From: Klebsiella pneumoniae | GTDB taxonomy: Bacteria; Pseudomonadota; Gammaproteobacteria; Ga0077536 | Direction of reading: 5' to 3' | Assembly: GCA_945862315.1 (NCBI GenBank) | Contig: CAMAXW010000005.1 | Span: forward strand, 17,890-81,889 | Length of the DNA: 64,000 nucleotides | Shown here: piece after piece, positions 1 through 64,000 of the stretch | How the letters are laid out: every line of letters starts with the position of its first letter | How positions within the stretch are numbered: position 1 is the stretch's first letter | Position numbers and translations under genes: made by a program | Notes under the pieces: model-generated | Told to the model about the DNA's origin: nothing | The model's database searches: none | Seen by the model: only the letters and a program-made list of their open reading frames with translations

Positions 1-1746
1 ACTCCGCCGGCCCAAGCCCCGCGCAATCAGCGACTGCTGTACTTGGTCGCTAATTTCCGCCGCTTCCAGCAAGGCCGAGGTGGAAAGCCCTTCAGGTGCT
101 CTTGCTAAGCCCGCGATGGCCGTTACCACCTGAGCGTTCGCGTAGTCGCCGGCGCCCGCATCCCCAGCTGTTCGCGTTGGTGTTTGGAACTGTCGGCGCA
201 GCGCGAACTGTGTTTGAGCCGCGCTAAAGGCCTGTTGGAAATTAGGCGCGAGCGCGAGCCCCGGGCCTTGGCCAAAACCCATGGCGTGGCCTGGCCCCGT
301 GCTGGCCAGCATCGGTCCCTCGTTAATGAGAGTCGGCAACTCATTCAGCAGTGGGAAAAAAGAACCACCGACACCACCGACACCACCGACACCACCGACA
401 CCACCGACACCAGCGCCACCAGCGACACCAGCGCCACCAGCGCCACCAGCGCCACCACCGACACCACCGACACCACCGACACCACTGACACCACCGACAC
501 CACCGACACCACCGACACCACTGACACCAGCGACACCACCGACACCACCGACACCACCGACACCACTGACACCACCGACACCGCCGGCACCAGAGACACC
601 ACCGGCACCACCGGCACCACCGGCACCAGCGACACCACCGACACCAGCGACACCACCGACACCAGCGACACCACCGACACCAGCGACACCACCGGCACCA
701 CCGGCACCACCGGCACCAGCGACGGCGGGCACCCGATGCGGTCGGGGGCGTGCCTCGGAGCGGCGCACAACGAGGGGTTGCGGCGTCGGACCGAGCAGCG
801 GTTGAATATCGTTTTGCGTTAACAGGTCGATTAGATCGGCGCACAGGCGCGGCAAGTGCGTGTCGAGCAGGCGTCGGAGGATTCTAAATAACGCCTCGCC
901 GGTAGGTGGGTTCGCGAACTCTTCCTTGAGCGCATCAGCAAAAATGCCGCAGACTACCGCCGGTCCAAACGGATTAGAGCCCCTGTCGATCACGCGTCTC
1001 GCGAGCGAAGATAGGCGCGCAGCAAGCTCTTCAATGGCGGGTTCATTGGCACGTTCAAGTTCAGCGACGATGCCCGACAACGACAAAAAGTGCTCAAATT
1101 CCCTTTTCTCGATTAGAGATAATTTGCTGTCAAGATCAATCCCCCCCCCCTTGGCCGCAGGCTCCAAGGGGTTATTGAGAATGGCAGCCGCCCGGCTAAA
1201 CAGGGCATGGACCTGCGAGCGGATCGCCGCGCTGCGATCCTTCAGCCGCGTCAGCGCCTCGTGGATGGTTCGGCTTTCTCGGTCCGATCTGGCATCCCGG
1301 GCCGCCAAAAATAGGGCTTCACCGGTCTGACGCAGTAGTTCTTCGATCACCACACCCGAGCAGCGCTCCACGACTTGAAGAATTTTAGGCAGCGTACGGC
1401 CAAACTCTGGGGCGAGCCGACGTTGGGTCTCAGAGAGATTGTCGTACGTCGCGCCCGCCTGCGCGCTGGCGTAATGCTCCAAACGCTGAAGGCTGACTAG
1501 CGAGGGGCCTTTGAACGCTACCCCCAACCCTGCGGGAATGACCCGACAGATCACGAGACCCAGTTGGTCCTCCTCACCGCCTTCTTCTAAGCAGAAGCGC
1601 AATACCGCATGGGACTTAAGCTGGGTCTGCGCCAAAGTGTCCGCACCTAGCTGGATAAACATCCCAGCGACACAGAAATCCTTAACAATGCAGGCAACGG
1701 GAGGCCGCCCTTCAACGACGATTGAAGCGGGAAGCTGGATAGGCAT
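1..1746 (-). CDS. Partial (3' end beyond window) hypothetical protein, >580 aa. It has a PilZ-like N-terminal motif (RRRYIR ... DFCVAG). A central ~120-aa Gly-rich (GGV/GGA)n linker is followed by a C-terminal region.
   Basis: I translated the minus strand by hand. The frame stays open from the ATG at 1746 to position 1. The stop upstream is at 1861-1863. The sequence is protein-like ([33 protein letters not shown]...). This gene runs off the window edge, and the track omits such genes. The start could be an upstream GTG. Confidence 0.6.
364..722. repeat. Tandem array of about 40 copies of a 9-bp unit (ACCACCGAC, with ACCAGCGAC, ACCACTGAC and ACCACCGGC variants). It encodes (GGV/GGA)n on the minus strand and TTD/TSD repeats in the plus frame.
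   Basis: The periodicity is directly visible. All three reading frames across it are open (TTD, GGV and WCR repeats). Confidence 0.9.
1141..1150. repeat. Homopolymeric C10 tract (G10 on the coding minus strand, encoding K-GGG). It lies inside the partial CDS.
   Basis: Ten consecutive C read directly from the sequence. This is rare in a GC-rich coding region. Confidence 0.9.
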
Positions 1747-2058
1747 GCGAATGTAGCGCCTGCGCTCCGCCCCTTTGCTGGTCTTCGTGTCATCCACCTT
1801 GATTTTTAGCTGCCGCAGACAACGCCATGGAATTTCATGCCGACCTCCGAAGCGACGCTGTCGTTAGGGAGGCGGCGCGTTTTTTTGAGATTTAGTCTGG
1901 ACGAAGTCTAGCATCGTTCTTAGCGCGGCCAAATTACTCTCGGCAGACCCATTTAAATACCCATCCCGCCAGTAATGTGGCGGAGCAGACACGCCCGCGC
2001 GCTGGCTATGCCACAATGCAGGCCATCCTAAAACGCCCGCCAGTAAGACCCAAAACCG

Positions 2059-3738
2059 ATGCCCATGGACACGCCACCAAGCCGTAGTAATTTCATCCGC
2101 GACATCATTGAAGACGACCTGCGCGAGCAACGTCATCAGCAGATCGTGACCCGCTTCCCACCAGAACCCAACGGCTACCTGCACATTGGCCATGCGAAAT
2201 CGATTTGTCTCAATTTTGGCGTGGCCCGCGCTTACGCCGGCCACTGCAATCTGCGCTTCGACGACACCAACCCAGGTAAGGAAAGCGCGGAGTTTGAGCA
2301 AGCCATCGCCGAGGATGTGCAATGGCTAGGCTTTACTTGGGAGGATCGCTACTTCCACGCCTCTGATTACTTCGAACAACTCTACGCCTACGCGGTACAG
2401 CTGATCGAGCACGATAAGGCTTACGTCGACAGCCAATCGGCCGAGGAAATCCGGTTAACGCGGGGCACGCTCACGGAGCCTGGCCGCGATAGTCCCTATC
2501 GCAACCGAACGGCGGCTGACAATCTAGACCTCTTTGCGCGCATGCGCCGTGGCGAATTCCCGGACGGCGCGCAAGTGTTGCGCGCCAAAATTGACATGAC
2601 CTCGCCCAATATCAATCTGCGCGACCCGACGCTCTACCGCATCCGCCAAATTGAGCATCACCGTACCGGCGCGCAGTGGCACATCTACCCAATGTATGAC
2701 TATAGCCACTGCCTTTCGGATGCCCTAGAAGGCATCACACATTCGCTGTGCACCTTGGAATTTGAGGACCATCGCCCCCTTTATGACTGGGTCTTGGCGC
2801 AACTACCCGTGCCCTGCCAACCACGCCAAATTGAATTCGCGCGTCTCGAAATCAACTACACCATCACCAGCAAACGCAAACTGCACGCACTGGTGAGCGA
2901 GGGCTTGGTGAATGGCTGGGATGATCCGCGTCTTCCCACACTCAAAGGCATGCGTCGGCGCGGCTATCCAGCAGCGGCTATTCGCGAATTTTGCGAGCGC
3001 GTGGGGATAACCAAAAAACAGACGGTCATCGACATGGGGGTACTGGAAACCTGCCTGCGCGAAGAACTGGACCGCAGCGCGCCACGCGTCATGGCCGTCC
3101 TCGACCCAGTAAAACTGGTGATCGAGAACTATCCAACCGACCTCATCGAACAACTCCCGGCCGCCAATCACCCCAAAGATCCCGCTTTTGGTGAGCGTTT
3201 AGTGGACTTTTCACGCGAAATCTATATCGAGCGTGAAGACTTCATGGAAACCCCCTCGAAAGGGTTTTTTCGCCTCGCACCGGGACGCGAGGTGCGGTTG
3301 CGATGGGCCTATTTAGTGACCTGCACGGACATCATCAAAGATCCACACGGCGAGATTCTCGAAATTCACTGTCGCTATGACCCCGCCACGCGCGGCGGCA
3401 ACGCACCCGACAACCGCGCCGTGAAGGGCACTCTCCACTGGGTGTCGGCGGCTACCGCCATCAGCGCCGAAGTACGGCTTTATGACCGGCTATTCACCAT
3501 CGCCGAACCCAGCGGTGAAGATTTTCGTCAACATCTAAACCCCGCTTCCCAACGGCAGGTACCAGCAGCCAAGCTGGAGGCGTCGCTGGGCCACGCCGCG
3601 CCTGGCGCGCCATTTCAATTCGAACGCATTGGCTATTTCTGCGCCGACCAGCACGACCACGCGCCCGCTCAACCCGTGTTTAACCGCACGGTGACCCTGC
3701 GCGATACTTGGGCGAAAGTCCAAGGTCGGCGGGATTAA
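2059..3738 (+). CDS. glnS: Glutaminyl-tRNA synthetase
   Basis: 559 aa. It carries the class I HIGH motif (PEPNGYLHIGHAKS) and full-length GlnRS-like sequence. Confidence 0.95.
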   Translation: MPMDTPPSRSNFIRDIIEDDLREQRHQQIVTRFPPEPNGYLHIGHAKSICLNFGVARAYAGHCNLRFDDTNPGKESAEFEQAIAEDVQWLGFTWEDRYFHASDYFEQLYAYAVQLIEHDKAYVDSQSAEEIRLTRGTLTEPGRDSPYRNRTAADNLDLFARMRRGEFPDGAQVLRAKIDMTSPNINLRDPTLYRIRQIEHHRTGAQWHIYPMYDYSHCLSDALEGITHSLCTLEFEDHRPLYDWVLAQLPVPCQPRQIEFARLEINYTITSKRKLHALVSEGLVNGWDDPRLPTLKGMRRRGYPAAAIREFCERVGITKKQTVIDMGVLETCLREELDRSAPRVMAVLDPVKLVIENYPTDLIEQLPAANHPKDPAFGERLVDFSREIYIEREDFMETPSKGFFRLAPGREVRLRWAYLVTCTDIIKDPHGEILEIHCRYDPATRGGNAPDNRAVKGTLHWVSAATAISAEVRLYDRLFTIAEPSGEDFRQHLNPASQRQVPAAKLEASLGHAAPGAPFQFERIGYFCADQHDHAPAQPVFNRTVTLRDTWAKVQGRRD

Positions 3739-3777
3739 GACCGACTCTCGCAGTAGACTGCCCGGCTTAAGCACTCC

Positions 3778-3852
3778 CTCGCCATAGTTCAACGGATAGA
3801 ACGGGGCCCTCCTAAGGCTCAGATGTAGGTTCGATTCCTACTGGCGAGGCCA
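3778..3852 (+). tRNA. tRNA-Arg (anticodon CCU)
   Basis: Cloverleaf folded by hand. The acceptor stem is CTCGCCA/TGGCGAG. The anticodon stem is GGGCC/GGCTC and the loop is CTCCTAA. The T-arm is GTAGG-TTCGATT-CCTAC. The discriminator is G, followed by CCA. Confidence 0.85.
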
Positions 3853-4037
3853 ATCGTCACTCAACGCTGGTGTGCGGGCACACCGGCCAACTTGTCGATG
3901 ATTTAAACTCCCTAGTGCCGCAGGTGCACGGGCGCCTACCGCCACTAACAGCTCAGCAGCAGCGCTATCTTGCTACCCGCAAACTACGGTAGAGTCTCGC
4001 CCGCGAACTACTAAACCCCTGCCCTTGGAGAGAAATT

Positions 4038-4562
4038 ATGCAACTCAAATCTATTGCGAAATCGCTGGCGCTAGTGTCTGCACTGTCGTTAGGCGCTATT
4101 GGTAACGCCTCCGCACAGGCCGTTGGTGTCAATACCGGACCAACCACCCTGCAGCTCGGCGTCATGAAGTGCCACGTGCTTTCCGGCACACGGGTCTACT
4201 TGCTAATCCGCTCTACTGCCGACGTGGAATGCGTTTGGGAATACAAAGGTGCGACCGAGAAATACCACGGCGAGACGGGTATCGCGCTGGGTCTTGACCT
4301 TAGCTTCAAAGAAAACGAAGAAATGGCTTTCACCGTGTTAGCGGGCAACGGCGACGTAACACCGGGCCAGCATTCGCTGGCTGGTAAGTTCATTGGCGGC
4401 ACTGCTGACGCCGCGTTAGGCGTGGGCGTGGGCGTCAAGGTTTTGGTTGGCGGTGGCAAAAACAACATCAGCCTCCAGCCGTTGGCCCTAGCCGGCAGCA
4501 CTGGCAGCGTCGGCGCCTCGGCCGGCCTCGGCTTCCTGTACATCGAAGCCCCGAAGAAGTAG
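4038..4562 (+). CDS. Small secreted Gly/Ala-rich protein of unknown function with a signal peptide
   Basis: 174 aa. An RBS (GGAGAGA) lies 5 nt upstream. The N-terminal signal peptide is MQLKSIAKSLALVSALSLGAIGNASA/QA. GC looks lower than in the flanking genes. Confidence 0.6.
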   Translation: MQLKSIAKSLALVSALSLGAIGNASAQAVGVNTGPTTLQLGVMKCHVLSGTRVYLLIRSTADVECVWEYKGATEKYHGETGIALGLDLSFKENEEMAFTVLAGNGDVTPGQHSLAGKFIGGTADAALGVGVGVKVLVGGGKNNISLQPLALAGSTGSVGASAGLGFLYIEAPKK

Positions 4563-4855
4563 TCACTACTTTTTCGGCGTAGCACTTTTAGGCGGGCGAG
4601 CCCGCAGCGCAAGGAATCTGCCTTGCGGCTGCGGATTGCCCCGCTTGAAAGCCTAGGCTACGCACCGCAAAAACTGAGGTGGCTCGCGATGAAACGAGCC
4701 GTCCTTTGCGCTACTCGCGCCGCGCGCTAACACCCACCCGCCGCCACCGCACTGAGCGCTCGCAGCGTCGCCTTATCGGCACCCTATCCTCAGCATCAAT
4801 TAGGCTCGCCACAGGCGGGGGCCCTACGTCCGGCCACCCGCGCCCTCGACACTCA

Positions 4856-5716
4856 CTAGCCCAGCCGCGCAATCGTGGCCGCGTATTCGTCCAGAACGCG
4901 CAGCGCTTCATCGCGTGGAAAATCTGCAAACGGCAAAAGTACGCGGTTAGCGCCCAGGCTTAGCATGCGTTCCAGGCGGGCCGGGTCGATACCTCGCTGG
5001 TCGCTGACCTCGGCCAGCACAGTGATATCCAGTGTGGCGGGATCCCGTCCCCGGGCCCGCATCGCGGCGTGAATATCCAACAACGCGCTAGGAAAATCTG
5101 CGAGCAAACCTTCTATCGGCATCCAACCGTCGCAGTATTCGGCAATGCGTGCCGGGACGTATTTCGAGTAAGCCCCCATCAGCACTGGCGGCCCACCGGC
5201 TTGTTGCGGCTTGGGCCAACACCACATCGGCGGGAAGTCGACAAATTGTCCATGATATTCCGGCACGTCATCGCACCAAATGCGCTTGATCGCGAGCATG
5301 CGTTCGCGCGTGACTTTCCAGCGATCGGCAAACTGGACGCCATGATCAGCCATTTCCTCAGCATTCCAACCCGCCCCGATGCCAAACAGCAGGCGCCCGC
5401 CAGACAGCCGGTCCAGCGACGCCGCGGCTTTTGCGATATGGATAGGATCGTGCTCGGTCAATAGTGTCACGCCAGTGCCGAGCTTCAGCGTTTTGGTCAC
5501 TGCCGCCACCATCGACAAGGCCACGAACTGGTCATGGCTGTGTGAATACATGGACGGCAACTCACCACCACCGATAAAAGGCGAGCGGCGACTGGTGGGA
5601 ATATGGGTGTGCTCGGCGTAGAACAGGGATTCGAAGCCGCGAGATTCAAGCGCCGGGCCGAGGTCTTGTGGCTCAATACTGGTGTCGGTCGGAAAACAAA
5701 CGATCCCGAAATCCAT
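4856..5716 (-). CDS. Luciferase-like monooxygenase (LLM) family flavin-dependent oxidoreductase
   Basis: LLM-like sequence: MDFGIVCFPTD ... LFGIGAGWNAEEMADHGVQFADRWKVTRERMLAIKRIW. I chose the internal ATG at 5716 because a GAGG RBS lies upstream. The ORF track extends to 5923. Confidence 0.75.
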   Translation of the reverse strand: MDFGIVCFPTDTSIEPQDLGPALESRGFESLFYAEHTHIPTSRRSPFIGGGELPSMYSHSHDQFVALSMVAAVTKTLKLGTGVTLLTEHDPIHIAKAAASLDRLSGGRLLFGIGAGWNAEEMADHGVQFADRWKVTRERMLAIKRIWCDDVPEYHGQFVDFPPMWCWPKPQQAGGPPVLMGAYSKYVPARIAEYCDGWMPIEGLLADFPSALLDIHAAMRARGRDPATLDITVLAEVSDQRGIDPARLERMLSLGANRVLLPFADFPRDEALRVLDEYAATIARLG

Positions 5717-5977
5717 CACGAATACCTCACTTAGGTTGTCTAGCGGCGCGTGCGCCGGATGTTTACCCGCCATTACGTTCCTGTGACGTCCAAGATAGTC
5801 GCACTGTTCGGTGCCCGGCACTACCGAGAGGCAACGGTCGAGGGTGAATTTTTGAGGTTGGGGAAGCAGCCTTAACGCCACTGACGAGCGTTGTGTAGGC
5901 CGTTGCGAGGCTGGGCAACACACTTCGCACGGTGCTGAGTGGCGCCGCAGGAGGTTGGGGATTAGATCCTAGGAGGG

Positions 5978-6054
<77 letters not shown>

Positions 6055-6116
6055 GGCTTTCAAGATAAGCGCGTGATGATAACCGAAAGCTTTTACGAAT
6101 GGCCCTATTTAGCGAG

Positions 6117-6578
6117 CTAAGTATTGTTATGGCGGATGCGGATAACGATATCCATGCCGCACGCATAAGTGCCAGAGGGTGGAGACGGCAGGTCGGCCAA
6201 CAAGGGTGGCTGCGCCTCGACATCCGTTAGGGTGCCATCGTCCATATTATAAAAATGGTAATGCGGGCGAGTATTGGAGTCGTAGAACACCTTGGAGGAA
6301 TCCACGCTGACTTGCCGCAGCAGGCCGCGCTCCACCAACAGGCCCAGCGTGTTGTACACCGTTGCCTTTGAAACCACCGCACCGCAACGGCTCATTTTTT
6401 CCATGACTTGGTCGGCCGACAGATGTTGCGCCTCGGCCAACAACATCGCGGCAATTTCCAAACGCTGGGGGGTCGGCAAAATGCCGTGCGTATTTAGCCT
6501 TTGCGCGAGTGCTAGCCGCGTTGCGGGGGTCAAGGTTGTCGCGTCTGGGTTGCTCATGCGTCGCAGTATACGCAGCAT
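6117..6578 (-). CDS. Fur-family transcriptional regulator (Fur/Zur/PerR type). It is divergent from the pilus minor-pilin operon.
   Basis: Fur-family sequence: PTPQRLEIAAMLLAEAQHLSADQV ... VSKATVYNTLGLLVERGLL ... HYHFYNMDDG. An alternative ATG start is at 6557. Confidence 0.75.
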   Translation of the reverse strand: MLRILRRMSNPDATTLTPATRLALAQRLNTHGILPTPQRLEIAAMLLAEAQHLSADQVMEKMSRCGAVVSKATVYNTLGLLVERGLLRQVSVDSSKVFYDSNTRPHYHFYNMDDGTLTDVEAQPPLLADLPSPPSGTYACGMDIVIRIRHNNT

Positions 6579-6752
6579 CGAAAGGCTGTCCAGATTGCCC
6601 TTGCCGCGAGGGGTTGCCCAGCGTGAGGAATGTCGACTGGTTCACAATTCAACCCTAGCCTGTAGAACGCAGTTGCCGTTCGTCGGACTGCCGCTACCGT
6701 CCGGCGGCTTTGCCCAAGCGTGGCGGCGACTCGATCGTTAATACTGCAATTC

Positions 6753-7364
6753 ATGAAACGCGCACGCGGCTTTACCCTCATTGAACTCATGACCACCATC
6801 GCCGTGTTGGGTGTGGTGCTGGGCATTGCCGTGCCCGGCGTACGGCAGTTAGCGCTGGACAATCGCCAAAGCACCCAGCTCAATCTTTTTTCCTCAACCC
6901 TCGCCATGGCTCGCAGTGAAGCCATCAAACAAAACACGCGGGTGGCGGTGTGCCCATCCAGCGACCGCCTCACCTGCGCCAGCGCCGGCACCGGCTGGCA
7001 GGCGGGTTGGATTGCCTACGTAGACCGCAATAGCAACCTCATCCATACGGCGTCACCTACCGGTTGCAACGAAGGCGTCACGACCTTGGACTGTCAACTC
7101 ATTGCGCAGGGCACGCTCTCCGGCAGCAGCCTGCTGACGGGCGCTAGCGGCGTTCCCAGCCTGATTGGCTACGATGGTTCGGGGGCGGCTTTCTGCGACG
7201 CCAATCAGGATGGCATACCAGAAAGCTGTCAGTCCTCGACAACCTACTTCACCCTGTGTGACACCCGCGGCGCCTCCTCAGCCCGCGGGCTGTCCGTCTC
7301 TACCACCGGCCGCACCTCGGTGATCGACAAAAAGCCTGACGGCAGCGCGCTCACCTGCCCATGA
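6753..7364 (+). CDS. fimT: Type IV pilus minor pilin, FimT/FimU (GspH) family
   Basis: Prepilin leader and methylation motif MKRARG/FTLIELM. The ORF track begins at a GTG at 6720. Confidence 0.8.
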   Translation: MKRARGFTLIELMTTIAVLGVVLGIAVPGVRQLALDNRQSTQLNLFSSTLAMARSEAIKQNTRVAVCPSSDRLTCASAGTGWQAGWIAYVDRNSNLIHTASPTGCNEGVTTLDCQLIAQGTLSGSSLLTGASGVPSLIGYDGSGAAFCDANQDGIPESCQSSTTYFTLCDTRGASSARGLSVSTTGRTSVIDKKPDGSALTCP

Positions 7365-7951
7365 ACAGGCTAACCCAGCGCCGGCGACAGGCAGCGGGCT
7401 TCACGCTACTGGAAGTGCTCATTGCGGTGGTGGTATTTGCCATTGGGCTGCTGGGGATTGCAGGGTTGCAGGTCGCTGGCCTGCGCTTCAGCCATGGGTC
7501 GCAACTGCGTTCTGTCGCCACCATGCAGGCGGAGAATATGGCCGACCACCTACGCGCCAATCAAGCGGGCGTGCTGGCCGGTGCCTATAACCAAACCAGC
7601 AGTTTACCGACCAGCTATTCGAAAGATTGCGACGCCGTCAATTGCACGTCTACTGAACTGGCGACCTTCCACCTCGCGACCTGGAATAGCCATGTTTCTA
7701 GCACCAAACCCAAGGAGTCCAACGCCGATGTGTTGCCTAGCGGCACCGGCACGGTGTGCATCGACTCCACGCCCAATGACGGTAGTGCCGGGAACTGGCG
7801 ATGCGACAACCTCGGCGTGGTGTATGCGATCAAAGTGGTCTGGACCGAGCGCACGACCGCACAAAATGACCTAGGCGATGCTAACGGTGACGGTGTCGCG
7901 GATGTCACGGACACCCGCCAGCAGTTACTGACACTGAGGGTTATTCCTTGA
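7361..7951 (+). CDS. pilV: Type IV pilus minor pilin PilV
   Basis: The N-terminus reads MNRLTQRRRQAAG/FTLLEVLIAVVV. It overlaps fimT by 4 nt, which suggests an operon. Confidence 0.8.
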   Translation: MNRLTQRRRQAAGFTLLEVLIAVVVFAIGLLGIAGLQVAGLRFSHGSQLRSVATMQAENMADHLRANQAGVLAGAYNQTSSLPTSYSKDCDAVNCTSTELATFHLATWNSHVSSTKPKESNADVLPSGTGTVCIDSTPNDGSAGNWRCDNLGVVYAIKVVWTERTTAQNDLGDANGDGVADVTDTRQQLLTLRVIP

Positions 7952-9021
7952 AAATAAATTATCCACCGGGCCGTCACCTGCAATCAGTCGGTCTTGGGCG
8001 GCGAGAGCATGGCGTTACGCTGGTCGAAATGATGGTCGCGCTGGTGGTAGGACTCATCTTGCTGGCGGGCATCGTGCAACTTTTTGCCAGCAACAAGCAG
8101 GCCTATCGGCTGCAGGAAGGCGCCAATGTGTTGAACGAAAACGCCCGGTTTGCGCTGGCGCAAATCCAGTACGACCTGCGCATGGCCGATCACTGGGGTG
8201 GCGTTGAAGCCAGCGAGGTCACGCTGCTAAGCGGCTTGGATAGCGTCACCAGCAACTGCGCCGGGACCGCCGCGGCCATCGTCGCGACGGGTCTTTATGG
8301 CTTTGACGGCACCGCGGCGTCGCCGCTCGCCTGTATTCCTGCCACCGACTATGTCGCCAATTCGGACATCCTGGTAGTGCGCTATGCCGATGCGCTCCGC
8401 AAGGCTTCCGGCAAGTTGGCAACCAACGATTTTTACCTGCGCAGCGCCATCGGTCGGCGGGCAATGATTTTCCAAGGCAAGACTAAAGCGAGTTTACCCT
8501 CGGACTTAGTGTCCGCCACGCCGACCCAAACCGATGCTTACGCGGAGTCCCCAGACGCGGCCAACTACCCTTTCCACTCGGTGGTTTATTTTCTGCGGCC
8601 CTGCGCCTCGCAAGACCGCGGCACCGCGGGCGTGTGCGATGCCGCGGATGACACCATCCCCACCTTGGCACGGCTAACCCTGCGCGGCACAAGCTTGGTG
8701 GAGGAAGACGTCATCGCCGGCGTGGAACAGCTGCAACTAAGCTACGGGGTGGACCTCAACGCGGACCTCGTACCCGATATCTACCGACGCGCTACCGACA
8801 TCACGACCAATAACGAATGGGCGAAGGTGGTGGACGTCAAGCTAAGCCTGTTAATTCGCAATGCCGAGCGCGATACCAGCTATACGGACACCACGACCTA
8901 CCAACTTTTTGGCGGCGTGAACGGTGCGCCAGTGAGTTACACCGTCCCCACCAACGCGCAGCAATTCCGGCGCAAGGTTTATAACGCCGCGGTCCAAGTC
9001 CGCAATATGACGCGTAGCTAA
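7948..9021 (+). CDS. pilW: Type IV pilus assembly protein PilW
   Basis: The N-terminus reads ...REHG/VTLVEMMVALVVGLIL, a prepilin-like sequence. It overlaps pilV by 4 nt. Confidence 0.75.
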   Translation: MKINYPPGRHLQSVGLGRREHGVTLVEMMVALVVGLILLAGIVQLFASNKQAYRLQEGANVLNENARFALAQIQYDLRMADHWGGVEASEVTLLSGLDSVTSNCAGTAAAIVATGLYGFDGTAASPLACIPATDYVANSDILVVRYADALRKASGKLATNDFYLRSAIGRRAMIFQGKTKASLPSDLVSATPTQTDAYAESPDAANYPFHSVVYFLRPCASQDRGTAGVCDAADDTIPTLARLTLRGTSLVEEDVIAGVEQLQLSYGVDLNADLVPDIYRRATDITTNNEWAKVVDVKLSLLIRNAERDTSYTDTTTYQLFGGVNGAPVSYTVPTNAQQFRRKVYNAAVQVRNMTRS

Positions 9022-9027
9022 GCAACT

Positions 9028-9654
9028 ATGAACCCACAACATCCTTCCAAATTTAGTCCGCAGGCAGGGGTGGCGCTCATCATGGCGCTGGTGTTGCTGC
9101 TGGTCATGACCATGGTGGCTGTGGTGGCCATGCGCTCCACTACCCTAGATCTCAAAATGACCACCAACAATACGCAGACCCGACGCGCCTTTCAGGGCTC
9201 TGACGGCGCGCGGGACGTCATAACACCCGTGCTCGCATCGCACGTCTTCTACCACGGTTGGCCTACCTCGCTAACCGGTGGCACGGTGGCCGCCAGCGCG
9301 AGTTTCACCATTCCTCAGGGACTCACCGTGCGGAACGCGGCGCAGCGTTTGGACCTAGCGCAAAACGGGACGTACACGCGTTTCAGTGGCAGCCCCAATT
9401 CTGACCTCAGCTTCAAAGACGATGTGAATAGCAATGGCACGATGGACCCTGATGACGTGAACGCCGAATTGTGGGTCACCCGGATCGGCGCCTTGCCCGC
9501 GGCGGGCAGCAACATGGGTTCCAACGCGGCGGATCAGGGTGCGGGTGGGGGGGGCGCCAGCAAGTACATTTTGTTTGATTTACGCTCCGACGGTCGCGCC
9601 GTCGGCAACGCGCAAGCGCGCACCGGGGCCGATTACCGCGCGCTGATTCGTTGA
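9028..9654 (+). CDS. pilX: Type IV pilus assembly protein PilX
   Basis: The N-terminus reads MNPQHPSKFSPQAGVALIMALVLLLVMTMVAVVAMRSTTLDLKMTTN, typical of a PilX N-terminal domain. Confidence 0.7.
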   Translation: MNPQHPSKFSPQAGVALIMALVLLLVMTMVAVVAMRSTTLDLKMTTNNTQTRRAFQGSDGARDVITPVLASHVFYHGWPTSLTGGTVAASASFTIPQGLTVRNAAQRLDLAQNGTYTRFSGSPNSDLSFKDDVNSNGTMDPDDVNAELWVTRIGALPAAGSNMGSNAADQGAGGGGASKYILFDLRSDGRAVGNAQARTGADYRALIR

Positions 9655-9658
9655 ACCG

Positions 9659-9773
9659 CCCACGTAGAACGCGCGTTAGTACCCGCGTAGAACGCCCGAA
9701 ATTGCCCGCGTAGAACGCCCGACATTGCCCGCGTAGAACGCCCGAAATTGCCCGCGTAGAACGCCCGACATTG
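9659..9773. repeat. Five head-to-tail copies of a 23-bp unit (CCCGCGTAGAACGCCCGAMATTG; the first copy is degenerate). They lie between pilX and pilY1.
   Basis: Units at 9659-9681 (degenerate), 9682-9704, 9705-9727, 9728-9750 and 9751-9773. They alternate AAATTG and ACATTG tails. The pilY1 ATG is 14 nt downstream. Confidence 0.9.
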
Positions 9774-9786
9774 GAGTACCAAGAGC

Positions 9787-12700
9787 ATGAAAATTAGCAA
9801 AACCTGCACGGGTTTTTTACACGGCCTAGCGCTGAGCATGGCCTTGCTGCCTGCGCTGTGGAGCGCCGGGGCACAGGCTGCGGCGTCTAATTTGTCGGGG
9901 CGATTGATGGCGCAATTCGTGGCCGCCCCCATTCTGACGGCGCAGTCCGTCCCACCGCTGGTGATGCTTTCCATGTCGCTAGACCACCAGTACTGGCAGA
10001 AGTCCTACAACGACTATACCGACCTCAACGGCGATGGCGTGGTCGAACGCAGCTATCTGGATAGCTTTGAGTACTACGGTTATTTTCACGCCGAGCGCTG
10101 CTACACCTATAGCGACACCAATAAGGTGTTCACCGCCGTAGGGGTTGCCGCGGGCACTAATAATCACTATTGCGAAGGTGCACTCAGTACGGCGTGGAGC
10201 GGCAATTTCCTCAACTGGGTCGCAATGGCCCGCATGGACGTCGTGCGTAAAATTCTGTACGGCGGCCAGCGCTCTACTGATACCGCCACCCAAACCATTC
10301 TCGAACGCACCTTCCTCCCCGGGGACGCCCATAGCTTTGCCAAGTATTACAACGGCGCGGACATCGCAAAGCTCACGCCGTATGACTCGCTAAGAACGGA
10401 CACCCTCAACGGTGGCAACAATAACGGCGTTGACAATAGCGACGAAGGCATTAGCTTCTGCAATATTTCTTTCGCGGCAAGCGGGAATTCGCAGACCTCC
10501 ACGGCACTGCCCTTGATGCGGGTGGCCAAGGGTAATTTCTCCTTGTGGAACGCCAACGAGCGGCGCCAATGCAGTTGGCAGGACGAGTTTGGCAACAATA
10601 GCGATAGCAATGTGTCCAGTGAGTCTGGCATTTTTGCCAGTGCCGGCGATCCCCCAGATGCCTCCGCCTTAAAAACGCCGAGCAGCAACCGCGACCACGT
10701 GGTGCGCGTAGAAGTTTGCGCAGCAACTTACTTTGACGAAAATCGCGACCTAGAGAACTGCGCAGACTACGGCGCAAACCGCAAACCCGAAGGCCTGTTG
10801 CAAACCTACGGGCTTACGGGGCTGATGCAGTTTGGCCTGCTGACCGGCAGCTATCAAAAAAACCTCTCCGGCGGCGCCCTACGCAAGCGCATTGCCACGC
10901 TGAACGATGAGATCAACACCACTGATGGGACTTTCAAAACCCTCTCAGCCTCCACGCCGGGCATCATTAAAACCCTCAACGCGGTGCGAATTTTCGGTTA
11001 TGGGTACACCAACGGCACGTATCTGTCTGGCGATGGCGGCGACGATTGCACCTTTCTACTGACCGACATTCGCACCGAGGGTGGCGGGCCGGGAGAAGGC
11101 AAATGCGCGAGTTGGGGCAATCCGATGTCGGAAATCTATCTCGAGGCCATCCGTTATTTTGCCTCAACCACGCGTGCGGCCACCAGCGCGTTTAACGCCG
11201 ACGACAGCACGTACATCACTAATTTGGCGCGCGATACCAACTGGGCAGCACCGCTCACGACCACCAATGCCTGCGCATCTCTGAGCACCATTGTGTTTAA
11301 TGCCAGCGTGTCTTCTTACGATGAAGACCAGACCAACCCCTCACCCTTGACCAGCAGCACCGCTGCAGCGCTCACGAAAACGGTGGGCGATGGCGAGGGC
11401 ATTACAGGCAACAACTATTTCATTGGTAGGAACGGCAGCCTTAGCGATGAATTTTGTACCGCCAAACCGCTCAGTGGGGCTAACGGCTTGGGCGACGCTT
11501 TAGGTCTGTGCCCGGAAGCCCCCACCTTGCGCGGCTCCTACCATATGGCAGGCCTAGCGCACTGGGCGCATACCAACGACATCTCCACGGCGCTCTCCGG
11601 GGTGCAAACAGTTCGAACTTTTGCCGTGGCACTGCAAACCGGCACACCCGTCATCCAAGTGCCCGTCACGGGCGGTGTGGTTAAGATTCTGCCCGCCTAC
11701 CGGCTACGGAAAGGTGGCAATAACACTAATGAATCAAGCAACGTCCCGGCCAACGATGGCGGCGGCACCCTGGTGGACTTCAAGGTAGTCCGCCCCCATA
11801 CAGAAGTTGTAAGCGCGTCCAATCTCACCGCCGCGACTAACACCGGTTTCTTTAATGCCAAGTTCTACGTCAACTGGGAAGACTCCGAACAGGGCGGGGA
11901 CTTTGACCAAGATATGTGGGGCACTATCGAGTATCTGGTTAATCAAAACGTAACACCGGCTACGGTCACCATCACCACCAAAGCGGTTGCCCAATCCACC
12001 ATCACCGGGCAGCTATTTGGTTTTGTGACCAACGGCACCACGCAAGATGGCTTCCACGCCTACTCGGGCATTCTAGGCGCCAACTACTACGCCAGCACCG
12101 GCTTCGATCCCTCCGGAGTGAAGGGTTGCAACAACTGCCGGGCACTCTCTGAGACGGGTGGCCAACAAGGAGCGCAGTCCTACACCTTCACGGTAAAAAC
12201 CGGCAGCAACGCGAACCTCCTAGAATCCCCGTTGTATTACGCCGCCAAGTGGGGCGGCTTTGAGGACTCCGACGCCAATAAAACCCCCAAAATCGCGGCG
12301 GCTCCCAGCGACACGCGAGAATGGGATGCTGATGGCGATGGCATTCCGGATACCTTTTTCTTTGTGAGCGACCCAGGTCTGCTGGAAGCCACCCTACGCA
12401 CGGTGTTTAACAGCATTCTGGAACGGGTGTCCTCCGGTACCGCAGCGGCCGTCGTGGCCAATGAGCAGAAGGGTAATGGCGCTATTTTTCAAGCGCTATA
12501 CGACCCGGAAAAAAAGGACGCTGATGGCAATACGGCGCGCTGGATAGGCACTTTGCAGGCCTTGTTTGTGGATTCCCATGGGCTTATTCGTGAAGACGGC
12601 AACGCGGATGGCAAGTTAGATGACTACGCCACTGATAAAGTACTGCGTTTGGAATTCGACGATGGCGCCAGCACCGCCGCCGAAGAACGCCGGACCAAAG

Positions 12701-14961
12701 CCGTTCGCTACACCCCGGTGACACCCAACGCTACCAACCCCGACACCACCGATTTGGCACAGTTCACACCCGAAGCGCCAATTGAACTCTCGGCAGTGAA
12801 CACCCTTTGGAATGCGCGTAAAAATCTCTCCGCGTTAAATAACACCAGCATCACCACGCAGCGCACCTACAGTGCCACCGCGGATACGGGGCGCTATATT
12901 TTTACGTGGTTGGATGGCAGTGGCACGAGCACGCCCAATAACTTAGTGGCTAGCGCAGAAGTAGTGCCTTTTGTTGCGAGCAGTATCACCGCCGCAAACT
13001 ACTACTGGCTGGACTATTTCAACACCTCCGACACCAGCGCCAACAAATACACCGGGGCGCGGCGACTGGTGGACTGGGTGCGTGGGAAAGAAAGCGTCTC
13101 AACCGAATTCCGTAGCCGGCTGTTGGACTACGATGGGCTGTCCGGCTCTGGTGGCGTGGCCGTCATGCGTCTGGGCGATATTATCAATTCCACCCCGGTC
13201 TCGGTGAGCGCGCCCTTCGCCAACTTTGACCAATCGGCACTGGATCCCTCTTATGCCACCTTCCGTGCCCTTTATAGCCAGCGCCGCCAAATGGTTTACG
13301 TGGGCTCCAACGATGGGATGATCCATGCGTTTAACGCCGGCTTCTACAATGCAGATGATCAACAATTTCAACTAGCACCCACGAGCGGCAGCACGCTCAC
13401 CCGTCACCCGCTCGGCAGCGAAATTTGGGCCTATGTGCCCAAGAACGCGCTACCTCATTTGCAGTGGATGGCGCGCCCCGATTACTCCCACGTTTACACC
13501 GTAGATTTACCGCTGCGGGTGTTTGACGTAAAAAGCTTCCCCGCCGATAGCACCCATCCCGGCGGCTGGGGCACGATATTAGTGGCTGGCATGCGTTTCG
13601 GCGGCGGTACCGACACCACCGGCATCTCAGTGGATGTGGGTGCCGATGGTGCGACCACCGCGAACGTCACCACCAAATCGGCCTATGTGGTGTTAGACAT
13701 CACCAATCCAGAAGTCGCGCCAACGCTGCTGGCCGAACTAAGCCCCACCAACTTGCAGTTCTCAACCTCCATTCCACAGGTGGCGGCGTTTGGCGACCCT
13801 TCCGGCACCACGGCCGGCAAGTGGTATTTGGTGTTCGGCTCAGGCCCTACCGATTTTGCCAACGCCCAGTACGCCTCCGGCAGCGGTAATACCAAAGCTC
13901 GGCTGTTTGTATACGACTTGGCCAATTTGGGGACGGCATCCAGTTTGGCGGCCTCGCCCGCCAACCTGAAATATCAGAATACCCCACCCGCAACCCAGAC
14001 CTTCGCGATGCCAGACAACAACGTCTTTGTCGGCGATCCCGTCAGCACGGATTTCGACATCGACATGAAGGACGAGGCAATTTATTTCGGCACGGTGGGG
14101 CCGCTGGTGGCGGCAGGCGCCACGCCGCCCAGCACCACAGGGACCCAGGGCAGCCTGTTCCGGATGTTGCTCAACGAGAACTCCAGTCCGGGCACTTGGA
14201 CCGGCCCCACGCGCCTGCTGTCCAATCTCAACCAGCCCTTTGTGGGACAACCAGCCGTCACCATCGACAGCAAAAACCGGCGGTGGGTGCTGGCCGCTAC
14301 CGGGCGGCTGTTCGTCAACGGCGACAAATCAACCCGCGACCAGCAGACCCTCTACGGCATTATTGACACCGCCTTTAGCGGATCGACCAAGCCGGCGGTT
14401 ATCAGCGATTTGGTGGATGTCTCGGCGGCCCAAGTATTCTCCAACGACACCGCGACCGGTGTGACACTGGCAACAGGTAGCGACACCGATGGTAACGGCG
14501 CCACCTCCACCTTGGAGCTGCGCAACGCGATAGCCACCGCGGGCGGCTGGCGCAAGAACTTGACCATCACCACCGCCAGCCCGGCGGAACGCAGCAGCAG
14601 CCGCCTCACGCTCTTCGGCGGCATTGTGTTTGGCTCCATGTTCACCCCCAGCACAGATCTATGTTCATCTGATGGCACTAGCCGCTTACTGGGCTTGGAC
14701 TTCACTACCGGCGCACCCCCGATACTAGGCGTCTTTGATTGTGCTAACTGCAACGACCCCACAGTGCCGCTGCCGGAAAGCCTGTCACAGGGCGGCGGCT
14801 ATTCCTCTAGCGCGAGCGTGCACTTTGGTGAGCAAACCATCGAAGGGCGGGTCACGGTAATTACCCAAGACTCGCGTGGTGAACTGGAGGCCAGTCAAGT
14901 CAACACGAGTAGCGGCAACCCGGCCAGCGAAATATCATGGCGGGAGTCCCGAGGTGACTAA
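9787..14961 (+). CDS. pilY1: Type IV pilus tip adhesin and biogenesis factor PilY1 (PilC family), unusually large at 1724 aa
   Basis: Signal peptide followed by a huge Thr/Ser/Gly/Asn-rich protein. The C-terminal PilY1 beta-propeller hallmark is ...VYVGSNDGMIHAFNAGFYN... The gene sits between pilX and pilE. Confidence 0.8.
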   Translation: MKISKTCTGFLHGLALSMALLPALWSAGAQAAASNLSGRLMAQFVAAPILTAQSVPPLVMLSMSLDHQYWQKSYNDYTDLNGDGVVERSYLDSFEYYGYFHAERCYTYSDTNKVFTAVGVAAGTNNHYCEGALSTAWSGNFLNWVAMARMDVVRKILYGGQRSTDTATQTILERTFLPGDAHSFAKYYNGADIAKLTPYDSLRTDTLNGGNNNGVDNSDEGISFCNISFAASGNSQTSTALPLMRVAKGNFSLWNANERRQCSWQDEFGNNSDSNVSSESGIFASAGDPPDASALKTPSSNRDHVVRVEVCAATYFDENRDLENCADYGANRKPEGLLQTYGLTGLMQFGLLTGSYQKNLSGGALRKRIATLNDEINTTDGTFKTLSASTPGIIKTLNAVRIFGYGYTNGTYLSGDGGDDCTFLLTDIRTEGGGPGEGKCASWGNPMSEIYLEAIRYFASTTRAATSAFNADDSTYITNLARDTNWAAPLTTTNACASLSTIVFNASVSSYDEDQTNPSPLTSSTAAALTKTVGDGEGITGNNYFIGRNGSLSDEFCTAKPLSGANGLGDALGLCPEAPTLRGSYHMAGLAHWAHTNDISTALSGVQTVRTFAVALQTGTPVIQVPVTGGVVKILPAYRLRKGGNNTNESSNVPANDGGGTLVDFKVVRPHTEVVSASNLTAATNTGFFNAKFYVNWEDSEQGGDFDQDMWGTIEYLVNQNVTPATVTITTKAVAQSTITGQLFGFVTNGTTQDGFHAYSGILGANYYASTGFDPSGVKGCNNCRALSETGGQQGAQSYTFTVKTGSNANLLESPLYYAAKWGGFEDSDANKTPKIAAAPSDTREWDADGDGIPDTFFFVSDPGLLEATLRTVFNSILERVSSGTAAAVVANEQKGNGAIFQALYDPEKKDADGNTARWIGTLQALFVDSHGLIREDGNADGKLDDYATDKVLRLEFDDGASTAAEERRTKAVRYTPVTPNATNPDTTDLAQFTPEAPIELSAVNTLWNARKNLSALNNTSITTQRTYSATADTGRYIFTWLDGSGTSTPNNLVASAEVVPFVASSITAANYYWLDYFNTSDTSANKYTGARRLVDWVRGKESVSTEFRSRLLDYDGLSGSGGVAVMRLGDIINSTPVSVSAPFANFDQSALDPSYATFRALYSQRRQMVYVGSNDGMIHAFNAGFYNADDQQFQLAPTSGSTLTRHPLGSEIWAYVPKNALPHLQWMARPDYSHVYTVDLPLRVFDVKSFPADSTHPGGWGTILVAGMRFGGGTDTTGISVDVGADGATTANVTTKSAYVVLDITNPEVAPTLLAELSPTNLQFSTSIPQVAAFGDPSGTTAGKWYLVFGSGPTDFANAQYASGSGNTKARLFVYDLANLGTASSLAASPANLKYQNTPPATQTFAMPDNNVFVGDPVSTDFDIDMKDEAIYFGTVGPLVAAGATPPSTTGTQGSLFRMLLNENSSPGTWTGPTRLLSNLNQPFVGQPAVTIDSKNRRWVLAATGRLFVNGDKSTRDQQTLYGIIDTAFSGSTKPAVISDLVDVSAAQVFSNDTATGVTLATGSDTDGNGATSTLELRNAIATAGGWRKNLTITTASPAERSSSRLTLFGGIVFGSMFTPSTDLCSSDGTSRLLGLDFTTGAPPILGVFDCANCNDPTVPLPESLSQGGGYSSSASVHFGEQTIEGRVTVITQDSRGELEASQVNTSSGNPASEISWRESRGD

Positions 14962-14987
14962 ATCGATGACACAGCGCGCGCGCCAAA

Positions 14988-15473
14988 ATGGACACTAAAA
15001 TCATGCAGCAAGCAGCAGGCGGCACTCGGGTCTTGGCGCCGGCCCGACTAAAACAAACCGGCATGACATTAATCGAACTGATGGTGGTCTTGGCGGTCGT
15101 CGGCATTTTGACCGCGTTTGCCTATCCGAGCTACCAGAGTTCCATGTTCAAATCCCGGCGCACCGACGGCAAAGTGCTATTGCTGGATATCGCGGCGCGA
15201 GAAGAACGCTATTTCATGGATAACAGCACCTACACCACCACGCTGACCGAACTGGGTTATGGAGCAAACACGCTCACCTCAAATGAGGGTTTTTATACGG
15301 TTGGGATCGTCGCCGGGCCTTCGGGCAGCATCGCTTCCAGTTACACCATTACAGCCACACCCGTGAGCGCCAAATGGGGCAGCAGCGGTGACACCCAGTG
15401 CGGGAATCTATTGCTCGACTCGCGTGGCAACCAGACCAGTTCCTCGGGAACCACGGCGACGTGCTGGAACTAA
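14988..15473 (+). CDS. pilE: Type IV pilin-like protein PilE (minor pilin)
   Basis: Leader and motif ...KQTG/MTLIELMVVLAVVGILTAFAYPSY. A C-terminal Cys pair is present. The ORF track calls the start at 14988. Confidence 0.8.
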   Translation: MDTKIMQQAAGGTRVLAPARLKQTGMTLIELMVVLAVVGILTAFAYPSYQSSMFKSRRTDGKVLLLDIAAREERYFMDNSTYTTTLTELGYGANTLTSNEGFYTVGIVAGPSGSIASSYTITATPVSAKWGSSGDTQCGNLLLDSRGNQTSSSGTTATCWN

Positions 15474-15937
15474 GCGCCACCAGAGGGCCTCACGCCTGCC
15501 ATGGAAGGGCACTGCTGTGGCTCTTGCTGTGTGTTGTCGGGCTGCCGGTGTCGGCGCAGAGCGCCTATCGTTGGCAGGACGACACTGGCCAAACGGTGTT
15601 TTCGCAGCATCCGCCAGCGGGCGTCAGCGCCGTGCCGGTCGCGGCCCACCCCGGCACCGCAAGCCCCGATCATCAAGCACTATTGGCCAAAGACCGCCAA
15701 CAGTTCGCGCCCCCGCCGCCCGCCGCAACACCTGCCCCGCGCCCGCCACCCACGCCTAAAGAACTCGCGCAATTGGCTGAGGCGTGCGCGCAAGCGCAGG
15801 GGGCGCTCAGTCTTTTGCTGGAATACAGCCGCCCGCACTACGTGGATGCGCAGGGCCAGCGGGCGTATATGAGTGAGTCCATGCAGGCGGAAAGAATTGT
15901 CGATGCTCAGCAGAAGTCAGCGGCGTACTGCCGCTGA
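15461..15937 (+). CDS. DUF4124-domain periplasmic protein (paralog 1)
   Basis: Long signal peptide followed by YRWQDDTGQTVFSQHPP, a DUF4124 signature. A Pro-rich linker follows. There is no in-frame ATG after the pilE stop. I propose a GTG at 15461, which overlaps pilE by 13 nt (15461-15473). The track's GTG at 15398 would overlap by 76 nt. Confidence 0.55.
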   Translation: MLELSATRGPHACHGRALLWLLLCVVGLPVSAQSAYRWQDDTGQTVFSQHPPAGVSAVPVAAHPGTASPDHQALLAKDRQQFAPPPPAATPAPRPPPTPKELAQLAEACAQAQGALSLLLEYSRPHYVDAQGQRAYMSESMQAERIVDAQQKSAAYCR

Positions 15938-15970
15938 CTGCGTGGCAACGCCTCATAAGACCCGCCAGCT

Positions 15971-16939
15971 TCAGTGGTGGTGAGCCGCCACCGGATCATC
16001 GGCACGGACTAATTCTCGGGGCAAGCTAAACACCACTTGTTCCTTGATACCCGGCACTTCATTGACCGCCTGACCACCCCACTCCCGGAGACGGCTAACT
16101 ACCTGCTCCACCAGCACCTCGGGTGCCGAAGCCCCCGCCGTGACGCCAACGCTACGCTTACCTGCAAGCCATTCGTGCTGAATTTCTTCAGCGTTATCGA
16201 TTAAGTACGCAGCAATTCCCTGCTTTTCAGCAATTTCCTTCAGGCGGGTGGAATTAGAACTGGTCTGCGAACCCACCACGAGGATGAGGTCACAGTTGAC
16301 CAGCAAGCGTTTGACCGCATCCTGACGATTTTGGGTGGCGTAACAGATATCTTCTTTTTTAGGGCCGACGATTTTAGGAAAGCGTTTACGCAGCGCATCG
16401 ATGATGACCGCCGTGTCGTCCATCGAGAGGGTTGTTTGGGTCACGAAGGCCAGAAATTCGGGATCTTTGGCCTGCAACTTCAGTACGTCCTCCACCGATT
16501 CCACCAAATACATGCCGCCCCGCCCTTTGCGCGCGGTGTATTGGCCCAGTGTGCCTTCGACCTCGGGGTGACCCGCATGCCCAATCAAAACGCACTCACG
16601 GCCTTCTTGCTGATAGTGACCCACTTCCATGTGCACTTTGGTGACCAGCGGGCAAATGGCATCGAAGATCCGCAACTGGCGACGGGCCGCTTCTTGTCGC
16701 ACCCCCTTCGCCACCCCGTGAGCACTAAAAATGACCGTGGCGTCATCCGGCACTTCATGCAATTCATCCACAAAAATAGCGCCTTTTTGCCGCAGGCCGT
16801 CCACGACGTATTTATTGTGAACGACCTCGTGTCGTACATAGACCGGGGCGCCAAATAGTTCGAGAGCGCGCTCGACAATGCCAATTGCGCGGTCTACGCC
16901 AGCGCAAAAACCGCGCGGATTGGCCAGATGAATTTCCAT
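15971..16939 (-). CDS. ispH: 4-hydroxy-3-methylbut-2-enyl diphosphate reductase
   Basis: The N-terminus reads [20 protein letters not shown] chose the internal ATG. The track extends to 17020. Confidence 0.9.
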
Positions 16940-16985
16940 GCTAATGATCCGTTCTTGAGGGTTCAGGGGCTGATTATACGCAGGC

Positions 16986-17486
16986 CTATTGCACCGGCGC
17001 ACCGGCCGCCCGCCAATCACGCAACAATTCCCAGGCGATCATGAAGGCGCCGACGCTAATACCGCTGTCAGCGAGATTGAACGCCGGGAAGCACCAAGGC
17101 GAATAACACAATTGGATGAAATCGACCACGTAACCCAAGGCCATGCGGTCCCAGCAGTTGCCAATCGCACCGCCCAGCACCAGCATCAGGGCCGTGGGTG
17201 CCCAACGCGCGCCAGCCGGCATCGCCCGCCAAGAGGCGAGAATCCACAGCGCGGCGCCGATAGCAATCGCCATGAAGAACCAGCGCTGCCAGCCACCTCC
17301 CTGCGCCAAGAGGCTGAACGCGGCACCGGTGTTATGCAGCAAGGTGAGGTTGAAACCGGGTACTACCGGCCACGGCACGCCATACGCCAGACTGGCTGTG
17401 GCCCATGCCTTGGTAAGCTGATCGGCCACCGCCAGGCCGAGCGCGCCGCCAACCCAAGGCCAGAGCGTGAGTCGCGACTCAAGCAT
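16986..17486 (-). CDS. lspA: Lipoprotein signal peptidase II
   Basis: Carries the HNTGAAFS and [11 protein letters not shown] motifs and four transmembrane segments. Confidence 0.9.
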
Positions 17487-18417
17487 TGAGGTTCAGCAGC
17501 CGGCGCGCGGCGTGACAGTCCAACGCAATCTGGCGGGCCAGCGCATCGAAGTCAGTGAAGGGTAAATCGTCGCGAATTTTTTCGACAAATTCCACCTCGA
17601 TGTGGCGCCCATAGATGTTTTCCGAGAAATCGAATAAATGCACTTCCAGCACCCATTTTGAACTGTCCACAATGGGCCGATTACCTACGTAGGCGATGGC
17701 CGGCAGCGGCGTCGGGCCCAAGCCGCGCACGCTGGCCGCAAAAATGCCACCGAGCGGCGACTCGCGCCGATGCAGATCGAGATTCGCGGTGGGGAAACCC
17801 ATCTCGCGCCCGCGCTGCTGCCCGTAAACCACGCGGCCCGACATGCTGTAGCGGCGGCCCAACATCGGTAACACATCGCGCAACAGGCCATCGCGCAACA
17901 AGGCCCGAATGCTGGTACTGCTGACTCGCTCGCCGGCGGTCAGAAATGAATCTGCCCGGCGGATAAAAAAACCATGTTCCAGGGCGCTCCGTTTGAGCAG
18001 GTCGAAATCGCCACTGCGATGACTGCCAAACTTGAAATCGTCCCCCACAATAAGACCGCGCACCGCTAAGCCATCGATGAGCAATTTTCGAACAAATAAC
18101 TCGGCAGGTCGGGAGGCTAGGTTGGCACCAAAAGGCATGATCAACATCTGCTCTATGCCCAAGCCCGCCAGCAAGGTGGCTTTCTCGCGCAGCCGTGTGA
18201 GGCGCGCAGGCGGCCGCCCAGCGGTAAAGTATTCCGCCGGTTGAGGTTCGAACACCACCACGGTGGACGCCGCACCAAGGCTCTTGGCCTGCACCATGAG
18301 CGCACGCAGCACCGCCTGATGGCCGCGATGCACCCCGTCAAAGTTACCAATAGTCGCGACGCACTCCCGGTGACGGGGCCGGATGTTGTGCTCGCCTCGA
18401 ATAATCTCCATTAGCAA
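17479..18417 (-). CDS. ribF: Bifunctional riboflavin kinase / FMN adenylyltransferase
   Basis: Carries the motif TIGNFDGVHRGHQAVL. It overlaps lspA by 8 nt. Confidence 0.9.
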   Translation of the reverse strand: MLMEIIRGEHNIRPRHRECVATIGNFDGVHRGHQAVLRALMVQAKSLGAASTVVVFEPQPAEYFTAGRPPARLTRLREKATLLAGLGIEQMLIMPFGANLASRPAELFVRKLLIDGLAVRGLIVGDDFKFGSHRSGDFDLLKRSALEHGFFIRRADSFLTAGERVSSTSIRALLRDGLLRDVLPMLGRRYSMSGRVVYGQQRGREMGFPTANLDLHRRESPLGGIFAASVRGLGPTPLPAIAYVGNRPIVDSSKWVLEVHLFDFSENIYGRHIEVEFVEKIRDDLPFTDFDALARQIALDCHAARRLLNLNA

Positions 18418-18439
18418 ACCTTTAGCATTGGAATGCGAA

Positions 18440-20002
18440 TTATAGCCGCGGCTCTGGCTGGGCCATATGGATTAGCCTTAATCCAGTCACCCACGCCAGC
18501 GAGACGTACAGCACGGCGCCCCCAGCAACCAGCAACGCCAAGCAACCGCCACGTTCTAACACGGACCAGCCCACCCATCCCGTGAAGTGGTTTAACGCCA
18601 CACTCAACCCCACCCCCATGCCCGCCGCCGCCAGCCCCACTTGGGTGGCGAATGCTCGCCAGCCGGCCTGCGCTCGGTAGACGCCATTCATTAACAAGCC
18701 ACGCAACAACAAGCCAGAATTCACAAAGGCGGCCAGCGACACCGCCAAGGCCAGCCCTGCGTGCTGAAAGAACCACCCTAAAACCATGCAGGCCAGCAGG
18801 TTAACCAGCATCGAGATGAGTCCAATCTTGACTGGCGTTCGAGTGTCTTGTCGCGCGTAATACGCGGGCGCGAGCACTTTCACCATGATCAACCCGGTGA
18901 GGCCAGCGGCATAGGCCATCAGCGCCTGCGCGCTCATGGTGACGTCGTGTGCCCCAAACTCGCCGTACTGAAACAAGGTGGTGAGTAAAACCGGACCCAA
19001 TACCGCAAGCCCCACGGCCGCCGGAATAGTCAGGGCAAACACCGTGCGCAGCGACCAATCCAGTGTTTTTGAGAACAATTCAGGCTCTACACGGGCATGG
19101 TGGTGGGCTAGGCGGGGCATGATAACCGTGCCCAATGCAACGCCCAAAAGACCCACCGGGAACTCCATCAAACGGTCTGCGTAATAAAGCCAAGAAAGGC
19201 TGCCAGCGGTAAAAAAAGAGGCGATAAAAGTGCTCACCAGTAAATTTAATTGCGCGACTGACACCCCAAAAACTGCGGGGCCCATCAGGCGCAGGATGCG
19301 GCTCACCGCCGGATGTTGAAAATTTAAAGTGGGTTTGGGCAGCAGGCCCGCCCGCCACACGGCCAACACTTGCAGCCCTAACTGCAACGCGCCCCCCAAC
19401 AGCACACCGATTCCCAGCGCAAAAACAGGCTGAGGCAGGTGGGGCGCCAACCACAGCGTACACGTAATCATGGCCACGTTAAGCAAGGCGGGCGTCAACG
19501 CTGGAATCGCAAATCGTCCGTAGGTATTCAACGCCCCACCGAGCAAGGCGGTCAGCGAGATGAACCACAGGTAGGGGAAAGTCAGCCGAAGCAAACTCGC
19601 GCTGAGCGCGGATTTTTCTGGGTCGTTACCAAAACCGGGGGCCACGAGGGTGATGATGTAGGGGGCGGCCACCACCCCCAAAGCGACTATGACCAGCAGC
19701 ACCAGCGCCAGCGCGCTGCACACGGCGCTCAGGACTGTTTTGACTTCCTCGGGGCTAGCCGTGGATTTATAGCCGGCTAGGACGGGGACAAAGGCCTGCG
19801 AGAAGGCGCCCTCGGCAAACAGTCGGCGAAATAAATTGGGGATCCGGAACGCCACAACGAACGCATCTGTGGCACCACTTGCGCCGAAAACCGCGGCGAT
19901 CGCGCTGTCCCGGGCGAGGCCAAGAACACGCGATATCAAGGTCATTTGCCCAACTAACGCCGTTGAGCGAAGTAGCGATTTGGCCAGCGGGAACTCCCCC
20001 AA
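18440..20002 (-). CDS. murJ: Lipid II flippase MurJ (MviN)
   Basis: The N-terminus reads ...MTLISRVLGLARDSAIAAVFGASGATDAFVVAFRIPNLFRRLFAEGAFSQAFVP. It has about 14 transmembrane segments. Confidence 0.9.
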   Translation of the reverse strand: MGEFPLAKSLLRSTALVGQMTLISRVLGLARDSAIAAVFGASGATDAFVVAFRIPNLFRRLFAEGAFSQAFVPVLAGYKSTASPEEVKTVLSAVCSALALVLLVIVALGVVAAPYIITLVAPGFGNDPEKSALSASLLRLTFPYLWFISLTALLGGALNTYGRFAIPALTPALLNVAMITCTLWLAPHLPQPVFALGIGVLLGGALQLGLQVLAVWRAGLLPKPTLNFQHPAVSRILRLMGPAVFGVSVAQLNLLVSTFIASFFTAGSLSWLYYADRLMEFPVGLLGVALGTVIMPRLAHHHARVEPELFSKTLDWSLRTVFALTIPAAVGLAVLGPVLLTTLFQYGEFGAHDVTMSAQALMAYAAGLTGLIMVKVLAPAYYARQDTRTPVKIGLISMLVNLLACMVLGWFFQHAGLALAVSLAAFVNSGLLLRGLLMNGVYRAQAGWRAFATQVGLAAAGMGVGLSVALNHFTGWVGWSVLERGGCLALLVAGGAVLYVSLAWVTGLRLIHMAQPEPRL

Positions 20003-20144
20003 TAAATGCCTGAGAGACGGGTACCGAAGGCATACACGGCAAGTTGAGTATAAACCAAGCGTTCAGCACATGAGCCTTGGGATTGACTTGCGGCGCAAGC
20101 GATCGCATATTTCGCCGCCCTTATCTCGTCGTTCGGAGAACCCT

Positions 20145-20408
20145 TTGGCCAACACCGCTCAGGCGCGTAAGCGCGCTCGTCAAGCACAGAAGCATCGCCT
20201 CCATAACGCCAGCCGGCGTTCGCTGCTTCGCACCCGCATCAAACAGGTCCTCAAAGCCATTGAGGCCGGAGATAAAAGCGGTGCACAGACCGCCTACGCC
20301 GTCGCGGTGCCGGTGATCGATCGCATGGTGAAAACAGATTTGATCCACCGCAATAAGGCGGATCGGCACAAATCTAGGCTCAACACCCGCATTCACGCAA
20401 TGGCGTAG
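20145..20408 (+). CDS. rpsT: 30S ribosomal protein S20, with a TTG start
   Basis: Sequence (M)ANTAQARKRARQAQKHRLHNASRRSLLRTRIKQVLKAIEAGDK ... HKSRLNTRIHAMA. The TTG is at 20145. A GGAGA RBS lies 5 nt upstream. The ORF track extends to 19836. Confidence 0.85.
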   Translation: MANTAQARKRARQAQKHRLHNASRRSLLRTRIKQVLKAIEAGDKSGAQTAYAVAVPVIDRMVKTDLIHRNKADRHKSRLNTRIHAMA

Positions 20409-20418
20409 GGCCCGGCGC

Positions 20419-22607
<2,189 letters not shown>

Positions 22608-22620
22608 CTATCCTAAAATA

Positions 22621-22645
22621 AAAAACCCCGTCAGGGACGGGGTTT
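22621..22645 (-). terminator. Rho-independent terminator on the minus strand
   Basis: On the minus strand it reads CCCCGTC-CCT-GACGGGG followed by TTTTT. It lies in the rpmA/obgE intergenic region. Confidence 0.6.
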
Positions 22646-22670
22646 GGGACGGTCAGGCTAACGGCTTAGG

Positions 22671-22928
22671 TTAGTTAGCCACTACCGTCACGTACCGGTG
22701 CTTATCGGGCCCCTTGCGCTGAAAAAGCACCGCCCCATCGGCGGTTGCAAACAGCGTGTGGTCTCGGCCACAGCCCACATTAGGGCCGGCTCTGAACGCG
22801 GTTCCCCGCTGACGCACAATGATATTGCCCGAAATGACGGCTTCGCCGCCGAATTTCTTGACGCCTAGGCGTTTTGCCTGAGAGTCGCGGCCATTGCGAG
22901 TACTACCGCCTGCTTTCTTATGTGCCAT
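22671..22928 (-). CDS. rpmA: 50S ribosomal protein L27
   Basis: The N-terminus reads [24 protein letters not shown]... Confidence 0.95.
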
Positions 22929-22934
22929 GGCGTT

Positions 22935-23249
22935 TTAAACTCCTAAAATCTCGTTAATCTGGACTTTCGTGTAGTTCTGGCGATGTCCCATCTGTTTACG
23001 ATAGTGCTTGCGCCGTCGGAACTTGATGATCCGAATCTTCGGCCCACGGCCGTTTTCAATCACCGTCGCACGGACCACCGCACCGAGCACTAAGGGCTTG
23101 CCCACCGTGACGACAGTGCCGGAGGCTAGGAGCAGGACTTCCTTGAACTCGATGATTTCGCCCGGCTCGACGGGGAGTGACTCAACCGATAATTTGTCGC
23201 CGACGGCTACGCTGTACTGCTTACCGCCGGTCTTGATTACTGCTTGCAT
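22935..23249 (-). CDS. rplU: 50S ribosomal protein L21
   Basis: The N-terminus reads [20 protein letters not shown]... Confidence 0.95.
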
Positions 23250-23440
23250 GGATTTTATTTAACCGGTATCCAAAAGGAATTCGAGGGCCTAAGGCCCGCT
23301 GAGCCCTGCATGGTACGTAAATGTCCCCCCTGACTCAACCCTGAATTGCAGTGCTGCGCCTCGGCCCACCGCTTGCTCTGGCAATAGCGCAGGCCTATTG
23401 GCACAATCCCTCCGATGATTACGCACGGTGTGTCCCTTTG

Positions 23441-24439
23441 ATGTCCCCCCTCGCCAGTCCTCCCAGCCATCCCGCGCTCGCCGACGTGAATCTTTTGCTG
23501 ACGGCGCAACTCGCCGCGGTCGACACCCTAATGCGCGAGTGTTTGCACTGTGACGTGCCGTTGATCAATCAAGTCAGCCACTATGTGATTGGCAGCGGCG
23601 GCAAACGGTTGCGCCCCGTGTTAACGCTCGTTAGCGCGTGCGCCATGGGCTACCCGGGTACGCGGCACATCGACTTAGCCGTGATCGTCGAGCTGATTCA
23701 CACTGCAACCCTATTACACGACGATGTCGTGGATTCCTCCAGGCTACGACGCGGCCGCGAAACCGCAAATATCGTTTGGGGCAACGAGGCCAGCGTGTTG
23801 GTCGGCGATTTCTTGTACTCGCGGGCGTTTCAAATGATGGTGGAAATTGGCGAACTAAAAGTTCTCAAAATCCTCGCGGACGCCACCAACACCATCGCCG
23901 AGGGCGAGGTGATGCAGCTGGTGAATTGCCGGGACCCTGAAACCACCGAGTCTCGGTATCTGGACACCATTCGCTTCAAAACCGCCAAACTCTTTGAAGC
24001 CGCGGCGCAGCTCGGCGCAGTGATCGCCGGCAGTGATGCGGAGCACGAAAATGCGCTGGCCTGCTATGGACGGCATCTCGGTACCGCGTTTCAGTTGGTC
24101 GACGACGCATTGGACTACAGCGCAACCGCCACAGAGATCGGAAAAAATATCGGGGACGACTTGGCAGAAGGTAAGCCGACGCTGCCACTGCTCTACGCCA
24201 TGTGGAAAGGCTCGCCAGAACAAGCGCGCATTATTCGCCGGGCGATCGAAGAAGGCGGGCTAGAGCGGATCAATGAAATCTCTTCTGCAATTGAATCAAC
24301 CGGAGCCATCACTTACACTTTCTCGCTCGCTGCAGCGGAAGCCCGGGAAGCCCGGGAAGCTTTAGCGGGAGTTCCGGGGTCGCCGTTTCTGGATGCGCTA
24401 GTAGCGCTCACAAAATTCACGGTAGAACGGAAGTCATAG
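23441..24439 (+). CDS. ispB: Octaprenyl (polyprenyl) diphosphate synthase
   Basis: Carries the polyprenyl synthetase motif LLHDDVVDSSRLRRG and the second DD motif. I chose the start at MSPLASPP. The track starts at 23351. Confidence 0.85.
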   Translation: MSPLASPPSHPALADVNLLLTAQLAAVDTLMRECLHCDVPLINQVSHYVIGSGGKRLRPVLTLVSACAMGYPGTRHIDLAVIVELIHTATLLHDDVVDSSRLRRGRETANIVWGNEASVLVGDFLYSRAFQMMVEIGELKVLKILADATNTIAEGEVMQLVNCRDPETTESRYLDTIRFKTAKLFEAAAQLGAVIAGSDAEHENALACYGRHLGTAFQLVDDALDYSATATEIGKNIGDDLAEGKPTLPLLYAMWKGSPEQARIIRRAIEEGGLERINEISSAIESTGAITYTFSLAAAEAREAREALAGVPGSPFLDALVALTKFTVERKS

Positions 24440-24447
24440 CAGTCAGT

Positions 24448-24524
24448 CGGGGTGTAGCTCAGTCTGGTAGAGCACTGCCTTCGGGAGGCAGGGGTCGCAG
24501 GTTCGAATCCTGTCACCCCGACCA
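24448..24524 (+). tRNA. tRNA-Pro (anticodon CGG)
   Basis: Sequence CGGGGTGTAGCTCAGTCTGGTAGAGCACTGCCTTCGGGAGGCAGGGGTCGCAGGTTCGAATCCTGTCACCCCGACCA. The anticodon loop is TTCGGGA. Confidence 0.85.
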
Positions 24525-24566
24525 TATTTTTCACAGGCGCCACGCCGGTGGCGCCACTCTGGCACG

Positions 24567-25685
24567 ATGAATTCGTGGGTAGGTCAAGCGACATCTAGCA
24601 TGATGGGTGGTCTTCCTACGACAGCAGACGAAAATTTTCAGAGCGCCATTCTGCAGGGCGTGTCCAGAACCTTTGCATTAACCATCCCGGCCCTACCCAG
24701 TGAGCTATCACGCGCGGTCGGCAACGCCTATCTACTGTGCCGCATCGCCGACACGATCGAAGACGACGCCGACCTATCCCTGCTTGCCAAGCAACGCTAC
24801 GCCAACCAGTTTAATGCCATCCTCGCCACGCACGCGCCCGCGACGGAATTTGCCGCCGAACTGAGCGGGCAACTTGCCGCGCACGCTACCGCTGCCGAGC
24901 GAGAACTCATCGCCAACACCGAGCGTGTGGTCCGGATAACGCATTCGCTTGCCGCCCCACAGCAAGCTGCACTCGCGCGTTGCGTGCGGGTGATGTCGGA
25001 AGGCATGCTTTTTTATCAGGGACAGGAAACGCTCGATGGACTGAGCGATCAGCCGGCGATGGATCGCTACTGTTACTACGTTGCTGGCGTGGTCGGCGAA
25101 ATGCTGACCGAACTTTTTTGTCACCACTGTCCCGCCCTTGCCCCCCAGCGGGCGACGCTATTAAAACTCGGTGTGTCCTTCGGCCAAGGCCTCCAAATGA
25201 CCAATATTCTGAAGGACATTTGGGAGGATCGCGCCCGCGGCGCGTGCTGGTTGCCCCGCCCGGCTTTTGAAAATCGCGGGCTACGCCTCAGTACCATGGG
25301 TCCCGGTGAGGGTGGCGAGGCCTTTGTCGCCGGGCTGCGAGAGCTGCTGGGCATCGCCCATGCACATTTGCGAAATGCGCTGGAGTTCACCTTAATGCTC
25401 CCAGCCAACCAAGTTGGCATGCGGAAATTCTGCCTGTGGGCGCTTGGAATGGCCTTATTGACCCTCCAGAAAATTAACGATCAGCCACATTTTGAATCAG
25501 GCCAAGTGGTTAAGATTTCCCGCCGCAGTGTCAAAGCCACGCTCGCACTGACCACCCTAACGGCGCGCAGCGCGACCGCCTTGCGCCTATTGTTTGCACT
25601 TGGCGCGAAGGGCTTACCGCTGACGGATCTGGCGCCTCCCGGTCCGCTTCTTCTCGATGCAACAGCACCTCGGCCGCCCGATTAG
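24567..25685 (+). CDS. Squalene synthase / squalene-phytoene synthase family enzyme (Sqs, HpnC/HpnD-like)
   Basis: Carries the DTIEDD, YCYYVAGVVGEM and QMTNILKDIWED motifs. Confidence 0.8.
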   Translation: MNSWVGQATSSMMGGLPTTADENFQSAILQGVSRTFALTIPALPSELSRAVGNAYLLCRIADTIEDDADLSLLAKQRYANQFNAILATHAPATEFAAELSGQLAAHATAAERELIANTERVVRITHSLAAPQQAALARCVRVMSEGMLFYQGQETLDGLSDQPAMDRYCYYVAGVVGEMLTELFCHHCPALAPQRATLLKLGVSFGQGLQMTNILKDIWEDRARGACWLPRPAFENRGLRLSTMGPGEGGEAFVAGLRELLGIAHAHLRNALEFTLMLPANQVGMRKFCLWALGMALLTLQKINDQPHFESGQVVKISRRSVKATLALTTLTARSATALRLLFALGAKGLPLTDLAPPGPLLLDATAPRPPD

Positions 25686-25720
25686 GCACTCGCCCTGACT
25701 CCAGTGCAGCACCGCCCCCA

Positions 25721-26413
25721 ATGAACCACGCCCCTCCTATCGGCGTCGTCGCTGCGCTGTCTGCCGAAGCGCGCAGCTGCGCCACATGGCGCGAACTCGG
25801 AAATCTCGAGCTGATTATTGCGGGCCCTGGCCCGCTGCGCGCCGCCGCCGCTGCGCGACGATTGGTGGCTGCCGGCGTCCGGGAGCTCGTGAGCTGGGGA
25901 ACTTCTGGCGCGCTCAGCGAGCACTTAAAACCCGGTCAATTGCTGCTGCTTAAAGAGACCTGCGATACCAACGGTCAGCGCTATCCAGCGGACGCCCAGC
26001 TGCTGCAGCTGTTTAGCCACCGTCTGGCAACCCTCAGCCCACTGCCCGTCGTGGCCCTGACGCTCGCAACACCCGTCTTGCATCAACACGAAAAGCGCGC
26101 GCTCGCACAACGCCACCACTGCGCTGCCGTGGACATGGAATCGGCGGCCGTGGCCCAAGTGGCGTGTGCGGCGCAGCTCCCATTTCTGGCGGTGAGGAGC
26201 ATCGTTGACCCGCTAGATTTCGATATTCCAACAGCGGCGATGGCCGGCATGAGTGAGGATGGCGAGCCACAACCTATCGGGGTGATGAAGGCGCTGCTGG
26301 CGCGGCCGCGCGACTTGTTCGCGGTCATTCGACTGGGGCTCCACTACCGCACAGCGCTCGCCACGCTGGCGCGGGCGGCCGGGCTGTTAGGCCGCAGCGA
26401 GATTGCTCGCTAG
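25721..26413 (+). CDS. hpnG: Hopanoid-associated phosphorylase HpnG (nucleoside phosphorylase family)
   Basis: 230 aa. Carries the PNP/MTAN-family motif ...AVDMESAAVAQV... in a hopanoid context. Confidence 0.65.
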   Translation: MNHAPPIGVVAALSAEARSCATWRELGNLELIIAGPGPLRAAAAARRLVAAGVRELVSWGTSGALSEHLKPGQLLLLKETCDTNGQRYPADAQLLQLFSHRLATLSPLPVVALTLATPVLHQHEKRALAQRHHCAAVDMESAAVAQVACAAQLPFLAVRSIVDPLDFDIPTAAMAGMSEDGEPQPIGVMKALLARPRDLFAVIRLGLHYRTALATLARAAGLLGRSEIAR

Positions 26414-26531
26414 TGCGCGCGCCCAACTATCTCAGTACTTCGTGCACGCAGACCACCCAACGAGGTGCTGACGGCACGCCTCGCCAAGCTATCCGGCGCG
26501 CGCTCCCAACAGCACCCTGTGGGCTAGCGTC

Positions 26532-27533
26532 GTGACCATCCTCGTCACGGGTGCCTCGGGCTTCGTGGGGAGCGCCGTGGTGCGCGCGCTCTTGGCGCGG
26601 GACTCGCCGGTGCGGGTGCTCGTGCGTCCCCAAAGCGATCTCAGCAATGTGCGCGACCTCGCAGTGGAAATTGTCGAAGGGGATCTCCGCGACCCGGCCT
26701 CTCTGCGGCGCGCCTGTGAAGGTTGCAGCGGCCTTTACCACTTGGCCGCCGACTATCGCCTATGGACGCGCACGCCTAACGACTTATATGCCAGCAACGT
26801 AGAGGGTACCGGGCACTTGATGGAGGCGGCGCTGGCCGCGAAAATCCCACGCATCGTCTATACCAGCAGCGTCGCGACACTCGGCCTGCATCAGGATGGC
26901 CGCCCTGCCGATGAAAGCACGCCGGTCAGCCTCAGCGACATGATCGGTCATTACAAGCGCTCGAAATTTCTGGCCGAACAACTGATCGACCAGCTGGTAG
27001 TGGAGCGCGGTTTGCCTGCGGTTATCGTGAATCCATCAACCCCGATCGGACCCTACGACATCAAACCCACCCCAACGGGTCGGATGGTTCGGGACGCCTA
27101 TTTCGGCAGAATCCCAGCCTTTGTCGACACGGGGCTTAATCTGGTGCACGTCGAGGATGTGGCGCACGGCCATTTGCTGGCGTTCGATGCGGGCACCGTG
27201 GGTCGCCGTTATATTCTGGGCGGAGACGATCTCTCGCTGCGCCAAATCTTGACGGCCATCGCCAAACTCGCCAAGCGTGCGCCGCCGATGATGGAAATCC
27301 CCAGAATGGCAATCCTACCCATTGCCATCGTAGGCGAAGCTTGGGCGTGGCTCACTAACGGCTCTGAACCTCAAATTACGGTGGATGGTCTGCGGATGTC
27401 GCTCAAAAAAATGTACTTCGACTCCAGCCGCGCGCGACGCGAACTGGGCTATGTGAGTCGCCCCGCCGCAGCGGCGATCGCCGCCGCCGTCGAATGGTTT
27501 AGTCGCCCGGAACGCCCACGTGCAGCGCGCTGA
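26532..27533 (+). CDS. hpnA: Hopanoid-associated sugar epimerase HpnA (NAD-dependent epimerase/dehydratase)
   Basis: The N-terminus reads (GTG)TILVTGASGFVGSAVVRALLARD... with a Rossmann fold. Confidence 0.75.
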   Translation: MTILVTGASGFVGSAVVRALLARDSPVRVLVRPQSDLSNVRDLAVEIVEGDLRDPASLRRACEGCSGLYHLAADYRLWTRTPNDLYASNVEGTGHLMEAALAAKIPRIVYTSSVATLGLHQDGRPADESTPVSLSDMIGHYKRSKFLAEQLIDQLVVERGLPAVIVNPSTPIGPYDIKPTPTGRMVRDAYFGRIPAFVDTGLNLVHVEDVAHGHLLAFDAGTVGRRYILGGDDLSLRQILTAIAKLAKRAPPMMEIPRMAILPIAIVGEAWAWLTNGSEPQITVDGLRMSLKKMYFDSSRARRELGYVSRPAAAAIAAAVEWFSRPERPRAAR

Positions 27534-27534
27534 G

Positions 27535-28272
27535 ATGCACGCGGTTATCCTCGCCGCCGGTGTTGGGAGTCGGCTCGACCTGCCCGACAGTCAGCCCAAG
27601 GCTTTGCTGGAAATGGGCGGGCAGTCGCTGATGGCCCGCCAACTGGAAAATCTCTCGCGTTTAAACGTGCGTCGCGTGACGGTCTGCGTGGGCCATCAGG
27701 CCGACTATCTCACCACCGCTATCCAGCGCGCCGGCCATCCGGAGGTGCAGTGTGTCATCAATACGGAATACCGTCTGGGTAGCGTGCGCAGCCTGTGGAC
27801 GGTCCGCGCGGCCCTCACTAGCGGCGCAGATATCCTCGTGCTAGACGCCGACGTGCTGTCTTGCCCTAGCCTGCTCACGCGCTTGGTCAACAGTCCGATA
27901 CAAAACTGCCTGTTGCTCGATCGCGACTACCCACCGGGCGACGAGCCAGTCAAAATTTGCGTGCGCCAAAACGCTATCGTGGAATTTCGCAAGCGCCCAG
28001 ATCCCGCCATCGCGTTCGATTTCGCGGGAGAGTCGGTGGGCTTTTTTAAATTCGCACCCGCCGCCGCCGCCGCCCTAGCGCGCCTGACGGAGCGCTACAT
28101 CGATACGGGACGCAGCAACGAACCGCACGAAGAAGCCATCCGGGATCTGCTGCTCACCGAAAATCATTCCCCAGGATTTGAGGACATTACTGGCATACCC
28201 TGGATAGAAATTGATTTCCCCGCGGACCTACGCCGCGCGCGTGCGGAAATCTTACCGAGGATAACGCCATGA
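27535..28272 (+). CDS. Nucleotidyltransferase (LicC/MobA-like NTP-transferase family)
   Basis: The N-terminus reads MHAVILAAGVGSRLDLPDSQPKALLEMGG... Its ATG follows the hpnA stop by 1 nt. The track calls a GTG at 27520. Confidence 0.7.
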   Translation: MHAVILAAGVGSRLDLPDSQPKALLEMGGQSLMARQLENLSRLNVRRVTVCVGHQADYLTTAIQRAGHPEVQCVINTEYRLGSVRSLWTVRAALTSGADILVLDADVLSCPSLLTRLVNSPIQNCLLLDRDYPPGDEPVKICVRQNAIVEFRKRPDPAIAFDFAGESVGFFKFAPAAAAALARLTERYIDTGRSNEPHEEAIRDLLLTENHSPGFEDITGIPWIEIDFPADLRRARAEILPRITP

Positions 28273-28425
28273 CTGATCCTGCGATCAGCCCCTCAGCGGT
28301 CGGTCGACGCCCACTGCCGCGCGGCTGGTATCACCCCAGATCGCACAGTGCCTTAACGAAAAACGCACCGCAGGCGTGGGACACGCATCCCGCAACCAAC
28401 GGCCGGATAGAGCTTGGCGCGCCAC

Positions 28426-29610
28426 ATGATTGAAGCAGTTGAATTTGTCGAAGCGGCGCGCCGTGCAGGGTTTACTTGGTACGCCGGCGTACCCTGTTCG
28501 TTCCTCACCCCGTTTATCAACCATGTCATTGACGACCCCACGTTGCAGTATGTCTCGGCTGCCAACGAGGGGGACGCAGTCGCCGCGGCTGCCGGGGCGA
28601 GCATCGGCGGTCGACTCGCGGTGGCGATGATGCAGAATTCTGGCCTCGGTAATGCCGTCAGCCCACTGACGTCGCTCACGCATGTTTTTCACATCCCGCT
28701 GCTGCTCATTTGCACACACCGCGGTGCGCCGGGCGTCGCGGACGAACCGCAGCACGCATTAATGGGCACCATCACCGGCCAGTTGCTCGATACCATGCAA
28801 ATCCCGTGGGAGCAGTTTCCCACCGAGCCACAGGCCATCGAAGCGGTGCTAATGCGAGCCATCGCACACCTGACGACCGAGCAGCGGCCCTATGGCCTAG
28901 TCATGCAGCAGGGTAGCGTTGCGCCGCAAGCTCTCGGGCCGAGGGGCGTGGCGCAAGTTCGAGCTAGCGTGCTAGCCCAAGGTGCCTTGGGTGGTCACGC
29001 CGATCGTCCCTCCCGCACGGCGGCGCTAGAGCGCGTCATCGCCGCCACCCCGCTGCAACACTCGGTGGTGATTGCCACCACCGGCTACACCGGGCGCGAG
29101 CTCTATGCCCTAGCCGACCGGGATAACCATCTGTATTTGGTGGGATCGATGGGTTGTGCCACCTCGCTAGGCCTTGGCCTCGCGATGGCGCGTCCCGACT
29201 TGCACGTCGTGGTGGTGGATGGGGACGGCGCAGCCCTGATGCGCATGGGAAACTTCGCGACCCTGGGTCATTACGGCCCGGCTAATTTGTCGCATGTGCT
29301 ATTGGACAACGAGATGCACGAATCGACTGGTGGCCAGTCAACAGTCAGTCCATGGGTGGATTTTGCGCAGATTGCGGCGGCCTGCGGCTACACGGTTTGT
29401 CAGCGCGCAGCGACCTTAAACGACGTCGACCGCTTTCTAACCCGTCACCGGCAGCGAGGTGCAGGGTTTCTGCATCTCAAGATCAGTCCGGGCATTCCGG
29501 CGAATTTGCCCCGCCCGAGCACGCCCCCACCGACCGTGCTCCGCCGGTTGACGCGCCATTTGGCGGTCGCCTCGGACGGGGTTGGAGCAGGCTCGCCGCC
29601 AGTCCGCTAA
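28426..29610 (+). CDS. TPP-dependent decarboxylase of the phosphonopyruvate / sulfopyruvate decarboxylase family
   Basis: The N-terminus reads MIEAVEFVEAARRAGFTWYAGVPCSFLTP. The TPP-binding block VVVDGDGAALMRMGNFATLGHYGPANLSHVLLDNEMHESTGGQ is present. The track calls a TTG at 28414. Confidence 0.7.
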   Translation: MIEAVEFVEAARRAGFTWYAGVPCSFLTPFINHVIDDPTLQYVSAANEGDAVAAAAGASIGGRLAVAMMQNSGLGNAVSPLTSLTHVFHIPLLLICTHRGAPGVADEPQHALMGTITGQLLDTMQIPWEQFPTEPQAIEAVLMRAIAHLTTEQRPYGLVMQQGSVAPQALGPRGVAQVRASVLAQGALGGHADRPSRTAALERVIAATPLQHSVVIATTGYTGRELYALADRDNHLYLVGSMGCATSLGLGLAMARPDLHVVVVDGDGAALMRMGNFATLGHYGPANLSHVLLDNEMHESTGGQSTVSPWVDFAQIAAACGYTVCQRAATLNDVDRFLTRHRQRGAGFLHLKISPGIPANLPRPSTPPPTVLRRLTRHLAVASDGVGAGSPPVR

Positions 29611-29628
29611 TGCGGGTGGGCGAGGGGG

Positions 29629-31524
29629 TCAGGCGATCGGGCTGCTCGCCACCGATGCGGTTTGGGCGGCCCAGCGCGCGCGCACTTTTGCTTCCACTTG
29701 GTCACTCGTGAGGCCAGCCTCGCGCAGCATGTCTTCGCGCGCGCCGTGTTGTAGGAAGCAGTCTGGCAACCCAATGTGTAGCACTTGCGCGGCGATTCCT
29801 TGCGCCGCCAGCACCTCGCTCACGGCGCTGCCCGCACCGCCCATCACAGCGTTTTCGTCAATCGTCACGAGTAAGTCATGGGAACGGGCGAGCTCTACCA
29901 CGAGGGCTTCGTCCAAGGGTTTGATGAACCGCATGTTCACCACCGTGGCGTTTAATGCCTCGCCCACGCTCAGCGCCAAACCCACCATGCTGCCGAACGC
30001 CAGCAAGGCGATACCGGTGCCCCGACGTCGCACTTCGCCTTTGCCGATGGGCAGCGCGGTCATGGTTTTTTGGACCTCTACGCCCAAGCCTGGACCGCGG
30101 GGATAGCGCACAGCAGCTGGGGCATCGAGCGTGAAGCCGGTGTAGAGCATCTGCCGACATTCGTTTTCATCCGCCGGCGCCATGAGGACCAAGTCGGGTA
30201 AACAGCGCAGGAAGCTTTCGTCGAAACTACCGTTGTGGGTCGGGCCATCCGCCCCCACCACACCCGCCCGATCTATCGCAAAAAGCACCGGGAGTTTCTG
30301 GGTCACCACGTCGTGGATGAGTTGGTCGTAACCGCGCTGAAGAAACGTGGAATAAATGGCCACCACGGGCTTCAAGCCGTCGCAGGCCATACCCGCGGCA
30401 ACCGTGACGGCGTGTTGTTCAGCGATCGCAACATCGAAATATCGCGTCGGATGTTCGCGTTCAAAACGCACCAATCCCGATCCTTCGCGCATCGCCGGCG
30501 TGATGGCGACCAAGCGTGGGTCGTGAGCCGCCATGTCACAGATCCATTCGCCAAAAACGTCGCTGTAAGTCGGCTTGGCCACTTTGGCCGAAGGCACGAT
30601 TCCGAGCGTGGGATCAAACGGCGAAACGCCGTGGTATTTCACCGGATCGGCTTCCGCCGGCTCGTAACCCTTGCCCTTTTTAGTGATGATGTGCAGGAAC
30701 TGTGGGCCGCTCAATTCGCGGATATTACGCAGCGTAGCGAGCAGCGTTGGCAGGTGGTGGCCATCGATTGGACCAATGTAGTTAAAACCGAATTCTTCGA
30801 ACAGCGTACCCGGGACGACTAATCCCTTGACGTGTTCCTCGGCGCGGCGCGCTAACTCCCAAACGCTCGGCAACTGCGAAAGCACTTTTTTACTGCCTTC
30901 GCGCACCGTGGTGTAAAGCTTGCCGGAAATAAGTTGCGCGAAACGATTAGCCAAAGCGCCGACGTTGGGCGAAATCGACATGTTGTTGTCGTTGAGAATG
31001 ACCAGTAAGTCGGCGCCAATATCGCCGGCGTGATTCAACGCCTCGAAGGCCATCCCAGCGGTGAGACCACCATCACCAATGATCGCCACCGCACGCCGGC
31101 CGCTGCCGGTATGACGCGCAGCGATCGCCATGCCCAAGGCAGCGCTGATGGAGGTACTGGAATGGCCAACCCCAAAGGCGTCGTAAGGCGATTCATCGCG
31201 TTTGGGGAACGGCGCTAAACCTTCCCACTGACGAATGGTTGGCAAACGCTCGCGGCGACCCGTGAGAATTTTATGCGGGTAGGCCTGATGACCCACATCC
31301 CACACAAGGCGGTCTTCGGGAGTGTTGTAGAGATAGTGCAGCGCGATGGTGAGTTCGATGGAACCCAGTCCGGCTGCGAAATGGCCACCGCTGCGGCTGA
31401 CCGACTCTAACAGGCAGCCGCGCAGTTCCCGGCCGACCTGCTCTAAAGAGGATTCCGGGAGCTGTCGCAGGTCGTAAGGCGAATTGATCCGTGAGAGTAG
31501 CGGATACTGTATTTGCTCGGTCAT
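29629..31524 (-). CDS. dxs: 1-deoxy-D-xylulose-5-phosphate synthase
   Basis: 631 aa. Carries Dxs N-terminal motifs and the TPP-binding GDG...N block. Confidence 0.95.
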
Positions 31525-31755
31525 GTGTGATTCCGCGATAAAGATCCGCTGCTCAGAGCCGGGCGTCAGATTATGGATAGCGCGCGAATTGCTTGCAAGC
31601 CTGAGGCGGCGTGCGCAGGTCAGCCCCCCACGCCATTACGGCCGAGGATTTAAGCTTCCGATGCCCGATGCAATGTCGTAACATGCGGCCAACCCATCGT
31701 TTTCAATCCGTTGAAAAAAGATGGCTTATTCCTCCGACAACAGGGTTTTCTACGC

Positions 31756-32880
31756 ATGAGTGTCCCCTTCATCCAGCAATACCGTATCGCGCGTTACATT
31801 ATTAGCAACAAGCTGCGCGGCATAAAACGTTATCCTCTGGTCCTGATGCTGGAACCGCTGTTCCGTTGCAACCTCGCTTGTTCGGGTTGCGGCAAAATCG
31901 ACTATCCGGACGAAATCCTCGATAAGCGCTTGAGCTACGAGGACTGCATGCGCGCAGTGGACGAGAGTAATGCCCCGGTCGTCTCTATTGCCGGCGGCGA
32001 ACCCCTGATCCACAAAGAAATGGCCCAGATTGTCCAAGGCTATGTGCAACGCAAGAAATTCGTGTATCTCTGCACCAATGCGCTCTTGCTCGACCGCAAG
32101 ATGGACCAATACACGCCCTCGCCCTACCTCACTTTTTCTATCCACCTCGATGGCAATAAAACCCGCCACGACAACTCCGTGTGTCGCGAAGGTGTGTATG
32201 AAAAATGCGAACAGGTCATCCTTAAGGCGCGCGCTCGCGGCTTTCGGGTAACCGTCAACTGCACGCTATTCCAAGGTGAAACTGCGCCGGAACTCGGCCA
32301 GTTCATGGACCGAATGATGGCCTTGGACGTCGAAGCAGTCACCATGTCCCCTGGTTACAGTTATGAGCGCGCGCCGCGGCAGGATGTGTTCCTCAAGCGC
32401 GAGGCGAGCAAGCAACTGTTCCGCGATATTTTCAAACTGGGCAAAGGCCGCAATTGGCGCTTTAACCAATCGCCCTTGTACATGGACTTCTTGGCCGGTA
32501 ACCAGACCTACCATTGCACTCCTTGGGGTGCTGTTACCCGCAATGTTTTCGGTTGGCAGAAGCCGTGCTATCTCCTGGTTGGAGAAGGCTACGCCAGCTC
32601 CTTCAAAGGGCTCATGGAAGAAACGGAATGGGAGCGCTATGGCACCGGCGTGAATCCTAAATGCGCCAATTGCATGATGCACTGCGGCTACGAAATGACG
32701 GCCGTGGAAGACACCTTCTCCCACCCCATCAAAGCGGCACGCGTGGCGTTGTTCGGGCCTAAAACCACCGGCCCCATGGCGCCGGAAGTACCTTTTCGCT
32801 ACCCCGAGGCCGTACCGACTCCAGCACGGCTACTCAGCGTGGTGAAAAACGAAAAAGACACCACGAAACAGGTCGCTTGA
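31756..32880 (+). CDS. hpnH: Hopanoid biosynthesis radical SAM protein HpnH (adenosylhopane synthase)
   Basis: The N-terminus reads MSVPFIQQYRIARYII... and the CxxxCxxC motif CNLACSGC is present. I chose the start at 31756. The track starts at 31711. Confidence 0.85.
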   Translation: MSVPFIQQYRIARYIISNKLRGIKRYPLVLMLEPLFRCNLACSGCGKIDYPDEILDKRLSYEDCMRAVDESNAPVVSIAGGEPLIHKEMAQIVQGYVQRKKFVYLCTNALLLDRKMDQYTPSPYLTFSIHLDGNKTRHDNSVCREGVYEKCEQVILKARARGFRVTVNCTLFQGETAPELGQFMDRMMALDVEAVTMSPGYSYERAPRQDVFLKREASKQLFRDIFKLGKGRNWRFNQSPLYMDFLAGNQTYHCTPWGAVTRNVFGWQKPCYLLVGEGYASSFKGLMEETEWERYGTGVNPKCANCMMHCGYEMTAVEDTFSHPIKAARVALFGPKTTGPMAPEVPFRYPEAVPTPARLLSVVKNEKDTTKQVA

Positions 32881-32929
32881 CCGACCTGCCCAACCTGATG
32901 TCCTGCGGCCCCCGCGGCGCCCCCAGCCC

Positions 32930-34042
32930 ATGATGTTCTGCTGGGCTGTGGGCGCCGCAGTCATTTGGACGGCCATCTTGCTGCTCCCATGGCGGCCCTG
33001 GGCAGTCAGCGAGCAAATTTCTGCGGCGGCACCCGGTGCACACAGCGGTCTGGAAGACATCACCGCACTGATCCCGGCGCGCGATGAAGCCCACTGTATT
33101 ACCGACACCCTCCAACGACTTGCCGCGCAAGGCCACCTCGCGCGCATTGTGCTCATCGACGACGAAAGCAGTGATGGCACGGGAGACCTCGCCAGAGGCT
33201 TAGGTCTCGACTCGTTACACGTTATCAGCGGGCAGCGCCCGCCGCCTGGCTGGTCGGGCAAACTCTGGGCGCTCGAACAAGGACTGCAACACGCGACCAC
33301 GCCTTATGTCCTGCTGCTCGATGCAGATATCTCGCTGGCGCCTGGGATCCTCGCCGCGTTATTGGAGAAATTACAGCGCGAATCGCGCGACTTGGTCTCC
33401 GTCATGGCGGCCCTCTCGATGACCACAGTGTGGGAGCGACTGCTCATCCCACCCTTCATCTATTTCTTTAAAATGCTTTATCCGTTCGCTCTGGCCAACT
33501 CGAAGTCGCCACGCGTGGCCGCGGCAGCAGGTGGCTGCATTTTAATGCGCCGCGACACCCTCTTGACACTCGGTGGTTTTGCCGCGCTCCGCGATGCGCT
33601 GATCGACGACTGCACGCTAGCACGGCATGTGAAGAGCGCCGGTGGCAGCACGTGGCTGGGACTCTCGCGCGATGTGTTTGCCGCCCGCCCCTACCCCTCG
33701 CTCGCGAGTATCTGGAACATGGTCGCCCGCACGGCCTTCACCGAACTGCGCTACTCGATCCTATTGCTGTTGCTGTGCACCGTGTTGCTGGTGGTCGTAT
33801 TTGTGGTGCCAGTGGTCGGCTTGGCTAGCACCGATAACACCACACGAGGCCTATGCGTGCTGGTGATGGCGGCAATGGTGCGCAGTTATCTGCCCGTCCT
33901 GCGTTACTATGACCGCCCGCAGCTCTGGGCGTTAACACTACCCATTGCAGCAACACTGTATCTGGCGATGACTTGGACCTCGGCGCTGCGCTATTTTCGC
34001 GGCGAGCGTTCCCGCTGGAAGAATCGAACTTATCAACGCTAG
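32930..34042 (+). CDS. hpnI: Hopanoid-associated family 2 glycosyltransferase HpnI
   Basis: GT2 signature ...IPARDEAHCITDTLQRLAA...VLIDDESSDGT...LLLDADIS... Transmembrane segments are present at both the N- and C-termini. Confidence 0.7.
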   Translation: MMFCWAVGAAVIWTAILLLPWRPWAVSEQISAAAPGAHSGLEDITALIPARDEAHCITDTLQRLAAQGHLARIVLIDDESSDGTGDLARGLGLDSLHVISGQRPPPGWSGKLWALEQGLQHATTPYVLLLDADISLAPGILAALLEKLQRESRDLVSVMAALSMTTVWERLLIPPFIYFFKMLYPFALANSKSPRVAAAAGGCILMRRDTLLTLGGFAALRDALIDDCTLARHVKSAGGSTWLGLSRDVFAARPYPSLASIWNMVARTAFTELRYSILLLLLCTVLLVVVFVVPVVGLASTDNTTRGLCVLVMAAMVRSYLPVLRYYDRPQLWALTLPIAATLYLAMTWTSALRYFRGERSRWKNRTYQR

Positions 34043-34067
34043 TTATCGCTAAGGCGAGGAAAAAGCC

Positions 34068-34679
34068 ATGTTCAAATCGCTCCGTATTACGACCTGCCTG
34101 CTATTGGCCATGGCCGCCCCACTGGCGTGCGCCGCGGCGGCCGCCGACGGTGCAGTCGCGGTGGTAGAAAAACTCCACGCAGCGCTGTTGAACACCATGA
34201 AAGATGGCACCACGCTAGGCTACAAAGGTCGGGTGGAGCGTCTGACCCCGGTCATCAAGGAATGTTTTAACTTCAACACCATCGCGCGCGCCGTGACCGG
34301 ACCGCACTGGAAAACATTGGCCGCTGATAAACGGGAACAATTTATCACTACTTTTGCGCAACTCAGCGTGGCGACCTACGCCGAGAATTTTTCCAGCTAC
34401 GGCGGCGAAAGTTTTGAGACGGTAGCGCAAGAAGAATCTCGCGGTGCCACGCTCGTCAAAACCGTTATCATCACTGGCGACGGCAAACGCGTTTCACTGA
34501 ATTACGTCGTGACCCAATCGGCAGAACAGTGGGGAATTGTGAATGTTATCGCGCAGGGGGTGTCCGATCTCGCCTTGAAACGTACCGAATATGACGCCGT
34601 CATTTCGGCCCAGGGCATCGATCCACTGATTGCAAAACTCGACGCCAAAGTTGCATCATACGCAGCAGCCGGAAAGTGA
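34068..34679 (+). CDS. hpnM: MlaC/Ttg2D-family periplasmic lipid-binding protein (HpnM-like)
   Basis: Signal peptide followed by a Ttg2D-like sequence. It lies immediately downstream of hpnI. Confidence 0.65.
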   Translation: MFKSLRITTCLLLAMAAPLACAAAAADGAVAVVEKLHAALLNTMKDGTTLGYKGRVERLTPVIKECFNFNTIARAVTGPHWKTLAADKREQFITTFAQLSVATYAENFSSYGGESFETVAQEESRGATLVKTVIITGDGKRVSLNYVVTQSAEQWGIVNVIAQGVSDLALKRTEYDAVISAQGIDPLIAKLDAKVASYAAAGK

Positions 34680-34738
34680 CCGCGATGATCAACGAGCACC
34701 TAGCAGCAGAAAGTTTAGCCATGGTTCGGAACCAAAAA

Positions 34739-35566
34739 ATGTCAAAAGAGCGCATCGTCCGAGGACTATTCACCCTCGTGTTGGCCGCCTTGGTAAGCGC
34801 TTGCGCCACCAATACCCCCAAAGGGCCAAACGACCCTTGGGAAAAACAGAACCGCAAGTTCTACAATTTTAACGATAGCCTCGATCGCAAATTTTTCACC
34901 CCGGTGGCTAAAGGTTATGTTGCGGTTACCCCCAAACCCGTGCGGGCGAGCGTCACCAACGTTTTTGAAAACGTCGGCTATTTAAACGTGATAGCCAACG
35001 ACCTGCTGCAGGGCAAGCTCACCAATTTTGCCGCCGACTCCGGCCGGTTCATTGTTAATAGTTCCATCGGCTTGGGTGGCATTTTTGACCCCGCCACTAG
35101 CCTCGGCCTGCCAGCGCACGACGAAGATTTTGGTCAAACGCTCGGCAAATGGGGTGCTGGCGAGGGCCGCTATTTGGTGCTGCCCCTCATGGGACCTAAC
35201 TCCTTTCGGGATCTGCCAGACATTGCGACATCCATGGCACTGAACCCGCTGACCTACATCAGTGCGGTCGTCACCGTACCGCTGGGGGTTCTCAATCTTA
35301 TCAACATGCGGGCTAACCTACTGGAAGCCACCAACATCCGCGACCAAGCGGCGCTAGATCCCTACACCTTCGTGCGCGAGGCCTATCGCCAAATGCGGGA
35401 ATTCAAGATTTACGACGGTAACCCGCCGAGCGAGAGCATCGATGACTACCTTGATGAAGATGACGGCGACGTAGCGGCAGCCCAGCCAGCAGTCGTCCAA
35501 CCGCAGGCAGCTAAGCCAGCAACTGGGGCAGAGGCCGCTGACCCGTCGGTCTTAAAAGTCTACTAA
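34739..35566 (+). CDS. mlaA: MlaA/VacJ-family outer-membrane lipoprotein
   Basis: The N-terminus reads MSKERIVRGLFTLVLAALVSAC, a lipobox. The rest of the protein is VacJ-like. The track starts at 34676. Confidence 0.75.
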   Translation: MSKERIVRGLFTLVLAALVSACATNTPKGPNDPWEKQNRKFYNFNDSLDRKFFTPVAKGYVAVTPKPVRASVTNVFENVGYLNVIANDLLQGKLTNFAADSGRFIVNSSIGLGGIFDPATSLGLPAHDEDFGQTLGKWGAGEGRYLVLPLMGPNSFRDLPDIATSMALNPLTYISAVVTVPLGVLNLINMRANLLEATNIRDQAALDPYTFVREAYRQMREFKIYDGNPPSESIDDYLDEDDGDVAAAQPAVVQPQAAKPATGAEAADPSVLKVY

Positions 35567-35589
35567 GGCTACGCCGGCGGCGGTGCAGG

Positions 35590-36810
35590 CTAGGACGCCT
35601 GCCCAGCCGCCGCGTCCAAAATCTCCAACCAGTGGCGAACCGGTTGTTTCGCCGCCCCCTCTAAATGCAACATGCAGCCAATATTGGCGGTGGCGATCAC
35701 GGCCGGGAAATCGGCGGTGAGGGCCGTCAGCTTGCGCGCCCGCAACTCCCCACTGATGACTGGCTGTAGCACCGAATAGGCGCCGGCCGAACCGCAACAC
35801 AAATGCGAGTCGGCCACAGCGCAGAGTTTCGCACCCGCCGCCTGCAGCAAAGCCTCGATGCGGCCAGCCCCACCCAAACCATGCTGAAGCGAGCATGGCG
35901 TTTGTATCGCCACGCGGGCGTCCACGTTCAAACCCATCGCAACAACATCCTCGGGCCGCAAAACTTCGGTCGCATCACGGACCCGCGCGGCCACCTTTGC
36001 GGCGCGTTCGGCATAGACCGGATCATCGCGCAGAATTTCTGCGTAATCCTTTAGAAAAGTAGTACACCCGGTGGCGCTACTGAAGATGCCTTCGGCACCC
36101 CGTTCAATCTCCGGCCACCACGCATCGATATTGCGCCGGGCATGCGCACGGGCTTCTTCGTGCGCGCCCAAGTGGTAGGCGAGCGCCCCACAACAACCAC
36201 GACCTGGCACTCGCACCAGAGATTGCCCGCAGCGATCGAGCAGGCGCGCCGCAGCGGCATTGATTGAGGGTCGGGCCACCGCCTGAACACAGCCATCCAA
36301 CGCCACCCAGCGACGGGCATGGCGTGCGGATGGCCAGTCACCGGCAGCGCGAGGACGGGGCACGAGCCGAGCGAATACGGCCGGCAGCACCGGCCGCAAG
36401 CGTTGTCCCAGCCCTAACAGCAAGCCAAAGGCTCGCGACGGCACACCCCGTCGGAGCAGCCAGCGCTCAAGTTTGGCGAGTCGCCCGCGCGGCACCGCAA
36501 TGTCCAGTCGCGGGCGGACCAAATCGAGCAGCCGACCGTAACGCACACCCGACGGGCAAGTGGTCTCGCAGGCGCGGCAGGTCAGGCAACGGTCTATATG
36601 GCGTTGGGTTTCTAGCCCCGTATCAGCACCTTCCAACAGCGATTTAATCAGGTAGATGCGTCCTCTGGGGCCGTCCCGCTCATCGCCCAGCAGCTGGTAG
36701 GTTGGGCAGGTTGCATTGCAGAAACCGCAATGCACACAGGCGCGCAGGATGGTGGCCGCCTCGGCGCCATCGGGCTCACTTAAGAGAGCGGGTGGCAGAC
36801 GCGTGCGCAT
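35590..36810 (-). CDS. glcF: Glycolate oxidase iron-sulfur subunit
   Basis: Carries two CxxCxxCxxxCP clusters, including CVHCGFCNATCP. Confidence 0.8.
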   Translation of the reverse strand: MRTRLPPALLSEPDGAEAATILRACVHCGFCNATCPTYQLLGDERDGPRGRIYLIKSLLEGADTGLETQRHIDRCLTCRACETTCPSGVRYGRLLDLVRPRLDIAVPRGRLAKLERWLLRRGVPSRAFGLLLGLGQRLRPVLPAVFARLVPRPRAAGDWPSARHARRWVALDGCVQAVARPSINAAAARLLDRCGQSLVRVPGRGCCGALAYHLGAHEEARAHARRNIDAWWPEIERGAEGIFSSATGCTTFLKDYAEILRDDPVYAERAAKVAARVRDATEVLRPEDVVAMGLNVDARVAIQTPCSLQHGLGGAGRIEALLQAAGAKLCAVADSHLCCGSAGAYSVLQPVISGELRARKLTALTADFPAVIATANIGCMLHLEGAAKQPVRHWLEILDAAAGQAS

Positions 36811-36812
36811 GG

Positions 36813-37889
36813 TCAGTCGTCCTGTGGTGAGAGTTCTGGATTGAACATCTGGAGAGGGTCGAAGCTGTGGCGGATCCTCTTCTGGAGCGCGCGCTGGACG
36901 GCCGTGAGGCCGCTATTGAGCAAGCTGTAGTTTGCATCGAACGCGCTGGCATAGCCCCCAGCCGCCGTCGCGCAGGCGGTGATTTCCGCCGCAGTCGCCG
37001 TGGTTTTTAGCCAGCGCTGGGCGCCGCCCCAATCCCATAGCCAACTGCCGCTCAAGGCCAAATTGGGTGCATTCGGCGGCAGCACCAAACGCCAAAGCGC
37101 CCGCCCATCGGCGAAAAACGGCAGCGCCCAGTCACGCAATTGGCGCCAAAAATCGCTGGTTTCTTCGCTCGCAACGTTGATCAGAGCCTCGGCGGCGGCG
37201 GCCACTGCGGCGGCCGAACCCGAAAAACGCACGTGTAAGTATTCGCCGTCATGGCATAGGCCCGTTAAGGGTGAAAAGCGGCCGCCGGCCTCGCGCATCC
37301 ACGCGCGCGCGGCTTCCAACGACAGTGGCCAGCGTAGGCAGCATTCCGTCGCAGGCGCCGGCACGACCCTCACCGCGATTTCCATAATCGGCCCCAAAAC
37401 ACCCCAAGCCCCAGTGACCAGACGCGAAACATCGTAGCCGGCGACATTCTTCATGACCCGTCCACCAAATTGGAGTAGCTCACCTTGCGAGTTCAACAGC
37501 CCCACCCCCAGCACATGGTCGCGCACCGACGCCGTGTAGGGTCGCGCCGGGCCCGAAAGCCCCGTGCTGATGACGCCACCCAAGGTGGATTGCGCACTGC
37601 CGCGCGGGGCTTCGAATGCCAAACACTGGCCGTGTTGCGCCAACAGGGTTTCAATCTCGACCAGCGGGGTACCCGCACGCGCAACGATCGCCAGTTCCGA
37701 GGGCGCATAGGCAATGACCCCCGCGTAGGAAGACAGCGCCAGCACCACGGGCCCGGCTGGTGGGCGCAGAAAATCATGCGTGCCGCCGCCGCGTAGCGAC
37801 ACCGGTTGGCGCTCAGCAACGGCACGTGCTAGGCGCGCACGGATATCAGCAAGGGCGTCGTGCGCGAGGGAGTCTTGAGCGCCGTCCAT
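36813..37889 (-). CDS. glcE: Glycolate oxidase FAD-binding subunit
   Basis: FAD-binding PCMH-type domain. It lies upstream of glcF. Confidence 0.65.
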   Translation of the reverse strand: MDGAQDSLAHDALADIRARLARAVAERQPVSLRGGGTHDFLRPPAGPVVLALSSYAGVIAYAPSELAIVARAGTPLVEIETLLAQHGQCLAFEAPRGSAQSTLGGVISTGLSGPARPYTASVRDHVLGVGLLNSQGELLQFGGRVMKNVAGYDVSRLVTGAWGVLGPIMEIAVRVVPAPATECCLRWPLSLEAARAWMREAGGRFSPLTGLCHDGEYLHVRFSGSAAAVAAAAEALINVASEETSDFWRQLRDWALPFFADGRALWRLVLPPNAPNLALSGSWLWDWGGAQRWLKTTATAAEITACATAAGGYASAFDANYSLLNSGLTAVQRALQKRIRHSFDPLQMFNPELSPQDD

Positions 37890-37941
37890 TTACTCGCCGT
37901 GACCCGCACGCCGTGTCGGAATCACCCGCGATGCGTGCAAT

Positions 37942-39039
37942 TCAGGAACCGCGCGCAATGTCCGGCGTTGACGACCTAACGTCGCCATTTTGCGCGCGCT
38001 GGCGCAATCCGTGGTCCATTAAGACTAGCGCGAGCATGGCCTCCGCGATGGGGATGGCCCGAATGCCAACGCAGGGATCGTGCCGTCCGAGCGTGGCGAT
38101 GGTGGTTGCCATGCCGCTCACATCGATGGTTTCACCGCTCAAGCGAATACTAGACGTTGGCTTTAGCGCGAGGCTCACCAAAAGATTTTGCCCGGTCGAA
38201 ATACCGCCCAGAATGCCCCCAGCGTGATTGCTGGCAAAACCCTGCGGTGACATTTCGTCGCGGTGCTGGGTGCCGCGTTGCGTGACGACCGCGAAACCAT
38301 CGCCAATTTCAACACCCTTGACGGCATTCAGCCCCATCATGGCCTTAGCGATATCCGCGTCTAGGCGATCGAACACCGGCTCGCCCCAGCCGGGCGGCAC
38401 TTGGCTGGCCATCACGTTAACGCGCGCACCTACCGAATCACCGCTTTTACGCAAGGCATCCATGAACGCCTCGAGTTCGGGCACCCGCCCCGGTTCCGCA
38501 CAAAAAAATGGGTTGTTATCAACGGCGTCCAGATCCTCGCAAGCCAACGCGATGGGGCCTAACTGGGAGAGCCAGCCACGAATCGAAATGCCATAGTGCG
38601 CAGACAAGTATTTTTTGGCGATGCCGGCTGCTGCCACCCGCACACAGGTCTCGCGCGCGGATGCGCGTCCACCACCCCGATAATCACGCAAGCCATATTT
38701 TTGCTGGTAGGCGTAGTCGGCGTGACCAGGACGGAATTTATCTTTGATGTTGCCGTAATCTTTCGATTTTTGGTCGGTGTTTTCGATTAGCAGGCCGATC
38801 GGCGTACCAGTCGTAACCCCCTCAAAAACGCCCGATATTATCTGGACTTCATCGGCCTCTCGGCGCTGGGTGGTGTGGCGCGACTGGCCAGGCTTGCGCC
38901 GGTCCAAATCGTGTTGAAGATCCGCCGCGCACAATGGCATACCCGGTGGGCAGCCATCGACGATGCCCACATAGCTCGGGCCATGGCTTTCTCCAGCACT
39001 GGTGACCGTGAAAAGCGTTCCAAAGGTGTTTCCAGACAT
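37942..39039 (-). CDS. aroC: Chorismate synthase
   Basis: The N-terminus reads [33 protein letters not shown]... Confidence 0.95.
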
Positions 39040-39044
39040 GGGCT

Positions 39045-39959
39045 TTATTCTAGCAACTGGCGCGGCGTTACGTCGCCCCGCACACGCGGAAGATCGCGCG
39101 CCGCCAGCACCGAAATACCGTCGCCGCCGTGGGCCAGTGCCACCCAGGTGAACGGGAAGTCGGGGAAAGCCTGCGCCAGTGCATCTGAAGTCGCGCCGGT
39201 ATCCATCACCAACCAGCCCTCAGGGGCTAAGTAGTCGCGCACCGCCCCCAATAAACGACGCAAGACCAGTAAACCGTCCGCACCCGCGACCAGACCGAGC
39301 GCCGGCTCGTGTCGATATTCCGCCGGCAAGGCGTCGAACTCCGCCTGCGGTACATAGGGCGGATTGGCCAGGATGAGATCGTAGGGTTCCCGGGGGGTCG
39401 GATAAATATCCGTCAAATGAAAATGTACGCGGTCGGCGACTCCCAAGCGCGCAGCGTTCTCACCCGCCACTTCGAGTGCCGCCGGTGAAATATCGGTGGC
39501 GTCGACCTGGACCCACGGAAAAGCCAACGCCGTCGCGATGGCAATACAGCCACTGCCGGTGGCGATATCCAGCACGCGCCGGACCTGGCCAATGTCCAAC
39601 CACGGCGCGAAGCGGGTGTTGATGAGTTCGCCGATAGGCGAGCGCGGCACCAGCACACGCTCGTCGACGAGGAATTCGTGGCCACAAAACCACATGCGAC
39701 CGGTCAAGTAGGCAGCCGGCCGCTGCTGCGCGATGCGTGCCTTGATCAAAACCTCGACCGCTACCATTTGGGCGGGTTCCAGCAGTTGGTCAAGTGCCGC
39801 ATCGGCCGTATTAAAACTCAAACCCAAGGCGTGAAAAACCAAAAATACGGCTTCGTCACGCGCGTTATCCGTGCCGTGGCCGTAAGTCAGGCGTGCGCGC
39901 AGGAAGCGCCGCTCGGCGTTCAAGACCAAACGCCGCGCGGTAGCTATGCGGGGTGGCAT
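39045..39959 (-). CDS. prmB: Ribosomal protein L3 glutamine methyltransferase (HemK family). The yfcB-aroC linkage is conserved.
   Basis: Carries the SAM-binding motif [10 protein letters not shown] and the NPPY motif. It is adjacent to aroC. Confidence 0.8.
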
Positions 39960-39998
39960 ACGCGAAAACCTCTCTGAGTGCGCTAGTTTACCGGCGCC

Positions 39999-41882
39999 TC
40001 AGACCACCACCTCGGTGAGGAAAGTATTGAGCCGACGCACGAAGGCCGCTGGGTCCTCCAGTCTGCCCCCTTCCACCAGCACGGCCTGATCAAACAGCAG
40101 TTGCGCCAGATCACCAAAGCGTTGATCGCCGTCTTCCGTCGCCAACCGGATGAGCAGCGGGTGCCGCTCGTTCACTTCCAGAATGCGCCGTGCCGGCGGC
40201 ACTTCCTGACCGGCCGCCCGCAGAATGCGCTGTAAGTTCACACTCATGTCGTAGTCATCACCCACCAGACAAGCGGGGGAATCGGTTAAACGCGTCGAGG
40301 GCCGGACCGCGCTGACTTTGCCTTCGAGCGCCGCCTTAAGCTTGACGATCAGCGCCGAGTCTTCGACCGGGGCATCTGGGGTTGTGGTTTCCTCATCGCC
40401 CGGCAGTTCCAGTTTGCCCTGCATGACTGAGCGCAGTGGCCGACCGTCGAATTCCGTTAGCTGCTGGACCACCCATTCATCGACCGGTTCACATAACAAC
40501 AGCACTTCAATGCCGCGTGCCCGAAACACTTCCAGATGCGGACTAGATTTGGCGGTTGCGTGGGTCTCGGCCGTCAAGAAATAAATCGCTTTCTGGCCTT
40601 CCTTCATGCGTGAAACATAGGCTTCCAGCGCGGTCGTCGGTTCTGCTTGATCAGTCTGCGTGCTGGCAAAGCGCAGCAGCTTGGCCACCCGCTCACGGTT
40701 GCTGGCATCTTCAATGATGCCTTCCTTCAGGACTCGTCCAAAAGTCTGCCAGAACTTCGCGTAGTCTTCGCCTTCGGCCAGGGTTTCGATCAGCCCCAGA
40801 ATTTTCTTCACCGAAGCGCCACGGATGGTGTCGATCGATTTGTTACGTTGTAGCAACTCGCGTGAAACATTGAGCGGCAGATCACGGGTGTCCACGATGC
40901 CCCGCACAAACCGCAGGTAACGTGGCAGCAATTGCTCGGCATCGTCCATGATGAAAACGCGTTGCACATACAGCTTGATGCCGTGCTGCGCGTCGCGATC
41001 AAATAGGTCGAAAGGTGCCCGCGCAGGAATAAAAAACAGGGTCGTGTATTCCAGTTTGCCTTCGGACTTCGTATGCACCCACGTCATGGGGTCCTCGAAA
41101 TCATGCGCAATATGTTTGTAGAACGACTGGTAATCCGCGTCAGGAATATCCTGCTTGCTGCGTACCCACAATGCCGTGGCGCTATTGACCGTCTCCCGCG
41201 CGGCGGGGGTCTCCTCACCTTCGGTGGGGGCTGCAATGGCCGGCATCGTGATCGGCACCGCGATGTGGTCGGAGTATTTTTTGACCAGCGCGCGCAGGCG
41301 GTAGGCGTCGGCAAATTCTAGGGCGTCTTCCTTGAGGTGCAGAATAATTTCGGTACCACGGCGGCTGCGCAGGCAAGCTTCCACCGTGAACTCCCCACGT
41401 CCATCAGACTCCCAACGCACGCCAGTTTCTGGCCCGGCACCAGCCCGGCGCGACAAGACGGTGACTTTGTCGGCGACGATGAACGCCGCATAAAAGCCCA
41501 CGCCGAACTGGCCGATGAGTTGCGAGTCTTGGCGGGCGTCGCCGCTCAAACCACCAAAAAATTCTTTAGTGCCGGACTTGGCGATCGTCCCCAAATGAGA
41601 GATGACGTCCTCGCGGGTCATGCCAATACCGGTATCGCGTAACGTGACGGTGCGGGCCTCGCTGTCGAAATCGACGGCGATCCCAGCGGCCGCGTCACCC
41701 TCATACAGCGCCTCGTCAGACAGCGCCGAGAAGCGCAGTTTCTCAATCGCGTCGGAGGCATTGGAAATGAGCTCCCGGAGAAAAATCTCGCGGTTGCTGT
41801 ATAGCGAATTAATGACGAGGTCCAGAAGTTGATTAACTTCAGATTGGAACCCCAGAGTTTCTTTAGGTGCGGTAGTGGTCAT
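39999..41882 (-). CDS. htpG: Chaperone HtpG (Hsp90)
   Basis: The N-terminus reads ...LGFQSEVNQLLDLVINSLYSNREIFLRELISNASDA... Confidence 0.95.
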   Translation of the reverse strand: MTTTAPKETLGFQSEVNQLLDLVINSLYSNREIFLRELISNASDAIEKLRFSALSDEALYEGDAAAGIAVDFDSEARTVTLRDTGIGMTREDVISHLGTIAKSGTKEFFGGLSGDARQDSQLIGQFGVGFYAAFIVADKVTVLSRRAGAGPETGVRWESDGRGEFTVEACLRSRRGTEIILHLKEDALEFADAYRLRALVKKYSDHIAVPITMPAIAAPTEGEETPAARETVNSATALWVRSKQDIPDADYQSFYKHIAHDFEDPMTWVHTKSEGKLEYTTLFFIPARAPFDLFDRDAQHGIKLYVQRVFIMDDAEQLLPRYLRFVRGIVDTRDLPLNVSRELLQRNKSIDTIRGASVKKILGLIETLAEGEDYAKFWQTFGRVLKEGIIEDASNRERVAKLLRFASTQTDQAEPTTALEAYVSRMKEGQKAIYFLTAETHATAKSSPHLEVFRARGIEVLLLCEPVDEWVVQQLTEFDGRPLRSVMQGKLELPGDEETTTPDAPVEDSALIVKLKAALEGKVSAVRPSTRLTDSPACLVGDDYDMSVNLQRILRAAGQEVPPARRILEVNERHPLLIRLATEDGDQRFGDLAQLLFDQAVLVEGGRLEDPAAFVRRLNTFLTEVVV

Positions 41883-41918
41883 GGCATGGGCCCGATTGTT
41901 GCTGGATTCGACCCTCGA

Positions 41919-41947
41919 AGATGGGGCTGCGGCGCCATAAATTCAAG
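41919..41947 (-). promoter_or_regulatory. Sigma-32 (RpoH) heat-shock promoter for htpG
   Basis: The minus strand reads CTTGAAT-N14-CCCCATCT. The -10 element ends about 37 nt upstream of the htpG ATG. Confidence 0.7.
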
Positions 41948-42032
41948 ATGGCAAGCGCACTGGCAGCGAGGGTTGGGGCTGCTATATTGCCAGTCTTGGT
42001 GTCCATCTACCGCATTTGAATGTTGAGCAGCT

Positions 42033-42527
42033 ATGTCCGGTCCTAAATTTCGCCGCAATCTTCGTGCGCTCGCCAGCGGGTGGTTGGTGGTTGGCGCGTT
42101 GGCGGCGTGCACGCATGCACCTACCACGCCCTCCTCGCCACCACCAAAGCCGCCCATGGGCGACCCCGCCAGCGTGCTGCTGGAGGCCGAAACCGCTTAT
42201 AACGCCGAACAATGGGCTGCTGCCGAAGAGCGATACCTCGCGTTGGTGCGCCAAGATCCCAGCAACGGCCCGCTGTGGTTCAAGCTAGGCAACGTCTATT
42301 TTCGTAGCGGCCAGCTGAAAGTCGCGGCGGCGGCGTACGAGGAGGGCGTCAAACATGCGCCTAATCTCACCAAAGCCTGGTACAACCTGGGCATCGTGCG
42401 GCTGCGCCAAGCCTCTCAAAGCGTCGCCGAAGCCGCGCGGGTCGCGACCCCCGCGGAGGCGGACGCCGCCACGCGGGCCGGTGTCCTGAACGCAGGCATC
42501 GATGCACTGCTAGCACCTACGCGCTGA
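42033..42527 (+). CDS. TPR-repeat lipoprotein
   Basis: Lipobox ...VVGALAAC followed by TPR-like repeats (WFKLGNVYFRSGQLKVAAAAYEEGVKHAPN). Confidence 0.6.
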   Translation: MSGPKFRRNLRALASGWLVVGALAACTHAPTTPSSPPPKPPMGDPASVLLEAETAYNAEQWAAAEERYLALVRQDPSNGPLWFKLGNVYFRSGQLKVAAAAYEEGVKHAPNLTKAWYNLGIVRLRQASQSVAEAARVATPAEADAATRAGVLNAGIDALLAPTR

Positions 42528-42533
42528 AAAACC

Positions 42534-45071
42534 ATGCGTGATCCCGCCACCCACACCCCGGTCATGCAGCAGTATCTAGGCATTAAAGCCGAGTATCCCG
42601 ACCGTTTGCTGTTCTATCGCATGGGCGATTTTTATGAACTGTTCTTCGAAGACGCCCAACGCGCGGCCCGCCTCCTCGATATTGCCTTGACCAGTCGCGG
42701 GGACAGCGGCGGCGAGAAAATCCCGATGGCGGGGGTGCCGGCACACGCGGCAGAACAATACCTGGCGCGGCTGCTGAAACTCGGCGAATCGGTGGTGATT
42801 TGCGAACAGGTGGGCGACCCTGCGACGTCCAAAGGACCCGTCGAACGGCGGGTAGCCCGGGTGCTCACACCAGGCACTGTGACCGACGATGCGCTGCTCA
42901 CCGCGCGCGCCGAAACACTGCTGGCGGCCGTGCATGCGGTGGGCGAAACCCTCGGTTTGGCATGGGTTGATTTGGCCAGCGGTCGCTTCCTAGTCACCCC
43001 GCTCACCGACCTGGCAACCCTTGCCGCCGAGCTCAGCCGCCTCGCGCCGGCAGAAACACTGGTTGCGGAAGGCTGGCAGCCAACGTTCGCCATCCCCGGC
43101 CTGCGTCACCGCCCCGCCGCGCAGTTTGCAGCCCCCACGGCTGAACGGCGCCTACGCGCCAGCTTCCAACTGGGCAGTCTGCGGGCCTTAGGGCTAGACG
43201 ATACGCCGGCGCTCGCAGGGGCCGCTGGGGCCCTGCTCGCGTATTGCGAGGAAACCCAATGCGGACCCCTGCCCCACCTGCAACCGCCCATGGTGGAACT
43301 GACTTCGGAGGCGGTGGTGCTCGATGCGGCAACCCGGCGGCATCTCGAAATTGCGATTGGTCCGGACGGCGATGAACGCCACACCTTAGTGGCCTTGATG
43401 GATACCAGCATCACCGCCATGGGTGGTCGTCTGCTGCGGCGTTGGCTACAACGGCCAAGCCGGAATCAAACCGAGCTCACGCTGCGGCTGGAGACCGTCA
43501 GCGCCTTGATCCACACCAGCGTGCTCGACGACGCGCGATTACAGCTACGCGGCGCCGGCGATTTAGAACGCATCGTCACGCGGATTGCTTTGGGCAGCGC
43601 CCGTCCGCGCGATTTGGTCAGCCTGCGCCACACCCTGGACATGCTCCCTCATTTGACGAACTTACTGGCGCCACTGGCCGTACCGCGTTTGGCAGCTCTC
43701 TGCGCGCTGTGCCCGGCCTACGCCACTCAGGCCAACCTGTTAGCCCGAGCAGTCGCCGACAGCCCGCCGGCCATCGCGCGCGATGGGGGGGTAATCGCGC
43801 CAGGTTTCGATCCCGAACTGGACGAATTGCGACAACTGGCCGGCGACGCCGATCGCTATCTGCTCGATCTGGAACGTCGCGAACGTGAACGCAGCGGCAT
43901 TGCAACGCTCAAAGTGGGCTACAACCGCGTGCATGGTTATTACTTGGAACTCGGTCGCAGCCGTGGCGACGAGGTGCCGGCGGATTATGTCCGGCGACAA
44001 ACGCTAAAGGGCGTCGAGCGCTACATCACCCCTGAGCTTAAATCTTTTGAAACCAAAATTTTACACGCGCATGAGCAGGCGCTGGCGCGCGAGCGCCAAC
44101 TCTACGCAGCACTGCTCACCGAACTGGCACTGGCCACCACACCGTTGCAGGCCAGCGCCGCCGCGCTCGCGGAAATCGATGTCTTGGCCTGCTTTGCCGA
44201 GCGCGCGCAGAGCCTTGGGTATCACGCGCCGCAGTTTGTGCAAACACCCGGCATCGCCATCACCCAAGGCCGCCACCCCGTGGTGGAACAGCGCTGCGAA
44301 GATCCCTTTGTTGCCAATGATTTAAACCTCGATGCAGCGCATCGCATGCTGGTAGTGACCGGCCCCAATATGGGTGGAAAATCTACCTATATGCGCCAAG
44401 CGGCGCTCATCGCAGTACTCGCGCACAGCGGTAGCTTTGTGCCGGCGCGGCACGCCGAGTTTGGTCCTTTGGATCGCATTTTTACCCGCATCGGCGCCGC
44501 CGACAGCGTGAGTCGCGGTCACAGTACTTTTATGCTGGAAATGACCGAAACGGCGCATATCCTGCGCTACGCCACGCCGCAAAGTCTGGTGTTAGTGGAT
44601 GAAATTGGTCGCGGCACCAGTACCTTCGATGGCTTGTCCTTGGCGTGGGCGACGGCCGAACATCTGGCACAGGTCAATCAGGCATTTACCTTGTTTGCCA
44701 CCCATTATTTTGAGTTGACTAGCCTCGCCAATGAGATTCCCCTGATCAGCAATGTGCGTATGGACGCGATTGAACACGATGAAAAAGTCGTTTTTCTGCA
44801 CGCGGTGCGCGCCGGCCCGGCCAATCAAAGTTTTGGTTTGGCGGTTGCCCTATTGGCCGGTATGCCGCGCGCGGTGGTGCAGCGGGCACGGGCACGGCTC
44901 GCGCTACTCACGGCGCATTATGTGACGCCACTGCCACTCGCGACGCCCAGCATGCCGGCGCCGCCAGAATGCCCCACCTTGGCGCTGCTGCGCGCGAGCG
45001 ACCCCGACACGCTCAGCCCGCGCGACGCGCTGAACCTCATCTACCGCTTGCGCGCCACGCTATCGGACTAA
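42534..45071 (+). CDS. mutS: DNA mismatch repair protein MutS
   Basis: 845 aa. The Walker A motif [13 protein letters not shown] is present and the sequence is MutS-like throughout. Confidence 0.95.
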
Positions 45072-45179
45072 AGCCCGCGCGGAATGCCCCCAACAGCCAC
45101 ACCATACGCTACCGCATGGTTCCCCTCGCGCGATCGATCGCTATAATGCGCGCACCTTCCAGCAAGACGTTGACTCAAT

Positions 45180-45503
45180 ATGACATTCGTAGTGATAGAA
45201 AATTGCATCAAGTGCAAGTACACCGACTGTGTCGAAGTGTGCCCCGTGGATTGCTTCCACGAAGGCCCCAATATGCTCGTCATCGACCCGGACGAATGTA
45301 TCGACTGCACCCTGTGCGAACCCGAATGCCCAGCTGAAGCCATTAAATCAGAAGACGATTTAACGGACTCCGAGCAGCATTTCCTGCAACTGAACATCGA
45401 CCTCGCCAAAGACTGGCCGGTGATCAACGAAATGAAAGAGCCGCCTGCCGACGCAGACGACTGGAAGGGCGTGGCTGACAAACTCCAGCACCTCGCGCGC
45501 TGA
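45180..45503 (+). CDS. fdxA: 7Fe ferredoxin (FdxA type)
   Basis: The N-terminus reads [26 protein letters not shown] and the motif [12 protein letters not shown] is present. Confidence 0.9.
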
Positions 45504-45870
45504 TCCGGCTTCACGGGTAAAAAAATCGCCGGCGTGCGTGGTCAAACGCGCGCCGGCGTGGCTCCCCCGCGGGCTCATCCTTGAGCCGTCTGCAGCGGGG
45601 TGGCATTGAAGGCCGACGCTAAGCGTCCTGGCCGCAGCGACCTACGCCTGACATCCTTATCAAACGCAGATGCAGCCTAACCAACGCTAGCGGGCGACGG
45701 CAAATTCCCGGCAAAGTGCGGCGGCGGAGAAAATTCTCAGCGCACCCAAATACTTGACGGACTATTCGCAGAAATTTGCGAGATTTTCGGCGCTTTATCG
45801 TAGCTCGCAAAGGAAATTTTCCCGCCTCCAAGCAGGTGTAACGCCTGCAGCAGTCACACCAACAGGCCCG

Positions 45871-45899
45871 TTGGAACTGGCAGGGCTGCGCTTTTATAC
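45871..45899 (+). promoter_or_regulatory. Candidate sigma-70 promoter (TTGGAA-N18-TATACT) upstream of DUF4124 gene 2 and the STK operon
   Basis: Read directly. It lies about 25 nt upstream of the ATG at 45924. Confidence 0.3.
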
Positions 45900-45923
45900 T
45901 GTCGACAGACTCTCGGAACAGGC

Positions 45924-46391
45924 GTGGCGCCGATGCGAATGGTTGGTCGTAACGACCTAAAAATAATGCTAGCGGCGCTGCTGTGGGCGGCATGGCTGCC
46001 CGCCCAAGCGGCCGAAATTTTTCGCTGGGTGGATGCCGATGGACAAGTGCATTTGGGTGATCGTCCCGCAAACCCAACCGCGCAAAAGTTAATCGTCCCA
46101 AGCAGCACCCCCCACCCGAGTCAGCCTCCAGATGCCGGGCGCACACAACGCCTGCTGGAGGAATATGCCGCGGCCCGGGCCGAGCACAAAGCCACCCGCG
46201 CCACTGCGGCCAAAGCCGCAGCCGAGCGCGAACAAGCCTGTTTGGCGGCTAAAAATCGTGCCTTAGAGACGGATCAAGCCGCCTACCTCTATGAGCGGGA
46301 CGCACAAGGGCAAAAGCGAATTTTGAGCGACCAAGAACGCCAAATGGCGCACACTGAAAGCCGTGCCGAAGTAACCCGCTGGTGCGACTAA
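45924..46391 (+). CDS. DUF4124-domain periplasmic protein (paralog 2)
   Basis: Signal peptide followed by EIFRWVDADGQVHLGDRP, a DUF4124 signature. The C-terminus has a Cys pair. Confidence 0.6.
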   Translation: MAPMRMVGRNDLKIMLAALLWAAWLPAQAAEIFRWVDADGQVHLGDRPANPTAQKLIVPSSTPHPSQPPDAGRTQRLLEEYAAARAEHKATRATAAKAAAEREQACLAAKNRALETDQAAYLYERDAQGQKRILSDQERQMAHTESRAEVTRWCD

Positions 46392-46473
46392 CGCCGCGCG
46401 TCGCACCCTAGTCGCTAGAAATTAGCCAAGGTAATATGGTCCCAAAATAGCCTCCAGTAAGGGAGCCAGGTCG

Positions 46474-49035
46474 ATGCAGGGATCTTTTTGGAAATCCGAC
46501 CGTTTCTTCGGTGCACTGATCTCGATCGGTCTCATCGCTGCGTGGTTGCTAAACCTGCCGATGCTGGAGCGCCTCGAAGGCGACGCCTACGACCTTGGGG
46601 TTCGGCTGTCCTCCCGTGAGGCCAGCGCCCGAAAGGATCAAATTGTGATCGTGGCAATCGACGATCAAAGCATTCAAAGCATCGGGCGGTGGCCGTGGCC
46701 GCGCGACGTGCACGCCAGTCTGATCAAAAAACTGACTGAAGCCGGCGCTAAAACCATCGCCTCAACGGTGTTCTACTCAGAACCGCAGGTCGACCCGGGT
46801 CTAAAATGGCTGCAACAACTGCGCGACCAACTTGCTGGTGCGGTGGTCAACGGTGCCAAAGGCGACCCCCAACAAACGCTCGACGCGGCCTTGGCAGCAC
46901 TGGACACAGATGCCATTTTAGGGCGAACCCTCCATGAAACCGGCAACACGGTCTTGGGGATGCAGTTCGAACCCGGTGAAGTGCTGGGCAACCCCGACGC
47001 GCCACTGCCGGCGTTTGTCACCCGCTTTGCTATTCCAACTGAAAATATCAGCGACCCCGCCGGGACCAATGAAGAATTCCCGATCACCACCGTCAAGGCA
47101 GCCCCGCCCGTGGCGCTAGTGGGCGATTCCGCAGCCGGACTAGGCGCGCTCATCAACCCGCTCGACAACGACGGCACGCTGCGCCGTGAACCCCTCGCGG
47201 TGCGTTATTACGACCAGTACTTCCCCTCGCTGTCGTTGGCCACCGCGGCGCGCAGCCTCAATTTAGGGGTCAAAGACATCCGCGTTCAGCGCGGCGATTC
47301 GGTACAACTGGGTGGGCTGTCCATCAAGACCGATGCAGCCTCGCTGATGAACACGTTTTACTACGGTGAGCACGACGGACGCGCGCCGTTCCCTGTTTAT
47401 TCCTTCTACAACGTCATCCAAGGCGAAATCGCCATGGACAGCTTCAAGGGTAAAATTGTGCTGGTGGGGGCGACGGCCTTTGGCGTCGGTTCGGATCTCC
47501 GCACGCCGCTGGGCGAGGCCAAAGGTCCCGTGCTGATTTTGGCACACCAAATCGCGAGCATTTTGAACCAGCATTTCTTTGTGCAGCCGAACTGGGCTTT
47601 TGGCGTCGAACTGCTGGCCATCCTGCTCGTGGCCGCCTACCTCATCGCACTGCTGCCGTTGCTTAAGGCCGGCGCCGGCGCGCTGACCAGCGCGGGCATT
47701 TTGCTGGCGCTACTGGCAACAGAACTCGGCGTCATGATCGGCACCGCCAACTGGATCCGCCTCGCCACTGCCGCGGCCCTGCTGGTCGTCGGCCATCTGC
47801 TGCTCACGACCAAACGCTATCTAGCGACGGAACGTGGTGCGCTCGACAGCGATATAAAAGCCGCCCTGTCTAACCGCCAACTGGCGCTGCAATTCCAGCA
47901 AAAAGGTGAACTCGACAACGCCTTCGAATACTTCCGTCGCTGCCCGGTCGATGAACAGGTTTTAGAGTCCTTGTATGCCTTAGCTACTGACTTTCAGGTT
48001 AAACGTAAACCCGAGAAATCCATGCTCGTCTACGAGTACATGCACGCTAAGAACCCTAAGTTTCGCGACATCCAGTCCAAAATCAATCAAGCCCGCCACC
48101 AAATGGAAACCCAGGCGCTCTATCCTAGCGGTCGACCGTTGGGCGCCGGCGGGGCTGCGCAAACGGCCGTACTGGCGGGGACGGGCGGCGCTAGCCAAAC
48201 CATGCTGGGTCGCTACGCGGTGGAACGCGAACTCGGTAAGGGCGCGATGGGGGTTGTTTATCTGGGTAAAGACCCCAAGATCAACCGGGTGGTGGCGATC
48301 AAAACCATGGCGCTGTCCCAAGAATTTGAAGCGGATGAACTGGAAGAGGTGAAAGCGCGCTTCTTCCGCGAAGCCGAAACCGCTGGACGCCTCCAGCATC
48401 CCAATATCGTGACCATTTACGATGCGGGCGAAGAACACGACCTCGCGTACATCGCGATGGAGTTTCTGGAAGGTCACGACCTCTCTCGTTACACCAAATT
48501 GGACACCCTGCTACCGTTGTCGGTGGTGCTGGGCATTATCTTCAAATCGGCCCTGGCGCTGGATTATGCCCACAAGGCCAATGTGGTCCATCGCGACATC
48601 AAGCCCGCCAACATCATGTTTGAGCCCACCAAAAAAACCGTGAAAATCACTGACTTTGGCATCGCTCGTATCACTGACTCCAGCAGAACCAAAACCGGCA
48701 TGGTGCTCGGCACTCCCTCCTACATGTCGCCCGAGCAGCTCTCGGGTAAAAAAGTGGATGGCCGCTCTGATTTATTTTCACTCGGGGTGATGCTGTACCA
48801 AATGGTCATTGGCAAGCTGCCTTTCCAAGGTGAGTCGATGGCCACGCTGATGTACAAAATCGCCAACGAACCCCATAAGGAACTCGCCGAACTCAAACCC
48901 GAACTGGCGGCGCAGCGGCCCTGTCTATCGGAAATCATCAACCGGTCGTTGCAGAAAGATGTCAACGCGCGGTACCAAACCGGCGCCGACATGGCCCGAG
49001 ATCTCCAAAACTGCGCCAAGCAGGTCACCGGCTAA
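46474..49035 (+). CDS. CHASE2-sensor Ser/Thr protein kinase (Hanks type)
   Basis: The N-terminal CHASE2 region reads ...IVIVAIDDQSIQSIGRWPWPRDVHASLI... A transmembrane block follows. The C-terminal kinase has an intact Gly-loop (LGKGAMGVVY), VAIK, HRDIKPANI and DFG. Confidence 0.85.
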   Translation: MQGSFWKSDRFFGALISIGLIAAWLLNLPMLERLEGDAYDLGVRLSSREASARKDQIVIVAIDDQSIQSIGRWPWPRDVHASLIKKLTEAGAKTIASTVFYSEPQVDPGLKWLQQLRDQLAGAVVNGAKGDPQQTLDAALAALDTDAILGRTLHETGNTVLGMQFEPGEVLGNPDAPLPAFVTRFAIPTENISDPAGTNEEFPITTVKAAPPVALVGDSAAGLGALINPLDNDGTLRREPLAVRYYDQYFPSLSLATAARSLNLGVKDIRVQRGDSVQLGGLSIKTDAASLMNTFYYGEHDGRAPFPVYSFYNVIQGEIAMDSFKGKIVLVGATAFGVGSDLRTPLGEAKGPVLILAHQIASILNQHFFVQPNWAFGVELLAILLVAAYLIALLPLLKAGAGALTSAGILLALLATELGVMIGTANWIRLATAAALLVVGHLLLTTKRYLATERGALDSDIKAALSNRQLALQFQQKGELDNAFEYFRRCPVDEQVLESLYALATDFQVKRKPEKSMLVYEYMHAKNPKFRDIQSKINQARHQMETQALYPSGRPLGAGGAAQTAVLAGTGGASQTMLGRYAVERELGKGAMGVVYLGKDPKINRVVAIKTMALSQEFEADELEEVKARFFREAETAGRLQHPNIVTIYDAGEEHDLAYIAMEFLEGHDLSRYTKLDTLLPLSVVLGIIFKSALALDYAHKANVVHRDIKPANIMFEPTKKTVKITDFGIARITDSSRTKTGMVLGTPSYMSPEQLSGKKVDGRSDLFSLGVMLYQMVIGKLPFQGESMATLMYKIANEPHKELAELKPELAAQRPCLSEIINRSLQKDVNARYQTGADMARDLQNCAKQVTG

Positions 49036-49050
49036 AGCCGGCACCTGACC

Positions 49051-49881
49051 ATGCTAAGCAGTAACGTGGAGTTCGCTATCGTCTCTGACCCCGGCCTCAA
49101 ACGCACGCATAACGAAGACAGTGCCCTCACCGACCGGAGCTTAGGGCTAGCGCTAATTGCCGATGGCATGGGGGGCTACAAATCGGGTGAAGTAGCCAGC
49201 GCGATTGCTGCCCAGTGCGTGCTGGAGGGGATTCGTGAAAACCACAACAAGCACCACTTCGTGCGCGGCACCGACGAGCAAAAAACATCCCAAGAAGGGC
49301 TGCTGATTCGCAAAGTCATATGTGCGGCTAATCAACGTATTTTTCGCACCGCGCATGCGTTGCCGCAGTGTCATGGAATGGGTACGACGATTGTCGCGGC
49401 GTTGTTTAGTGAGAACCACGTGACGCTGGCCCACGTGGGTGACTCGCGCATCTATCGGTTTCGTAATAACCAAATGTCACAGGTCACTAACGACCATTCC
49501 CTGCTGCAAGAACTCATCGACAGAGGCTTCTACACGCCGGAGGACGCGCGGGCCAACACGCCCAAAAACCTTGTCACACGAGCGCTGGGAATAGACGAAC
49601 AAGTAGCAGTAGAAGTGACGGAACACGCGACAGAAGAGGGGGACATCTTCCTGCTCTGTTCGGATGGCTTGAATGATATGGTGGAAGATGAAGAAATTAG
49701 TTTAACCCTCGGGAAATATAGTGCTAATCTTCTGACGTGCGCAAAAGAACTAGTCCGCCTCGCCAACCAAAATGGCGGTAAAGACAACGTATCTGTCGTG
49801 CTCGCTCGACCACGCGCACCCACTAACGAAGGTGTAAGTCTTCTCGCCAGACTCAAAAAGCTCTTGTTTAGAGCCAGCTGA
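49051..49881 (+). CDS. PP2C-family Ser/Thr phosphatase
   Basis: Carries the ADGMGG, LCSDGL and GGKDNVSVVL motifs. Confidence 0.85.
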   Translation: MLSSNVEFAIVSDPGLKRTHNEDSALTDRSLGLALIADGMGGYKSGEVASAIAAQCVLEGIRENHNKHHFVRGTDEQKTSQEGLLIRKVICAANQRIFRTAHALPQCHGMGTTIVAALFSENHVTLAHVGDSRIYRFRNNQMSQVTNDHSLLQELIDRGFYTPEDARANTPKNLVTRALGIDEQVAVEVTEHATEEGDIFLLCSDGLNDMVEDEEISLTLGKYSANLLTCAKELVRLANQNGGKDNVSVVLARPRAPTNEGVSLLARLKKLLFRAS

Positions 49882-49890
49882 CAGGAAACG

Positions 49891-50607
49891 ATGATGGGCA
49901 AACTCGTACTCAGCTTGAATGGCGTCGTGCACGGAGAGTTCCAGCTCAAAAAAGAGCGCATGACGGTGGGTCGTAAACCCGACAACGAGTTACAAATCGA
50001 TAACCTCGCGGTCAGCGGCAAACACGCCCTCATCATCACCATTCTCGACGACTCCTTCCTCGAAGACCTCGGCAGCACCAACGGGACTTACGTCAACGGG
50101 AAGCTCATCAAAAAGCATGCGTTGCGTGATGGCGACATCATTGGCATTGGCAAACACGAGCTCAAGTACGTCAACGAGCATGCCACTGCGGATGACGAAG
50201 AATTCGAAAAAACCATGATTATTCGACCCGGCTCGGCCAGCGCTGCCGTGGCCGCCGCCCGGTCTGTCGACAACGCGCCAACCGCCGCGCCGGCACCGGC
50301 ACCAGCCCCGACGGGGTTTGGTGGTGGTCTTCCCTTAGGCAAAATTAAAGTGCTGAACGGACCCATTGCTGGCAAGCAACTAGAACTCACCAAGGCGCTG
50401 ATCACGCTCGGCAAACCTAACGTGCAGGTGGCCGTTATCTCCCGCCGCCCACAGGGATATTTCTTGACCCACATCGAGGGTGACGGCAAAAACATGAATT
50501 TCCCGATCGTCAACGGACGGACGATGGGTGCGCAGGCCTACGCGTTGAAAACCGGGGATATCATCGAACTGGCGGGCGTTAAGATGGAATTCTCAATCAT
50601 TCGCTAA
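49891..50607 (+). CDS. FHA-domain protein with an N-terminal FHA domain and a second FHA-like C-terminal half
   Basis: Sequence ...TVGRKPDNELQIDNLAVSGKHALI...TNGTYVNGKLI... A second, similar beta-rich half sits in the C-terminus. Confidence 0.75.
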   Translation: MMGKLVLSLNGVVHGEFQLKKERMTVGRKPDNELQIDNLAVSGKHALIITILDDSFLEDLGSTNGTYVNGKLIKKHALRDGDIIGIGKHELKYVNEHATADDEEFEKTMIIRPGSASAAVAAARSVDNAPTAAPAPAPAPTGFGGGLPLGKIKVLNGPIAGKQLELTKALITLGKPNVQVAVISRRPQGYFLTHIEGDGKNMNFPIVNGRTMGAQAYALKTGDIIELAGVKMEFSIIR

Positions 50608-50636
50608 GCCGCTAGCAGTTCGCTGCAGCCGGCCAT

Positions 50637-52886
50637 CTACTCCGACAGCAGCGAATGAACGCCATCCCAGCCTACGGGGGGTGGGGAGCGCCGAAACTGC
50701 CGGATGCGTTCGATATAGACCTTGTAGAGCGCGGGCGAGCGCGAGGTCCTGGCCAAATTCACAAAACTCACCTCCGCCACATCCCACGCGCTCGTCCGAT
50801 ACAAACGCAGCGCTTCGCGGTGAAGTTTTAATTCGTCTTTCCATTTAGCGTCCAACTCGTCACGCCGACCGATGGGTTCATAAATGGGCATGGGTAGCGG
50901 GTGACCCGCCACCAACACGAGATCAATCTCACGATAAGCGTACTCCGGCATTGCGTCGCGCGTGTGCTCTCCAAGCAAAATCTCCACGCCGTAACGCTGT
51001 GTCAGCGCCTCCAAACGCATGCCTAGATCGGCTGCCGTGCCCAGCACGGTGTACGTCCTGCGGAATTCCGAACCCAGATTACCCACAGTCATCGTGTCGG
51101 TATTGATGCCAATGCCCACTTGCAGCGTTGGCCACCCGCGGGCCGCAAATTGCTGATTCAGCGTCGCGAGCTGCGAACGCATCGCGAGCCCGGCGCGTAG
51201 CGCGTTCAGGGCATGGTCTGAGGCTGGCAGCGGTGCGCCCCAAAACGCCATGACGGCAGGCCCTAGATATTTGTCGATGGTGCCGCGGTGCTCATGAATG
51301 GCACGTGTCATGGGGGTCAAAAACTGGTTGAGAAAATCTGCGAGCTCTTGGGGTGATAGCCCTGCGGTGAGCGCCGCAAACCCCCGCACCCGCAAAAACA
51401 AAATACTCATCTCGCAGCGGGTGGGTGCTAGCGAGTAGGCCGTGGGCTGCAGCGCCATTTCAGCCACCAGTTCCGGCGGCAGGTAGAGCCCAAACAGGCT
51501 GGACAACTGGCGCTTGCCGCGCGTCTCAATAAAGTAGCCATACGACATATTGAGCATAAACAGGACGCTCAACAGGATTAAACCGCCCGCCAGTGGCAGC
51601 ACTAAATTTCCCGCCACCCAGACCACAAGATTCAAGCCCAAATAAGCGGCCAGCAGCGCGAGCGTTAGGCCGGTGGCCAACAGTGGTGTTAGCAGAGGCG
51701 CTGCGACAGCCAGCACCACACCAAACAACAAAAGTAGCAGGCCTTCAGCGGCCAGCGTGTAGGCGGGCAGTTGCTTGATCGTGCCATCCAGAATGCCCGC
51801 GATGAGGTTGGCGTGGACTTCAACGCCGGGATAGGCCTCACCCACCGGCGTTGCGCGCAGATCCAACAAGCCCGGGGCCGTAGTGCCCACCAGCACTACG
51901 GCGTTTTTTAACAACTGTTTATCGACCTTACCGTTGAGCACATCGGTGGCCGAGAGATAGGTAAAACTACCGCGATAGCCACGATAAGGCACCAGCGCCT
52001 GAACACTACGGTCCACCGGCACCGCCGCGCGCCCGATGGTCAACCACTCAAGCCCCGGATAACCCCGGCCGCCGAACAACGGCTCCCCAAACCCCGGCGT
52101 GACCGTTTGTTTATCGCCCAGTATCTGGCGCGCCATTTCCAGCGACAGCGAGGCGTAATAGGCGCCCTCATAATTAATCAACATGGGAACCCGCCGCACC
52201 ATGCCGTCCGGATCGGGTTGCGGATTGAAATGGCCGCCGCCGTGCGCACTCGCCTGCAGCGCTGGCAAATTACCGCCGTAGCCATTGGCCTGCCGAAAGC
52301 CAATGTTCTTGCCCGTAAAAGTGCCTTTAACGAAGGTAGGTTGAGGCAGCGCGCCACTGCGCGTGGCAACCGCCGGGGCTGCCGCGAAATTGAAGTAATA
52401 CCCCAGCACCACCGGGTAGTGCGCAATCGCCTCGGCAAACTGCCGGTCGTAGTTCAGCCGGGGACGCACTTTTTCTAGCGCCTGCCTAAAACCAACGTCC
52501 CCCCGTAGTTCATTGTTGGCGAGTGCGTCCAAGACCTCCAAACCCGAACTGTTATCCGGCTCCGCAAACACGATATCGAAACCGAGTAGACCAATCTGGT
52601 ACTCATCAAAAAGGCGCCGCACGAGCACCGCCAGCTTATCGCGGCTCCACGGCCAGCGACCTTCAGCGGCGAGGCTTTTTTCGTCGATGTCGACAATCAG
52701 GATGCGGGGATCTGGGCGCTTGGGCATCGTGAGCAACAAGCGCTGGTCGTAGGCGAGGTTATCGAGTTGGTCGATCACTCCCAGGTGCAGCCAATCCGCC
52801 GCGTGGGCAACAAAGAGCAGCACCACCAACAGGCCTAACCCAATTTGAATTTTGGCTGCGTCCGCCCGCTTGAGCAGATTTCTCAT
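50637..52886 (-). CDS. CHASE2-sensor protein with a C-terminal class III nucleotidyl cyclase homology domain. The metal-binding Asp residues appear substituted, so it may be a pseudo-cyclase.
   Basis: The CHASE2 region reads ...ILIVDIDEKSLAAEGRWPWSRDKLAVLV... The cyclase homology region reads SILFLRVRGFAALT ... TIDKYLGPAVMAFWGAP ... FRRTYTVLGTAADLGMRLE. Confidence 0.7.
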   Translation of the reverse strand: MRNLLKRADAAKIQIGLGLLVVLLFVAHAADWLHLGVIDQLDNLAYDQRLLLTMPKRPDPRILIVDIDEKSLAAEGRWPWSRDKLAVLVRRLFDEYQIGLLGFDIVFAEPDNSSGLEVLDALANNELRGDVGFRQALEKVRPRLNYDRQFAEAIAHYPVVLGYYFNFAAAPAVATRSGALPQPTFVKGTFTGKNIGFRQANGYGGNLPALQASAHGGGHFNPQPDPDGMVRRVPMLINYEGAYYASLSLEMARQILGDKQTVTPGFGEPLFGGRGYPGLEWLTIGRAAVPVDRSVQALVPYRGYRGSFTYLSATDVLNGKVDKQLLKNAVVLVGTTAPGLLDLRATPVGEAYPGVEVHANLIAGILDGTIKQLPAYTLAAEGLLLLLFGVVLAVAAPLLTPLLATGLTLALLAAYLGLNLVVWVAGNLVLPLAGGLILLSVLFMLNMSYGYFIETRGKRQLSSLFGLYLPPELVAEMALQPTAYSLAPTRCEMSILFLRVRGFAALTAGLSPQELADFLNQFLTPMTRAIHEHRGTIDKYLGPAVMAFWGAPLPASDHALNALRAGLAMRSQLATLNQQFAARGWPTLQVGIGINTDTMTVGNLGSEFRRTYTVLGTAADLGMRLEALTQRYGVEILLGEHTRDAMPEYAYREIDLVLVAGHPLPMPIYEPIGRRDELDAKWKDELKLHREALRLYRTSAWDVAEVSFVNLARTSRSPALYKVYIERIRQFRRSPPPVGWDGVHSLLSE

Positions 52887-52967
52887 GCTGTCCCCACGAC
52901 GGCTTGGCCGTCTTAATCTTAACGTCGCTACCTGCTAGGCGAGCTACCAACCCCAGTCAGCCGTGTT

Positions 52968-53288
52968 TCAGTTGCGAGGTGGCGGGGTCGCATGAATCGA
53001 AAAAACTTTATCCAGTCGCGCGAGGGTCAACACACTCATGACGGGTTCGCTGACGGCGATGAGGAAGAATTGCAAACCCTTCTTTTTGGCCGCCTGAAAA
53101 CCTTCCACCAAACCGGCGATGCCCGAGCTGTCGATATAGCTCACCTGCGCCAGATTAACGCACGTATGCTGGCCCAAACGGAGCTGATCGAGGATGGTCT
53201 TGCGCACCGCAGGCGCACACGAGAGGTCGATTTCGCCCTCCAGATGCACCACGGCAAACCCACCTTCCATTATGACTTTGGCGGACAT
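52968..53288 (-). CDS. STAS-domain anti-sigma factor antagonist
   Basis: 106 aa. It contains the putative phospho-acceptor Ser in the stretch ...VSYIDSSGIAGLVEG... Confidence 0.8.
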   Translation of the reverse strand: MSAKVIMEGGFAVVHLEGEIDLSCAPAVRKTILDQLRLGQHTCVNLAQVSYIDSSGIAGLVEGFQAAKKKGLQFFLIAVSEPVMSVLTLARLDKVFSIHATPPPRN

Positions 53289-53325
53289 TTCTCGACTCCC
53301 AGTGCCCGCGCAGGCGTGCGGCAGG

Positions 53326-53745
53326 CTACCACTCGCGTTGCGTGCTGATTGGTTTACTCATCTGTAAAAAATTGCCCGCGCCCTCGGGCAGGTTGCCATA
53401 TTCATATCGTTCCATCACCGCGCGGATGAAGTGCGTGCCCAGTCCGCCGGGGCGCAGTTCGGCGAGCCGCCGGGGTCGGATGTTCGGCACCACCACCGGG
53501 GGCGCGAAATCCGTCACGCGGACCTCGAGATCGCCGCCCACCTGTTTCATCTCGAGCACTATTTCCCCAGAGGCATCACCCAAGTAGGCATGCTGCATCA
53601 CGTTTGCGCAGGCCTCATTGACCGCTAGTACCACCTCGGACACCCATTGCGTGCCGCAGCCTAAGCTGGCCATGGCGGCCCGTACACAACGCCGCATATC
53701 GCAGAGTTTGTCCGGATCGGCAGCAAAGCGCAGTTCTAGCAACAC
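53326..53745 (-). CDS. RsbW/BtrW-like anti-sigma regulatory Ser kinase (HATPase_c)
   Basis: Sequence ...VVLAVNEACANVMQHAY...GEIVLEMKQVGGDLEVRVTDF...GGLGTHFI... The start is a GTG. Confidence 0.75.
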   Translation of the reverse strand: MLLELRFAADPDKLCDMRRCVRAAMASLGCGTQWVSEVVLAVNEACANVMQHAYLGDASGEIVLEMKQVGGDLEVRVTDFAPPVVVPNIRPRRLAELRPGGLGTHFIRAVMERYEYGNLPEGAGNFLQMSKPISTQREW

Positions 53746-53917
53746 GCTGCCACCACAAGTTCAAGGCCGAACGCGCCCGCAGGGTTCAAACGCCAAGCGG
53801 CCAGGTTGCGCGTGGTGTACATCACTGGCCTACGCATCGTTAATCGGCCCTAAAAGATAAACGCTGGCCGCGCTCAGCGCCAGCGCGATAGACGCGGGGT
53901 CAGCGAGGCTGGCGCAC

Positions 53918-54343
53918 TCAGCGCAACGCACGCAACGCCACTAAGTAGGCGGCTTCATCGGGCAGACGGCCCGCCGACTGGGCGCGCCAGAGTTCCTCAG
54001 CCAAGCACTCAATCATGCGATGCTCCGCCGCGTGTGGCCGATCGTCGTTGGCGAGCCGCTGCGCATGGAGCAGCGCGATCCCTGCGGGACGGTCAGCCGC
54101 AACTTGCTCGCGCAACGCGATATGCAGCCCCATGTGCAAAAAAGGATTGTGCTCGGGTGCCGCACTTCCATAATCACCCGCCAGACCCTGCTGCCCAGCA
54201 TCGAGCAAGGCATGGTATTCCGGATGCAGCGCAATCACCTCGGCAACCAGACGCTCCATTGGCTCCAGTGGCTGGCCCTGACGGTGTTTCGCCCACACCT
54301 CGAAAAAGAATTGGCGGGCCGAATCGCGGGATTGCACCAACAT
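53918..54343 (-). CDS. DUF1841-family conserved hypothetical protein
   Basis: Sequence MLVQSRDSARQFFFEVWAKHRQGQPLEPMERLVAEVIALHPEYHALL...NPFLHMGLHIALREQ... I chose the internal start at 54343 to avoid a 70-nt overlap with nth. The family call is from memory. Confidence 0.45.
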   Translation of the reverse strand: MLVQSRDSARQFFFEVWAKHRQGQPLEPMERLVAEVIALHPEYHALLDAGQQGLAGDYGSAAPEHNPFLHMGLHIALREQVAADRPAGIALLHAQRLANDDRPHAAEHRMIECLAEELWRAQSAGRLPDEAAYLVALRALR

Positions 54344-54348
54344 AGGGG

Positions 54349-55005
54349 CTACACCGGCACCCGGCGGGTGTTGGTCAGGGTTTTGTCCGGCCATTCGCAC
54401 AAATCGGCCAGCACACACTCACCACAGCGCGGCGCGCGCGCAGTGCAGGTATAGCGCCCCTGCAGAATCAGCCAATTGTGGGCGTGCAGGAGATAGCGCG
54501 GCGGGATGATCGCGAGCAAAGCCTTTTCCACCGCCAGTGGCGTCTTTCCCGGGGCGATTCCAAGGCGATTGCCGACCCGAAAAATATGGGTATCTACCGC
54601 CATCGTGGGTTCGCCAAAGGCCACATTGAGCACGACGTTGGCGGTCTTGCGGCCCACCCCTGGCAATGCCTCGAGCGCCGCCCGCGCCGCGGGCACTTCC
54701 CCGTTGTGGCGGTCGAGCAAGAGCTGGCAGGTGGAGAGAATATTGCGCGCCTTCGCATTAAATAAACCAATGCGCTTAATGTGCTGCTTCACGCCCGCCT
54801 CGCCTAGCGCCAGCATCTGGCGCGGCGTATTGGCTTGCGCGAACAACGTCAGGGTTGCCTTATTGACGCTGATATCGGTCGCTTGCGCCGACAACATCAC
54901 CGCAATGAGGAGCTCGAAGGGCGAGTCATAGTGCAGCTCCGTCACCGGGGTCGGGTTGAGCGCAGCCAGACGCTTGAACACGGTGCCCACCTGCCGTCGG
55001 TTCAT
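54349..55005 (-). CDS. nth: Endonuclease III
   Basis: Carries the HhH-GPD motif LPGVGRKTANVVLNVAFG and the C-terminal cluster CTARAPRCGECVLADLC. Confidence 0.9.
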   Translation of the reverse strand: MNRRQVGTVFKRLAALNPTPVTELHYDSPFELLIAVMLSAQATDISVNKATLTLFAQANTPRQMLALGEAGVKQHIKRIGLFNAKARNILSTCQLLLDRHNGEVPAARAALEALPGVGRKTANVVLNVAFGEPTMAVDTHIFRVGNRLGIAPGKTPLAVEKALLAIIPPRYLLHAHNWLILQGRYTCTARAPRCGECVLADLCEWPDKTLTNTRRVPV

Positions 55006-55898
55006 CCTGGGAACTTCGGGGGGCGGGCCTTGCGCTCGCGCACGCGACTTAGCGCGGCCGCGATATCGTCACGCGCCTGGATTGCATCCGTCGGTGGCTG
55101 TACATAGGGCTCGCGGCTTTCAGCGGCACTGCGGGCCAAGCGCTGCGCTCGCTGAGTCGCGCGCTGCCCGGCGACCACGGCTTGCTCGGTTTGCCAGCGC
55201 GAAGCTGCCAACAGGGCGCGACCCTGGACAAAATAAGCCGGTAGGGGAATGCCGACCGGACACGCGGTGCCACACTGGCCGCACGCAGTGCAACGTTCAA
55301 GTCCCAGCGCCAGCGCACGGTCCAAATCGCCCTGGGCCACTGCGCGTGCCAGCGACGCGGGTGCAAGTTGGCTAGGGCACACCGGGCCACAATCGCCGCA
55401 GGCGGTACACTCGGCAATATCTGTCTGGGCTCTGATGTCCTGTGCGCTTGGGGACTCGGCGAGCGGCCAAGCAAAGCCCACGGGCACGCTAACCCAGTCG
55501 ATACAGTTGGTGGGACAGGGCGGGATGCACAAGCCGCAGCCCGTGCAGTGGTCGGTCAGGATGTCGTGGAGTTGGCGGGGCGCACCGATGATGGCATCTA
55601 CCGGACACACCGCGATGCACTTGGTGCAGCCAATACAAGCGTCGTCGCGAATTTGTACACGCAGGGGCGCTGGTAGCGCGGTCTCTGCCGCCAAATTCGC
55701 GCGCGGCGCGGGCGCGCGTTCCAGCAAACGGCTGAGTTTCGCCACGAGCAGCGACCCGCCGGGCACACAAGCCGTCACCGCGGCGGCGCCGTGGGCTAAC
55801 GCGGCGGCGAACGGCGCGCATCCCGCGTAGCCACAAGCGGCGCATTGCGTTTGTGGCAAGACCCGCGCAATGGCGTCCACGAGGGCGGCGTGCTCCAT
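55002..55898 (-). CDS. RnfB-like polyferredoxin (multiple 4Fe-4S clusters)
   Basis: N-terminal Cys cluster followed by several CxxCxxCxxxCP motifs. It is adjacent to nth, as in rnf/rsx loci. Confidence 0.6.
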   Translation of the reverse strand: MEHAALVDAIARVLPQTQCAACGYAGCAPFAAALAHGAAAVTACVPGGSLLVAKLSRLLERAPAPRANLAAETALPAPLRVQIRDDACIGCTKCIAVCPVDAIIGAPRQLHDILTDHCTGCGLCIPPCPTNCIDWVSVPVGFAWPLAESPSAQDIRAQTDIAECTACGDCGPVCPSQLAPASLARAVAQGDLDRALALGLERCTACGQCGTACPVGIPLPAYFVQGRALLAASRWQTEQAVVAGQRATQRAQRLARSAAESREPYVQPPTDAIQARDDIAAALSRVRERKARPPKFPG

Positions 55899-55927
55899 GG
55901 CCGGTTGGTGCCGGTGTGCGCTAGCGG

Positions 55928-57979
55928 CTATTTGACGCGCATGCCGGGCAGCGCGCCGTCGTCTGCGTTGAGCAGAAAAATGCCACTCTCAGATCCGCTG
56001 GCCGCCAGCACCATGCCTTGGGAAAGCCCGAAGCGCATTTTGCGCGGCGCCAAATTGGCGACTAAGACCACCAGACGACCCGTGAGGGCTTCTGGCGCAT
56101 AGGCCCGCTTGATGCCGGCGAATACCGTGCGCTGTTCGCCGCCAACATCCAATGTCAGTTGCACGAGTTTATCGGCCCCATCGACGTGCCGGGCTTCAAT
56201 AACGCGCGCGATGCGCAACTCTACTTTGGCAAAGTCATCGATGCTGATTTCCGGCACCGCAGGCTCGGTGCCCGTTGGCGCCGGCTCGGGAGCGCTTGCC
56301 GGAGGCACTATCAGCGTCACGCCGGGACTCGGATTAGCAGGTTTACTGGCGTCCAACATGGCCTCCACTTTGGCTTTTTCGATACGGGTTAACAACGGGG
56401 TAAAAGGCGCTATCTGCTGCGCCGGCAGTTCCTCATCCAGTGCCGCCCACGTGAGTGGGGCACAGCATAAAAAGCGTTCTGCCCCCTCGACTAGCGTTGG
56501 CACCACGGGTTTGAGATAGATCATCAGCACCCGGAAAGCGCGTAAGCCCGTGCTGCACACGCGCGCCAATTCCGCCCGCGCCGTGGGGTCCTTGGCCATC
56601 ACCCACGGTTTGCGCCGGTCGATGTACTGGTTAACCCGATCGGCCAACAACATCACTTCGCGCATCGCGCGCGCGTAATCGCGGCCCTCAAAGCACTGGG
56701 CGATATCCTCGCGGGCTGCCCGCAGGCTCGCCAGTAACGCCGGGTCATCGTCGTCGGCGGCCAAGTTGCCGCCAAAATCACGGCTGATAAAAGCCGCACA
56801 ACGGCTGGCGATATTGACCACCTTGCCCACTAAATCAGCGTTGACGCGCGCCTGAAAATCTTCAAGATTGAGGTCGATGTCGTCGATGCCCGGCCCCAAC
56901 TTCGCCGCAAAGTAATAGCGCAAGCACTCCGGGTTGAGATGATCGAGATAGGTTCTAGCGGTAATAAATGTACCGCGCGATTTCGACATCTTTTGGCCGT
57001 CGACGGTCAAAAATCCGTGCACAAAAACATTCGTGGGCAGCCGGAAATTGGCCCCGTGCAGCATTGCCGGCCAGAACAATGTATGAAAATACATGATGTC
57101 CTTACCGATAAAATGATAGAGCTCGGTGCTGCTTTGCGGGTTCACGAAGGCCTCGAAATCCAGGCCCACCCGGTCGCACAGATTGCGGAAGCTGGCGAAA
57201 TAACCGATGGGTGCATCTAGCCAGACGTAAAAATACTTGCCGGGCAGATCAGGAATTTCGAAGCCGAAATACGGCGCATCGCGCGAAATATCCCAGTCCT
57301 GTAAACCCACATCAAACCATTCCTGCAGCTTGTTCACGACGCCAGGCTGGAGATCGCTGCGTGTCAGCCAATCGCGCAGCACCGCTTCAAAATGTCCCAA
57401 GCAGAAAAAAACATGCTCGCTATCGCGCTGCACCGGCGGCACCCCGCTCAGCGCGGAGACCGCATCGATTAAGTCCGTGGGCGCATAGGTGGCGCCGCAA
57501 TGTTCGCAATTATCGCCGTACTGGTCCGGCGTCGCGCAGCGGGGGCAGGTTCCGCGGATGAATCGGTCGGGCAGAAACAGTTGTTTCAGCGGGTCGTACG
57601 CTTGGCTAATCGTCCGCACCGTGGTGTGGCCGGCATCCCGCAAACGCGCGTAAATAAGCGAGGAAATAGCGCGATTTTCCGGCGAATGCGTGGTGTGGTA
57701 GTTGTCAAAAGCTACCTGGAAACCGGCGAAATCGCTGCGGTGGTTGGCCCAGACCTCAGCAATGAGTGCCTCTGGCGTCACGCCTTCTTGCTCAGCCCGT
57801 AACATGATGGCGGTGCCGTGTGCGTCATCAGCACAAACATACCAACACTCATGTCCGCGCATTTTTTGATAGCGCACCCAGATGTCCGTTTGGATGTATT
57901 CCACCAAGTGGCCAATATGGATAGGACCATTGGCATAAGGCAGCGCGCTGGTAACGAGGATTCGGCGGTGAGAACTCAT
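55928..57979 (-). CDS. metG: Methionyl-tRNA synthetase
   Basis: The N-terminus reads [25 protein letters not shown]. The motif KMSKS is present, and the C-terminus has a tRNA-binding domain. The track extends to 58090. Confidence 0.9.
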
Positions 57980-58153
57980 GGTGATTAATCGGCCTGAAAT
58001 TCGCGGCGCGGGATTGAGCGTAGCGCGCGGGCAGAAGTCGCCAGCGCCGCCGGGGGAGGCAAAGGTAGCACCTCGGCCGCAGGCTGTCATGGCAGGAACC
58101 AGCCCCGCGTGCTGTACACTCAGAGGCTAGTTCGTTCTCAGGAAATTCTGACC

Positions 58154-59242
58154 ATGCCTCCTACTCAAGCCGACATTGAACAAGCCCTCAAAACTTGGAC
58201 TGACCCTTATCTGGCAACTGACGTGGTCAGCGCCGGCATGGTCAAATCGATCCAAATCGCCGACACCGGCGTCACCCTCGATATCGAAGCGGGGTTTCCG
58301 GTAGCACGCTACGGTGCGGAACTCATAGCCCACCTCACTGCCGCCGTCACGCCGTGCTTAGGCGGGGTCGCCTTAAGCATCAATCTGAGCAGCAAAATCG
58401 TCTCGCGCGCGGTCCAAAAAGGCGTCTCGCCGCTCAAGGGCGTGCGCAATACCATCGCCGTGGCGTCGGGTAAGGGTGGCGTGGGCAAATCGACGACCGC
58501 CGTCAACCTGGCGCTGGCACTGCGCGACGAAGGCGCCACGGTAGGGCTGCTGGATGCCGACATTTATGGTCCCAGCCAACCGCGAATGCTGGGCGCACCC
58601 GGGCGTCCCGAGTCCCGCGACGGCAAGTCCATGGAGCCCAAAGTCAGCCACGGCATCCAGTCCATTTCCATTGGGCATCTGGTGGAAGAAGACACCCCCA
58701 TGATTTGGCGCGGGCCGATGGCGACTAGCGCGCTCGAACAACTGCTGCGCGAAACCAACTGGCACGACCTCGACTATCTCGTCATCGACCTGCCGCCGGG
58801 CACCGGCGACATCCAGCTCACGCTCTGCCAGCGGGTGCCGGTGAGTGGCGCGGTGATCGTCACGACGCCTCAAGACATTGCCCTGCTAGACGCCCGCAAA
58901 GGGCTGAAGATGTTCGAGAAAGTAGACGTTCCGGTGCTTGGCATCGTGGAGAACATGAGCCTGCACACCTGCAGCAACTGCGGCAATATCGAGCATATTT
59001 TCGGTAGCGGTGGCGGCGCACTGATGGCCAAGCAATACGATGTTGACCTGTTAGGCGAACTGCCTCTCGACATCAAGATCCGTGAGGGCGTGGATGCCGG
59101 CAAACCAACCGTGGTCACTCACCCGGACGCGCCTTCCACGGAAATCTACCGAAAAATTGCCAGACGGGTAGCCGCTAAGTTAGCGCTGCGGGCGAAGGAT
59201 TACTCGGGTCGCTTCCCCAATATCGTCATCCAAAACAGCTGA
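58154..59242 (+). CDS. apbC: Fe-S cluster carrier ATPase ApbC/Mrp
   Basis: The N-terminus reads [15 protein letters not shown]... and the motif [23 protein letters not shown] is present. The track starts at 58109. Confidence 0.9.
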
Positions 59243-59271
59243 TAGACCGCGTTTTAGGGAGGGCTTGCGCT

Positions 59272-59838
59272 ATGCCGATCAAGGCGGACAGTTGGATTAG
59301 ACACATGGCCGAACAACACGGCCTGATTGACCCCTTTGAGCCCGCACAAGTCCGCGAAGTGGCGGGCCGTCGGGTGATTTCCTACGGGACATCCAGCTAC
59401 GGCTATGACCTGCGCTGCGCGCCGGAATTCAAGGTTTTCACTAACGTTTATTCCGCGATAGTCGATCCCAAGGCCTTCGATCCGGCCAGCTTCGTCGATA
59501 TTACTGGGGACGTTTGCATCATTCCGCCGAATTCCTTCGCGCTGGCGCGCACGATCGAATACTTCCGGATTCCCCGCAATATCCTCACCATCTGCTTGGG
59601 AAAATCCACTTATGCGCGCTGCGGCATCATTGTGAACGTCACGCCGCTGGAGCCCGAGTGGGAAGGCCACGTCACTCTAGAATTTTCCAACACCACGCCA
59701 TTGCCGGCCAAAATTTACGCCAACGAAGGCGTCGCGCAGGTGTTGTTTCTGGAGTCTGATCAGCCTTGCGAAGTGTCTTACCGGGACCGCAATGGGAAGT
59801 ACCAGGGGCAACGCGGGGTCACCTTGCCCCGCACCTAA
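59272..59838 (+). CDS. dcd: dCTP deaminase
   Basis: Sequence [24 protein letters not shown]...[17 protein letters not shown]... Confidence 0.9.
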
Positions 59839-59850
59839 ACCGGCCAGCCC

Positions 59851-60099
59851 TTAGGCCGGACCCTCGGTGCGCGCAATGGCCACCCGATACACGCCCTCCT
59901 CCGGCCCGGTCACCGCCACCGCATAACCGGCGCTCTGCGCGAAGGCCCGCAAATCCGGGACGCTGTCGGTGTCGGTGGTGAGTACCGTCAGCAAACTACC
60001 CACGGGCAAGCTCAGCAACGCTTTTTTAGTTTTTAACAGTGGCAGCGGGCAGTTCAGGCCCCGAACGTCGAGCGTGCTAGCGTTAGCCGCTTCGCTCAT
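59851..60099 (-). CDS. TusA-family sulfur carrier protein
   Basis: 82 aa. Carries the CPxP motif: [19 protein letters not shown]. Confidence 0.75.
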
Positions 60100-60494
60100 T
60101 TGTGGCGCGGTTTAAGCGTCAGCGCCACCGAATTAATACAATAACGCTGGCCGGTTGGCGCTGGCCCATCGGGAAACACATGGCCCAAATGGGCGTCGCA
60201 CTGGGCGCACAACACTTCGGTACGGAGCATGCCGAGACTACGGTCAGACACCGCGGCGACGTTCTCAGGCACGGCAGCGTCCCAGAAACTGGGCCAGCCC
60301 GAACCTGAGTCGTACTTCGACGCAGAATCAAATAATGGCGACCCGCAGCACACACACAGGTACTGGCCTTCGGTTTTGCAATCGGTCAGGGCGCCCGCGT
60401 AGGGACGTTCCGTGCCGTGCTCGCGACACACCGCATACTGCTCTGGGGTCAGTTGCGCGCGCCATTCGGCGGCAGTTTTTTCAATCTTGGCCAT
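60096..60494 (-). CDS. msrB: Peptide-methionine (R)-S-oxide reductase
   Basis: Sequence ...[31 protein letters not shown]...[16 protein letters not shown]... I chose the start at MAKIEK. The track extends to 60554. Confidence 0.85.
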
Positions 60495-60673
60495 CGTTTC
60501 GGCACTCCTGTGAAAAAAATCTAGTAACGAGGTGGGAGGGGTGATCCTACCCACACCAAAACCCGCGAAGCGGGCAGGTTGTCTTGGTAGCTGTCATCGC
60601 CAAGTATTATAGTCATGAGAAATCATGGATCGGGTCTGGCCGCCAGATTAAACGCAGGACTGAGGGGGCGAAA

Positions 60674-61366
60674 ATGAGAATAGCATTGCTCGAAGACGAT
60701 CCCGATCAGGCCGAACTATTTCGCCACTGGTTGGTCGCAGCGGGGCATGTTTGCGAGGTTTTTGATACTGGCAAGGCGTTCTTGGAGGGTATTACGCTGG
60801 ACAGCTTCGATACCCTGATCCTCGATTGGATGGTGCCCGACACCAATGGCTACGAGGTGCTCGGTTGGGTCCGCGCCAATATTGCGTGGCGAATTCCGGT
60901 GATGTTTCTGACCGCCCGCGATGACGAAGACGACATCGTGCGGGCCTTAGAACTCGGCGCTGACGATTACATTTTGAAGCCCGCCAAACAACGCGAACTA
61001 TTGGCCCGCCTGAGCGCTGTCGCCCGGCGTGCACCCATCCCTGCAGCAGAGCCGATAACCATTGATGTCGACACGTTTCGCATCGACCTCACCACCCGTG
61101 AACTGTCCAAAGACGGCGAGAAAATCGAGATGACGCACCGGGAATTCGCGCTCGCCAGCTTCTTTCTCAGAAATGTCGGCAGAATCGTCACCCGTGCAAA
61201 GCTTCTGGAAATTGTCTGGGGCCGCAACCCCGGTCATAGCAGTCGCACCGTGGACACCCACATCAGCAGACTCCGGGTAAAAATGGGCTTATTACCCGAA
61301 CATGGCTGGCGGATTTCCGCCATCTACCTGCATGGTTACCGGCTTGAACGCGTGTCCGACGCCTAG
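60674..61366 (+). CDS. OmpR/PhoB-family response regulator. No adjacent histidine kinase is present.
   Basis: The receiver domain reads MRIALLEDDPDQAELF...LILDWMVPDTNG... A winged-helix DNA-binding domain sits in the C-terminus. A GAGGGGG RBS is present. The track starts at 60584. Confidence 0.85.
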   Translation: MRIALLEDDPDQAELFRHWLVAAGHVCEVFDTGKAFLEGITLDSFDTLILDWMVPDTNGYEVLGWVRANIAWRIPVMFLTARDDEDDIVRALELGADDYILKPAKQRELLARLSAVARRAPIPAAEPITIDVDTFRIDLTTRELSKDGEKIEMTHREFALASFFLRNVGRIVTRAKLLEIVWGRNPGHSSRTVDTHISRLRVKMGLLPEHGWRISAIYLHGYRLERVSDA

Positions 61367-61465
61367 GCTAACGGCGTCACCACCGCGCGCTTTGGCGTGC
61401 GTCACTGGCCTAGGTTACTATTGGCACAACTTGCTTTTTGGCCACTTTGAGTATCACCCAGCACC

Positions 61466-62716
61466 ATGATTGACTTACCGAATTACGCACGACATCGCAG
61501 CGTCGGGGTCCGCGTTGGGCCGATCACTATCGGCGGCGACCATCCGATCGTTGTGCAATCCATGACCAACACCGACACCGCAGATGCCGCGGCGACCGCC
61601 AAGCAGGTGCAGCAACTCGCGGCAGCCGGTTCGGAACTCGTCCGAATCACCGTCGACACTGAGGCGGCGGCCGCGCAGGTCGGACGGATCCGCCAGATGC
61701 TCGATTTGGTGGGCTGCCGCGTGCCGTTGATTGGAGATTTCCACTACAACGGCCACCAGTTGCTCACCAAGTACCCGGACTGTGCGCAAGCGCTGGATAA
61801 ATATCGCATTAACCCAGGCAATGTCGGCTTTGGACGCAAACGCGACGGCCAATTTTCCACCATGATCGAAGTCGCGCTGAAATACCAAAAACCGGTGCGC
61901 ATTGGTGTTAACTGGGGCAGTTTGGATGAGTCTCTGGTCGTCTCGATGATGGACGAGAACGCGCGCTCGGCGCAGCCACGCTCGGCCGCCGAAATTACCC
62001 GTGAGGCGTTAATCCAGTCCGCACTGTTGAGCGCCGCGCGTGCCGAAGAACTGGGCATGGCGCGCGATCGGATTGTGCTGAGTTGTAAGGTGAGCGGCGT
62101 TCAAGACCTCATCTCGGTGTACACCGAGCTGTCCCGCCGCTGCGACTACGCCTTGCACTTGGGGCTAACGGAAGCTGGCATGGGCTCCAAAGGCATCGTG
62201 GCCTCCACTGCCGCCATGGGCATTCTGTTGCAGCAAGGGATTGGCGACACCATCCGAGTATCGCTCACACCGGAGCCCGGCGGCGATCGCACTAACGAGG
62301 TGGTGGTTGCCCAAGAAATTCTCCAAACGATGGGCTTGCGGGCGTTCACCCCGCTAGTGACAGCCTGCCCGGGCTGCGGCCGCACTACCAGCACCGTCTT
62401 TCAGGAACTGGCTTCGGACATCCAAGCCTACGTTAGAACCCAAATGCCTATCTGGAAATCCATCTATCCCGGGGTCGAAGAAATGACGCTGGCGGTGATG
62501 GGCTGCGTCGTGAACGGACCCGGCGAAAGTAAGCACGCCAATATTGGCATCAGTTTGCCCGGCAGCGGTGAAACGCCCGCCGCACCGGTATTCGTGGATG
62601 GCGAGAAATTCACGATTTTGCGAGGGGACAACATCGCCGGAGAATTTAAGCAGATTCTGGACAACTATATCGTGACGCATTACGGGCATGCGGCGGTGTC
62701 CCACGCCACCTCCTAA
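61466..62716 (+). CDS. ispG: 4-hydroxy-3-methylbut-2-en-1-yl diphosphate synthase
   Basis: The N-terminus reads ...[24 protein letters not shown]... The motif CPGCGRT is present. This is the long (416 aa) form. Confidence 0.9.
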
Positions 62717-62773
62717 CACGCTCGTCGCCAAGATTTTGCTGTCACCCAAGCCGGCGCCACGGAGTCCCACATA

Positions 62774-64000
62774 GTGCGCATTCATATCTTGGGGATCTGC
62801 GGCACCTTCATGGCCGGCGTTGCGCAACTCGCGCGCGAACTGGGACACGAAGTCAGCGGGGCCGACAGCCATGTCTATCCCCCAATGAGCGATTTTCTAC
62901 GCGCCACCGGCATCCCAGTGCAGGAAGGCTGGAGCACGGCAGCACTCCAGCCCCGCCCGGATTTGGTGGTCGTCGGAAACGCGTTGAGCCGTGGCAATCC
63001 ATTGGTGGAAGCCGTATTGGACGCGGGTCTGCCCTATATCTCGGGCGCGCAGTGGGTTGCAGAACACGTGCTGAACCAGCGGCGGGTCATCGCGGTGGCG
63101 GGCACTCACGGCAAAACCACTACCGCAAGCTTAATTGCCTGGCTGCTCGAGTGCGCGGGCCTGAATCCCGGATATCTCATCGGAGGCATCGCACACAATT
63201 TTCCCACCCCTGCGCGTTTGGGTACCGGCGAGTACTTTGTCATCGAGGCGGATGAATATGACACCGCGTTTTTCGACAAACGTTCGAAATTCGTCCATTA
63301 CCGGCCGCGCATTGCCTTGCTCAATAACCTCGAATTCGACCACGCCGATATTTTTCCGGACTTAGAGGCGATTAAGGTTCAGTTTCATCACCTCCTCAGA
63401 ACCGTGCCCAGCAACGGCACTGTGGTGTGGAACAGCGACGATTCCGCGCTCGCAGAGGTTATCGCCCGCGGATGTTGGAGCGCACAGCGGCGCTTTGGCG
63501 CCAGCAGCGGCGAGTGGCGGGTTTGTGCAACCAGCGCGGGTTACCTAGTCGACGATCCGACCGGGCAGCGGCATGCGGTGACCGGCGCGTTGCCGGGCCG
63601 CCATAACGCACTTAACACCGCCGCAGCACTCGCGGTAGCGAGCTTGGCGGGCGCCGAGCTGGCGGGCTCAGTGGCAGCTCTCGCGGGATTTGGGGGGGTT
63701 AAACGGCGGATGGAACTGGTCGGCACCGTCGCTGACATCAGCATCTACGATGACTTCGCCCATCATCCCACCGCGATCGCCGCGACCCTTGAGGGCCTCA
63801 AACAACGCAACCCGCAGGCCCGTCATATCGCGGTCCTAGAATTACGCTCAAACAGCATGCGCTCGGGTGTCCACCGAGAACATCTGGCTGGCGCCCTGAG
63901 CGGCGCTGACCTGTGCTATCTGCTGGCACCGTCAACGCTGACGTGGGACCTCGCCGGCACGCTTGCCACCCTGGGCGAGCGTTGCAGAGTGCGGAGCGAT
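62774..64000 (+). CDS. mpl: UDP-N-acetylmuramate:L-alanyl-gamma-D-glutamyl-meso-DAP ligase (murein peptide ligase). Partial: the 3' end is beyond the window.
   Basis: Manual translation from the GTG at 62774 gives VRIHILGICGTFMAGVAQLARELGHEVSGADSHVYPPMS...VIAVAGTHGKTTTASLIAWLL...EADEYDTAFFDKRSKFVHYRPRIALLNNLEFDHADIF..., a near-collinear match to Mpl. It is absent from the ORF track because it runs off the window. Confidence 0.85.
   Translation, partial: MRIHILGICGTFMAGVAQLARELGHEVSGADSHVYPPMSDFLRATGIPVQEGWSTAALQPRPDLVVVGNALSRGNPLVEAVLDAGLPYISGAQWVAEHVLNQRRVIAVAGTHGKTTTASLIAWLLECAGLNPGYLIGGIAHNFPTPARLGTGEYFVIEADEYDTAFFDKRSKFVHYRPRIALLNNLEFDHADIFPDLEAIKVQFHHLLRTVPSNGTVVWNSDDSALAEVIARGCWSAQRRFGASSGEWRVCATSAGYLVDDPTGQRHAVTGALPGRHNALNTAAALAVASLAGAELAGSVAALAGFGGVKRRMELVGTVADISIYDDFAHHPTAIAATLEGLKQRNPQARHIAVLELRSNSMRSGVHREHLAGALSGADLCYLLAPSTLTWDLAGTLATLGERCRVRSD

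Follow-up and report, generated by a model that had tools for sequence, protein, structure and literature searches.

The pilX-pilY1 spacer and its repeats

The locus is a minor-pilin operon on the + strand of the window, by which we mean the whole 64-kb stretch of DNA analysed here. Its genes were recognised with Pfam, and the spacer between pilX and pilY1 holds a tandem array that is part of the operon transcript. The genes and the features of the spacer are as follows.

6753-15473, + strand: minor-pilin operon (fimT/GspH-like, pilV, pilW, pilX, pilY1, pilE-like; Pfam), with the array in its transcript
6753-7364, + strand: GspH/FimT-like gene (Pfam)
7361-7951, + strand: pilV (Pfam)
7948-9021, + strand: pilW (Pfam)
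9028-9654, + strand: pilX, 208 aa, Pfam PilX_N; its TGA stop ends at 9654
9655-9658, + strand: left flank of the array, ACCG, invariant across alleles
9659-9681, + strand: unit 0, CCCACGTAGAACGCGCGTTAGTA, an old diverged copy with 6 mismatches to the consensus
9682-9704, + strand: unit 1, perfect, 'A' variant, CCCGCGTAGAACGCCCGAAATTG
9705-9727, + strand: unit 2, perfect, 'C' variant, CCCGCGTAGAACGCCCGACATTG
9728-9750, + strand: unit 3, perfect, 'A' variant, CCCGCGTAGAACGCCCGAAATTG
9751-9773, + strand: unit 4, perfect, 'C' variant, CCCGCGTAGAACGCCCGACATTG; the gene-proximal unit, found in all alleles
9773-9786, + strand: pilY1 ribosome-binding region, GGAGTACCAAGAGC, with GGAG and then 10 nt to the ATG
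9787-14961, + strand: pilY1, 1724 aa, Pfam T4P_PilY1 (beta-propeller), N-terminal signal peptide
14988-15473, + strand: pilE-like minor pilin gene with a ComP_DUS domain (Pfam)

The order of the operon genes is unchanged in all relatives compared. PilY1 has 1579 homologues, those bearing names come from uncultured Gammaproteobacteria MAGs, and the start and signal peptide of the protein are conserved in relatives. Two other contigs, one of 137.6 kb from an ENA metagenome (ERZ27280263) and one from Logan, encode an identical PilX. The PilX C-terminus (...DYRAL(I/V)R, then the stop) is conserved in the relative L009. Because both the end of PilX and the signal peptide of PilY1 are conserved in relatives, the 132-bp spacer between the genes is truly untranslated. 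In alleles with at least three units, a TAG inside the units closes all three reading frames.

The original prediction described five abutting 23-bp repeats within the minor-pilin operon, between pilX and pilY1. Pfam confirms both flanking genes, and the period of 23 and the array itself hold; the units are not equal, with four perfect copies and a degenerate unit 0. The array spans 115 bp of the + strand (9659-9773). Tandem Repeats Finder calls it at 9658-9773 with period 23, 5.0 copies, 89% matches, no indels and a score of 176. Units 1-4 differ from one another at one position only, at which A and C alternate, so that units 3-4 repeat units 1-2 exactly; Tandem Repeats Finder reports this 46-bp duplication as a separate period-46 row. 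The array unit was matched four times at up to 3 mismatches, vs 0 in 100 dinucleotide shuffles, and the four units matched at up to 1 mismatch, vs 0 expected. The GGAG Shine-Dalgarno sequence (9773-9776) starts on the last G of the array, at 9773, and 13 nt lie between the array and the pilY1 ATG at 9787. The position is suggestive in its own right, directly upstream of a gene for a pilus adhesin/sensor.

Repeat number among relatives

Orthologous loci were reached through the PilY1 proteins of one 90%-identity cluster. Among these close relatives the pilX-pilY1 spacer comes in a series of lengths of exactly 40+23n bp:

132-bp spacer: 5 units; the window and L001
109-bp spacer: 4 units (u0, C, A, C); L008, which is GCA_947485645.1, with 98.7% nucleotide identity to the window over 13 kb
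86-bp spacer: 3 units, mutually diverged, the middle one CCCGCGGGGAACGCTCGTTATTG; L153 and L154
63-bp spacer: 2 units; nine assemblies, L003-L007 and L149-L152
40-bp spacer: 1 unit, inferred from gene coordinates only; the contig of P0001

Neither the left flank, ACCG, nor the right flank, GAGTACCAAGAGC-ATG, changes from allele to allele, save for one substitution in the 3-unit lineage. The ribosome-binding region keeps a constant distance to the ATG. Its sequence does not differ between the 2-, 4- and 5-unit alleles, and the 3-unit allele departs from it by one substitution. Spacer lengths that all follow 40+23n, together with near-invariant flanks, show that the array is a variable-number tandem repeat. 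A copy-number-variable spacer was among the possibilities first raised for this array, and comparing repeat number between strains bears it out: alleles of 2, 3, 4 and 5 units are sequenced, and the single-unit allele is deduced. With head-to-tail repeats of high identity, length steps of whole units between strains and conserved flanks, the array belongs to the known class of bacterial intergenic VNTRs or minisatellites (MLVA-type loci). It resembles the VNTRs used for MLVA typing in its head-to-tail unit within the 10-100 bp range, its whole-unit changes between conserved flanks, its intergenic site and the confinement of its perfect units to a recently expanded sub-lineage. Compared with ordinary VNTR loci, its only special point is that it lies within an operon and ends 13 nt short of the pilY1 start codon.

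Unit 0 is the first unit of all sequenced alleles, with lineage-specific substitutions. In the 2- and 3-unit alleles the units are mutually diverged, and perfect units occur only in the sub-lineage of the window, in its 4- and 5-unit alleles. The 2-unit assemblies are about 94% identical to the window (for the seven that were aligned to it), and their allele is identical in all nine. Since this allele is shared by nine assemblies and the 3-unit allele consists of diverged units, most alleles appear to be stable rather than hypermutable. On these comparisons, recent change is confined to the sub-lineage with perfect units, represented by the window and L008.

Could the array be an assembly artefact, or a generic dispersed element of the REP type? 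We regard either as hardly credible. Short-read assemblers can collapse repeats, and one k=31 Logan contig (L002) does end inside the array, a break that we attribute to the assembler. Against this, the array is backed by two separate assemblies, as L001 differs from the window by 7 SNPs over 6.6 kb and yet carries the identical 5-unit array. Contig names of the k141_ type point to k=141, which exceeds the 92 bp of the perfect part of the array, and each copy number is tied to its own haplotype of flanking SNPs. As for dispersal, a search of the 64 kb at up to 6/23 mismatches returned no further copy of the unit apart from one chance-like coding match, so that the REP-like element named as the refuting alternative is not seen within the window. 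The exact 23-mer had 0 matches in JGI metagenome contigs and viral contigs. Its 17-mer core CCCGCGTAGAACGCCCG, a short pattern, had at least 120 single-copy matches in a genome collection, scattered over GC-rich genomes of unrelated groups, Actinomycetota and Chloroflexia among them; none was tandem among the matches listed, and likeness beyond the 17-mer was at chance level. REP and BIME elements have many dispersed copies and a stable imperfect palindrome, and the array shows neither, the dispersal test covering the window and the 13-kb relatives and the predicted fold being no more stable than shuffles (z = +0.92).

Further out, where PilY1 identity is 56-69%, we compared the orthologous loci of L009, thirteen from JGI and, by coordinates, that of P0007. 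These share the gene order, including the divergent Fur-family gene, and their pilX-pilY1 spacers are 22-55 bp long. GGAG is present in these spacers, and neither the 23-bp unit nor CGCGTAGAACGC was found in them. The array is thus lineage-specific and not a conserved control element of pilY1; judging from these loci, it is an innovation of one species-level group.

The repeat sequence also changes within that group. The middle unit of the 3-unit allele is without the TAG of the putative core (GCGGGGAACGC), which indicates that the core drifts. Comparison across lineages shows less variation in the 14 nt at the 5' end of the unit (CCCGCGTAGAACGC) than in the 9 nt at its 3' end (1/28 vs 5/18 sites; Fisher p=0.028). 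This partition was picked post hoc, and it gives p=0.18 when counted by columns over the eight distinct units. Lower variation in CCCGCGTAGAACGC would fit a constrained motif followed by a spacer, and we take it as a weak signal.

Possible functions and origin of the array

Nothing that we tested marks the array as a regulator-binding site, a promoter or an RNA switch. A DNA- or RNA-binding factor at the array may nevertheless be compatible with the lack of both a sigma-70 consensus and a predicted fold.

That the units are sites for a DNA-binding regulator, of the AlgR/LytTR type or another, acting inside the operon, seems to us improbable. The direct repeats do have a better-conserved 14-nt part and a variable 9-nt part, and the conserved part contains a short palindrome, GCGT-AGA-ACGC; by inspection this is only a 4-bp GCGT/ACGC stem. 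The array also shares with the P. aeruginosa AlgR sites upstream of fimU-pilVWXY1E the type of operon and the minus-strand pentamer CGTTC (PMC4064291). However, its minus-strand core GCGTTCTAC matches the AlgR consensus CCGTTCGTC at 6/9 positions, a score that 44% of random 23-mers drawn from the window equal or exceed. The core begins with GC, and the period of 23, where 21-22 would be expected, leaves a 14-bp spacer between cores. Spacers of 13 bp also occur in LytTR direct repeats. The typical arrangement for LytTR regulators is that of 9-bp direct repeats with a 12-bp spacer, and the AlgR sites characterised in a review all begin with CC (PMC4064291). The motif is missing from the distant orthologous spacers and from the rest of the window, no promoter is near, and no LytTR-domain protein was found among the subset of window ORFs that was scanned. 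The 'stack of AlgR-type sites' that had been proposed is therefore not supported, with its chance-level match, its 14-bp spacer and its absence from distant orthologues; an exact AlgR consensus occurs in the window at the operon promoter only. Compared with the P. aeruginosa sites, the array has the wrong spacing and strand, lies inside the operon and is not conserved.

The 9-mer GTAGAACGC of the array recurs at the fimT-like promoter, 14 bp upstream of the AlgR-type box there, and we considered it as a link to a regulator site. An equal alignment score is reached in 14.5% of random 175-bp windows, so we dropped the sharing as evidence. In the sister clade, GCAGAACGC stands in place of this 9-mer at the promoter.

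An internal promoter made by the repeat, or a transcriptional attenuator or terminator, is less probable still. The geometry invites the idea: a period of 23 equals 6+17 and spaces a hexamer 17 bp from its next copy (TAGAAC-N17-TAGAAC). By inspection, the 'C' variant creates CCGACA, with 4/6 of TTGACA, and CGAAAT/GAAATT follow 18-19 nt on in the 'A' unit. But TAGAAC ends in C where a -10 element critically needs T, and the best -35/-10 pairings need spacers of 18-19 nt and hexamers matching at 3/6. A consensus scan returned neither a sigma-70-like promoter nor a terminator-like site in or next to the array, and there is no hairpin followed by a U-tract as an attenuator would have. Rfam places no family on the array, and only three tRNAs in the window reach the gathering threshold. 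Predicted RNA folding of 9625-9830 is not more stable than that of shuffles (z = +0.92). The suggestion of an internal promoter or attenuator is thus not supported by the scan for promoters and hairpins or by the fold. For a sigma-54 (-24/-12) geometry, inspection by eye turned up TTGC but no suitably spaced GG. No other run of GGG tracts in the window is as long as the one that the array forms on the template strand, with 8 tracts; we rejected a G-quadruplex there, as its loops would measure 10/7/10 nt, more than a confident call allows.

Repeats of M. tuberculosis are a precedent for a promoter in tandem repeats. The array is like its promoter tandem repeats and its MIRUs in having tandem units of tens of bp, upstream of or between genes, with polymorphic copy number. 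MIRUs are said to be dispersed at many loci, with small ORFs that bridge the flanking genes. The array has no bridging ORF, given the TAG that closes the frames at three or more units, and no second locus was found in the 64-kb window. The M. tuberculosis promoter tandem repeats duplicate promoter elements, and their copy number upstream of a gene sets its expression (PMC12817950); in this the array differs, with no detectable promoter element.

It is tempting to speculate that copy number acts as a contingency-like rheostat, setting the level of PilY1, and of the pilE-like gene that follows, against that of the minor pilins. We consider this possible but unlikely. In such a scheme each added unit would lengthen a moderately C-rich, unstructured and naked stretch of RNA, with more Rho loading, more RNase E cleavage or less hand-over of ribosomes, and output would fall in steps. 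Copy number does vary between close strains right upstream of a fixed ribosome-binding site, the RNA of the array is predicted to be unstructured, and YC dimers recur every 10-13 nt with a C/G ratio of 1.18-1.53. Each unit also contains, by inspection, an RNWUU-type motif, which we take to be RNase E-like and count in favour of the idea. Repeats in the 5'-UTR of H. influenzae hmw1A (PMC12721329) and in M. tuberculosis promoters (PMC12817950) are precedents. On the other side, the C/G ratio is unexceptional as the composition of a Rho-utilisation site, since 14-17% of 78-nt windows are as C-rich, and we rejected the array as such a site on this basis. Most alleles are stable, the re-initiation literature predicts small effects, and Shine-Dalgarno accessibility is constant: its predicted probability of being unpaired goes from 0.50 to 0.49 for 1 to 7 units. 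A related formulation, in which each unit adds either naked RNA or a site for a factor recognising CCCGCGTAGAACGC and thereby alters or lowers pilY1-pilE expression relative to the minor pilins, is in our judgement equally doubtful.

The hmw genes offer a comparison for such tuning. In hmw1A/hmw2A of H. influenzae, a 7-bp unit in the 5'-UTR is present in 11 or more copies, which fold with a G-rich arm into a long hairpin cleaved by RNase III, with expression inversely proportional to copy number (PMC12721329, PMC8262952). The array likewise is transcribed, lies upstream of an adhesin gene and varies in copy number between strains. Unlike the hmw repeats, it has a 23-bp unit in 1-5 copies and no significant predicted hairpin. 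A G-rich stretch at the 3' end of pilX (9537-9554) pairs extensively with the C-rich units in the MFE structure. This pairing is no better than that of shuffled arrays (z = +0.38), the duplex being weaker than the shuffle mean, so that a hairpin of the hmw type is absent.

Taken together, it seems probable that the array is a passive, near-neutral and young VNTR or minisatellite, restricted to one lineage and sitting in the transcribed but untranslated pilX-pilY1 spacer. An old 23-bp duplication would later, after identical units had come to lie side by side, have expanded and contracted by slipped-strand mispairing or by unequal recombination. A parsimonious history would start from (u0, C). 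Duplication of the C unit and a C-to-A substitution would have given (u0, A, C), a 46-bp duplication would then have produced the (u0, A, C, A, C) of the window, and a change of one unit would account for the difference from L008.

As a near-neutral repeat, the array would have no dedicated signal function and would be carried along as a passenger in the polycistronic mRNA. Its sole predictable effect would be a longer unstructured and untranslated stretch, of 40 to 132 nt, before an unchanged pilY1 ribosome-binding site. Termination-reinitiation coupling is nearly abolished already at about 20 nt (PMC10666635), and long-distance re-initiation drops only 1.4- to 2-fold per 100 nt (PMC4538824). 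From these data a large effect of spacer length on pilY1 is not expected. Strong translational coupling was rejected as a mechanism, since with coupling lost at about 20 nt a change from 40 to 132 nt should matter little. Short spacers also limit sites for endoribonucleases (PMC4538824), so that with more naked RNA in the spacer the transcript could become modestly less stable or more polar. The output of PilY1 would change little or, at most, be somewhat lower, because fewer ribosomes would re-initiate after pilX and RNases or Rho would meet more naked RNA.

Neisseria PilC is a phase-variable homologue of PilY1, switched on and off by frameshifts in a homopolymer inside the ORF. The tract in question is reportedly a poly-G run in the region of pilC that encodes the signal peptide. 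Both systems show repeat-mediated length polymorphism at the 5' end of a PilY1/PilC homologue; the array, by contrast, has a 23-bp unit and, being outside the ORF, cannot shift the frame of pilY1. It also differs from simple-sequence contingency loci in general. Those have short units of 1-9 bp in many copies, are hypermutable and reversible within a population and place the repeat in an ORF or between -35 and -10, whereas the array has at most 5 copies of 23 bp, outside both ORFs and with no flanking promoter hexamers.

The array is thus ordinary in kind, and its position before pilY1 leaves a modest chance of a tunable adhesin. If it is a spacer polymorphism only, its value is practical: it can mark strains of an uncultured lineage, and it warns that assemblers using a short k break off at this site or collapse it. 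Should copy number tune PilY1, repeat-mediated variation of adhesins would extend from host-adapted pathogens to environmental bacteria, by means of an intercistronic repeat with a long unit. A true rheostat would give environmental populations heritable and reversible diversity in pilus adhesion, and the array would be a long-unit operon analogue of the contingency loci of pathogens.

The operon promoter

Our examination of AlgR-type sites yielded a by-product that is biologically more solid than the array itself, an exact AlgR/LytTR-type pair at the fimT-like promoter:

6676-6705, + strand: AlgR/LytTR-type direct-repeat pair, CCGTTCGTC-N12-CCGTCCGGC, 77 bp upstream of the fimT-like ATG

No other exact CCGTTCGTC and no other CCGTNC-N15-CCGTNC pair occur in the 64 kb. 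The interval has the architecture described in PMC4064291 and is likely to be the real regulator site of the operon. The pair is conserved in L003 and L008. In L009, a relative of 65% identity, the intergenic promoter region between fur and fimT carries CCGTTCATG-N12-CCGTTCAGC. This suggests that the minor-pilin operon is under AlgR-type control not only in Pseudomonas, from which such control is known, but also in this distant uncultured group.

Putative control elements of the minor-pilin operon

The minor-pilin operon and a divergent Fur-family gene share an intergenic region; the features in and beside it are as follows.

Window 6676-6705, plus strand: AlgR/LytTR-type direct-repeat pair CCGTTCGTC-N12-CCGTCCGGC, 77 bp before the fimT-like ATG
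Counterparts of this pair: L009 (a more distant relative) 1572-1601; L003 (a close relative with two units of the 23-bp repeat) 959-988; L008 (a close relative with four units) 913-942
Window 6117-6578, minus strand: Fur-family regulator gene, divergent from the minor-pilin operon
Window 6592-6565, minus strand: predicted sigma-70-like promoter for the Fur-family gene

The exact AlgR consensus occurs only once in the 64 kb, at the pair in 6676-6705, and the window holds no second pair of this kind. In L009, at 65% identity, CCGTTCATG-N12-CCGTTCAGC lies within the fur-fimT intergenic/promoter region. Because the window pair is matched by one of the same architecture in so distant a relative, the sequences suggest that this uncultured lineage has conserved an AlgR-like control of its minor-pilin operon. 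The synteny of the Fur-family gene with the operon was seen in every relative examined, including those at 61-65% identity. The top NCBIfam similarity of the regulator itself is to Irr/PerR, at scores under the cut-offs.

The pilX-pilY1 junction

The 23-bp array breaks short-k assemblies: a Logan contig (k = 31) that encodes a pilX identical to the window's stops inside the array, 57 nt into the pilX-pilY1 spacer (L002, 3628-3684). Array alleles are therefore under-sampled in public contigs.

The spacer of L134 (2946-3000), a more distant relative with 61% PilY1 identity, carries a short direct duplication of its own that differs from the array (ATCAGGCAAGT then ATCAGGCAAAC). Small duplications seem to be recurrent at the junction.

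About 100 nt upstream of its stop, pilX contains a G8 homopolymer (window 9547-9554) coding for Gly-Gly-Gly, which is a potentially frameshift-prone tract. It is restricted to the clade of the window and L008, with GGCGGGGGTGGC in the sister clade and GGCGGCGGT in L009; the reading frame is intact in all four assemblies that carry G8. Within the two-unit clade, pilY1 was called as two consecutive ORFs in L151 (1201-5418; 1005 + 721 aa) and in L152 (1201-3651; 416 + 619 aa); either the gene is frameshifted or a pseudogene there, or the assemblies are in error.

Other genes and repeats in the window

Window 14988-15937: pilE-like minor pilin with a ComP_DUS domain (Pfam, E = 1.3e-19), then a DUF4124 protein
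Window 364-723: 9-bp tandem repeat ACCACCGAC, 40 copies, 90% identity
Window 46474-50607, plus strand: Ser/Thr protein kinase of 853 aa, clustered with a PP2C phosphatase and a protein that has an FHA domain

The pilE-like and DUF4124 gene pair, 3' of pilY1, is kept in relatives. The ACCACCGAC array, the biggest repeat of the window, runs in frame through a putative ORF (184-822), for which no Pfam match was found, and would encode (Thr-Thr-Asp)n with S/A/G variants. A C10 homopolymer (1141-1150) apparently lies between ORFs, with an AT-rich stretch nearby, and a C8 homopolymer (20909-20916) falls within the region of a proB-like minus-strand ORF (20419-21678). The kinase/PP2C/FHA cluster is downstream of mutS (42534-45071).

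Follow-up and report, generated by a model that had tools for sequence, protein, structure and literature searches.

The two genes at positions 27535-29610 of the window, the 64-kb stretch of DNA analyzed here, encode a LicC/PntC-like nucleotidyltransferase (NTase) and a true phosphonopyruvate decarboxylase (Ppd) and reside within a hopanoid operon. The pair very probably represents the stand-alone LicC/PntC-type cytidylyltransferase and the decarboxylase of a seven-gene 2-aminoethylphosphonate (AEP) cassette, all other genes of which would have been deleted in the ancestor of the window's clade. The locus is organized as follows:

23351..24439, + strand: polyprenyl diphosphate synthase (PF00348, 265 bits), the conserved left flank of the locus
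24567..25685, + strand: squalene/phytoene synthase family gene, squalene synthase-like (PF00494, 176.8 bits)
25721..26413, + strand: HpnG-like hopanoid-associated phosphorylase/nucleosidase (PF01048; TIGR03468 at 169.3 bits, just below the cut-off of 187.1)
26532..27533, + strand: hpnA, hopanoid-associated SDR "sugar epimerase" (TIGR03466, 470.7 bits against a cut-off of 367.65)
27535..28272, + strand: LicC/PntC-like NTase (PF12804, 56.4 bits)
28273..28425, no strand: spacer of 153 nt, the site of a 1.65-kb pepM-NTase fusion gene in relatives
28426..29610, + strand: Ppd of the AepY type, with fused PYR and PP domains (TIGR03297)
29629..31524, - strand: dxs, DXP synthase (TIGR00204, 911.6 bits), convergent with Ppd
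31711..32880, + strand: hpnH, adenosylhopane synthase, radical SAM (TIGR03470, 528.3 bits against a cut-off of 225)
32930..34042, + strand: hpnB, hopene-associated GT2 glycosyltransferase (TIGR03469, 394.8 bits against a cut-off of 379.25)
34068..35566, + strand: hpnM (MlaC-like; TIGR03481, 207.9 against 160.1 bits) and an MlaA-like lipoprotein (PF04333), lipid trafficking genes at the operon end

The initial annotation of this DNA had the NTase starting 1 nt after the hpnA stop codon, and the coordinates bear this out: the TGA occupies 27531-27533 and the ATG begins at 27535, so that a single nucleotide separates the two genes (if translation started at the GTG at 27520 instead, the overlap with hpnA would be 14 nt). 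The NTase open reading frame encodes 245 amino acids and ends at 28272, and that of Ppd begins with an ATG at 28426 (alternative start, TTG at 28414) and encodes 394; the gap between them is therefore 153 nt, slightly longer than the 150 nt given previously. The pair had also been placed between hpnG/hpnA and hpnH/hpnI. The hpnG-like gene, hpnA, and hpnH were indeed found there, but the glycosyltransferase 3' of hpnH is HpnB; hpnI was rejected, its model scoring 44.9 bits against a cut-off of 310. Overall, the models for HpnH, HpnA, HpnB, and HpnM exceeded their curated cut-offs, and TIGR01559, HpnC, and HpnD were all below theirs on the squalene/phytoene synthase family gene. No squalene-hopene cyclase (shc/hpnF) was detected among the large window ORFs scanned with Pfam, and this enzyme is presumably encoded elsewhere. 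In the gene calls of an identical contig, from which the MlaA assignment was taken, hpnH starts at 31756. On the left, the polyprenyl diphosphate synthase is syntenic in loci L001, L004, L006, L084, and L087; on the right, dxs is the conserved neighbor of the cassette and occupies the same position in every hopanoid-embedded locus.

The identity of the decarboxylase is clear from its profile matches. Ppd is a single chain with a PYR and a PP domain (TPP_enzyme_N, PF02776, residues 8-113; TPP_enzyme_C, PF02775, residues 238-340), the GDG...N motif that binds Mg/TPP, and a cofactor-activating glutamate (E48). It scored 423.9 bits against a cut-off of 312.5 with TIGR03297, the curated NCBIfam equivalog model for phosphonopyruvate decarboxylase (EC 4.1.1.82), and covered the entire profile (1-360 of 360). 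All the motifs named in the initial annotation were recovered and, numbered from the ATG at 28426, fall at residues 21-27 (GVPCSFL), 265-268 (DGDG), and 295-304 (NEMHESTGGQ, starting at N295); DGDG, N295, and E48 are invariant in the alignment. The NEMHESTGGQ stretch is nothing special, since HESTGGQ is also present in pepM-linked Burkholderia enzymes. When the models for Ppd, ComDE, and acetolactate synthase were compared, only the Ppd model was passed. ComDE was rejected (93.4 against 147.95 bits for TIGR03845 and 134.1 against 221.5 for TIGR03846), as was an acetolactate synthase or ordinary 2-oxoacid decarboxylase, with acetolactate synthase models at 19-27 bits against cut-offs of 363-976 and the IPDC model at 31.8 against 946. 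The latter are three-domain TPP enzymes of ~550 amino acids, whereas Ppd, at 394, has no middle domain. Its best relative in the PDB is the RhiEF Ppd (9IZ3). Residues ~380-394 form a clade-specific C-terminal extension of ~10 residues, located where aepZ starts in relatives. Judging by these features, the enzyme is predicted to decarboxylate 3-phosphonopyruvate to phosphonoacetaldehyde.

The NTase belongs to the NTP_transf_3 family (56.4 bits against a cut-off of 27 for PF12804) and carries the N-terminal GxGxR signature (LAAGxGxRL), its residues reading directly as MHAVILAAGVGSRL. No NCBIfam model exceeded its cut-off, and the weak matches included sugar-1-phosphate and inositol-1-phosphate nucleotidyltransferases. 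Among solved structures, the top match was Treponema denticola PntC, an AEP cytidylyltransferase (6PD1; E 4.6e-11, residues 2-243), and LicC, a phosphocholine cytidylyltransferase, came next (1JYK; E 7.4e-5); together with the Ppd score, these matches agree with the earlier description of the genes as a phosphonate-type pair. Over its full length, the NTase is 51% identical to the stand-alone NTase of L001, as opposed to 26% to the PepM-fused NTase domain. The small AEP-selective pocket of Tde-PntC features Glu104 and Glu196, as against Asp in LicC, yet Ari-PntC is LicC-like and still prefers AEP (PMC6697681). The window's NTase has Asp at the Glu104 position, as does LicC, and the counterpart of Glu196 could not be reliably aligned; specificity is therefore not readable from the sequence. 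By definition, PntC enzymes are encoded near ppm or fused to it (PMC6697681). The NTase has no neighboring ppm in the 64-kb window; at 54 other loci, ppm immediately follows the orthologous gene. Orthologues are fixed in the phosphonate cassette of Burkholderia, Paraburkholderia, Caballeronia, Trinickia, and Cupriavidus, with no hpn gene within 10 kb, and the stand-alone NTase has been counted among the cassette's two PntCs (PMC8942020).

PEP mutase, which the initial annotation had reported as missing, was absent from all 64 kb: tblastn did not find it, and a profile HMM derived from 80 PepM domains returned only noise. AEP transaminase, 2OG/Fe(II) oxygenase, and CDP-alcohol phosphotransferase were likewise absent from the window (tblastn and profile HMMs), and there is no room for the LPG_synthase_TM gene at its syntenic position because the NTase starts 1 nt after hpnA. 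The window hence holds two of the seven core genes and lacks the other five: the Ppm-PntC fusion, AEPT, 2OG oxygenase, CDP-alcohol phosphotransferase, and LPG_synthase_TM protein, the last four of which are all present in L087, L088, and L018. The identical Ppd protein and the same gene order were found on eight contigs (three places from three samples were examined), and the pepM-less layout recurs in L004/P0002, L132/L133, and L134, three further lineages known from independent projects.

The nearest relatives, with 68-76% Ppd identity, carry the full cassette in the same operon: CDP-alcohol phosphotransferase, 2OG oxygenase, flippase-like protein, NTase, PepM-NTase fusion, Ppd, and AepZ. 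This cassette has already been described as the "Burkholderiales_CDP-OH" gene-cluster family (Li & Horsman 2022, PMC8942020), and what had been presented as a self-contained two-gene module is better seen as its remnant after loss of the five other genes. Six loci (L001, L002, L087, L088, L089, and L122) combine the full cassette with identical outer synteny. In the relatives, phosphonate genes and hpnG, hpnA, hpnH, and hpnB are intermingled, with overlaps between stop and start codons, and in Nostoc the same cassette adjoins hpnH-hpnA; the link to hopanoid genes noted at the outset is thus real and conserved. The junctions differ in the window: 3' of hpnG, relatives have the CDP-alcohol phosphotransferase with a 4-nt overlap, and the window has 118 nt of non-coding DNA. 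Similarly, relatives have an hpnL-like gene and the oxygenase between hpnA and the NTase, so deletion is what brought these two genes together in the window.

PepM lies directly upstream of Ppd in 79 of 80 species-representative loci. Nearly all metagenome loci with a visible upstream region also show the PepM-Ppd arrangement, the exceptions being distant split-subunit homologues with ~38% identity. In a neighbor-joining tree, L087/L088 form the sister group of the window plus L004, and full-cassette lineages surround them. Judged from these sequence comparisons, the loss of PepM is a derived state, found only in the window's clade, in four lineages. The C-terminal extension of Ppd, common to the window and L004, and similar junction spacings indicate single ancestral deletions. 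We found no further members or intermediates of the reduced clade in JGI metagenomes, in which the best locus reached 69% full-length identity and L122, 76% identical over the N-terminal part, carried the full cassette. The PepM-less Ppd-like loci L126-L129 (38% identity) were set aside as not comparable; the two inspected, L127 and L129, are split two-subunit ComDE/RhiEF-like genes. The ancestral locus, in a gammaproteobacterial lineage with the cassette interleaved with the hopanoid side-chain operon, would have read hpnG, CDP-alcohol phosphotransferase, hpnA, hpnL-like gene, 2OG oxygenase, NTase, pepM-NTase fusion, ppd, aepZ, dxs, hpnH, hpnB, hpnM, and mlaA, and the common ancestor of the window's clade would have lost by deletion every cassette gene but the NTase and ppd.

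The spacer at the former pepM position retains no significant trace of that gene. Searches with blastn-short and tblastx against 11 pepM regions revealed no significant pepM remnants in 28273..28425, and local-alignment scores compared with shuffled spacers gave no pepM signal (z ~0.2 for the window). An ATGA overlap at the NTase stop is the sole resemblance to the pepM start of relatives and is too short to count. An Rfam scan of the spacer found no match, i.e., no riboswitch or other RNA, and neither a promoter-like nor a terminator-like site was found in it. The window and L004 spacers align no better than expected by chance, and the divergence from the L132 spacer approximates the synonymous rate. 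A 54-amino-acid ORF bridging the NTase stop and the Ppd start (28269-28433) was rejected as a gene: its sequence is not conserved, and L132 has a 1-nt indel that disrupts the frame. Its counterpart in L004 is an ORF of 58 amino acids.

Both genes, as estimated from substitution patterns, are under purifying selection, with dN/dS values of 0.09-0.34. Compared with L004, at a dS of ~0.9-1.06, Ppd had a dN/dS of 0.091 and the NTase one of 0.147, with neighboring genes at 0.044-0.174. At lower divergence, Ppd showed a dN/dS of 0.144 against L134 (19 non-synonymous and 43 synonymous changes; p=1.6e-12 versus neutrality), and the NTase 0.335 against L132 (18.5 and 17.5; p=0.003), about twice that of its neighbors (0.12-0.19). 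This elevation could reflect relaxation instead of adaptation. Both reading frames are intact wherever visible in the four lineages, up to a dS of ~1, each being visible in three of the four because two contigs are short. Among the 158 Ppd alignment columns that are at least 95% conserved, the window's enzyme is changed at three, compared with up to nine in pepM-linked orthologues; Y33H and K162Q are common to both clade lineages. With 61% identity, this enzyme stands closer to the Burkholderiales outgroup than any other gammaproteobacterial member does, which indicates no rate acceleration. An altered substrate specificity of Ppd was rejected on these two grounds, and they lend little weight to the suggestion of an open substrate in the initial annotation. 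Of 66 conserved NTase columns, 6 are changed in the window and 10 in L004, more than in any other sequence. These include, in both lineages, F27M/I, L33M, H36Q, L102V, M103L, and Y109S/A, and the pattern fits a shift in role after loss of the fused PntC domain and the oxygenase.

The likeliest reading of these data, which we put forward tentatively, is that both enzymes keep their ancestral phosphonate chemistry and that PEP mutase is encoded elsewhere in the genome. Ppd would convert phosphonopyruvate to phosphonoacetaldehyde, and the NTase, the one PntC-type enzyme that the locus retains, would use CTP to turn a small phosphono-amine or phosphono-alcohol into a CMP-phosphonate; PEP mutase and the enzymes downstream of phosphonoacetaldehyde would act in trans. 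The NTase and ppd are probably co-transcribed with hpnA, and the end product probably resides on a membrane lipid handled together with hopanoids. Against retained chemistry, PEP mutase, AEP transaminase, and the phosphotransferase are all invisible in 64 kb. Against a relocated pepM, separate deletions took out aepZ, the CDP-alcohol phosphotransferase, and the oxygenase but spared ppd and the NTase, a pattern expected from pathway loss; furthermore, ppd occurs in ~83% of pepM neighborhoods, so that a second pepM cluster without its own ppd would be the less common case (PMC8942020). That the absence of pepM is an assembly or binning artefact has next to no chance of being true: the window does derive from metagenome assemblies, but the eight contigs and the three further lineages refute it independently. 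Decay of a dead pathway, with both genes as non-functional leftovers, is very improbable as well. Every partner gene is gone from the locus and the low-divergence dN/dS of the NTase is raised, but both frames have stayed intact under significant constraint across four lineages, unlike the spacer between them, which has drifted beyond alignment.

The main rival, on the unlikely side in our assessment, is repurposing without PEP mutase, in which the NTase and Ppd were kept for a joint role on another substrate. One example would be a Ppd that decarboxylates a 2-oxo acid with an anionic 3-substituent (3-phosphohydroxypyruvate or sulfopyruvate) and an NTase that activates what Ppd releases, or a phospho-amine derived from it, to serve as the head group of a hopanoid or lipid. 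In its favor, four to five cassette genes were lost by separate deletions and exactly two kept under purifying selection to a dS of ~1, the NTase has more changes in conserved columns than any other member of its family and is joined to hpnA by a 1-nt gap, and Y33H and K162Q in Ppd occur in both clade lineages. The Ppd of Bacteroides fragilis is, moreover, reportedly weakly active on pyruvate and sulfopyruvate, according to work by Zhang et al. in 2003. However, the window's Ppd is not accelerated, retains 155 of the 158 conserved columns, and scores far over the Ppd cut-off and under those of ComDE; the locus also lacks a next-step enzyme (transaminase or transferase), and the alternative substrates are speculative, with no precedent in the Ppd family. 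Another proposal would detach the NTase from phosphonates altogether, making it supply an NDP-sugar or CDP-alcohol to HpnA (SDR) and HpnB (GT2) for hopanoid glycosylation, with Ppd kept for an unrelated reason. An NTase directly 3' of hpnA, an SDR "epimerase", and a glycosyltransferase do form a classical sugar-nucleotide arrangement, and no curated family claims the NTase, whose weak matches include sugar-1-phosphate and inositol-1-phosphate enzymes. We nevertheless deem this improbable, as its orthologues are fixed in Burkholderiales phosphonate cassettes with no hpn gene within 10 kb, its adjacency to hpnA arose by deletion, and the solved structures closest to it are those of PntC and LicC and not of sugar-1-phosphate transferases.

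The PEP mutase equilibrium is unfavorable and Ppd pulls the reaction forward, which is why Ppd is viewed as an obligate partner of PEP mutase. A Ppd kept by selection after its locus lost pepM and four pathway genes would imply either a phosphonate pathway split across the genome or a second substrate. It is unlikely, though of interest, that the two enzymes form a PEP-mutase-independent module for an activated, non-phosphonate anionic head-group precursor of a hopanoid or a co-exported lipid; in that case, the Ppd clade would gain its first member acting physiologically on something other than phosphonopyruvate, and a class of polar hopanoid not yet described would be indicated. Gene order suggests that the product may decorate a hopanoid, and our literature search returned no hopanoid-phosphonate compound and no paper joining hopanoids with phosphonopyruvate decarboxylase. 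In freshwater and groundwater Gammaproteobacteria, the parent cassette is translationally coupled to hpnG and hpnA in the hopanoid operon, a setting that makes bacteriohopanepolyol a candidate phosphonate acceptor. In full-cassette relatives, what the most abundant pepM cluster family makes could be an AEP- or hydroxy-AEP-hopanoid instead of a glycerophosphonolipid, and Nostoc linckia NIES-25 and Burkholderia are culturable organisms of interest for this idea.

Several known systems resemble the locus in part. In Roseomonas (Acetobacteraceae), a hopene cyclase is linked to PEP mutase, and an "undiscovered terpene-phosphonate" has been proposed (PMC8776678). As in the window, phosphonate biosynthesis genes there adjoin hopanoid genes, but Roseomonas belongs to the Alphaproteobacteria, the link is to shc and not to hpnG/hpnA/hpnH, and pepM is present (compared by description only; PMC8776678). 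AepY of Bacteroides fragilis, Fom2, and RhiEF share with the window's Ppd the fused PYR and PP domains, the missing middle domain, the GDG...N motif, and the ANEGDA glutamate; the window's enzyme differs in having no adjacent PEP mutase, in its ~10-residue C-terminal extension, and in Y33H and K162Q. ComDE belongs to a homologous TPP decarboxylase family, with partial matches to both subunit models, but consists of two subunits, in contrast to the single fused chain found here. PntC (Tde1415, 6PD1/6PD2) and LicC (1JYK) have the same PF12804 fold and LAAGxGxRL signature as the NTase, which aligns to the PntC domain over its full length; identity is low, however, and the NTase stands alone, unfused to Ppm or an aminotransferase and with no ppm nearby. 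The closest system is Burkholderiales_CDP-OH, also called Group 1 phosphonolipid, a name that reportedly goes back to Yu et al. in 2013; to our knowledge, no product of this family has ever been characterized. The window's Ppd (59-63% identity) and NTase (~44-47%) are orthologous to two of its seven core genes and keep the same relative order, but whereas the Burkholderiales loci taken to represent the family have no hpn gene within 10 kb, the window and its sister lineages carry these genes inside a hopanoid operon.

The two genes lie directly behind hpnA, arranged as follows.

Genes of the pair and the adjoining hopanoid gene (window positions)
26532-27533: hpnA (TIGR03466, 470.7 bits against a cut-off of 367.65), TGA stop at 27531-27533
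27535-28272: LicC/PntC-like nucleotidyltransferase (NTase), 245 aa, ATG at 27535, 1 nt past the hpnA stop
28426-29610: TPP enzyme of the phosphonopyruvate decarboxylase family (Ppd), 394 aa, ATG at 28426, alternative TTG at 28414

The reading frames bear out the 1-nt distance between hpnA and the NTase gene reported in the initial annotation, which had also placed the TPP gene correctly downstream of the NTase, but at 150 nt instead of the measured 153 nt. The Ppd gene ends 18 nt from the convergent dxs, and all the motifs quoted for its product were found in the reading frame (GVPCSFL, residues 21-27; DGDG, 265-268; NEMHESTGGQ, 295-304). One neighbor had been misnamed: the glycosyltransferase past hpnH, read as hpnI, scores 44.9 bits against 310 for HpnI and is instead HpnB (394.8 bits; cut-off 379.25). 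An identical Ppd in the same gene order was present on 8 contigs, and three places in three different samples were inspected; mis-assembly was ruled out because the layout recurs across contigs from different samples. The spacer between the two genes is spanned by a 54-aa open reading frame (28269-28433), whose ATG overlaps the NTase stop (ATGA) and whose stop lies 5 nt inside Ppd; its counterpart in the related locus L004 has 58 aa. This frame is probably not a gene, as its sequence is unconserved and a 1-nt indel in a second relative, L132, breaks it.

The curated equivalog model TIGR03297 matched Ppd over the entire profile with 423.9 bits (cut-off 312.5), whereas sulfopyruvate decarboxylase models reached 93 and 134 bits, far under their cut-offs, as were all models for acetolactate synthase, pyruvate decarboxylase and indolepyruvate decarboxylase. 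The choice between Ppd, ComDE and acetolactate synthase-like enzymes, raised by the initial annotation, is thereby clearly settled for Ppd. Its nearest solved relative is RhiEF (9IZ3), a split Ppd. The NTase matched only the generic Pfam family PF12804, with all NCBIfam models below cut-off. Its best solved relative is PntC, the AEP cytidylyltransferase of Treponema denticola (6PD1; E 4.6e-11, residues 2-243 aligned), followed by LicC, a phosphocholine cytidylyltransferase, and its homologues are publicly annotated as “phosphocholine cytidylyltransferase family protein”. The window NTase has Asp where Tde-PntC has Glu104, as does LicC, and its substrate is therefore not readable from sequence. 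Along its full length it is 51% identical to the stand-alone NTase of L001, a hopanoid-embedded locus, and 26% identical to the PepM-fused NTase domain; by sequence comparison, it is an orthologue of the stand-alone cassette enzyme and not of the fused domain.

Contigs whose Ppd is 64-76% identical to that of the window share its outer synteny, with rplU, rpmA, obg, proB and genes for a polyprenyl synthase and a squalene synthase on one side, and glcF, an FAD-binding oxidase gene and aroC on the other. Between hpnG and dxs, these relatives carry a complete phosphonate cassette.

Gene order in the relatives
hpnG
CDP-alcohol phosphotransferase (L087 3185-3793; L088 4562-5170; L001 5157-5759; L002 4078-4674)
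hpnA
hpnL-like flippase-family gene, opposite strand
2OG oxygenase, HalD/BesD-like
NTase
PepM-NTase fusion, 544-555 aa, carrying EDKIFPKTNS
Ppd
AepZ, class-V aminotransferase
dxs, hpnH, hpnB, hpnM, mlaA

In two of these loci, L087 and L088, the phosphotransferase gene shares 4 nt with hpnG and another 4 nt with hpnA, so that the phosphonate genes are interleaved with the hopanoid operon, to which they are presumably translationally coupled. We regard this overlapping phosphotransferase as the strongest hint of phosphonate transfer within the hopanoid pathway. Its gene, wedged between hpnA and hpnG (or hpnN), overlaps each neighbor by 4 nt at start and stop; it encodes an enzyme of ~200 aa that, among the NCBIfam models, most resembles archaetidylinositol-phosphate, PIP and DIPP synthases. 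In L088, the place of the polyprenyl synthase gene, immediately before the squalene synthase gene, is taken by a phage-type integrase and an HTH gene (314-2440), indicating that a mobile element inserted at the edge of this full-cassette locus.

This cassette is known as “Group 1 phosphonolipid” or “Burkholderiales_CDP-OH” (Li & Horsman, PMC8942020), a family with a seven-gene core that is the commonest pepM neighborhood in their survey; its product, predicted to be a 1-hydroxy-AEP lipid, has never been characterized (PMC8942020). We confirmed all seven core genes in Burkholderia cenocepacia; B. multivorans is another culturable carrier of the full cassette. The initial annotation was right in part: the pair is of the phosphonate type and its tie to hopanoid genes is real, yet it is a remnant of this known cassette rather than a self-standing module.

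The absence of a PEP mutase from the window, noticed from the start, was confirmed over all 64 kb: neither tblastn with the partner proteins of one relative nor profile HMMs built here from 41-82 homologues each matched a PEP mutase, AEP transaminase, CDP-alcohol phosphotransferase or 2OG oxygenase. The remaining genes are housekeeping (glnS, minor pilins and PilY1, ispH, ribF, murJ, proB, obg, htpG, mutS, metG and a kinase/phosphatase/FHA cluster). Between 6720 and 14961, a type IV pilus minor-pilin operon (GspH/FimT-like, PilW, PilX) precedes the gene for a PilY1-like protein. At 1724 aa, this protein is unusually long, and its PilY1 propeller match is limited to residues 1129-1380. The signaling cluster (46474-52886) encodes a CHASE2-Ser/Thr protein kinase (853 aa), a PP2C phosphatase and an FHA-domain protein, convergent with a CHASE2-adenylate/guanylate cyclase (749 aa). 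The 64-kb window holds no squalene-hopene cyclase; a lone squalene/phytoene synthase family gene (24567-25685), not an hpnCDE set, scores under the squalene synthase, HpnC and HpnD model cut-offs.

A scan of one genome per species yielded 80 loci, in 79 of which PepM lies directly upstream of Ppd (in L075, the fusion gene is cut by the contig end). The lone exception is L004, from a Lake Baikal gammaproteobacterial MAG, which has a reduced layout like that of the window and is its nearest species-level relative (Ppd 84% identical). PepM was also present in nearly all metagenome loci with visible upstream sequence, the exceptions being distant split-subunit homologues of ~38% identity. Two such Ppd-like matches (L127 5923-7099 and L129 5986-7118), with no PepM nearby, each consist of a pair of neighboring genes of ~180-220 aa, a split resembling that of ComDE or RhiEF. 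Independent projects contributed two further members of the reduced clade: L132/L133, part of NCBI MAG GCA_947480475.1 (NTase 93% identical to the window's), and L134 (Ppd 95% identical). Sources of the clade's genomes also include Baikal-deep-G146 (SHZJ01) and the ENA assemblies ERZ27280265 (k141_599881) and ERZ1305449. In a neighbor-joining tree, the window and L004 are sister to the full-cassette L087/L088 and nested among other full-cassette Gammaproteobacteria; the loss is therefore derived. Ppd has a C-terminal extension common to the window (...HLAVASDGVGAGSPPVR) and L004 (...HLDVPVAADGASPTL), while the Ppd of the relatives stops ~5 residues past “HL”, roughly where aepZ begins. Together with similar junction spacings in the window and L004, this extension points to single ancestral deletions.

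Both surviving genes are under purifying selection. Between the window and L004 (dS ~0.9-1.06), Ppd has a dN/dS of 0.091 and the NTase one of 0.147, both inside the span of the neighboring genes (0.044-0.174). At closer range, Ppd differs from that of L134 by 19 non-synonymous and 43 synonymous changes (dN/dS 0.144; p 1.6e-12 against neutrality), and the NTase from that of L132 by 18.5 and 17.5 (dN/dS 0.335; p 0.003), with 0.12-0.19 for squalene synthase, HpnG and HpnA against L132. The NTase-Ppd spacer behaves neutrally: it diverges from L132 by ~12%, the synonymous rate, and could not be aligned with L004. Of a new Ppd substrate, a point that the initial annotation had left open, we found no sign: Ppd departs at only 3 of 158 columns conserved at ≥95% (pepM-linked orthologues at up to 9) and shows no rate acceleration, and no other gammaproteobacterial member matches its mean identity of 61.4% to the Burkholderiales outgroup. 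Two of the three changes, Y33H and K162Q, are common to both clade lineages. Of 66 conserved NTase columns, 6 are altered in the window and 10 in L004, more than in any other sequence. Six positions that are ≥95% conserved in pepM-linked orthologues changed in both lineages (F27M/I, L33M, H36Q, L102V, M103L and Y109S/A; at Y109, Tde-PntC also has Tyr), and may mark a substrate pocket that changed after loss of the oxygenase and the fused PntC domain.

Beyond gene identity, orthology, derived loss and purifying selection, we infer the mechanism. We tentatively favor a reading in which Ppd would still decarboxylate phosphonopyruvate, the NTase, as the sole PntC-type enzyme remaining at the locus, would make CMP-phosphonate, and genes elsewhere in the genome would provide PEP mutase and the subsequent steps. 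In support, Ppd is unchanged, and the protein that did change is the NTase, as expected if it took over from the lost fused PntC domain and oxygenase. Against this, aepZ, the phosphotransferase and the oxygenase disappeared by separate deletions, which resembles pathway loss rather than relocation, and a further pepM cluster lacking a ppd would be a minority case (PMC8942020). The main rival, a new PEP-mutase-independent role with another anionic 2-oxo acid as substrate, appears unlikely. That the NTase feeds sugar nucleotides to HpnA and HpnB is improbable: its orthologues are fixed in cassettes distant from any hpn gene, and it came to adjoin hpnA through deletion. The selection data make a dead relic very improbable, and independent assemblies leave a negligible chance of an artefact. 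A pepM elsewhere in the genome would be the trivial explanation; should that fail, the finding becomes considerably more interesting.

The link to hopanoids extends beyond the window. The cassette lies inside the hopanoid operon in 12 of the 80 species-representative loci, all gammaproteobacterial MAGs, and additional embedded loci were found (L001, L002/L003, L087-L092, L122); in Burkholderiales loci, no hpn gene lies within 10 kb of it. In three Nostoc genomes, cassette PepM and AepZ exceed equivalog cut-offs, 2.7-5 kb from convergent hpnH (554.5 bits) and hpnA (480.5 bits); in Nostoc linckia NIES-25 (L066 6823-15993; also L030, L081), NTase, PepM-NTase, Ppd and AepZ lie near hpnH-hpnA. This is an independent co-localization in a second phylum. 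Cyanophycin synthetase and cyanophycinase genes lie upstream of the Nostoc cassette. The locus itself is flanked by hpnN, hpnM and mlaA. Gene order thus hints, short of proof, that these organisms transfer the activated phosphonate to a hopanoid or to a lipid that shares its trafficking with hopanoids. In the literature searched, hopanoids were nowhere coupled with phosphonopyruvate decarboxylase and no hopanoid-phosphonate compound was described; a 2021 genome survey (PMC8776678) remarked on a link between PEP mutase and hopene cyclase in Roseomonas, suggesting an “undiscovered terpene-phosphonate”.

Follow-up and report, generated by a model that had tools for sequence, protein, structure and literature searches.

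Gene content and organization of the locus

The seven genes described here lie in two convergent operons within a 64 kb window of an uncultured gammaproteobacterium, the whole stretch of DNA that was analyzed (Table 1). The original prediction had been made from the sequence and its open reading frames alone; its seven genes and their domain assignments agree with Pfam at these positions, and gene calling carried out independently on six metagenome contigs gave the same seven genes. A broad clade of Gammaproteobacteria has a signaling island at this place, between mutS-fdxA and nth-DUF1841. Two CHASE2 genes had been described as head-on and 30 bp apart. The operons do converge tail to tail with 29 bp between the stop codons, but the CHASE2 genes themselves are farther apart, the kinase gene stopping 1.6 kb short of the junction. 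The CHASE2 domains of the two proteins share 30% identity and are paralogues. No intrinsic-terminator-like site was found in the 29-bp gap, and its local fold is not unusual (z = -1.35). A terminator-like hairpin is located at 53881-53860 on the minus strand, just after DUF1841 and within the intergenic region upstream of the RsbW-like gene, and a promoter-like site is present at 45871-45900, near the DUF4124 gene.

Table 1. Features of the signaling island, with positions in the 64 kb window
Feature	Position	Strand	Basis
DUF4124 protein	45924..46391	+	Pfam PF13511, 43 bits
CHASE2 + Hanks-type Ser/Thr kinase, 853 aa	46474..49035	+	Pfam CHASE2 166 bits, Pkinase 187 bits
PP2C phosphatase, Stp1/IreP type	49051..49881	+	NCBIfam NF033484; Pfam PP2C_2 63.6 bits
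FHA adaptor	49891..50607	+	Pfam FHA 75.9 bits, residues 25-87
Convergent gap, 29 bp, FHA stop to cyclase stop	50608..50636	.	Sequence
CHASE2 + degenerate class III cyclase, 749 aa	50637..52886	-	Pfam CHASE2 207 bits, Guanylate_cyc 44.7 bits
Spacer between STAS and cyclase, 81 bp; MlaE/MlaF/MlaD/auxiliary-lipoprotein genes here in most relatives	52887..52967	-	L088 and L143 gene order
Single-domain STAS protein (anti-sigma-antagonist/MlaB-like)	52968..53288	-	Pfam STAS 59.5 bits
RsbW/SpoIIAB-like GHKL serine kinase, 139 aa	53326..53745	-	Pfam HATPase_c_2 88.9 bits
Intergenic region, 172 bp, upstream of the RsbW-like gene	53746..53917	-	GAF-SpoIIE gene here in 58/62 evaluable relatives

The DUF4124 protein (152 aa from the gene callers) starts with a signal-peptide-like segment and is a lineage-restricted neighbor of the kinase operon. 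Its identity to relatives is just 38-44%, it is missing from the related locus L087, and the betaproteobacterial loci gave no detected match. This weak conservation offers no support for the suggestion that it acts as a ligand or co-sensor.

Conservation of the kinase, phosphatase and FHA adaptor with the CHASE2 cyclase

The kinase is predicted to be active on the basis of the GxGxxG, VAIK, HRD, DFG and SPE motifs, all of which are present in its translation. Its kinase domain is 81-92% identical among gammaproteobacterial relatives, and the CHASE2-kinase architecture is preserved in 59 of 63 loci. The PP2C gene starts 15 bp past the kinase stop, and its product contains the DGMGG, GDSR, SDGL and DN motifs. 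With 245 bits against the Stp1/IreP equivalog NF033484 (cut-off 230) and just 25.5 bits against the Pfam SpoIIE model, it scores as a Stp1/IreP-type kinase partner and not as an RsbU type. This assignment, together with the occurrence of the phosphatase in Betaproteobacteria that lack STAS and RsbW at the locus, speaks against it as the obvious candidate for the RsbU-like partner of the opposite operon.

No other protein of the island is as well conserved as the FHA adaptor, which shows 74-87% identity in the compared gammaproteobacterial loci and 70-83% to the listed database homologs (best 98%). It had been called a dual FHA protein, a description that holds in part. The N-terminal domain is a canonical FHA domain with GR, SxxH and NG in place, and an Ala/Pro-rich linker joins it to a C-terminal domain that is FHA-like but lacks the GR and SxxH phosphothreonine-binding residues. 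Pfam gave no match for this C-terminal part. It aligned with the protein's own N-terminal FHA domain (hhalign E=1.4e-3), is all-beta in the AF2 model (pLDDT 67-92), and the Foldseek matches of the adaptor model were all FHA domains.

These three genes and the cyclase, which we refer to as module 1, recur together far beyond chance in divergent genomes: of 80 genome loci anchored on the cyclase, 50 had FHA and PP2C genes no more than 6 kb away from it, 47 of these 50 being co-directional (mostly Betaproteobacteria) and three convergent. In Betaproteobacteria, the kinase, PP2C, FHA and cyclase genes form one tight co-directional operon that usually continues with a phosphodiesterase-like gene of the cAMP type and then two GAF-domain effectors. 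The Chitinimonas viridis operon, for instance, has intergenic gaps of 6-20 bp and proceeds to PDEase_II-like, GAF-T2SSE and GAF-HD-GYP genes. Module 1 is thus a deeply conserved unit of Beta- and Gammaproteobacteria. Because the kinase set is linked with the cyclase across both classes, the idea that these genes work as one unit across the convergent junction is well founded. The RsbW/STAS pair is absent from all betaproteobacterial operons and from L087, a 66%-identical relative.

Loss of catalytic residues in the CHASE2 cyclase

Catalytic positions of the cyclase were mapped against the solved cyclases CyaB (3r5g) and 6fht and against orthologs. The earlier designation as a pseudo-cyclase is correct: R499 and P543 replace the metal-binding aspartates and D620 replaces the catalytic asparagine. 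All 98 other orthologs examined have D, D, N, R and K at the catalytic positions, and the R, P and D states are limited among the orthologs examined to the window lineage, where they are fixed in 11 of 11 full-length members of the cluster of at least 90% identity. The sole other degenerate member is P0002, a 78%-identical relative with Q and A at the two metal positions. The cyclase domain is the fastest-evolving part of the protein in the window lineage and the slowest in active orthologs. Between the window protein and P0002, the CHASE2 domain is 85% identical and the cyclase domain 64%, whereas in pairs of active cyclases the cyclase domain (74-91%) exceeds CHASE2 (62-82%). Within the species cluster, the density of variable sites is 17% in the cyclase domain versus 9% in CHASE2, and in the catalytic region the window protein is 55% identical to the outgroup L088, compared with 72-77% in its sister lineages. 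By these comparisons the cyclase domain is under relaxed constraint and the sensor and membrane part is conserved. The protein has therefore most likely been retained non-catalytically, as a CHASE2 receptor or scaffold for the intact kinase, PP2C and FHA set.

Origin of the RsbW-like kinase and STAS pair

The sole PDB match of the RsbW-like kinase is Bacillus subtilis RsbW. Its N-box (NEAC.N..QHAY) and PGGLGT box are invariant in orthologs, and it falls short of the NCBIfam RsbW equivalog cut-offs. The STAS protein keeps a phosphorylatable DSSG motif that is likewise invariant among orthologs. It scores 70.3 bits against the NCBIfam anti-sigma-factor-antagonist superfamily (cut-off 53.45) versus 27.7 bits against the MlaB model (cut-off 90), and its best solved matches are TM1442, SpoIIAA and RsbV, the MlaB match being weaker. 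The pair evolves just modestly faster than control genes. Both genes are intact, and their products probably still act as kinase and substrate.

Among RsbW-anchored metagenome loci, STAS lies downstream of RsbW in 69/69, a GAF-SpoIIE phosphatase directly upstream of RsbW in 58/62 evaluable loci, and MlaE next after STAS in 43/54. The GAF-SpoIIE protein was identified by Pfam in L033 and is also present in L088. Genes for MlaE, MlaF, MlaD and a lipoprotein usually follow STAS in the relatives, and in L088 the STAS stop overlaps the annotated MlaE start. The loci without GAF-SpoIIE include L089-L091, the closest relatives of the window. The lineages form a graded series, in which L088 and L143 have the full set, L033 and L123 lack the Mla genes, the window, L007 and L089-L091 lack both the Mla genes and the phosphatase, and L087 has nothing. 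Gene order identifies the RsbW/STAS pair as the surviving part of a GAF-SpoIIE/RsbW/STAS/MlaE-MlaF-MlaD-lipoprotein operon, hereafter module 2. The phosphatase and transporter context in relatives argues against the idea that the pair is a dedicated regulator of the cyclase. The statement that the minus operon has no PP2C of its own extends to the whole 64 kb window, in which no second PP2C, GAF-SpoIIE remnant or second cyclase was found and tblastn detected no Mla remnants.

Interpretation of the locus

We favor, with reasonable though not high confidence, the view that the locus represents a larger two-module gammaproteobacterial signaling island in a reduced form specific to this lineage. 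In the likely ancestral logic of module 1, a mechanism that we infer, a periplasmic cue would reach the CHASE2 domains, the kinase would phosphorylate threonine on itself, the adaptor or the cyclase, the FHA adaptor would read the phosphothreonine and tune cyclase output, and the PP2C would reset the module. In the full module 2 operon, STAS would probably serve an MCE-type ABC transporter as an MlaB-like subunit regulated by phosphorylation. Phosphatase and transporter genes appear to have been deleted in the window lineage, which would have made the cyclase the gene downstream of STAS, and the phosphatase and target of the RsbW/STAS pair are not encoded in the locus. An intact pair without both fits a new role as well as a remnant, and the orphaned STAS protein may engage in cross-talk with the PP2C of module 1. 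All of these functional links are read from gene order, and parsimony and identity ranking suggest that GAF-SpoIIE and Mla were lost here, not gained in the relatives. As the view covers 64 kb of genome, the missing genes may have moved instead of being lost, and as the gammaproteobacterial loci share housekeeping flanks, the adjacency of the modules there may reflect common descent and not selection.

Given two ancestral modules and a PP2C of the Stp1/IreP type, the single integrated circuit of the original prediction is just partly supported: the kinase, PP2C and FHA genes are linked to the cyclase, but RsbW/STAS has its own GAF-SpoIIE and Mla context. Its full form, in which all seven genes act as one circuit, the PP2C having replaced the lost GAF-SpoIIE on phosphorylated STAS and RsbW/STAS controlling the pseudo-cyclase, is in our judgment unlikely. 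It gains from the intact RsbW and STAS reading frames and invariant motifs in the window, L007 and L089-L091, all without GAF-SpoIIE, since some phosphatase must then act on phosphorylated STAS, and the Stp1-type enzyme is the sole PP2C in the 64 kb. The P0002 contig is recorded with the same gene order as these loci, and RsbW, STAS and cyclase have their own upstream terminator-like boundary and could be a single transcript. In 25 of 27 loci where the sequence was long enough, FHA and PP2C are also next to the partner-switch operon, and they are so in L143 although both CHASE2 proteins, kinase and cyclase, are missing, an arrangement that a purely two-module view does not explain; the same synteny is, however, seen for housekeeping neighbors. 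Against the circuit, the PP2C barely reaches the SpoIIE model and is conserved with the kinase where STAS and RsbW are absent, relatives encode a dedicated phosphatase, fuller loci couple STAS translationally to MlaE and not to the cyclase, and L087 has the cyclase and kinase set without the pair.

It is more doubtful still that RsbW/STAS, and perhaps the cyclase too, are functionless leftovers heading for deletion. The phosphatase and presumed target genes are gone, the related lineage L087 has wholly lost the pair, and in comparison with the outgroup L088, STAS is 10-15 and RsbW 7-9 identity points lower in phosphatase-less than in sister lineages, against 0-6 points for control genes. However, no frameshifts or stops were found, the recovered metagenome contigs encode proteins of 99-100% identity, four lineages share unchanged DSSG, N-box and GGLG motifs, and the CHASE2 and membrane part of the cyclase is well conserved, as the comparison with P0002 illustrates. 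Least probable, and by a wide measure improbable, is that the degenerate cyclase retains cAMP signaling by forming a heterodimer with an active cyclase whose gene lies elsewhere, itself being the C2-like partner that does not bind metal. In class III cyclases, the substrate-specifying and transition-state residues come from the subunit opposite the metal-binding one, and the window protein keeps Lys539 and Thr613 (substrate-specifying) and Arg624 (transition-state). The catalytic asparagine expected from the same subunit is nevertheless lost, the relaxed constraint extends over the whole cyclase domain, the window holds no partner cyclase, and all 98 orthologs look like self-sufficient homodimer types.

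Comparison with known signaling systems

Neither module was found described in the published literature searched. The reduced two-module island has counterparts for several of its parts. Module 1 has the same three components as the Hanks kinase/PP2C/FHA triads of Mycobacterium tuberculosis (PknB-PstP-FhaA/FhaB) and Pseudomonas aeruginosa (PpkA-PppA-Fha1, the threonine phosphorylation pathway of the T6SS), in the window as a tight operon, and likewise combines a kinase with all catalytic motifs, an Stp1/IreP-type PP2C and an FHA domain with canonical phosphothreonine-binding residues. Unlike these triads, it has CHASE2 as its sensor in place of PASTA or a T6SS accessory, T6SS and cell-wall genes are missing from its surroundings (TagH model 40, cut-off 120), a CHASE2 cyclase is conserved as a fourth component, and the adaptor has a second, degenerate FHA-like domain.

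The RsbW/STAS pair resembles the partner-switching modules RsbU/RsbV/RsbW and SpoIIE/SpoIIAA/SpoIIAB of B. subtilis in that a DSSG-containing STAS protein adjoins a small GHKL serine kinase, to which relatives of the window add a SpoIIE-type PP2C. Versions that do not act on sigma factors include the Synechocystis icfG cluster, Bordetella BtrUVW and Vibrio fischeri SypE/SypA. The window differs in lacking a SpoIIE-type phosphatase or adjacent sigma factor, in the order kinase then STAS, in the Mla/MCE-type ABC transporter downstream in relatives, and in a kinase whose scores stay under the RsbW equivalog thresholds. In L088 and L143 the genes immediately after the orthologous STAS gene encode MlaE, MlaF and MlaD homologs, an arrangement that recalls Escherichia coli MlaFEDB with its STAS subunit MlaB, to which the window protein has weak but detectable similarity; the window, however, has no Mla genes, and its STAS protein matches the anti-sigma antagonists much better. 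We know of no kinase or phosphatase for E. coli MlaB. Phosphoregulation of MlaB has been described as an open question (PMC7367683).

The window cyclase shares its architecture of CHASE2 ectodomain, membrane helices and class III cyclase with CyaD1, CyaD2 and CyaK of Sinorhizobium meliloti, the sole CHASE2 cyclases for which a signal route has been described (PMC13001267). The enzymes of S. meliloti are active; the outer-membrane protein NsrA mediates their activation and Clr reads their output, whereas the window protein has lost its catalytic residues and has a Hanks kinase, PP2C and FHA protein as conserved partners. Finally, structures of Bdellovibrio DgcB, a solved example of a nucleotide cyclase protein whose FHA domain binds a phosphorylated peptide, were among the Foldseek matches of the adaptor model. 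DgcB is a single soluble FHA-GGDEF protein making c-di-GMP, whereas the window encodes its FHA adaptor separately from the cyclase, which is a membrane receptor of class III.

Organization of the convergent locus

Pfam assignments for the open reading frames agreed with the seven gene labels of the original prediction, and the same genes were called on six independent metagenome contigs bearing an identical cyclase. Downstream of the kinase gene, the plus-strand genes are separated by gaps of only 9-15 bp, with 15 bp between the kinase and PP2C genes, and the FHA stop lies 29 bp from the cyclase stop. A consensus scan of this 29-bp convergent gap found no terminator, and its local fold is ordinary (z = -1.35). 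The strongest terminator-like element of the region is a plus-strand hairpin at 51877-51902 (10-bp stem with seven GC pairs, followed by GTTTTTT), which is located within the cyclase coding sequence, antisense to the cyclase and about 1.3 kb past the FHA stop. This hairpin might act as a stop for read-through from the plus operon.

Genes of the convergent locus in window coordinates
Gene product	Position	Strand	Assignment
DUF4124	45924-46391	+	Pfam
CHASE2 + protein kinase	46474-49035	+	Pfam
PP2C	49051-49881	+	Pfam
FHA	49891-50607	+	Pfam
CHASE2 + class III cyclase	50637-52886	-	Pfam
STAS	52968-53288	-	Pfam
RsbW-like HATPase_c_2 protein	53326-53745	-	Pfam

The locus comes from an uncultured gammaproteobacterium and was present on contigs from several metagenome samples. 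Housekeeping genes flank it, with mutS and fdxA on one side and DUF1841, nth, rnfB, and metG on the other. In the window, tblastn searches identified neither further copies of the PP2C, STAS, RsbW, and cyclase genes nor any GAF-SpoIIE, phosphodiesterase, GAF-ATPase, GAF-HD-GYP, or Mla gene. The DUF4124 protein had been suggested as a co-sensor, and a search for its conservation returned nothing in support of this role. The parts of the locus are all of known kinds, namely a Hanks triad, a partner-switch pair, CHASE2 receptors, and a class III cyclase, and the greater novelty is in the conserved modules described below than in the window feature itself.

The kinase, PP2C, and FHA adaptor

The plus operon harbors a Hanks kinase/PP2C/FHA triad. 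The kinase domain (Pfam Pkinase, 187 bits) reads LGKGAMG, VAIK, HRDIKPAN, DFG, and SPE in translation, matching the Gly-rich loop, VAIK lysine, HRD, DFG, and APE-like motif of Hanks-type Ser/Thr kinases. The adjoining gene encodes an Stp1/PstP-type PP2C that scores 245 bits against the 230-bit cut-off of the Stp1/IreP equivalog model (NCBIfam NF033484) and barely reaches the SpoIIE model (25.5 bits). In the FHA protein, a canonical N-terminal FHA domain (Pfam FHA, 75.9 bits) provides the phosphothreonine-binding residues GR, SxxH, and NG, and its motifs VGRK, SGKH, and TNGT are invariant across 32 orthologues. Both the kinase and the cyclase have the layout of CHASE2 receptors, in which a helix precedes the ectodomain and a membrane bundle follows it, visible as hydrophobic segments in the translations. 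Their CHASE2 domains score 166 and 207 bits in Pfam, respectively, and share 30% identity.

The C-terminal 90 residues of the FHA protein, previously taken as a second FHA domain, have no Pfam match other than a 13-bit partial FHA hit. Profile alignment of this region to the N-terminal FHA (hhalign) gave E=1.4e-3 with 33% identity over 70 columns. In the AF2 model, the region forms a confident all-beta domain, and the best Foldseek matches of the whole model are all FHA domains, a result that is silent on the matching part, the N-terminal FHA being modeled poorly (pLDDT 30-50) and the C-terminal domain well. Taking the profile alignment, the model, and the Foldseek matches jointly, we consider the C-terminal domain to be FHA-like. 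However, it lacks the phosphothreonine-binding GR and SxxH, and therefore the "dual FHA" description, correct for one canonical domain, is better read as an FHA plus a degenerate FHA-like domain.

The threonine phosphorylation pathway of type VI secretion (T6SS) was rejected as a home for these genes, with the FHA protein scoring 40.2 against a TagH cut-off of 120.25 and the neighborhood harboring no T6SS core genes. Anti-phage defense was likewise set aside, as PADLOC returned only generic matches to the kinase domain (PD-T4-6, mad6) and the cyclase domain (PycC), with no defense-specific family among them. Additionally, many genomes share the synteny of the locus, with housekeeping genes on either side, which counts against a defense-island context.

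Degeneration of the cyclase active site

The CHASE2 cyclase has the fold of class III cyclases (Pfam Guanylate_cyc, 44.7 bits; PDB 6fht, 1.7e-31; CyaB 3r5g, 1.9e-29). Alignment to CyaB 3r5g and 6fht places R499 and P543 at the metal-binding aspartate positions and D620 at the catalytic asparagine position, with Lys539, Thr613, and the transition-state Arg624 retained. Unlike an active class III cyclase, the protein thus lacks both metal aspartates and has only the arginine of the transition-state Asn-Arg pair. Its orthologues, about 748 residues long, make up a large family, and the catalytic positions are canonical in 98 others recovered from genomes and metagenomes. Degenerate members are limited to the window species and P0002, a 78%-identical relative whose metal positions are occupied by Q and A. 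Within the cluster of at least 90% identity, the R499/P543/D620 states are fixed in 11 of 11 full-length members, and the predicted pseudo-cyclase is borne out by the difference between these residues and the canonical state of the 98 orthologues.

The pattern of conservation has also changed. Active orthologues conserve the cyclase domain most strongly, at 74-91% identity compared to 62-82% in the CHASE2 ectodomain, whereas the degenerate lineage shows the reverse, with 64% for the cyclase domain and 85% for CHASE2. Variable sites within the species cluster are nearly twice as dense in the cyclase domain (17% against 9%), and identity of the catalytic region to the outgroup is 55% in the window compared to 72-77% in sister lineages. 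The replaced catalytic residues and the reversed conservation therefore indicate that catalysis was most likely lost recently. The same comparison shows a sensor half that has been maintained, with the catalytic domain under relaxed or altered constraint. A receptor cyclase turned pseudo-enzyme with its sensor still constrained would be a clear natural case that separates catalytic from scaffolding roles.

A conserved kinase/PP2C/FHA/cyclase unit

In order to examine the neighborhood of the cyclase, one genome per species was searched with the cyclase-orthologue alignment as query, which yielded 80 loci, mostly from Betaproteobacteria. In 50 of these loci, FHA and PP2C homologues were found no more than 6 kb away from the cyclase. 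Among the others, four are cut by contig ends and only 10 with ample flanks lack FHA and PP2C. The order kinase > PP2C > FHA > cyclase on a single strand was seen in 47 loci, and the CHASE2 part of the kinase is kept in 59 of 63. The gene-neighborhood comparison shows the linkage of these four genes to be conserved.

The Chitinimonas viridis locus L057 illustrates the betaproteobacterial arrangement with a seven-gene co-directional operon (L057:5747-16973) in which gaps of 6-20 bp separate CHASE2-kinase > PP2C > FHA > CHASE2-cyclase > MBL > GAF-T2SSE ATPase > GAF-HD-GYP, the MBL being a metallo-beta-lactamase resembling class II cAMP phosphodiesterases. Matches to the MBL, GAF-T2SSE, and GAF-HD-GYP genes follow the cyclase in most linked loci, and the L057 gene order is common to most of the betaproteobacterial loci L009-L086. 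This operon apparently ties a secretion/pilus-type ATPase to threonine phosphorylation and to the turnover of cAMP and c-di-GMP. In the gammaproteobacterial relatives L007, L033, L037, L087, and L088, the kinase, PP2C, and FHA genes run toward the cyclase from the opposite strand, the same convergent arrangement as that of the window.

The window leads to a conserved unit in which a kinase and a phosphatase are joined by an FHA adaptor and a cyclase and that is seemingly undescribed, neither the unit nor the seven-gene operon having a description in the full-text literature searched, with subscription journals outside it. To our knowledge, most CHASE2 receptors have no known ligand or downstream route, and little is documented on how bacterial Hanks kinases connect to cyclic-nucleotide signaling.

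Origin of the RsbW/STAS pair

The STAS protein scores 70.3 bits against the ant_ant_sig cut-off of 53.45 (NCBIfam) and keeps the serine of its DSSG motif, which aligns with the SpoIIAA motif. Its best matches among solved structures are TM1442, SpoIIAA, and RsbV, and its similarity to MlaB is weak (27.7 against a model cut-off of 90). The RsbW-like protein (Pfam HATPase_c_2, 88.9 bits) has B. subtilis RsbW as its sole PDB match, with a conserved N-box and GGLG box and a G1 box that reads DFAPP, and scores 40 against RsbW/SpoIIAB equivalog cut-offs of 145-155. Compared to an RsbU/V/W partner switch, the pair is incomplete. No SpoIIE/RsbU-type PP2C of its own was found within the 64 kb window, and neither a sigma factor nor an identified output adjoins it, the pseudo-cyclase lying downstream and DUF1841 upstream. 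The MlaE, MlaF, and MlaD genes of an MlaFEDB-type transporter with a STAS subunit are likewise absent from the window.

Fuller versions were identified by an RsbW-anchored metagenome scan of 80 loci from a broad gammaproteobacterial clade, all in an nth-DUF1841 ... fdxA-mutS frame. RsbW is directly preceded by a GAF-SpoIIE phosphatase gene in 58 of 62 evaluable loci and has STAS next to it downstream in 69 of 69. The gene after STAS is MlaE in 43 of 54 evaluable loci, and fuller loci continue with MlaF, MlaD, and an ABC_trans_aux lipoprotein. The operon GAF-SpoIIE > RsbW-like kinase > STAS > MlaE > MlaF > MlaD > ABC_trans_aux lipoprotein is seen at L088:3426-9026, where the annotated start of MlaE and the stop of STAS overlap, and in equally compact form at L143:8700-13981, and many further GAF-SpoIIE/RsbW/STAS/Mla loci occur among L092-L168. 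Between DUF1841 and the cyclase, L088 holds the full operon, as does L143, which has no cyclase. The transporter is lost in L033 and L123, and both transporter and phosphatase are lost in the window, L007, the P0002 contig, and the closest relatives of the window, L089-L091. In L087, the RsbW/STAS pair is lost too.

These comparisons show the pair to be most likely derived from the GAF-SpoIIE/Mla operon, and the cyclase sits directly downstream of it because the intervening genes were deleted. The proposal that the junction joins functionally related genes is supported at least for the kinase, PP2C, FHA, and cyclase, and RsbW and STAS are of different origin. The striking "nexus" of the original prediction arose largely through deletions, which placed unrelated modules side by side, and the window calls for caution in its reading.

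In the fuller relatives, the best reading of STAS is an MlaB-like subunit under phospho-regulation. Phospho-regulation of E. coli MlaB has been raised as an open question in structural work on MlaFB (PMC7367683). With a kinase and a phosphatase flanking an MlaB-like STAS beside MlaE/MlaF/MlaD, the operon of these relatives is a natural candidate for phospho-regulation of an Mla-type lipid transporter, which it would open to direct testing. No description of a partner switch coupled to Mla genes was found in the full-text literature searched, which lay outside subscription journals.

The pair after loss of its phosphatase

RsbW and STAS are intact, with invariant motifs, in lineages without GAF-SpoIIE, and therefore some phosphatase must still serve the pair. 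This could be the neighboring Stp1-type PP2C, the RsbU-like partner originally envisaged, or one encoded elsewhere. Identity to the outgroup was compared for window 52968-53745 and loci L007, L089, L091, L121, L123, and L140. STAS and RsbW were 7-15 identity points further from the outgroup in the GAF-SpoIIE-less lineages than in sisters keeping the phosphatase, a modest acceleration considering that control genes differed by 0-6 points. This suggests that constraint on the pair may have altered after phosphatase loss.

Association with the Stp1-type PP2C extends to loci without the CHASE2 kinase and cyclase. In L143, FHA and PP2C genes persist beside the partner-switch/Mla operon in convergent orientation (L143:14014-15574), with the same persistence in L142, L145, L151, and L158, and FHA is present in 25 of 27 loci with enough sequence. 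Either real cross-talk or inherited synteny may account for this, the latter because conservation of the housekeeping flanks is just as high.

Proposed mechanism

On the basis of these features, a periplasmic cue would act on the CHASE2 domains, and the kinase would write phosphothreonine marks to be read by the FHA adaptor and erased by the PP2C. In relatives, this phosphorylation circuit would tune cAMP output, and in the window species the cyclase protein would act as a non-catalytic co-receptor or scaffold. RsbW would phosphorylate STAS at the DSSG serine, the STAS partner probably being no longer encoded locally.

A wider reading joins both modules, although we consider it unlikely that all of its parts hold together. 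The CHASE2-kinase/PP2C/FHA/CHASE2-cyclase unit would be a widespread, undescribed pathway with a receptor adenylate cyclase gated by Hanks threonine phosphorylation. Readers of the cyclic nucleotide would be the co-operonic GAF-ATPase and GAF-HD-GYP in Betaproteobacteria and the GAF of the SpoIIE phosphatase in Gammaproteobacteria, where the phosphatase and RsbW would set the phosphorylation of the MlaB-like STAS and so switch an MCE-type lipid transporter. The window would have lost the GAF-SpoIIE receiver and Mla output first, with cyclase catalysis decaying next. The GAF domain of these SpoIIE phosphatases has only part of a cNMP-binding NKFDE-type motif. This domain could in principle read the cyclase product, as the betaproteobacterial GAF effectors may, a step beyond what the motifs indicate. 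If the wider reading is true, nature would have dissected the pathway in the window organism, which keeps the sensor, kinase, adaptor, and RsbW/STAS, possibly rewired via the Stp1-type PP2C.

Other features of the window

Three tRNA genes are present (Arg-CCT, 3778-3852; Thr-CGT, 5978-6053; Pro-CGG, 24448-24524), and no other Rfam family reached its gathering score in the window. Next to open reading frames at 6720-9654, the plus strand at 9787-14961 also carries a 1724-aa open reading frame with a PilY1 beta-propeller domain.

Follow-up and report, generated by a model that had tools for sequence, protein, structure and literature searches.

A CHASE2-linked receptor with a probable pseudo-cyclase domain beside a CHASE2 kinase, PP2C phosphatase and FHA gene module

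The locus and the encoded protein

We examined a 64-kb window, meaning the whole stretch of 64,000 nucleotides under analysis, which contains a gene joining a CHASE2 sensor to a class III cyclase homology domain (CHD). The first-pass annotation had placed an open reading frame at 50637-52886; the frame exists, encodes 749 amino acids and lies on the reverse strand, which that annotation had not given. The features of the locus are as follows.

50637-52886, reverse strand: whole gene, 749 aa, comprising CHASE2, transmembrane region, degenerate class III CHD and helical tail; stop codon at 50637-50639
52800-52853, reverse strand: N-terminal transmembrane helix, aa 12-29, a hydrophobic helix (H12-29) in the AF2 model
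51714-52799, reverse strand: CHASE2 sensor, aa 30-391, PF05226, strongly constrained
51483-51758, reverse strand: three C-terminal transmembrane helices, aa 377-468 (H377-398, H401-425 and H433-468 in the AF2 model), joining the sensor to the cytoplasmic part
50862-51422, reverse strand: degenerate class III CHD (probable pseudo-cyclase), aa 489-675, from PF00211, phmmer and Foldseek
50640-50849, reverse strand: C-terminal three-helix extension, aa 680-749 (H680-697, H701-714 and H719-733 in the AF2 model), conserved in the family and under strong constraint
46474-50607, forward strand: convergent neighbor module, assigned with Pfam, of a CHASE2-Ser/Thr kinase (46474-49035), a PP2C phosphatase (49051-49881) and an FHA protein (49891-50607)
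52968-53745, reverse strand: upstream same-strand genes, from Pfam and synteny, for a STAS protein (52968-53288) and an RsbW-like HATPase_c_2 protein (53326-53745)

Pfam assigns aa 30-391 to CHASE2 (PF05226, 207 bits, E=3.5e-61) and aa 492-636 to Guanylate_cyc (PF00211, 44.7 bits against a cut-off of 21.9), which bears out the earlier reading of a sensor-coupled cyclase-like domain, with both parts on one 749-aa protein; NCBIfam assigns no family to it, and its full-length homologues are 745-751 aa long. The AF2 model has a pLDDT of 86.3, although the input alignment consisted mostly of canonical homologues and the model does not by itself prove that the fold is retained. The CHASE2 profile match is flanked in the model by helices at 12-29 and 377-468, the N-terminal helix fits the usual CHASE2 topology, and the CHASE2 domain is a periplasmic sensor. 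Membership of the class III cyclases is indicated by PF00211, by phmmer (E=1.5e-31 to 6fht/2w01) and by a Foldseek match in which the modeled CHD superposes with a TM score of ~0.83 on 3r5g (CyaB) and 2w01 (Cya2). The catalytic domain of Synechocystis Cya2 is the best solved-structure match both by sequence (E 1e-28 to 1e-31) and by fold, and Cya2, like Sinorhizobium meliloti CyaD1, CyaD2 and CyaK, has the same layout of a transmembrane helix, CHASE2, three transmembrane helices and a cyclase domain.

The query, a degenerate sister lineage (L002) and three canonical loci (L006, L004 and L003) all have their genes in the order metG-rnfB-nth-DUF1841-RsbW-STAS-cyclase, opposite FHA-PP2C-CHASE2 kinase. 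Judged by this order and by sequence, the gene has as its positional orthologue a CHASE2-linked adenylate cyclase that is canonical and of class IIIb (Lys/Thr type). The CHASE2-Ser/Thr kinase/PP2C/FHA module is a frequent neighbor in this family, of canonical and degenerate members alike: all four genes are adjacent in the window (46474-52886) and in L002, L003, L004, L006, L013 and L015, and at least PP2C, FHA and cyclase adjoin in L018 and L021, the arrangement being co-directional and operon-like in L013, L015, L018 and L021. The order CHASE2 kinase, PP2C, FHA, CHASE2 cyclase is co-directional around the degenerate members P0154 and P0202, and PP2C, FHA and cyclase follow one another around the canonical members P0136 and P0162, where the upstream gene is cut or unannotated. 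The module is missing in the more distant family members L005, L007, L009, L017, L019 and L020. In the query lineage the cyclase and module genes are convergent and not co-transcribed, and what links them is their conserved adjacency. The kinase motifs GxGxxG, VAIK, HRD, DFG and SPE are intact in the neighboring CHASE2 kinase, and conservation among members of the degenerate clade reaches 92% for the kinase and 90% for the FHA protein; we regard the module genes as probable functional partners of the cyclase-like protein. The STAS and RsbW-like genes are possibly, though uncertainly, co-transcribed with the cyclase gene. As an obligate partner this pair was downgraded, for ~3.3 kb separate STAS from the cyclase in L003 and L004, and in L004 the gap holds ABC-transporter-like genes. 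Among the reading frames scanned with Pfam, which were all those of 200 aa or longer and a few neighbors, none encoded a cNMP-binding domain.

Catalytic positions of the cyclase homology domain

To place the catalytic positions we aligned the solved cyclases and 270 homologues overall. We used four independent phmmer alignments to solved cyclases (Cya2 2w01/6fht, CyaB 3r5g and CyaC 1wc0; E 1e-31 to 1e-19) and a family alignment of 121 sequences, the query and its 120 closest homologues; all sequences compared derive from metagenome assemblies. The phmmer and family alignments agree in setting R499 at the first metal-binding Asp, P543 at the second and D620 at the transition-state Asn, and the three codons were checked in the window DNA. 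The positions concerned are listed below.

51390-51392, reverse strand: R499 (CGG) in place of the first metal-binding Asp; the sister lineage L002 has Gln (CAG)
51258-51260, reverse strand: P543 (CCT) at the second metal-binding Asp position; Ala (GCG) in L002
51027-51029, reverse strand: D620 (GAT) at the transition-state Asn position; Asn kept in L002
50901-50909, reverse strand: A660-G-H662 in place of the K-G-K of VKGK (K660A, K662H; VKGK to VAGH)
51015-51272, reverse strand: span of the retained residues K539 (51270-51272), T613 (51048-51050) and R624 (51015-51017)

These assignments match what had been read by hand from the sequence, namely LRVRGF (aa 498-503) in place of the first Asp motif, KYLGPA (aa 539-544) in place of the second and LGTAAD (aa 615-620) at the transition-state block; the other motifs quoted then, including AVMAFWGAP and RLE, are all present in the translation. 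A shifted hand alignment had been named as one way in which this reading might fail, and proper alignment restores Asp at neither metal position. There is no alternative Asp or Glu within five residues of position 499, and near 543 the sole acidic residue, D538 in the GTIDKY motif, is one that canonical enzymes carry too. We rejected the idea that LRVRGF arose through a compensated local frameshift, as the codon alignment is in frame and the changes follow stepwise single-base paths. A coupled change producing an inter-subunit R499-D620 salt bridge was also considered and found weak, since in the degenerate member P0165 the Asn is likewise Asp while the first metal position carries Gly.

The damage extends beyond the residues first reported: the Thr of the GFT phosphate loop is Ala (T504A), VKGK has become VAGH and G597 is Asp. 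In class III cyclases the GFT Thr and the VKGK lysines bind phosphate, the VKGK motif supplying the Lys that contacts the gamma-phosphate, and these phosphate-binding elements (T504A, K660A, K662H) are lost in the query; the sister lineage reads V660/H662 at the two lysines. What is kept is the substrate-specifying pair K539 and T613 (Lys plus Thr, the ATP type) together with R624 of the transition-state pair, whose Asn has become D620. With two metal Asp, the loop Thr, the Asn and the KGK lysines gone, the earlier reading of a catalytically dead domain gains support at the level of sequence. We infer that a homodimer of the query protein would be unable to make cAMP or cGMP, because the two-metal-ion mechanism of class III cyclases (cited in PMC3961136) needs residues that are lost here.

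Lineage, rates and selection

The canonical residue set D-K-D-T-N-R is present in 117 of the 120 closest homologues, positional orthologues included, and the columns of the first Asp, the second Asp and the Asn read D, D and N in 117-119 of the 121 aligned sequences. Among these 120 homologues the degenerate set RKPTDR occurs only in the query and P0001, and QKATNR in P0002. Both Asp are absent, among the closest homologues, only from the query clade and its 78%-identical sister (QKATNR); homologues at just 26-53% identity still keep DKDTNR and KGK. The query clade, which consists of uncultured lake Gammaproteobacteria, contains 13 distinct sequences that are 94-100% identical, come from independent assemblies and all read RKPTDR. 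By these comparisons the active-site loss is lineage-specific and recent, a property of one small clade in an otherwise canonical adenylate cyclase family. It began in the common ancestor with the 78% sister, which has Gln and Ala at the metal positions, and then proceeded stepwise in the query lineage (Q to R, A to P, N to D).

Rates of change differ sharply between the two halves of the protein. Family-invariant positions are changed at 21 of 87 sites in the CHD versus 2 of 109 in the CHASE2 part (aa 1-391), leaving 66 and 107 intact. In Tajima relative-rate tests of the query against a canonical orthologue, the CHD has 45 versus 7 unique changes (p=7e-8), an approximately six-fold faster rate, whereas CHASE2 has 19 versus 30, which is not significant and indicates no acceleration. 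The query and L002 are 85% identical in CHASE2 and 63% in the CHD; canonical pairs show the reverse, with 75-81% in the CHD and 61-69% in CHASE2. Expressed as rates, the CHD evolves ~2.7 times as fast as CHASE2 in the query clade versus about half as fast in active orthologues. The CHASE2 domain, the transmembrane helices and the C-terminal helices are as conserved as in the active orthologues. In the transmembrane region the derived changes S434G, M438L and M442L are common to the query and the sister lineage.

Several measures indicate that the accelerated CHD nevertheless remains under purifying selection. Its dN/dS is 0.183 against a 94% relative and 0.187 against the 78% relative, the latter value being rough given that dS to L002 is near saturation (0.75-1.4), and pN is below pS with p=3e-9 and 2e-18; as a domain average, a dN/dS of 0.18 could be the mean of a core under constraint and a former active site that evolves neutrally. 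For comparison, CHASE2 has a dN/dS of 0.12-0.15 within the clade, and the block at aa 661-749 keeps 22 of 24 invariant positions with a dN/dS of 0.04 against L001. The 749-codon frame is intact in the query and in the 78% lineage, without frameshifts, and the 181 CHD codons contain no stop codon, frameshift or indel across ~37% amino-acid divergence. The CHD dN/dS of ~0.18 and the intact frame therefore point to a retained pseudo-cyclase and not a pseudogene: catalytic residues are lost, and purifying selection (p at most 3e-9) acts on a frame kept open in diverged lineages.

At E<=1e-10, ~47,000 library proteins match. Across the wider family, 7 of ~146 representatives covering the catalytic region (~5%) are degenerate at core sites. 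Most of the seven have canonical nearest neighbors, and in all of them the ratio of CHD to CHASE2 retention is 0.65-0.96 versus a canonical mean of 1.20. Degeneration apparently arose in several lineages independently. A single old pseudo-cyclase clade holding all degenerate members was rejected for most of them on account of those canonical neighbors; a relationship among P0158, P0165, P0249 and P0200 is possible.

Possible roles of the degenerate domain

The most reasonable explanation, and one we hold to be probable, is that the protein is a non-catalytic CHASE2 receptor in which the cyclase has been dismantled, its fold is kept as a module and output runs via the kinase, PP2C and FHA proteins. 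Conservation suggests that it is still a working receptor and that the dead cyclase fold is retained for dimerization or docking; gene context suggests that output probably passes through the adjacent CHASE2-Ser/Thr kinase/PP2C/FHA module, to which the protein could serve as a co-receptor or as a scaffold bound phosphorylation-dependently. At least two further lineages have kept the module beside a cyclase that degenerated independently. The regulatory or binding role proposed in the first-pass annotation would fit both the conservation and the gene context, and the query receptor probably signals without making cAMP.

It is unlikely that the protein is instead the C2-like half of a heterodimeric cyclase, giving Lys, Thr and Arg to a second cyclase that is encoded elsewhere in the genome and gives both Asp. 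There are established class III heterodimers in which one subunit is degenerate (mammalian C1/C2, soluble guanylate cyclase and chytrid RGC/NeoR, the last in PMC8815786), and such subunits resemble the query in having a cyclase fold without metal Asp and with base-recognition residues and Arg kept. K539, T613 and R624 are indeed kept in both degenerate lineages, N620 is kept in L002, and a Response_reg-cyclase gene lies ~4 kb from the degenerate family member P0158. However, C2-type subunits retain the Asn and the Lys that binds phosphate, and each has a dedicated partner that is either fused to it or co-expressed. Here damage has also reached the C2-side residues: neither degenerate lineage has the KGK lysines, and the query subclade reads Asp for N620, so that the set is incomplete in the query (N620D, K660A) as in L002 (K660V). 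With 24-29% of invariant CHD positions changed, the three kept residues are statistically unremarkable. A tblastn search with a canonical cyclase domain found no second cyclase domain in the 64-kb window, which rejects a locally encoded partner, and the query protein is orthologous to an enzyme that works as a homodimer and brings its own sensor and membrane anchor.

We give somewhat less credence still to a vestigial CHD without a function of its own, in a gene drifting toward a pseudogene of which only the CHASE2 and membrane part, or nothing, matters. The strong acceleration of the CHD (45 versus 7), the fact that no other part of the protein is so poorly conserved in the clade (63% identity) and the continued loss of catalytic residues after the first hits would all be expected of such drift. 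Against this stand a CHD dN/dS of 0.18 that is significantly below 1 in both the recent (94%) and the older (78%) comparison, 181 uninterrupted codons and the 66 of 87 invariant core positions kept. Moreover, the tail that follows the CHD is very strongly constrained (dN/dS 0.04), and translation through the CHD must therefore be maintained.

An active nucleotidyl cyclase or related nucleotidyl transferase with a non-canonical metal site built from D620 and D597 is highly improbable. The query subclade did acquire both acidic residues close to where the site had been (N620D, G597D), but the sister lineage retains the protein without either gain, and Pro at the second metal position, together with the lost loop Thr and KGK lysines, removes most triphosphate contacts; to our knowledge, no class III cyclase tested has stayed active after mutation of either metal Asp. 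A sequencing, assembly or alignment artefact, which wholly metagenomic data and a fragment of the cluster (P0134) that looks chimeric at the AFWGAP motif might suggest, is effectively refuted by an identical protein on 10 metagenome contigs from several samples, by the 13 distinct sequences sharing RKPTDR, by in-frame codon changes and by the agreement of the four structure-anchored alignments.

Cya2 and the S. meliloti enzymes CyaD1, CyaD2 and CyaK are active and carry both metal Asp, whereas the query lacks both and further catalytic residues; the PDB title of Cya2 also calls it a guanylate cyclase, whereas the query family has the Lys/Thr pair typical of adenylate cyclases. The class IIIb enzymes CyaB (Pseudomonas aeruginosa, 3r5g) and CyaC (Spirulina, 1wc0) have the same fold (TM ~0.8) at 27-34% identity and share the Lys/Thr pair and the Arg, but differ in their sensors and are catalytically complete. 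In LapD, FimX and PelD, degenerate GGDEF/EAL receptors that bind c-di-GMP as a ligand, a messenger-enzyme domain has likewise lost catalysis and been kept as a signaling or binding module on a sensor, an analogy involving a different fold and messenger. Threonine phosphorylation modules of the PpkA-PppA-Fha1 type bring together the genes for a PP2C, an FHA protein and a membrane Ser/Thr kinase whose sensor lies outside the cytoplasm, and these proteins control a neighboring machine; here the kinase sensor is CHASE2, the neighbor is a CHASE2 cyclase or pseudo-cyclase and there are no type VI secretion genes. Close precedents are mycobacterial Rv1359 and MSMEG_0545, which have Gly and Arg, respectively, at the first metal-binding Asp, are judged unable to be active homodimers and yet seem functional because they are regulated (PMC3961136). 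MSMEG_0545 carries the same Asp-to-Arg change as R499 of the query. In those proteins only the first Asp is lost, plus an Arg in Rv1359, for which DNA binding is cited (PMC3961136), and they are not described as CHASE2-linked; the query is a transmembrane receptor that has lost both Asp and has canonical direct orthologues.

No new principle is involved, as degenerate bacterial cyclase domains such as Rv1359 and pseudoenzymes are already recognized. The literature on pseudo-cyclases and similar proteins that we covered, which for the actinobacterial survey PMC2447327 excludes the body text, held nothing on bacterial CHASE2 proteins. Members of this family are named 'adenylate cyclase' or 'adenylate/guanylate cyclase domain-containing protein' by the sources that give them a name, and for ~5% of family representatives such a label is probably wrong as to function. 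The outputs of CHASE2 proteins are usually read straight from the attached enzyme domain, and the main lead we found on what CHASE2 senses is the work on S. meliloti, in which CHASE2 receptors normally raise cAMP upon an external signal (PMC13001267). The orthologues described here, in the same gene order, set mostly complete adenylate cyclases against one young clade without the chemistry, which keeps the sensor, membrane part, tail and neighboring kinase, phosphatase and FHA genes under strong constraint. This offers an unusually well-controlled comparison for asking what a cyclase fold does when it cannot cyclize and whether CHASE2 receptors have any output besides cAMP. A bolder proposal, to which we assign a rather low probability, is that the CHASE2-cyclase has a second, non-enzymatic role in a conserved four-gene transmembrane unit, as a co-receptor pairing with the CHASE2 kinase or as a phospho-dependent FHA docking platform, and that lineages would for this reason repeatedly drop cAMP synthesis and keep the receptor (at least three times in the module context). 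If true, the query clade would be a natural separation-of-function mutant exposing a cAMP-independent CHASE2 receptor output.

Catalytic positions of the cyclase homology domain

The query protein is encoded by an uninterrupted reading frame with the layout below; no NCBIfam model matched it.

50637..52886, minus strand: CHASE2-cyclase gene, single 749-codon ORF
aa 12-29: N-terminal helix (AlphaFold2 model)
aa 30-391: CHASE2, PF05226 (Pfam, E=3.5e-61)
between helix 12-29 and helices 377-468: mixed alpha/beta extracytoplasmic domain (AlphaFold2 model)
aa 377-468: three long helices (AlphaFold2 model)
aa 489-675: cyclase-type alpha/beta domain (AlphaFold2 model)
aa 492-636: class III cyclase domain, PF00211 (Pfam, E=1.4e-11, 44.7 bits vs a cut-off of 21.9)
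aa 680-733: three-helix tail (AlphaFold2 model)

We used phmmer against all PDB chains, which gave four independent alignments to the solved cyclases Cya2 (6fht, 2w01), CyaB (3r5g) and CyaC (1wc0) at E values between 1.5e-31 and 1.5e-19. They set 'ilFLRVRGFaal' of the query opposite 'ilTSDLRGFtst' or 'FSDIRGF', 'GTIDKYLGPAVMAFWGAP' opposite 'GTIDKFMGDGILVLFGAP', and 'YTVLGTAADLGMRLE' opposite 'YGVVGAQVNLTYRIE'. Because all four pair the residues in this way, the metal-binding Asp positions hold R499 and P543 and the transition-state Asn position is D620; K539, T613 and R624 are kept, the first two being the Lys/Thr pair found in class IIIb adenylate cyclases, and the codons of the catalytic positions were confirmed in the window DNA. 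The first-pass annotation had placed the cyclase motifs on the metal-binding positions by hand; that placement is correct, as the four alignments agree with it and profile alignment did not restore Asp at the metal sites. The AlphaFold2 model, made from 119 family sequences, has a mean pLDDT of 86.3, and its cyclase part resembles P. aeruginosa CyaB, Synechocystis Cya2 and Spirulina CyaC (Foldseek, TM about 0.8 relative to target), which supports rather than proves retention of the cyclase fold since the model alignment consists mostly of canonical relatives.

Distribution and origin of the substitutions

Read at positions 499, 539, 543, 613, 620 and 624, the canonical signature is DKDTNR and that of the query RKPTDR. 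The canonical residues are present in 117 of the 120 nearest database proteins (54-99% identity; each has CHASE2 and a cyclase domain and is about 748 aa long), the exceptions being P0001 (99% identical, RKPTDR), P0002 (78%, QKATNR) and P0058 (Gly, first site only). When two 90% clusters were expanded, all 13 distinct sequences 93.7-100% identical to the query, one of them identical, carried RKPTDR, and a second QKATNR sequence turned up; 10 contigs in several ENA assemblies encode the identical protein. Both DKDTNR and VKGK are kept down to 26% identity, in an Ignavibacteriaceae genome. Since 13 sequences and 10 contigs share the substitutions and distant homologues are canonical, the changes are real, reproducible and limited to a small clade, one of uncultured lake Gammaproteobacteria (closest genomes: Loclat and Lake Baikal).

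P0134, a 216-aa fragment in the query's 90% cluster and 96% identical to it, starts 'STVARFIGDAIMAFWGAPL', in which the second metal site has the canonical Asp; most probably two sequences were joined in assembly at the conserved AFWGAP motif, though a recombinant allele could also explain it. The Rhodocyclaceae orthologue (L008) is in two reading frames, broken at a run of nine G (about 4805-4830), where either a sequencing error or a tract prone to slippage could be the cause.

The gene order is metG, rnfB, nth, DUF1841, RsbW-like, STAS and cyclase, then convergent FHA protein, PP2C and CHASE2-Ser/Thr kinase. It is common to L002, the locus of P0002, and to canonical loci L006 (66% identical), L004 (64%) and L003 (60%), the last two differing by an insertion between STAS and the cyclase gene, and there is no second cyclase domain within the 64-kb window. 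The query is thus an orthologue, not a paralogue, and its catalytic residues were lost in place. Codon alignment with L002 and the canonical orthologues contains no frameshift and suggests a stepwise path from GAC/GAT (Asp) through CAG (Gln, L002) to CGG (Arg, query) at the first metal site and from GAC/GAT (Asp) through GCG (Ala, L002) to CCT (Pro, query) at the second. As the query and L002 both lack the metal Asp and Asn to Asp at 620 is limited to the query subclade, both ligands had already gone in their common ancestor, and decay of the site went on later.

The STAS protein and a small RsbW-like HATPase_c_2 protein lie upstream of the cyclase gene (52968-53745, minus strand). At L004 (4625-9949) a 558-aa ORF ends, at its C terminus, in the RsbW-like part. 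Four more ORFs there, by eye like an MlaE/MlaF/MlaD-type ABC transporter and lipoprotein, sit between STAS and the cyclase gene, and for this reason the STAS protein may resemble MlaB and not take part in partner switching. Next in the gene order are:

53918-54418, minus strand: longest DUF1841 ORF, 166 aa, GTG start, overlapping the end of the endonuclease III gene by 70 bases
54349-55005, minus strand: endonuclease III gene

The true DUF1841 start is probably downstream, since the gene is called as 141 aa on identical contigs. Elsewhere, positions 23351-35566 carry genes for polyprenyl synthase, squalene/phytoene synthase, a PNP_UDP_1 phosphorylase-family protein, an epimerase, a radical SAM protein with DUF3463, DXP synthase, a GT2 glycosyltransferase, MlaC and MlaA, a content that suggests a cluster for hopanoid biosynthesis and lipid transport. 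Minor pilins of a type IV pilus are clustered at 6720-14961 (plus strand), which encodes GspH/FimU-like, PilW, PilX and PilY1-like proteins, the last very long (1724 aa) with a PilY1 propeller match of only about 250 residues. A 212-aa ORF at 184-822 (plus strand) has no Pfam family at E<=0.001.

Decay of the cyclase domain and selection on the gene

Changes at family-invariant positions (>=95% conserved in the 117 canonical homologues), by region
aa 1-391 (CHASE2 region): query 2/109
membrane helices: query 4/28
tail: query 2/24
cyclase domain: query 21/87, P0002 25/87, 14 shared

Cyclase-domain losses common to the query and P0002 include D499, T504 (Thr of GFT), S507, E508, D543, D617, V619, S623 and K660, and K662 is His in both degenerate lineages. 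Class III cyclases touch the triphosphate through the GFT loop and the KGK lysine; if so here, most of the ATP-Mg binding apparatus, beyond the two Asp, would be gone, because the GFT Thr and KGK lysine are also lost. Tajima relative-rate tests against canonical L006 (outgroup L003) gave 45 vs 7 unique changes in the query cyclase domain (p=7e-8) and 54 vs 6 in that of L002 (p=1e-10), whereas CHASE2 of the query gave 19 vs 30 (not significant). The cyclase domain is the best conserved region between canonical orthologues (75-81% identity vs 61-69% for CHASE2) and the worst conserved between the query and L002 (63% vs 85%), and dN(cyclase)/dN(CHASE2), 0.45-0.63 for canonical pairs, reaches 2.6-2.8 within the degenerate clade. 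Decay is limited to the cyclase domain.

Survival of K539, T613 and R624 would be expected if the query were the 'C2-like half' of a heterodimeric cyclase, a reading we consider unlikely: C2-side residues are damaged too (N620D; KGK lost in both lineages), three survivors are unremarkable when about 75% of invariant positions survive, and no partner cyclase lies within the window. Pure decay of the gene is slightly less probable again, as the ORF of 749 codons is unbroken in both degenerate lineages and dN/dS speaks against it. By the Nei-Gojobori method cyclase-domain dN/dS is 0.183 against L001 (the 94% relative) and 0.187 against L002, where dS is near saturation and affects the value, with synonymous change greatly exceeding non-synonymous (p=3e-9 and 2e-18, respectively, by Fisher's test), although such domain means may mask a neutral former active site within a constrained core. 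CHASE2 gives 0.12-0.15 and the tail 0.04 in the recent comparison. The sensor keeps 98% of its invariant positions, which a roleless protein would not do, so a role is probably retained; judged from these patterns, the gene is not a pseudogene. As a sensor needs an output and homodimer cyclisation would no longer be possible, the output should be something else. Residual non-canonical activity is very improbable with Pro at a metal site and the phosphate contacts lost, and a sequencing or assembly artefact is excluded, as many independent assemblies carry the same changes.

Against L001, pS is about double in the 3' third of the gene (0.20-0.36 vs 0.07-0.20 in the 5' two thirds); the raised region (50637-51450) takes in the tail, itself under strong constraint, and the pattern hints that related strains have recombined within the cyclase gene.

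Recurrence in the family and the kinase/PP2C/FHA neighbourhood

Searching 1.84 billion cluster representatives exhaustively with HMMER yielded 150 diverse relatives (35-52% identity), about 137 with DKDTNR and seven, all full-length, degenerate at core sites.

Core signatures of the seven degenerate relatives
P0154: QKATSQ
P0165: GKATDK
P0158: NRDSNR
P0200: EGSAQQ
P0202: DQGSQR
P0205: NKDTNQ
P0249: SHETQW

Their nearest neighbours are mostly canonical (P0154-P0136, 55%; P0202-P0162, 47%; P0205-P0177), so the losses appear largely independent. In 7/7 the cyclase domain retains a smaller share of its invariant positions than CHASE2 does (ratio 0.65-0.96), against a mean ratio of 1.20 in the other 132 full-length representatives, among which the few low-ratio outliers are disrupted sequences (e.g. 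P0199, P0258).

46474-50607, plus strand: CHASE2-Ser/Thr kinase, PP2C phosphatase and FHA protein, adjoining the cyclase gene, convergent
L013 3593-10280; L015 3764-10223; L018 1901-5838; L021 496-4328: loci of this kind in more distant lineages, co-directional (kinase, PP2C, FHA protein and cyclase in L013 and L015; at least PP2C, FHA protein and cyclase in L018 and L021)

The kinase has GxGxxG, VAIK, HRD, DFG and SPE, and it, the PP2C and the FHA protein are predicted to be functional; these three are the most conserved genes of the neighbourhood, identity within the degenerate clade being 92% for the kinase and 90% for the FHA protein and metG. For the degenerate P0154 and P0202, all four genes run in one direction, like an operon; for the canonical P0136 and P0162 this holds for the PP2C, FHA protein and cyclase, while what lies upstream of PP2C is either cut or unannotated. 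The gene after P0162 (L021 4362-5153) matches the metallo-beta-lactamase fold and class II cAMP-phosphodiesterase (PF02112), in keeping with real cAMP signalling at that locus. After P0202 comes a convergent FHA-EAL gene (L015 10281-11423), which suggests crosstalk with c-di-GMP there. More distant family members are without the module, their context being a FecR-domain gene, a GAF-HD gene or neither.

Cya2 is an active CHASE2 cyclase, and S. meliloti CyaD1, CyaD2 and CyaK are active CHASE2 cyclases that raise cAMP on a plant signal (PMC13001267). Predicted-inactive bacterial cyclase homologues are already known: the first metal Asp is Gly in Rv1359 and Arg in M. smegmatis MSMEG_0545, both judged incapable of homodimer activity and proposed as regulators (PMC3961136). 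In the open-access literature searched we found no description of a CHASE2-linked pseudo-cyclase or its recurrent origin, nor of the kinase/PP2C/FHA/cyclase unit.

As the conservation data suggest, the query would still work as a receptor with a CHASE2 sensor, and the helical tail and dead cyclase fold would serve as a dimerisation or docking module; adjacency, of genes that here are convergent and not co-transcribed, suggests that it may act via the kinase/phosphatase/FHA system as a co-receptor or phosphorylation-dependent scaffold. Across the family, predicted pseudo-cyclases arise repeatedly, in roughly 5% of 50%-identity clusters. Because kinase, PP2C and FHA genes adjoin the cyclase across lineages, in one large branch it would belong to a four-gene transmembrane signalling unit, which appears to have outlasted the chemistry of its cyclase in at least three lineages.
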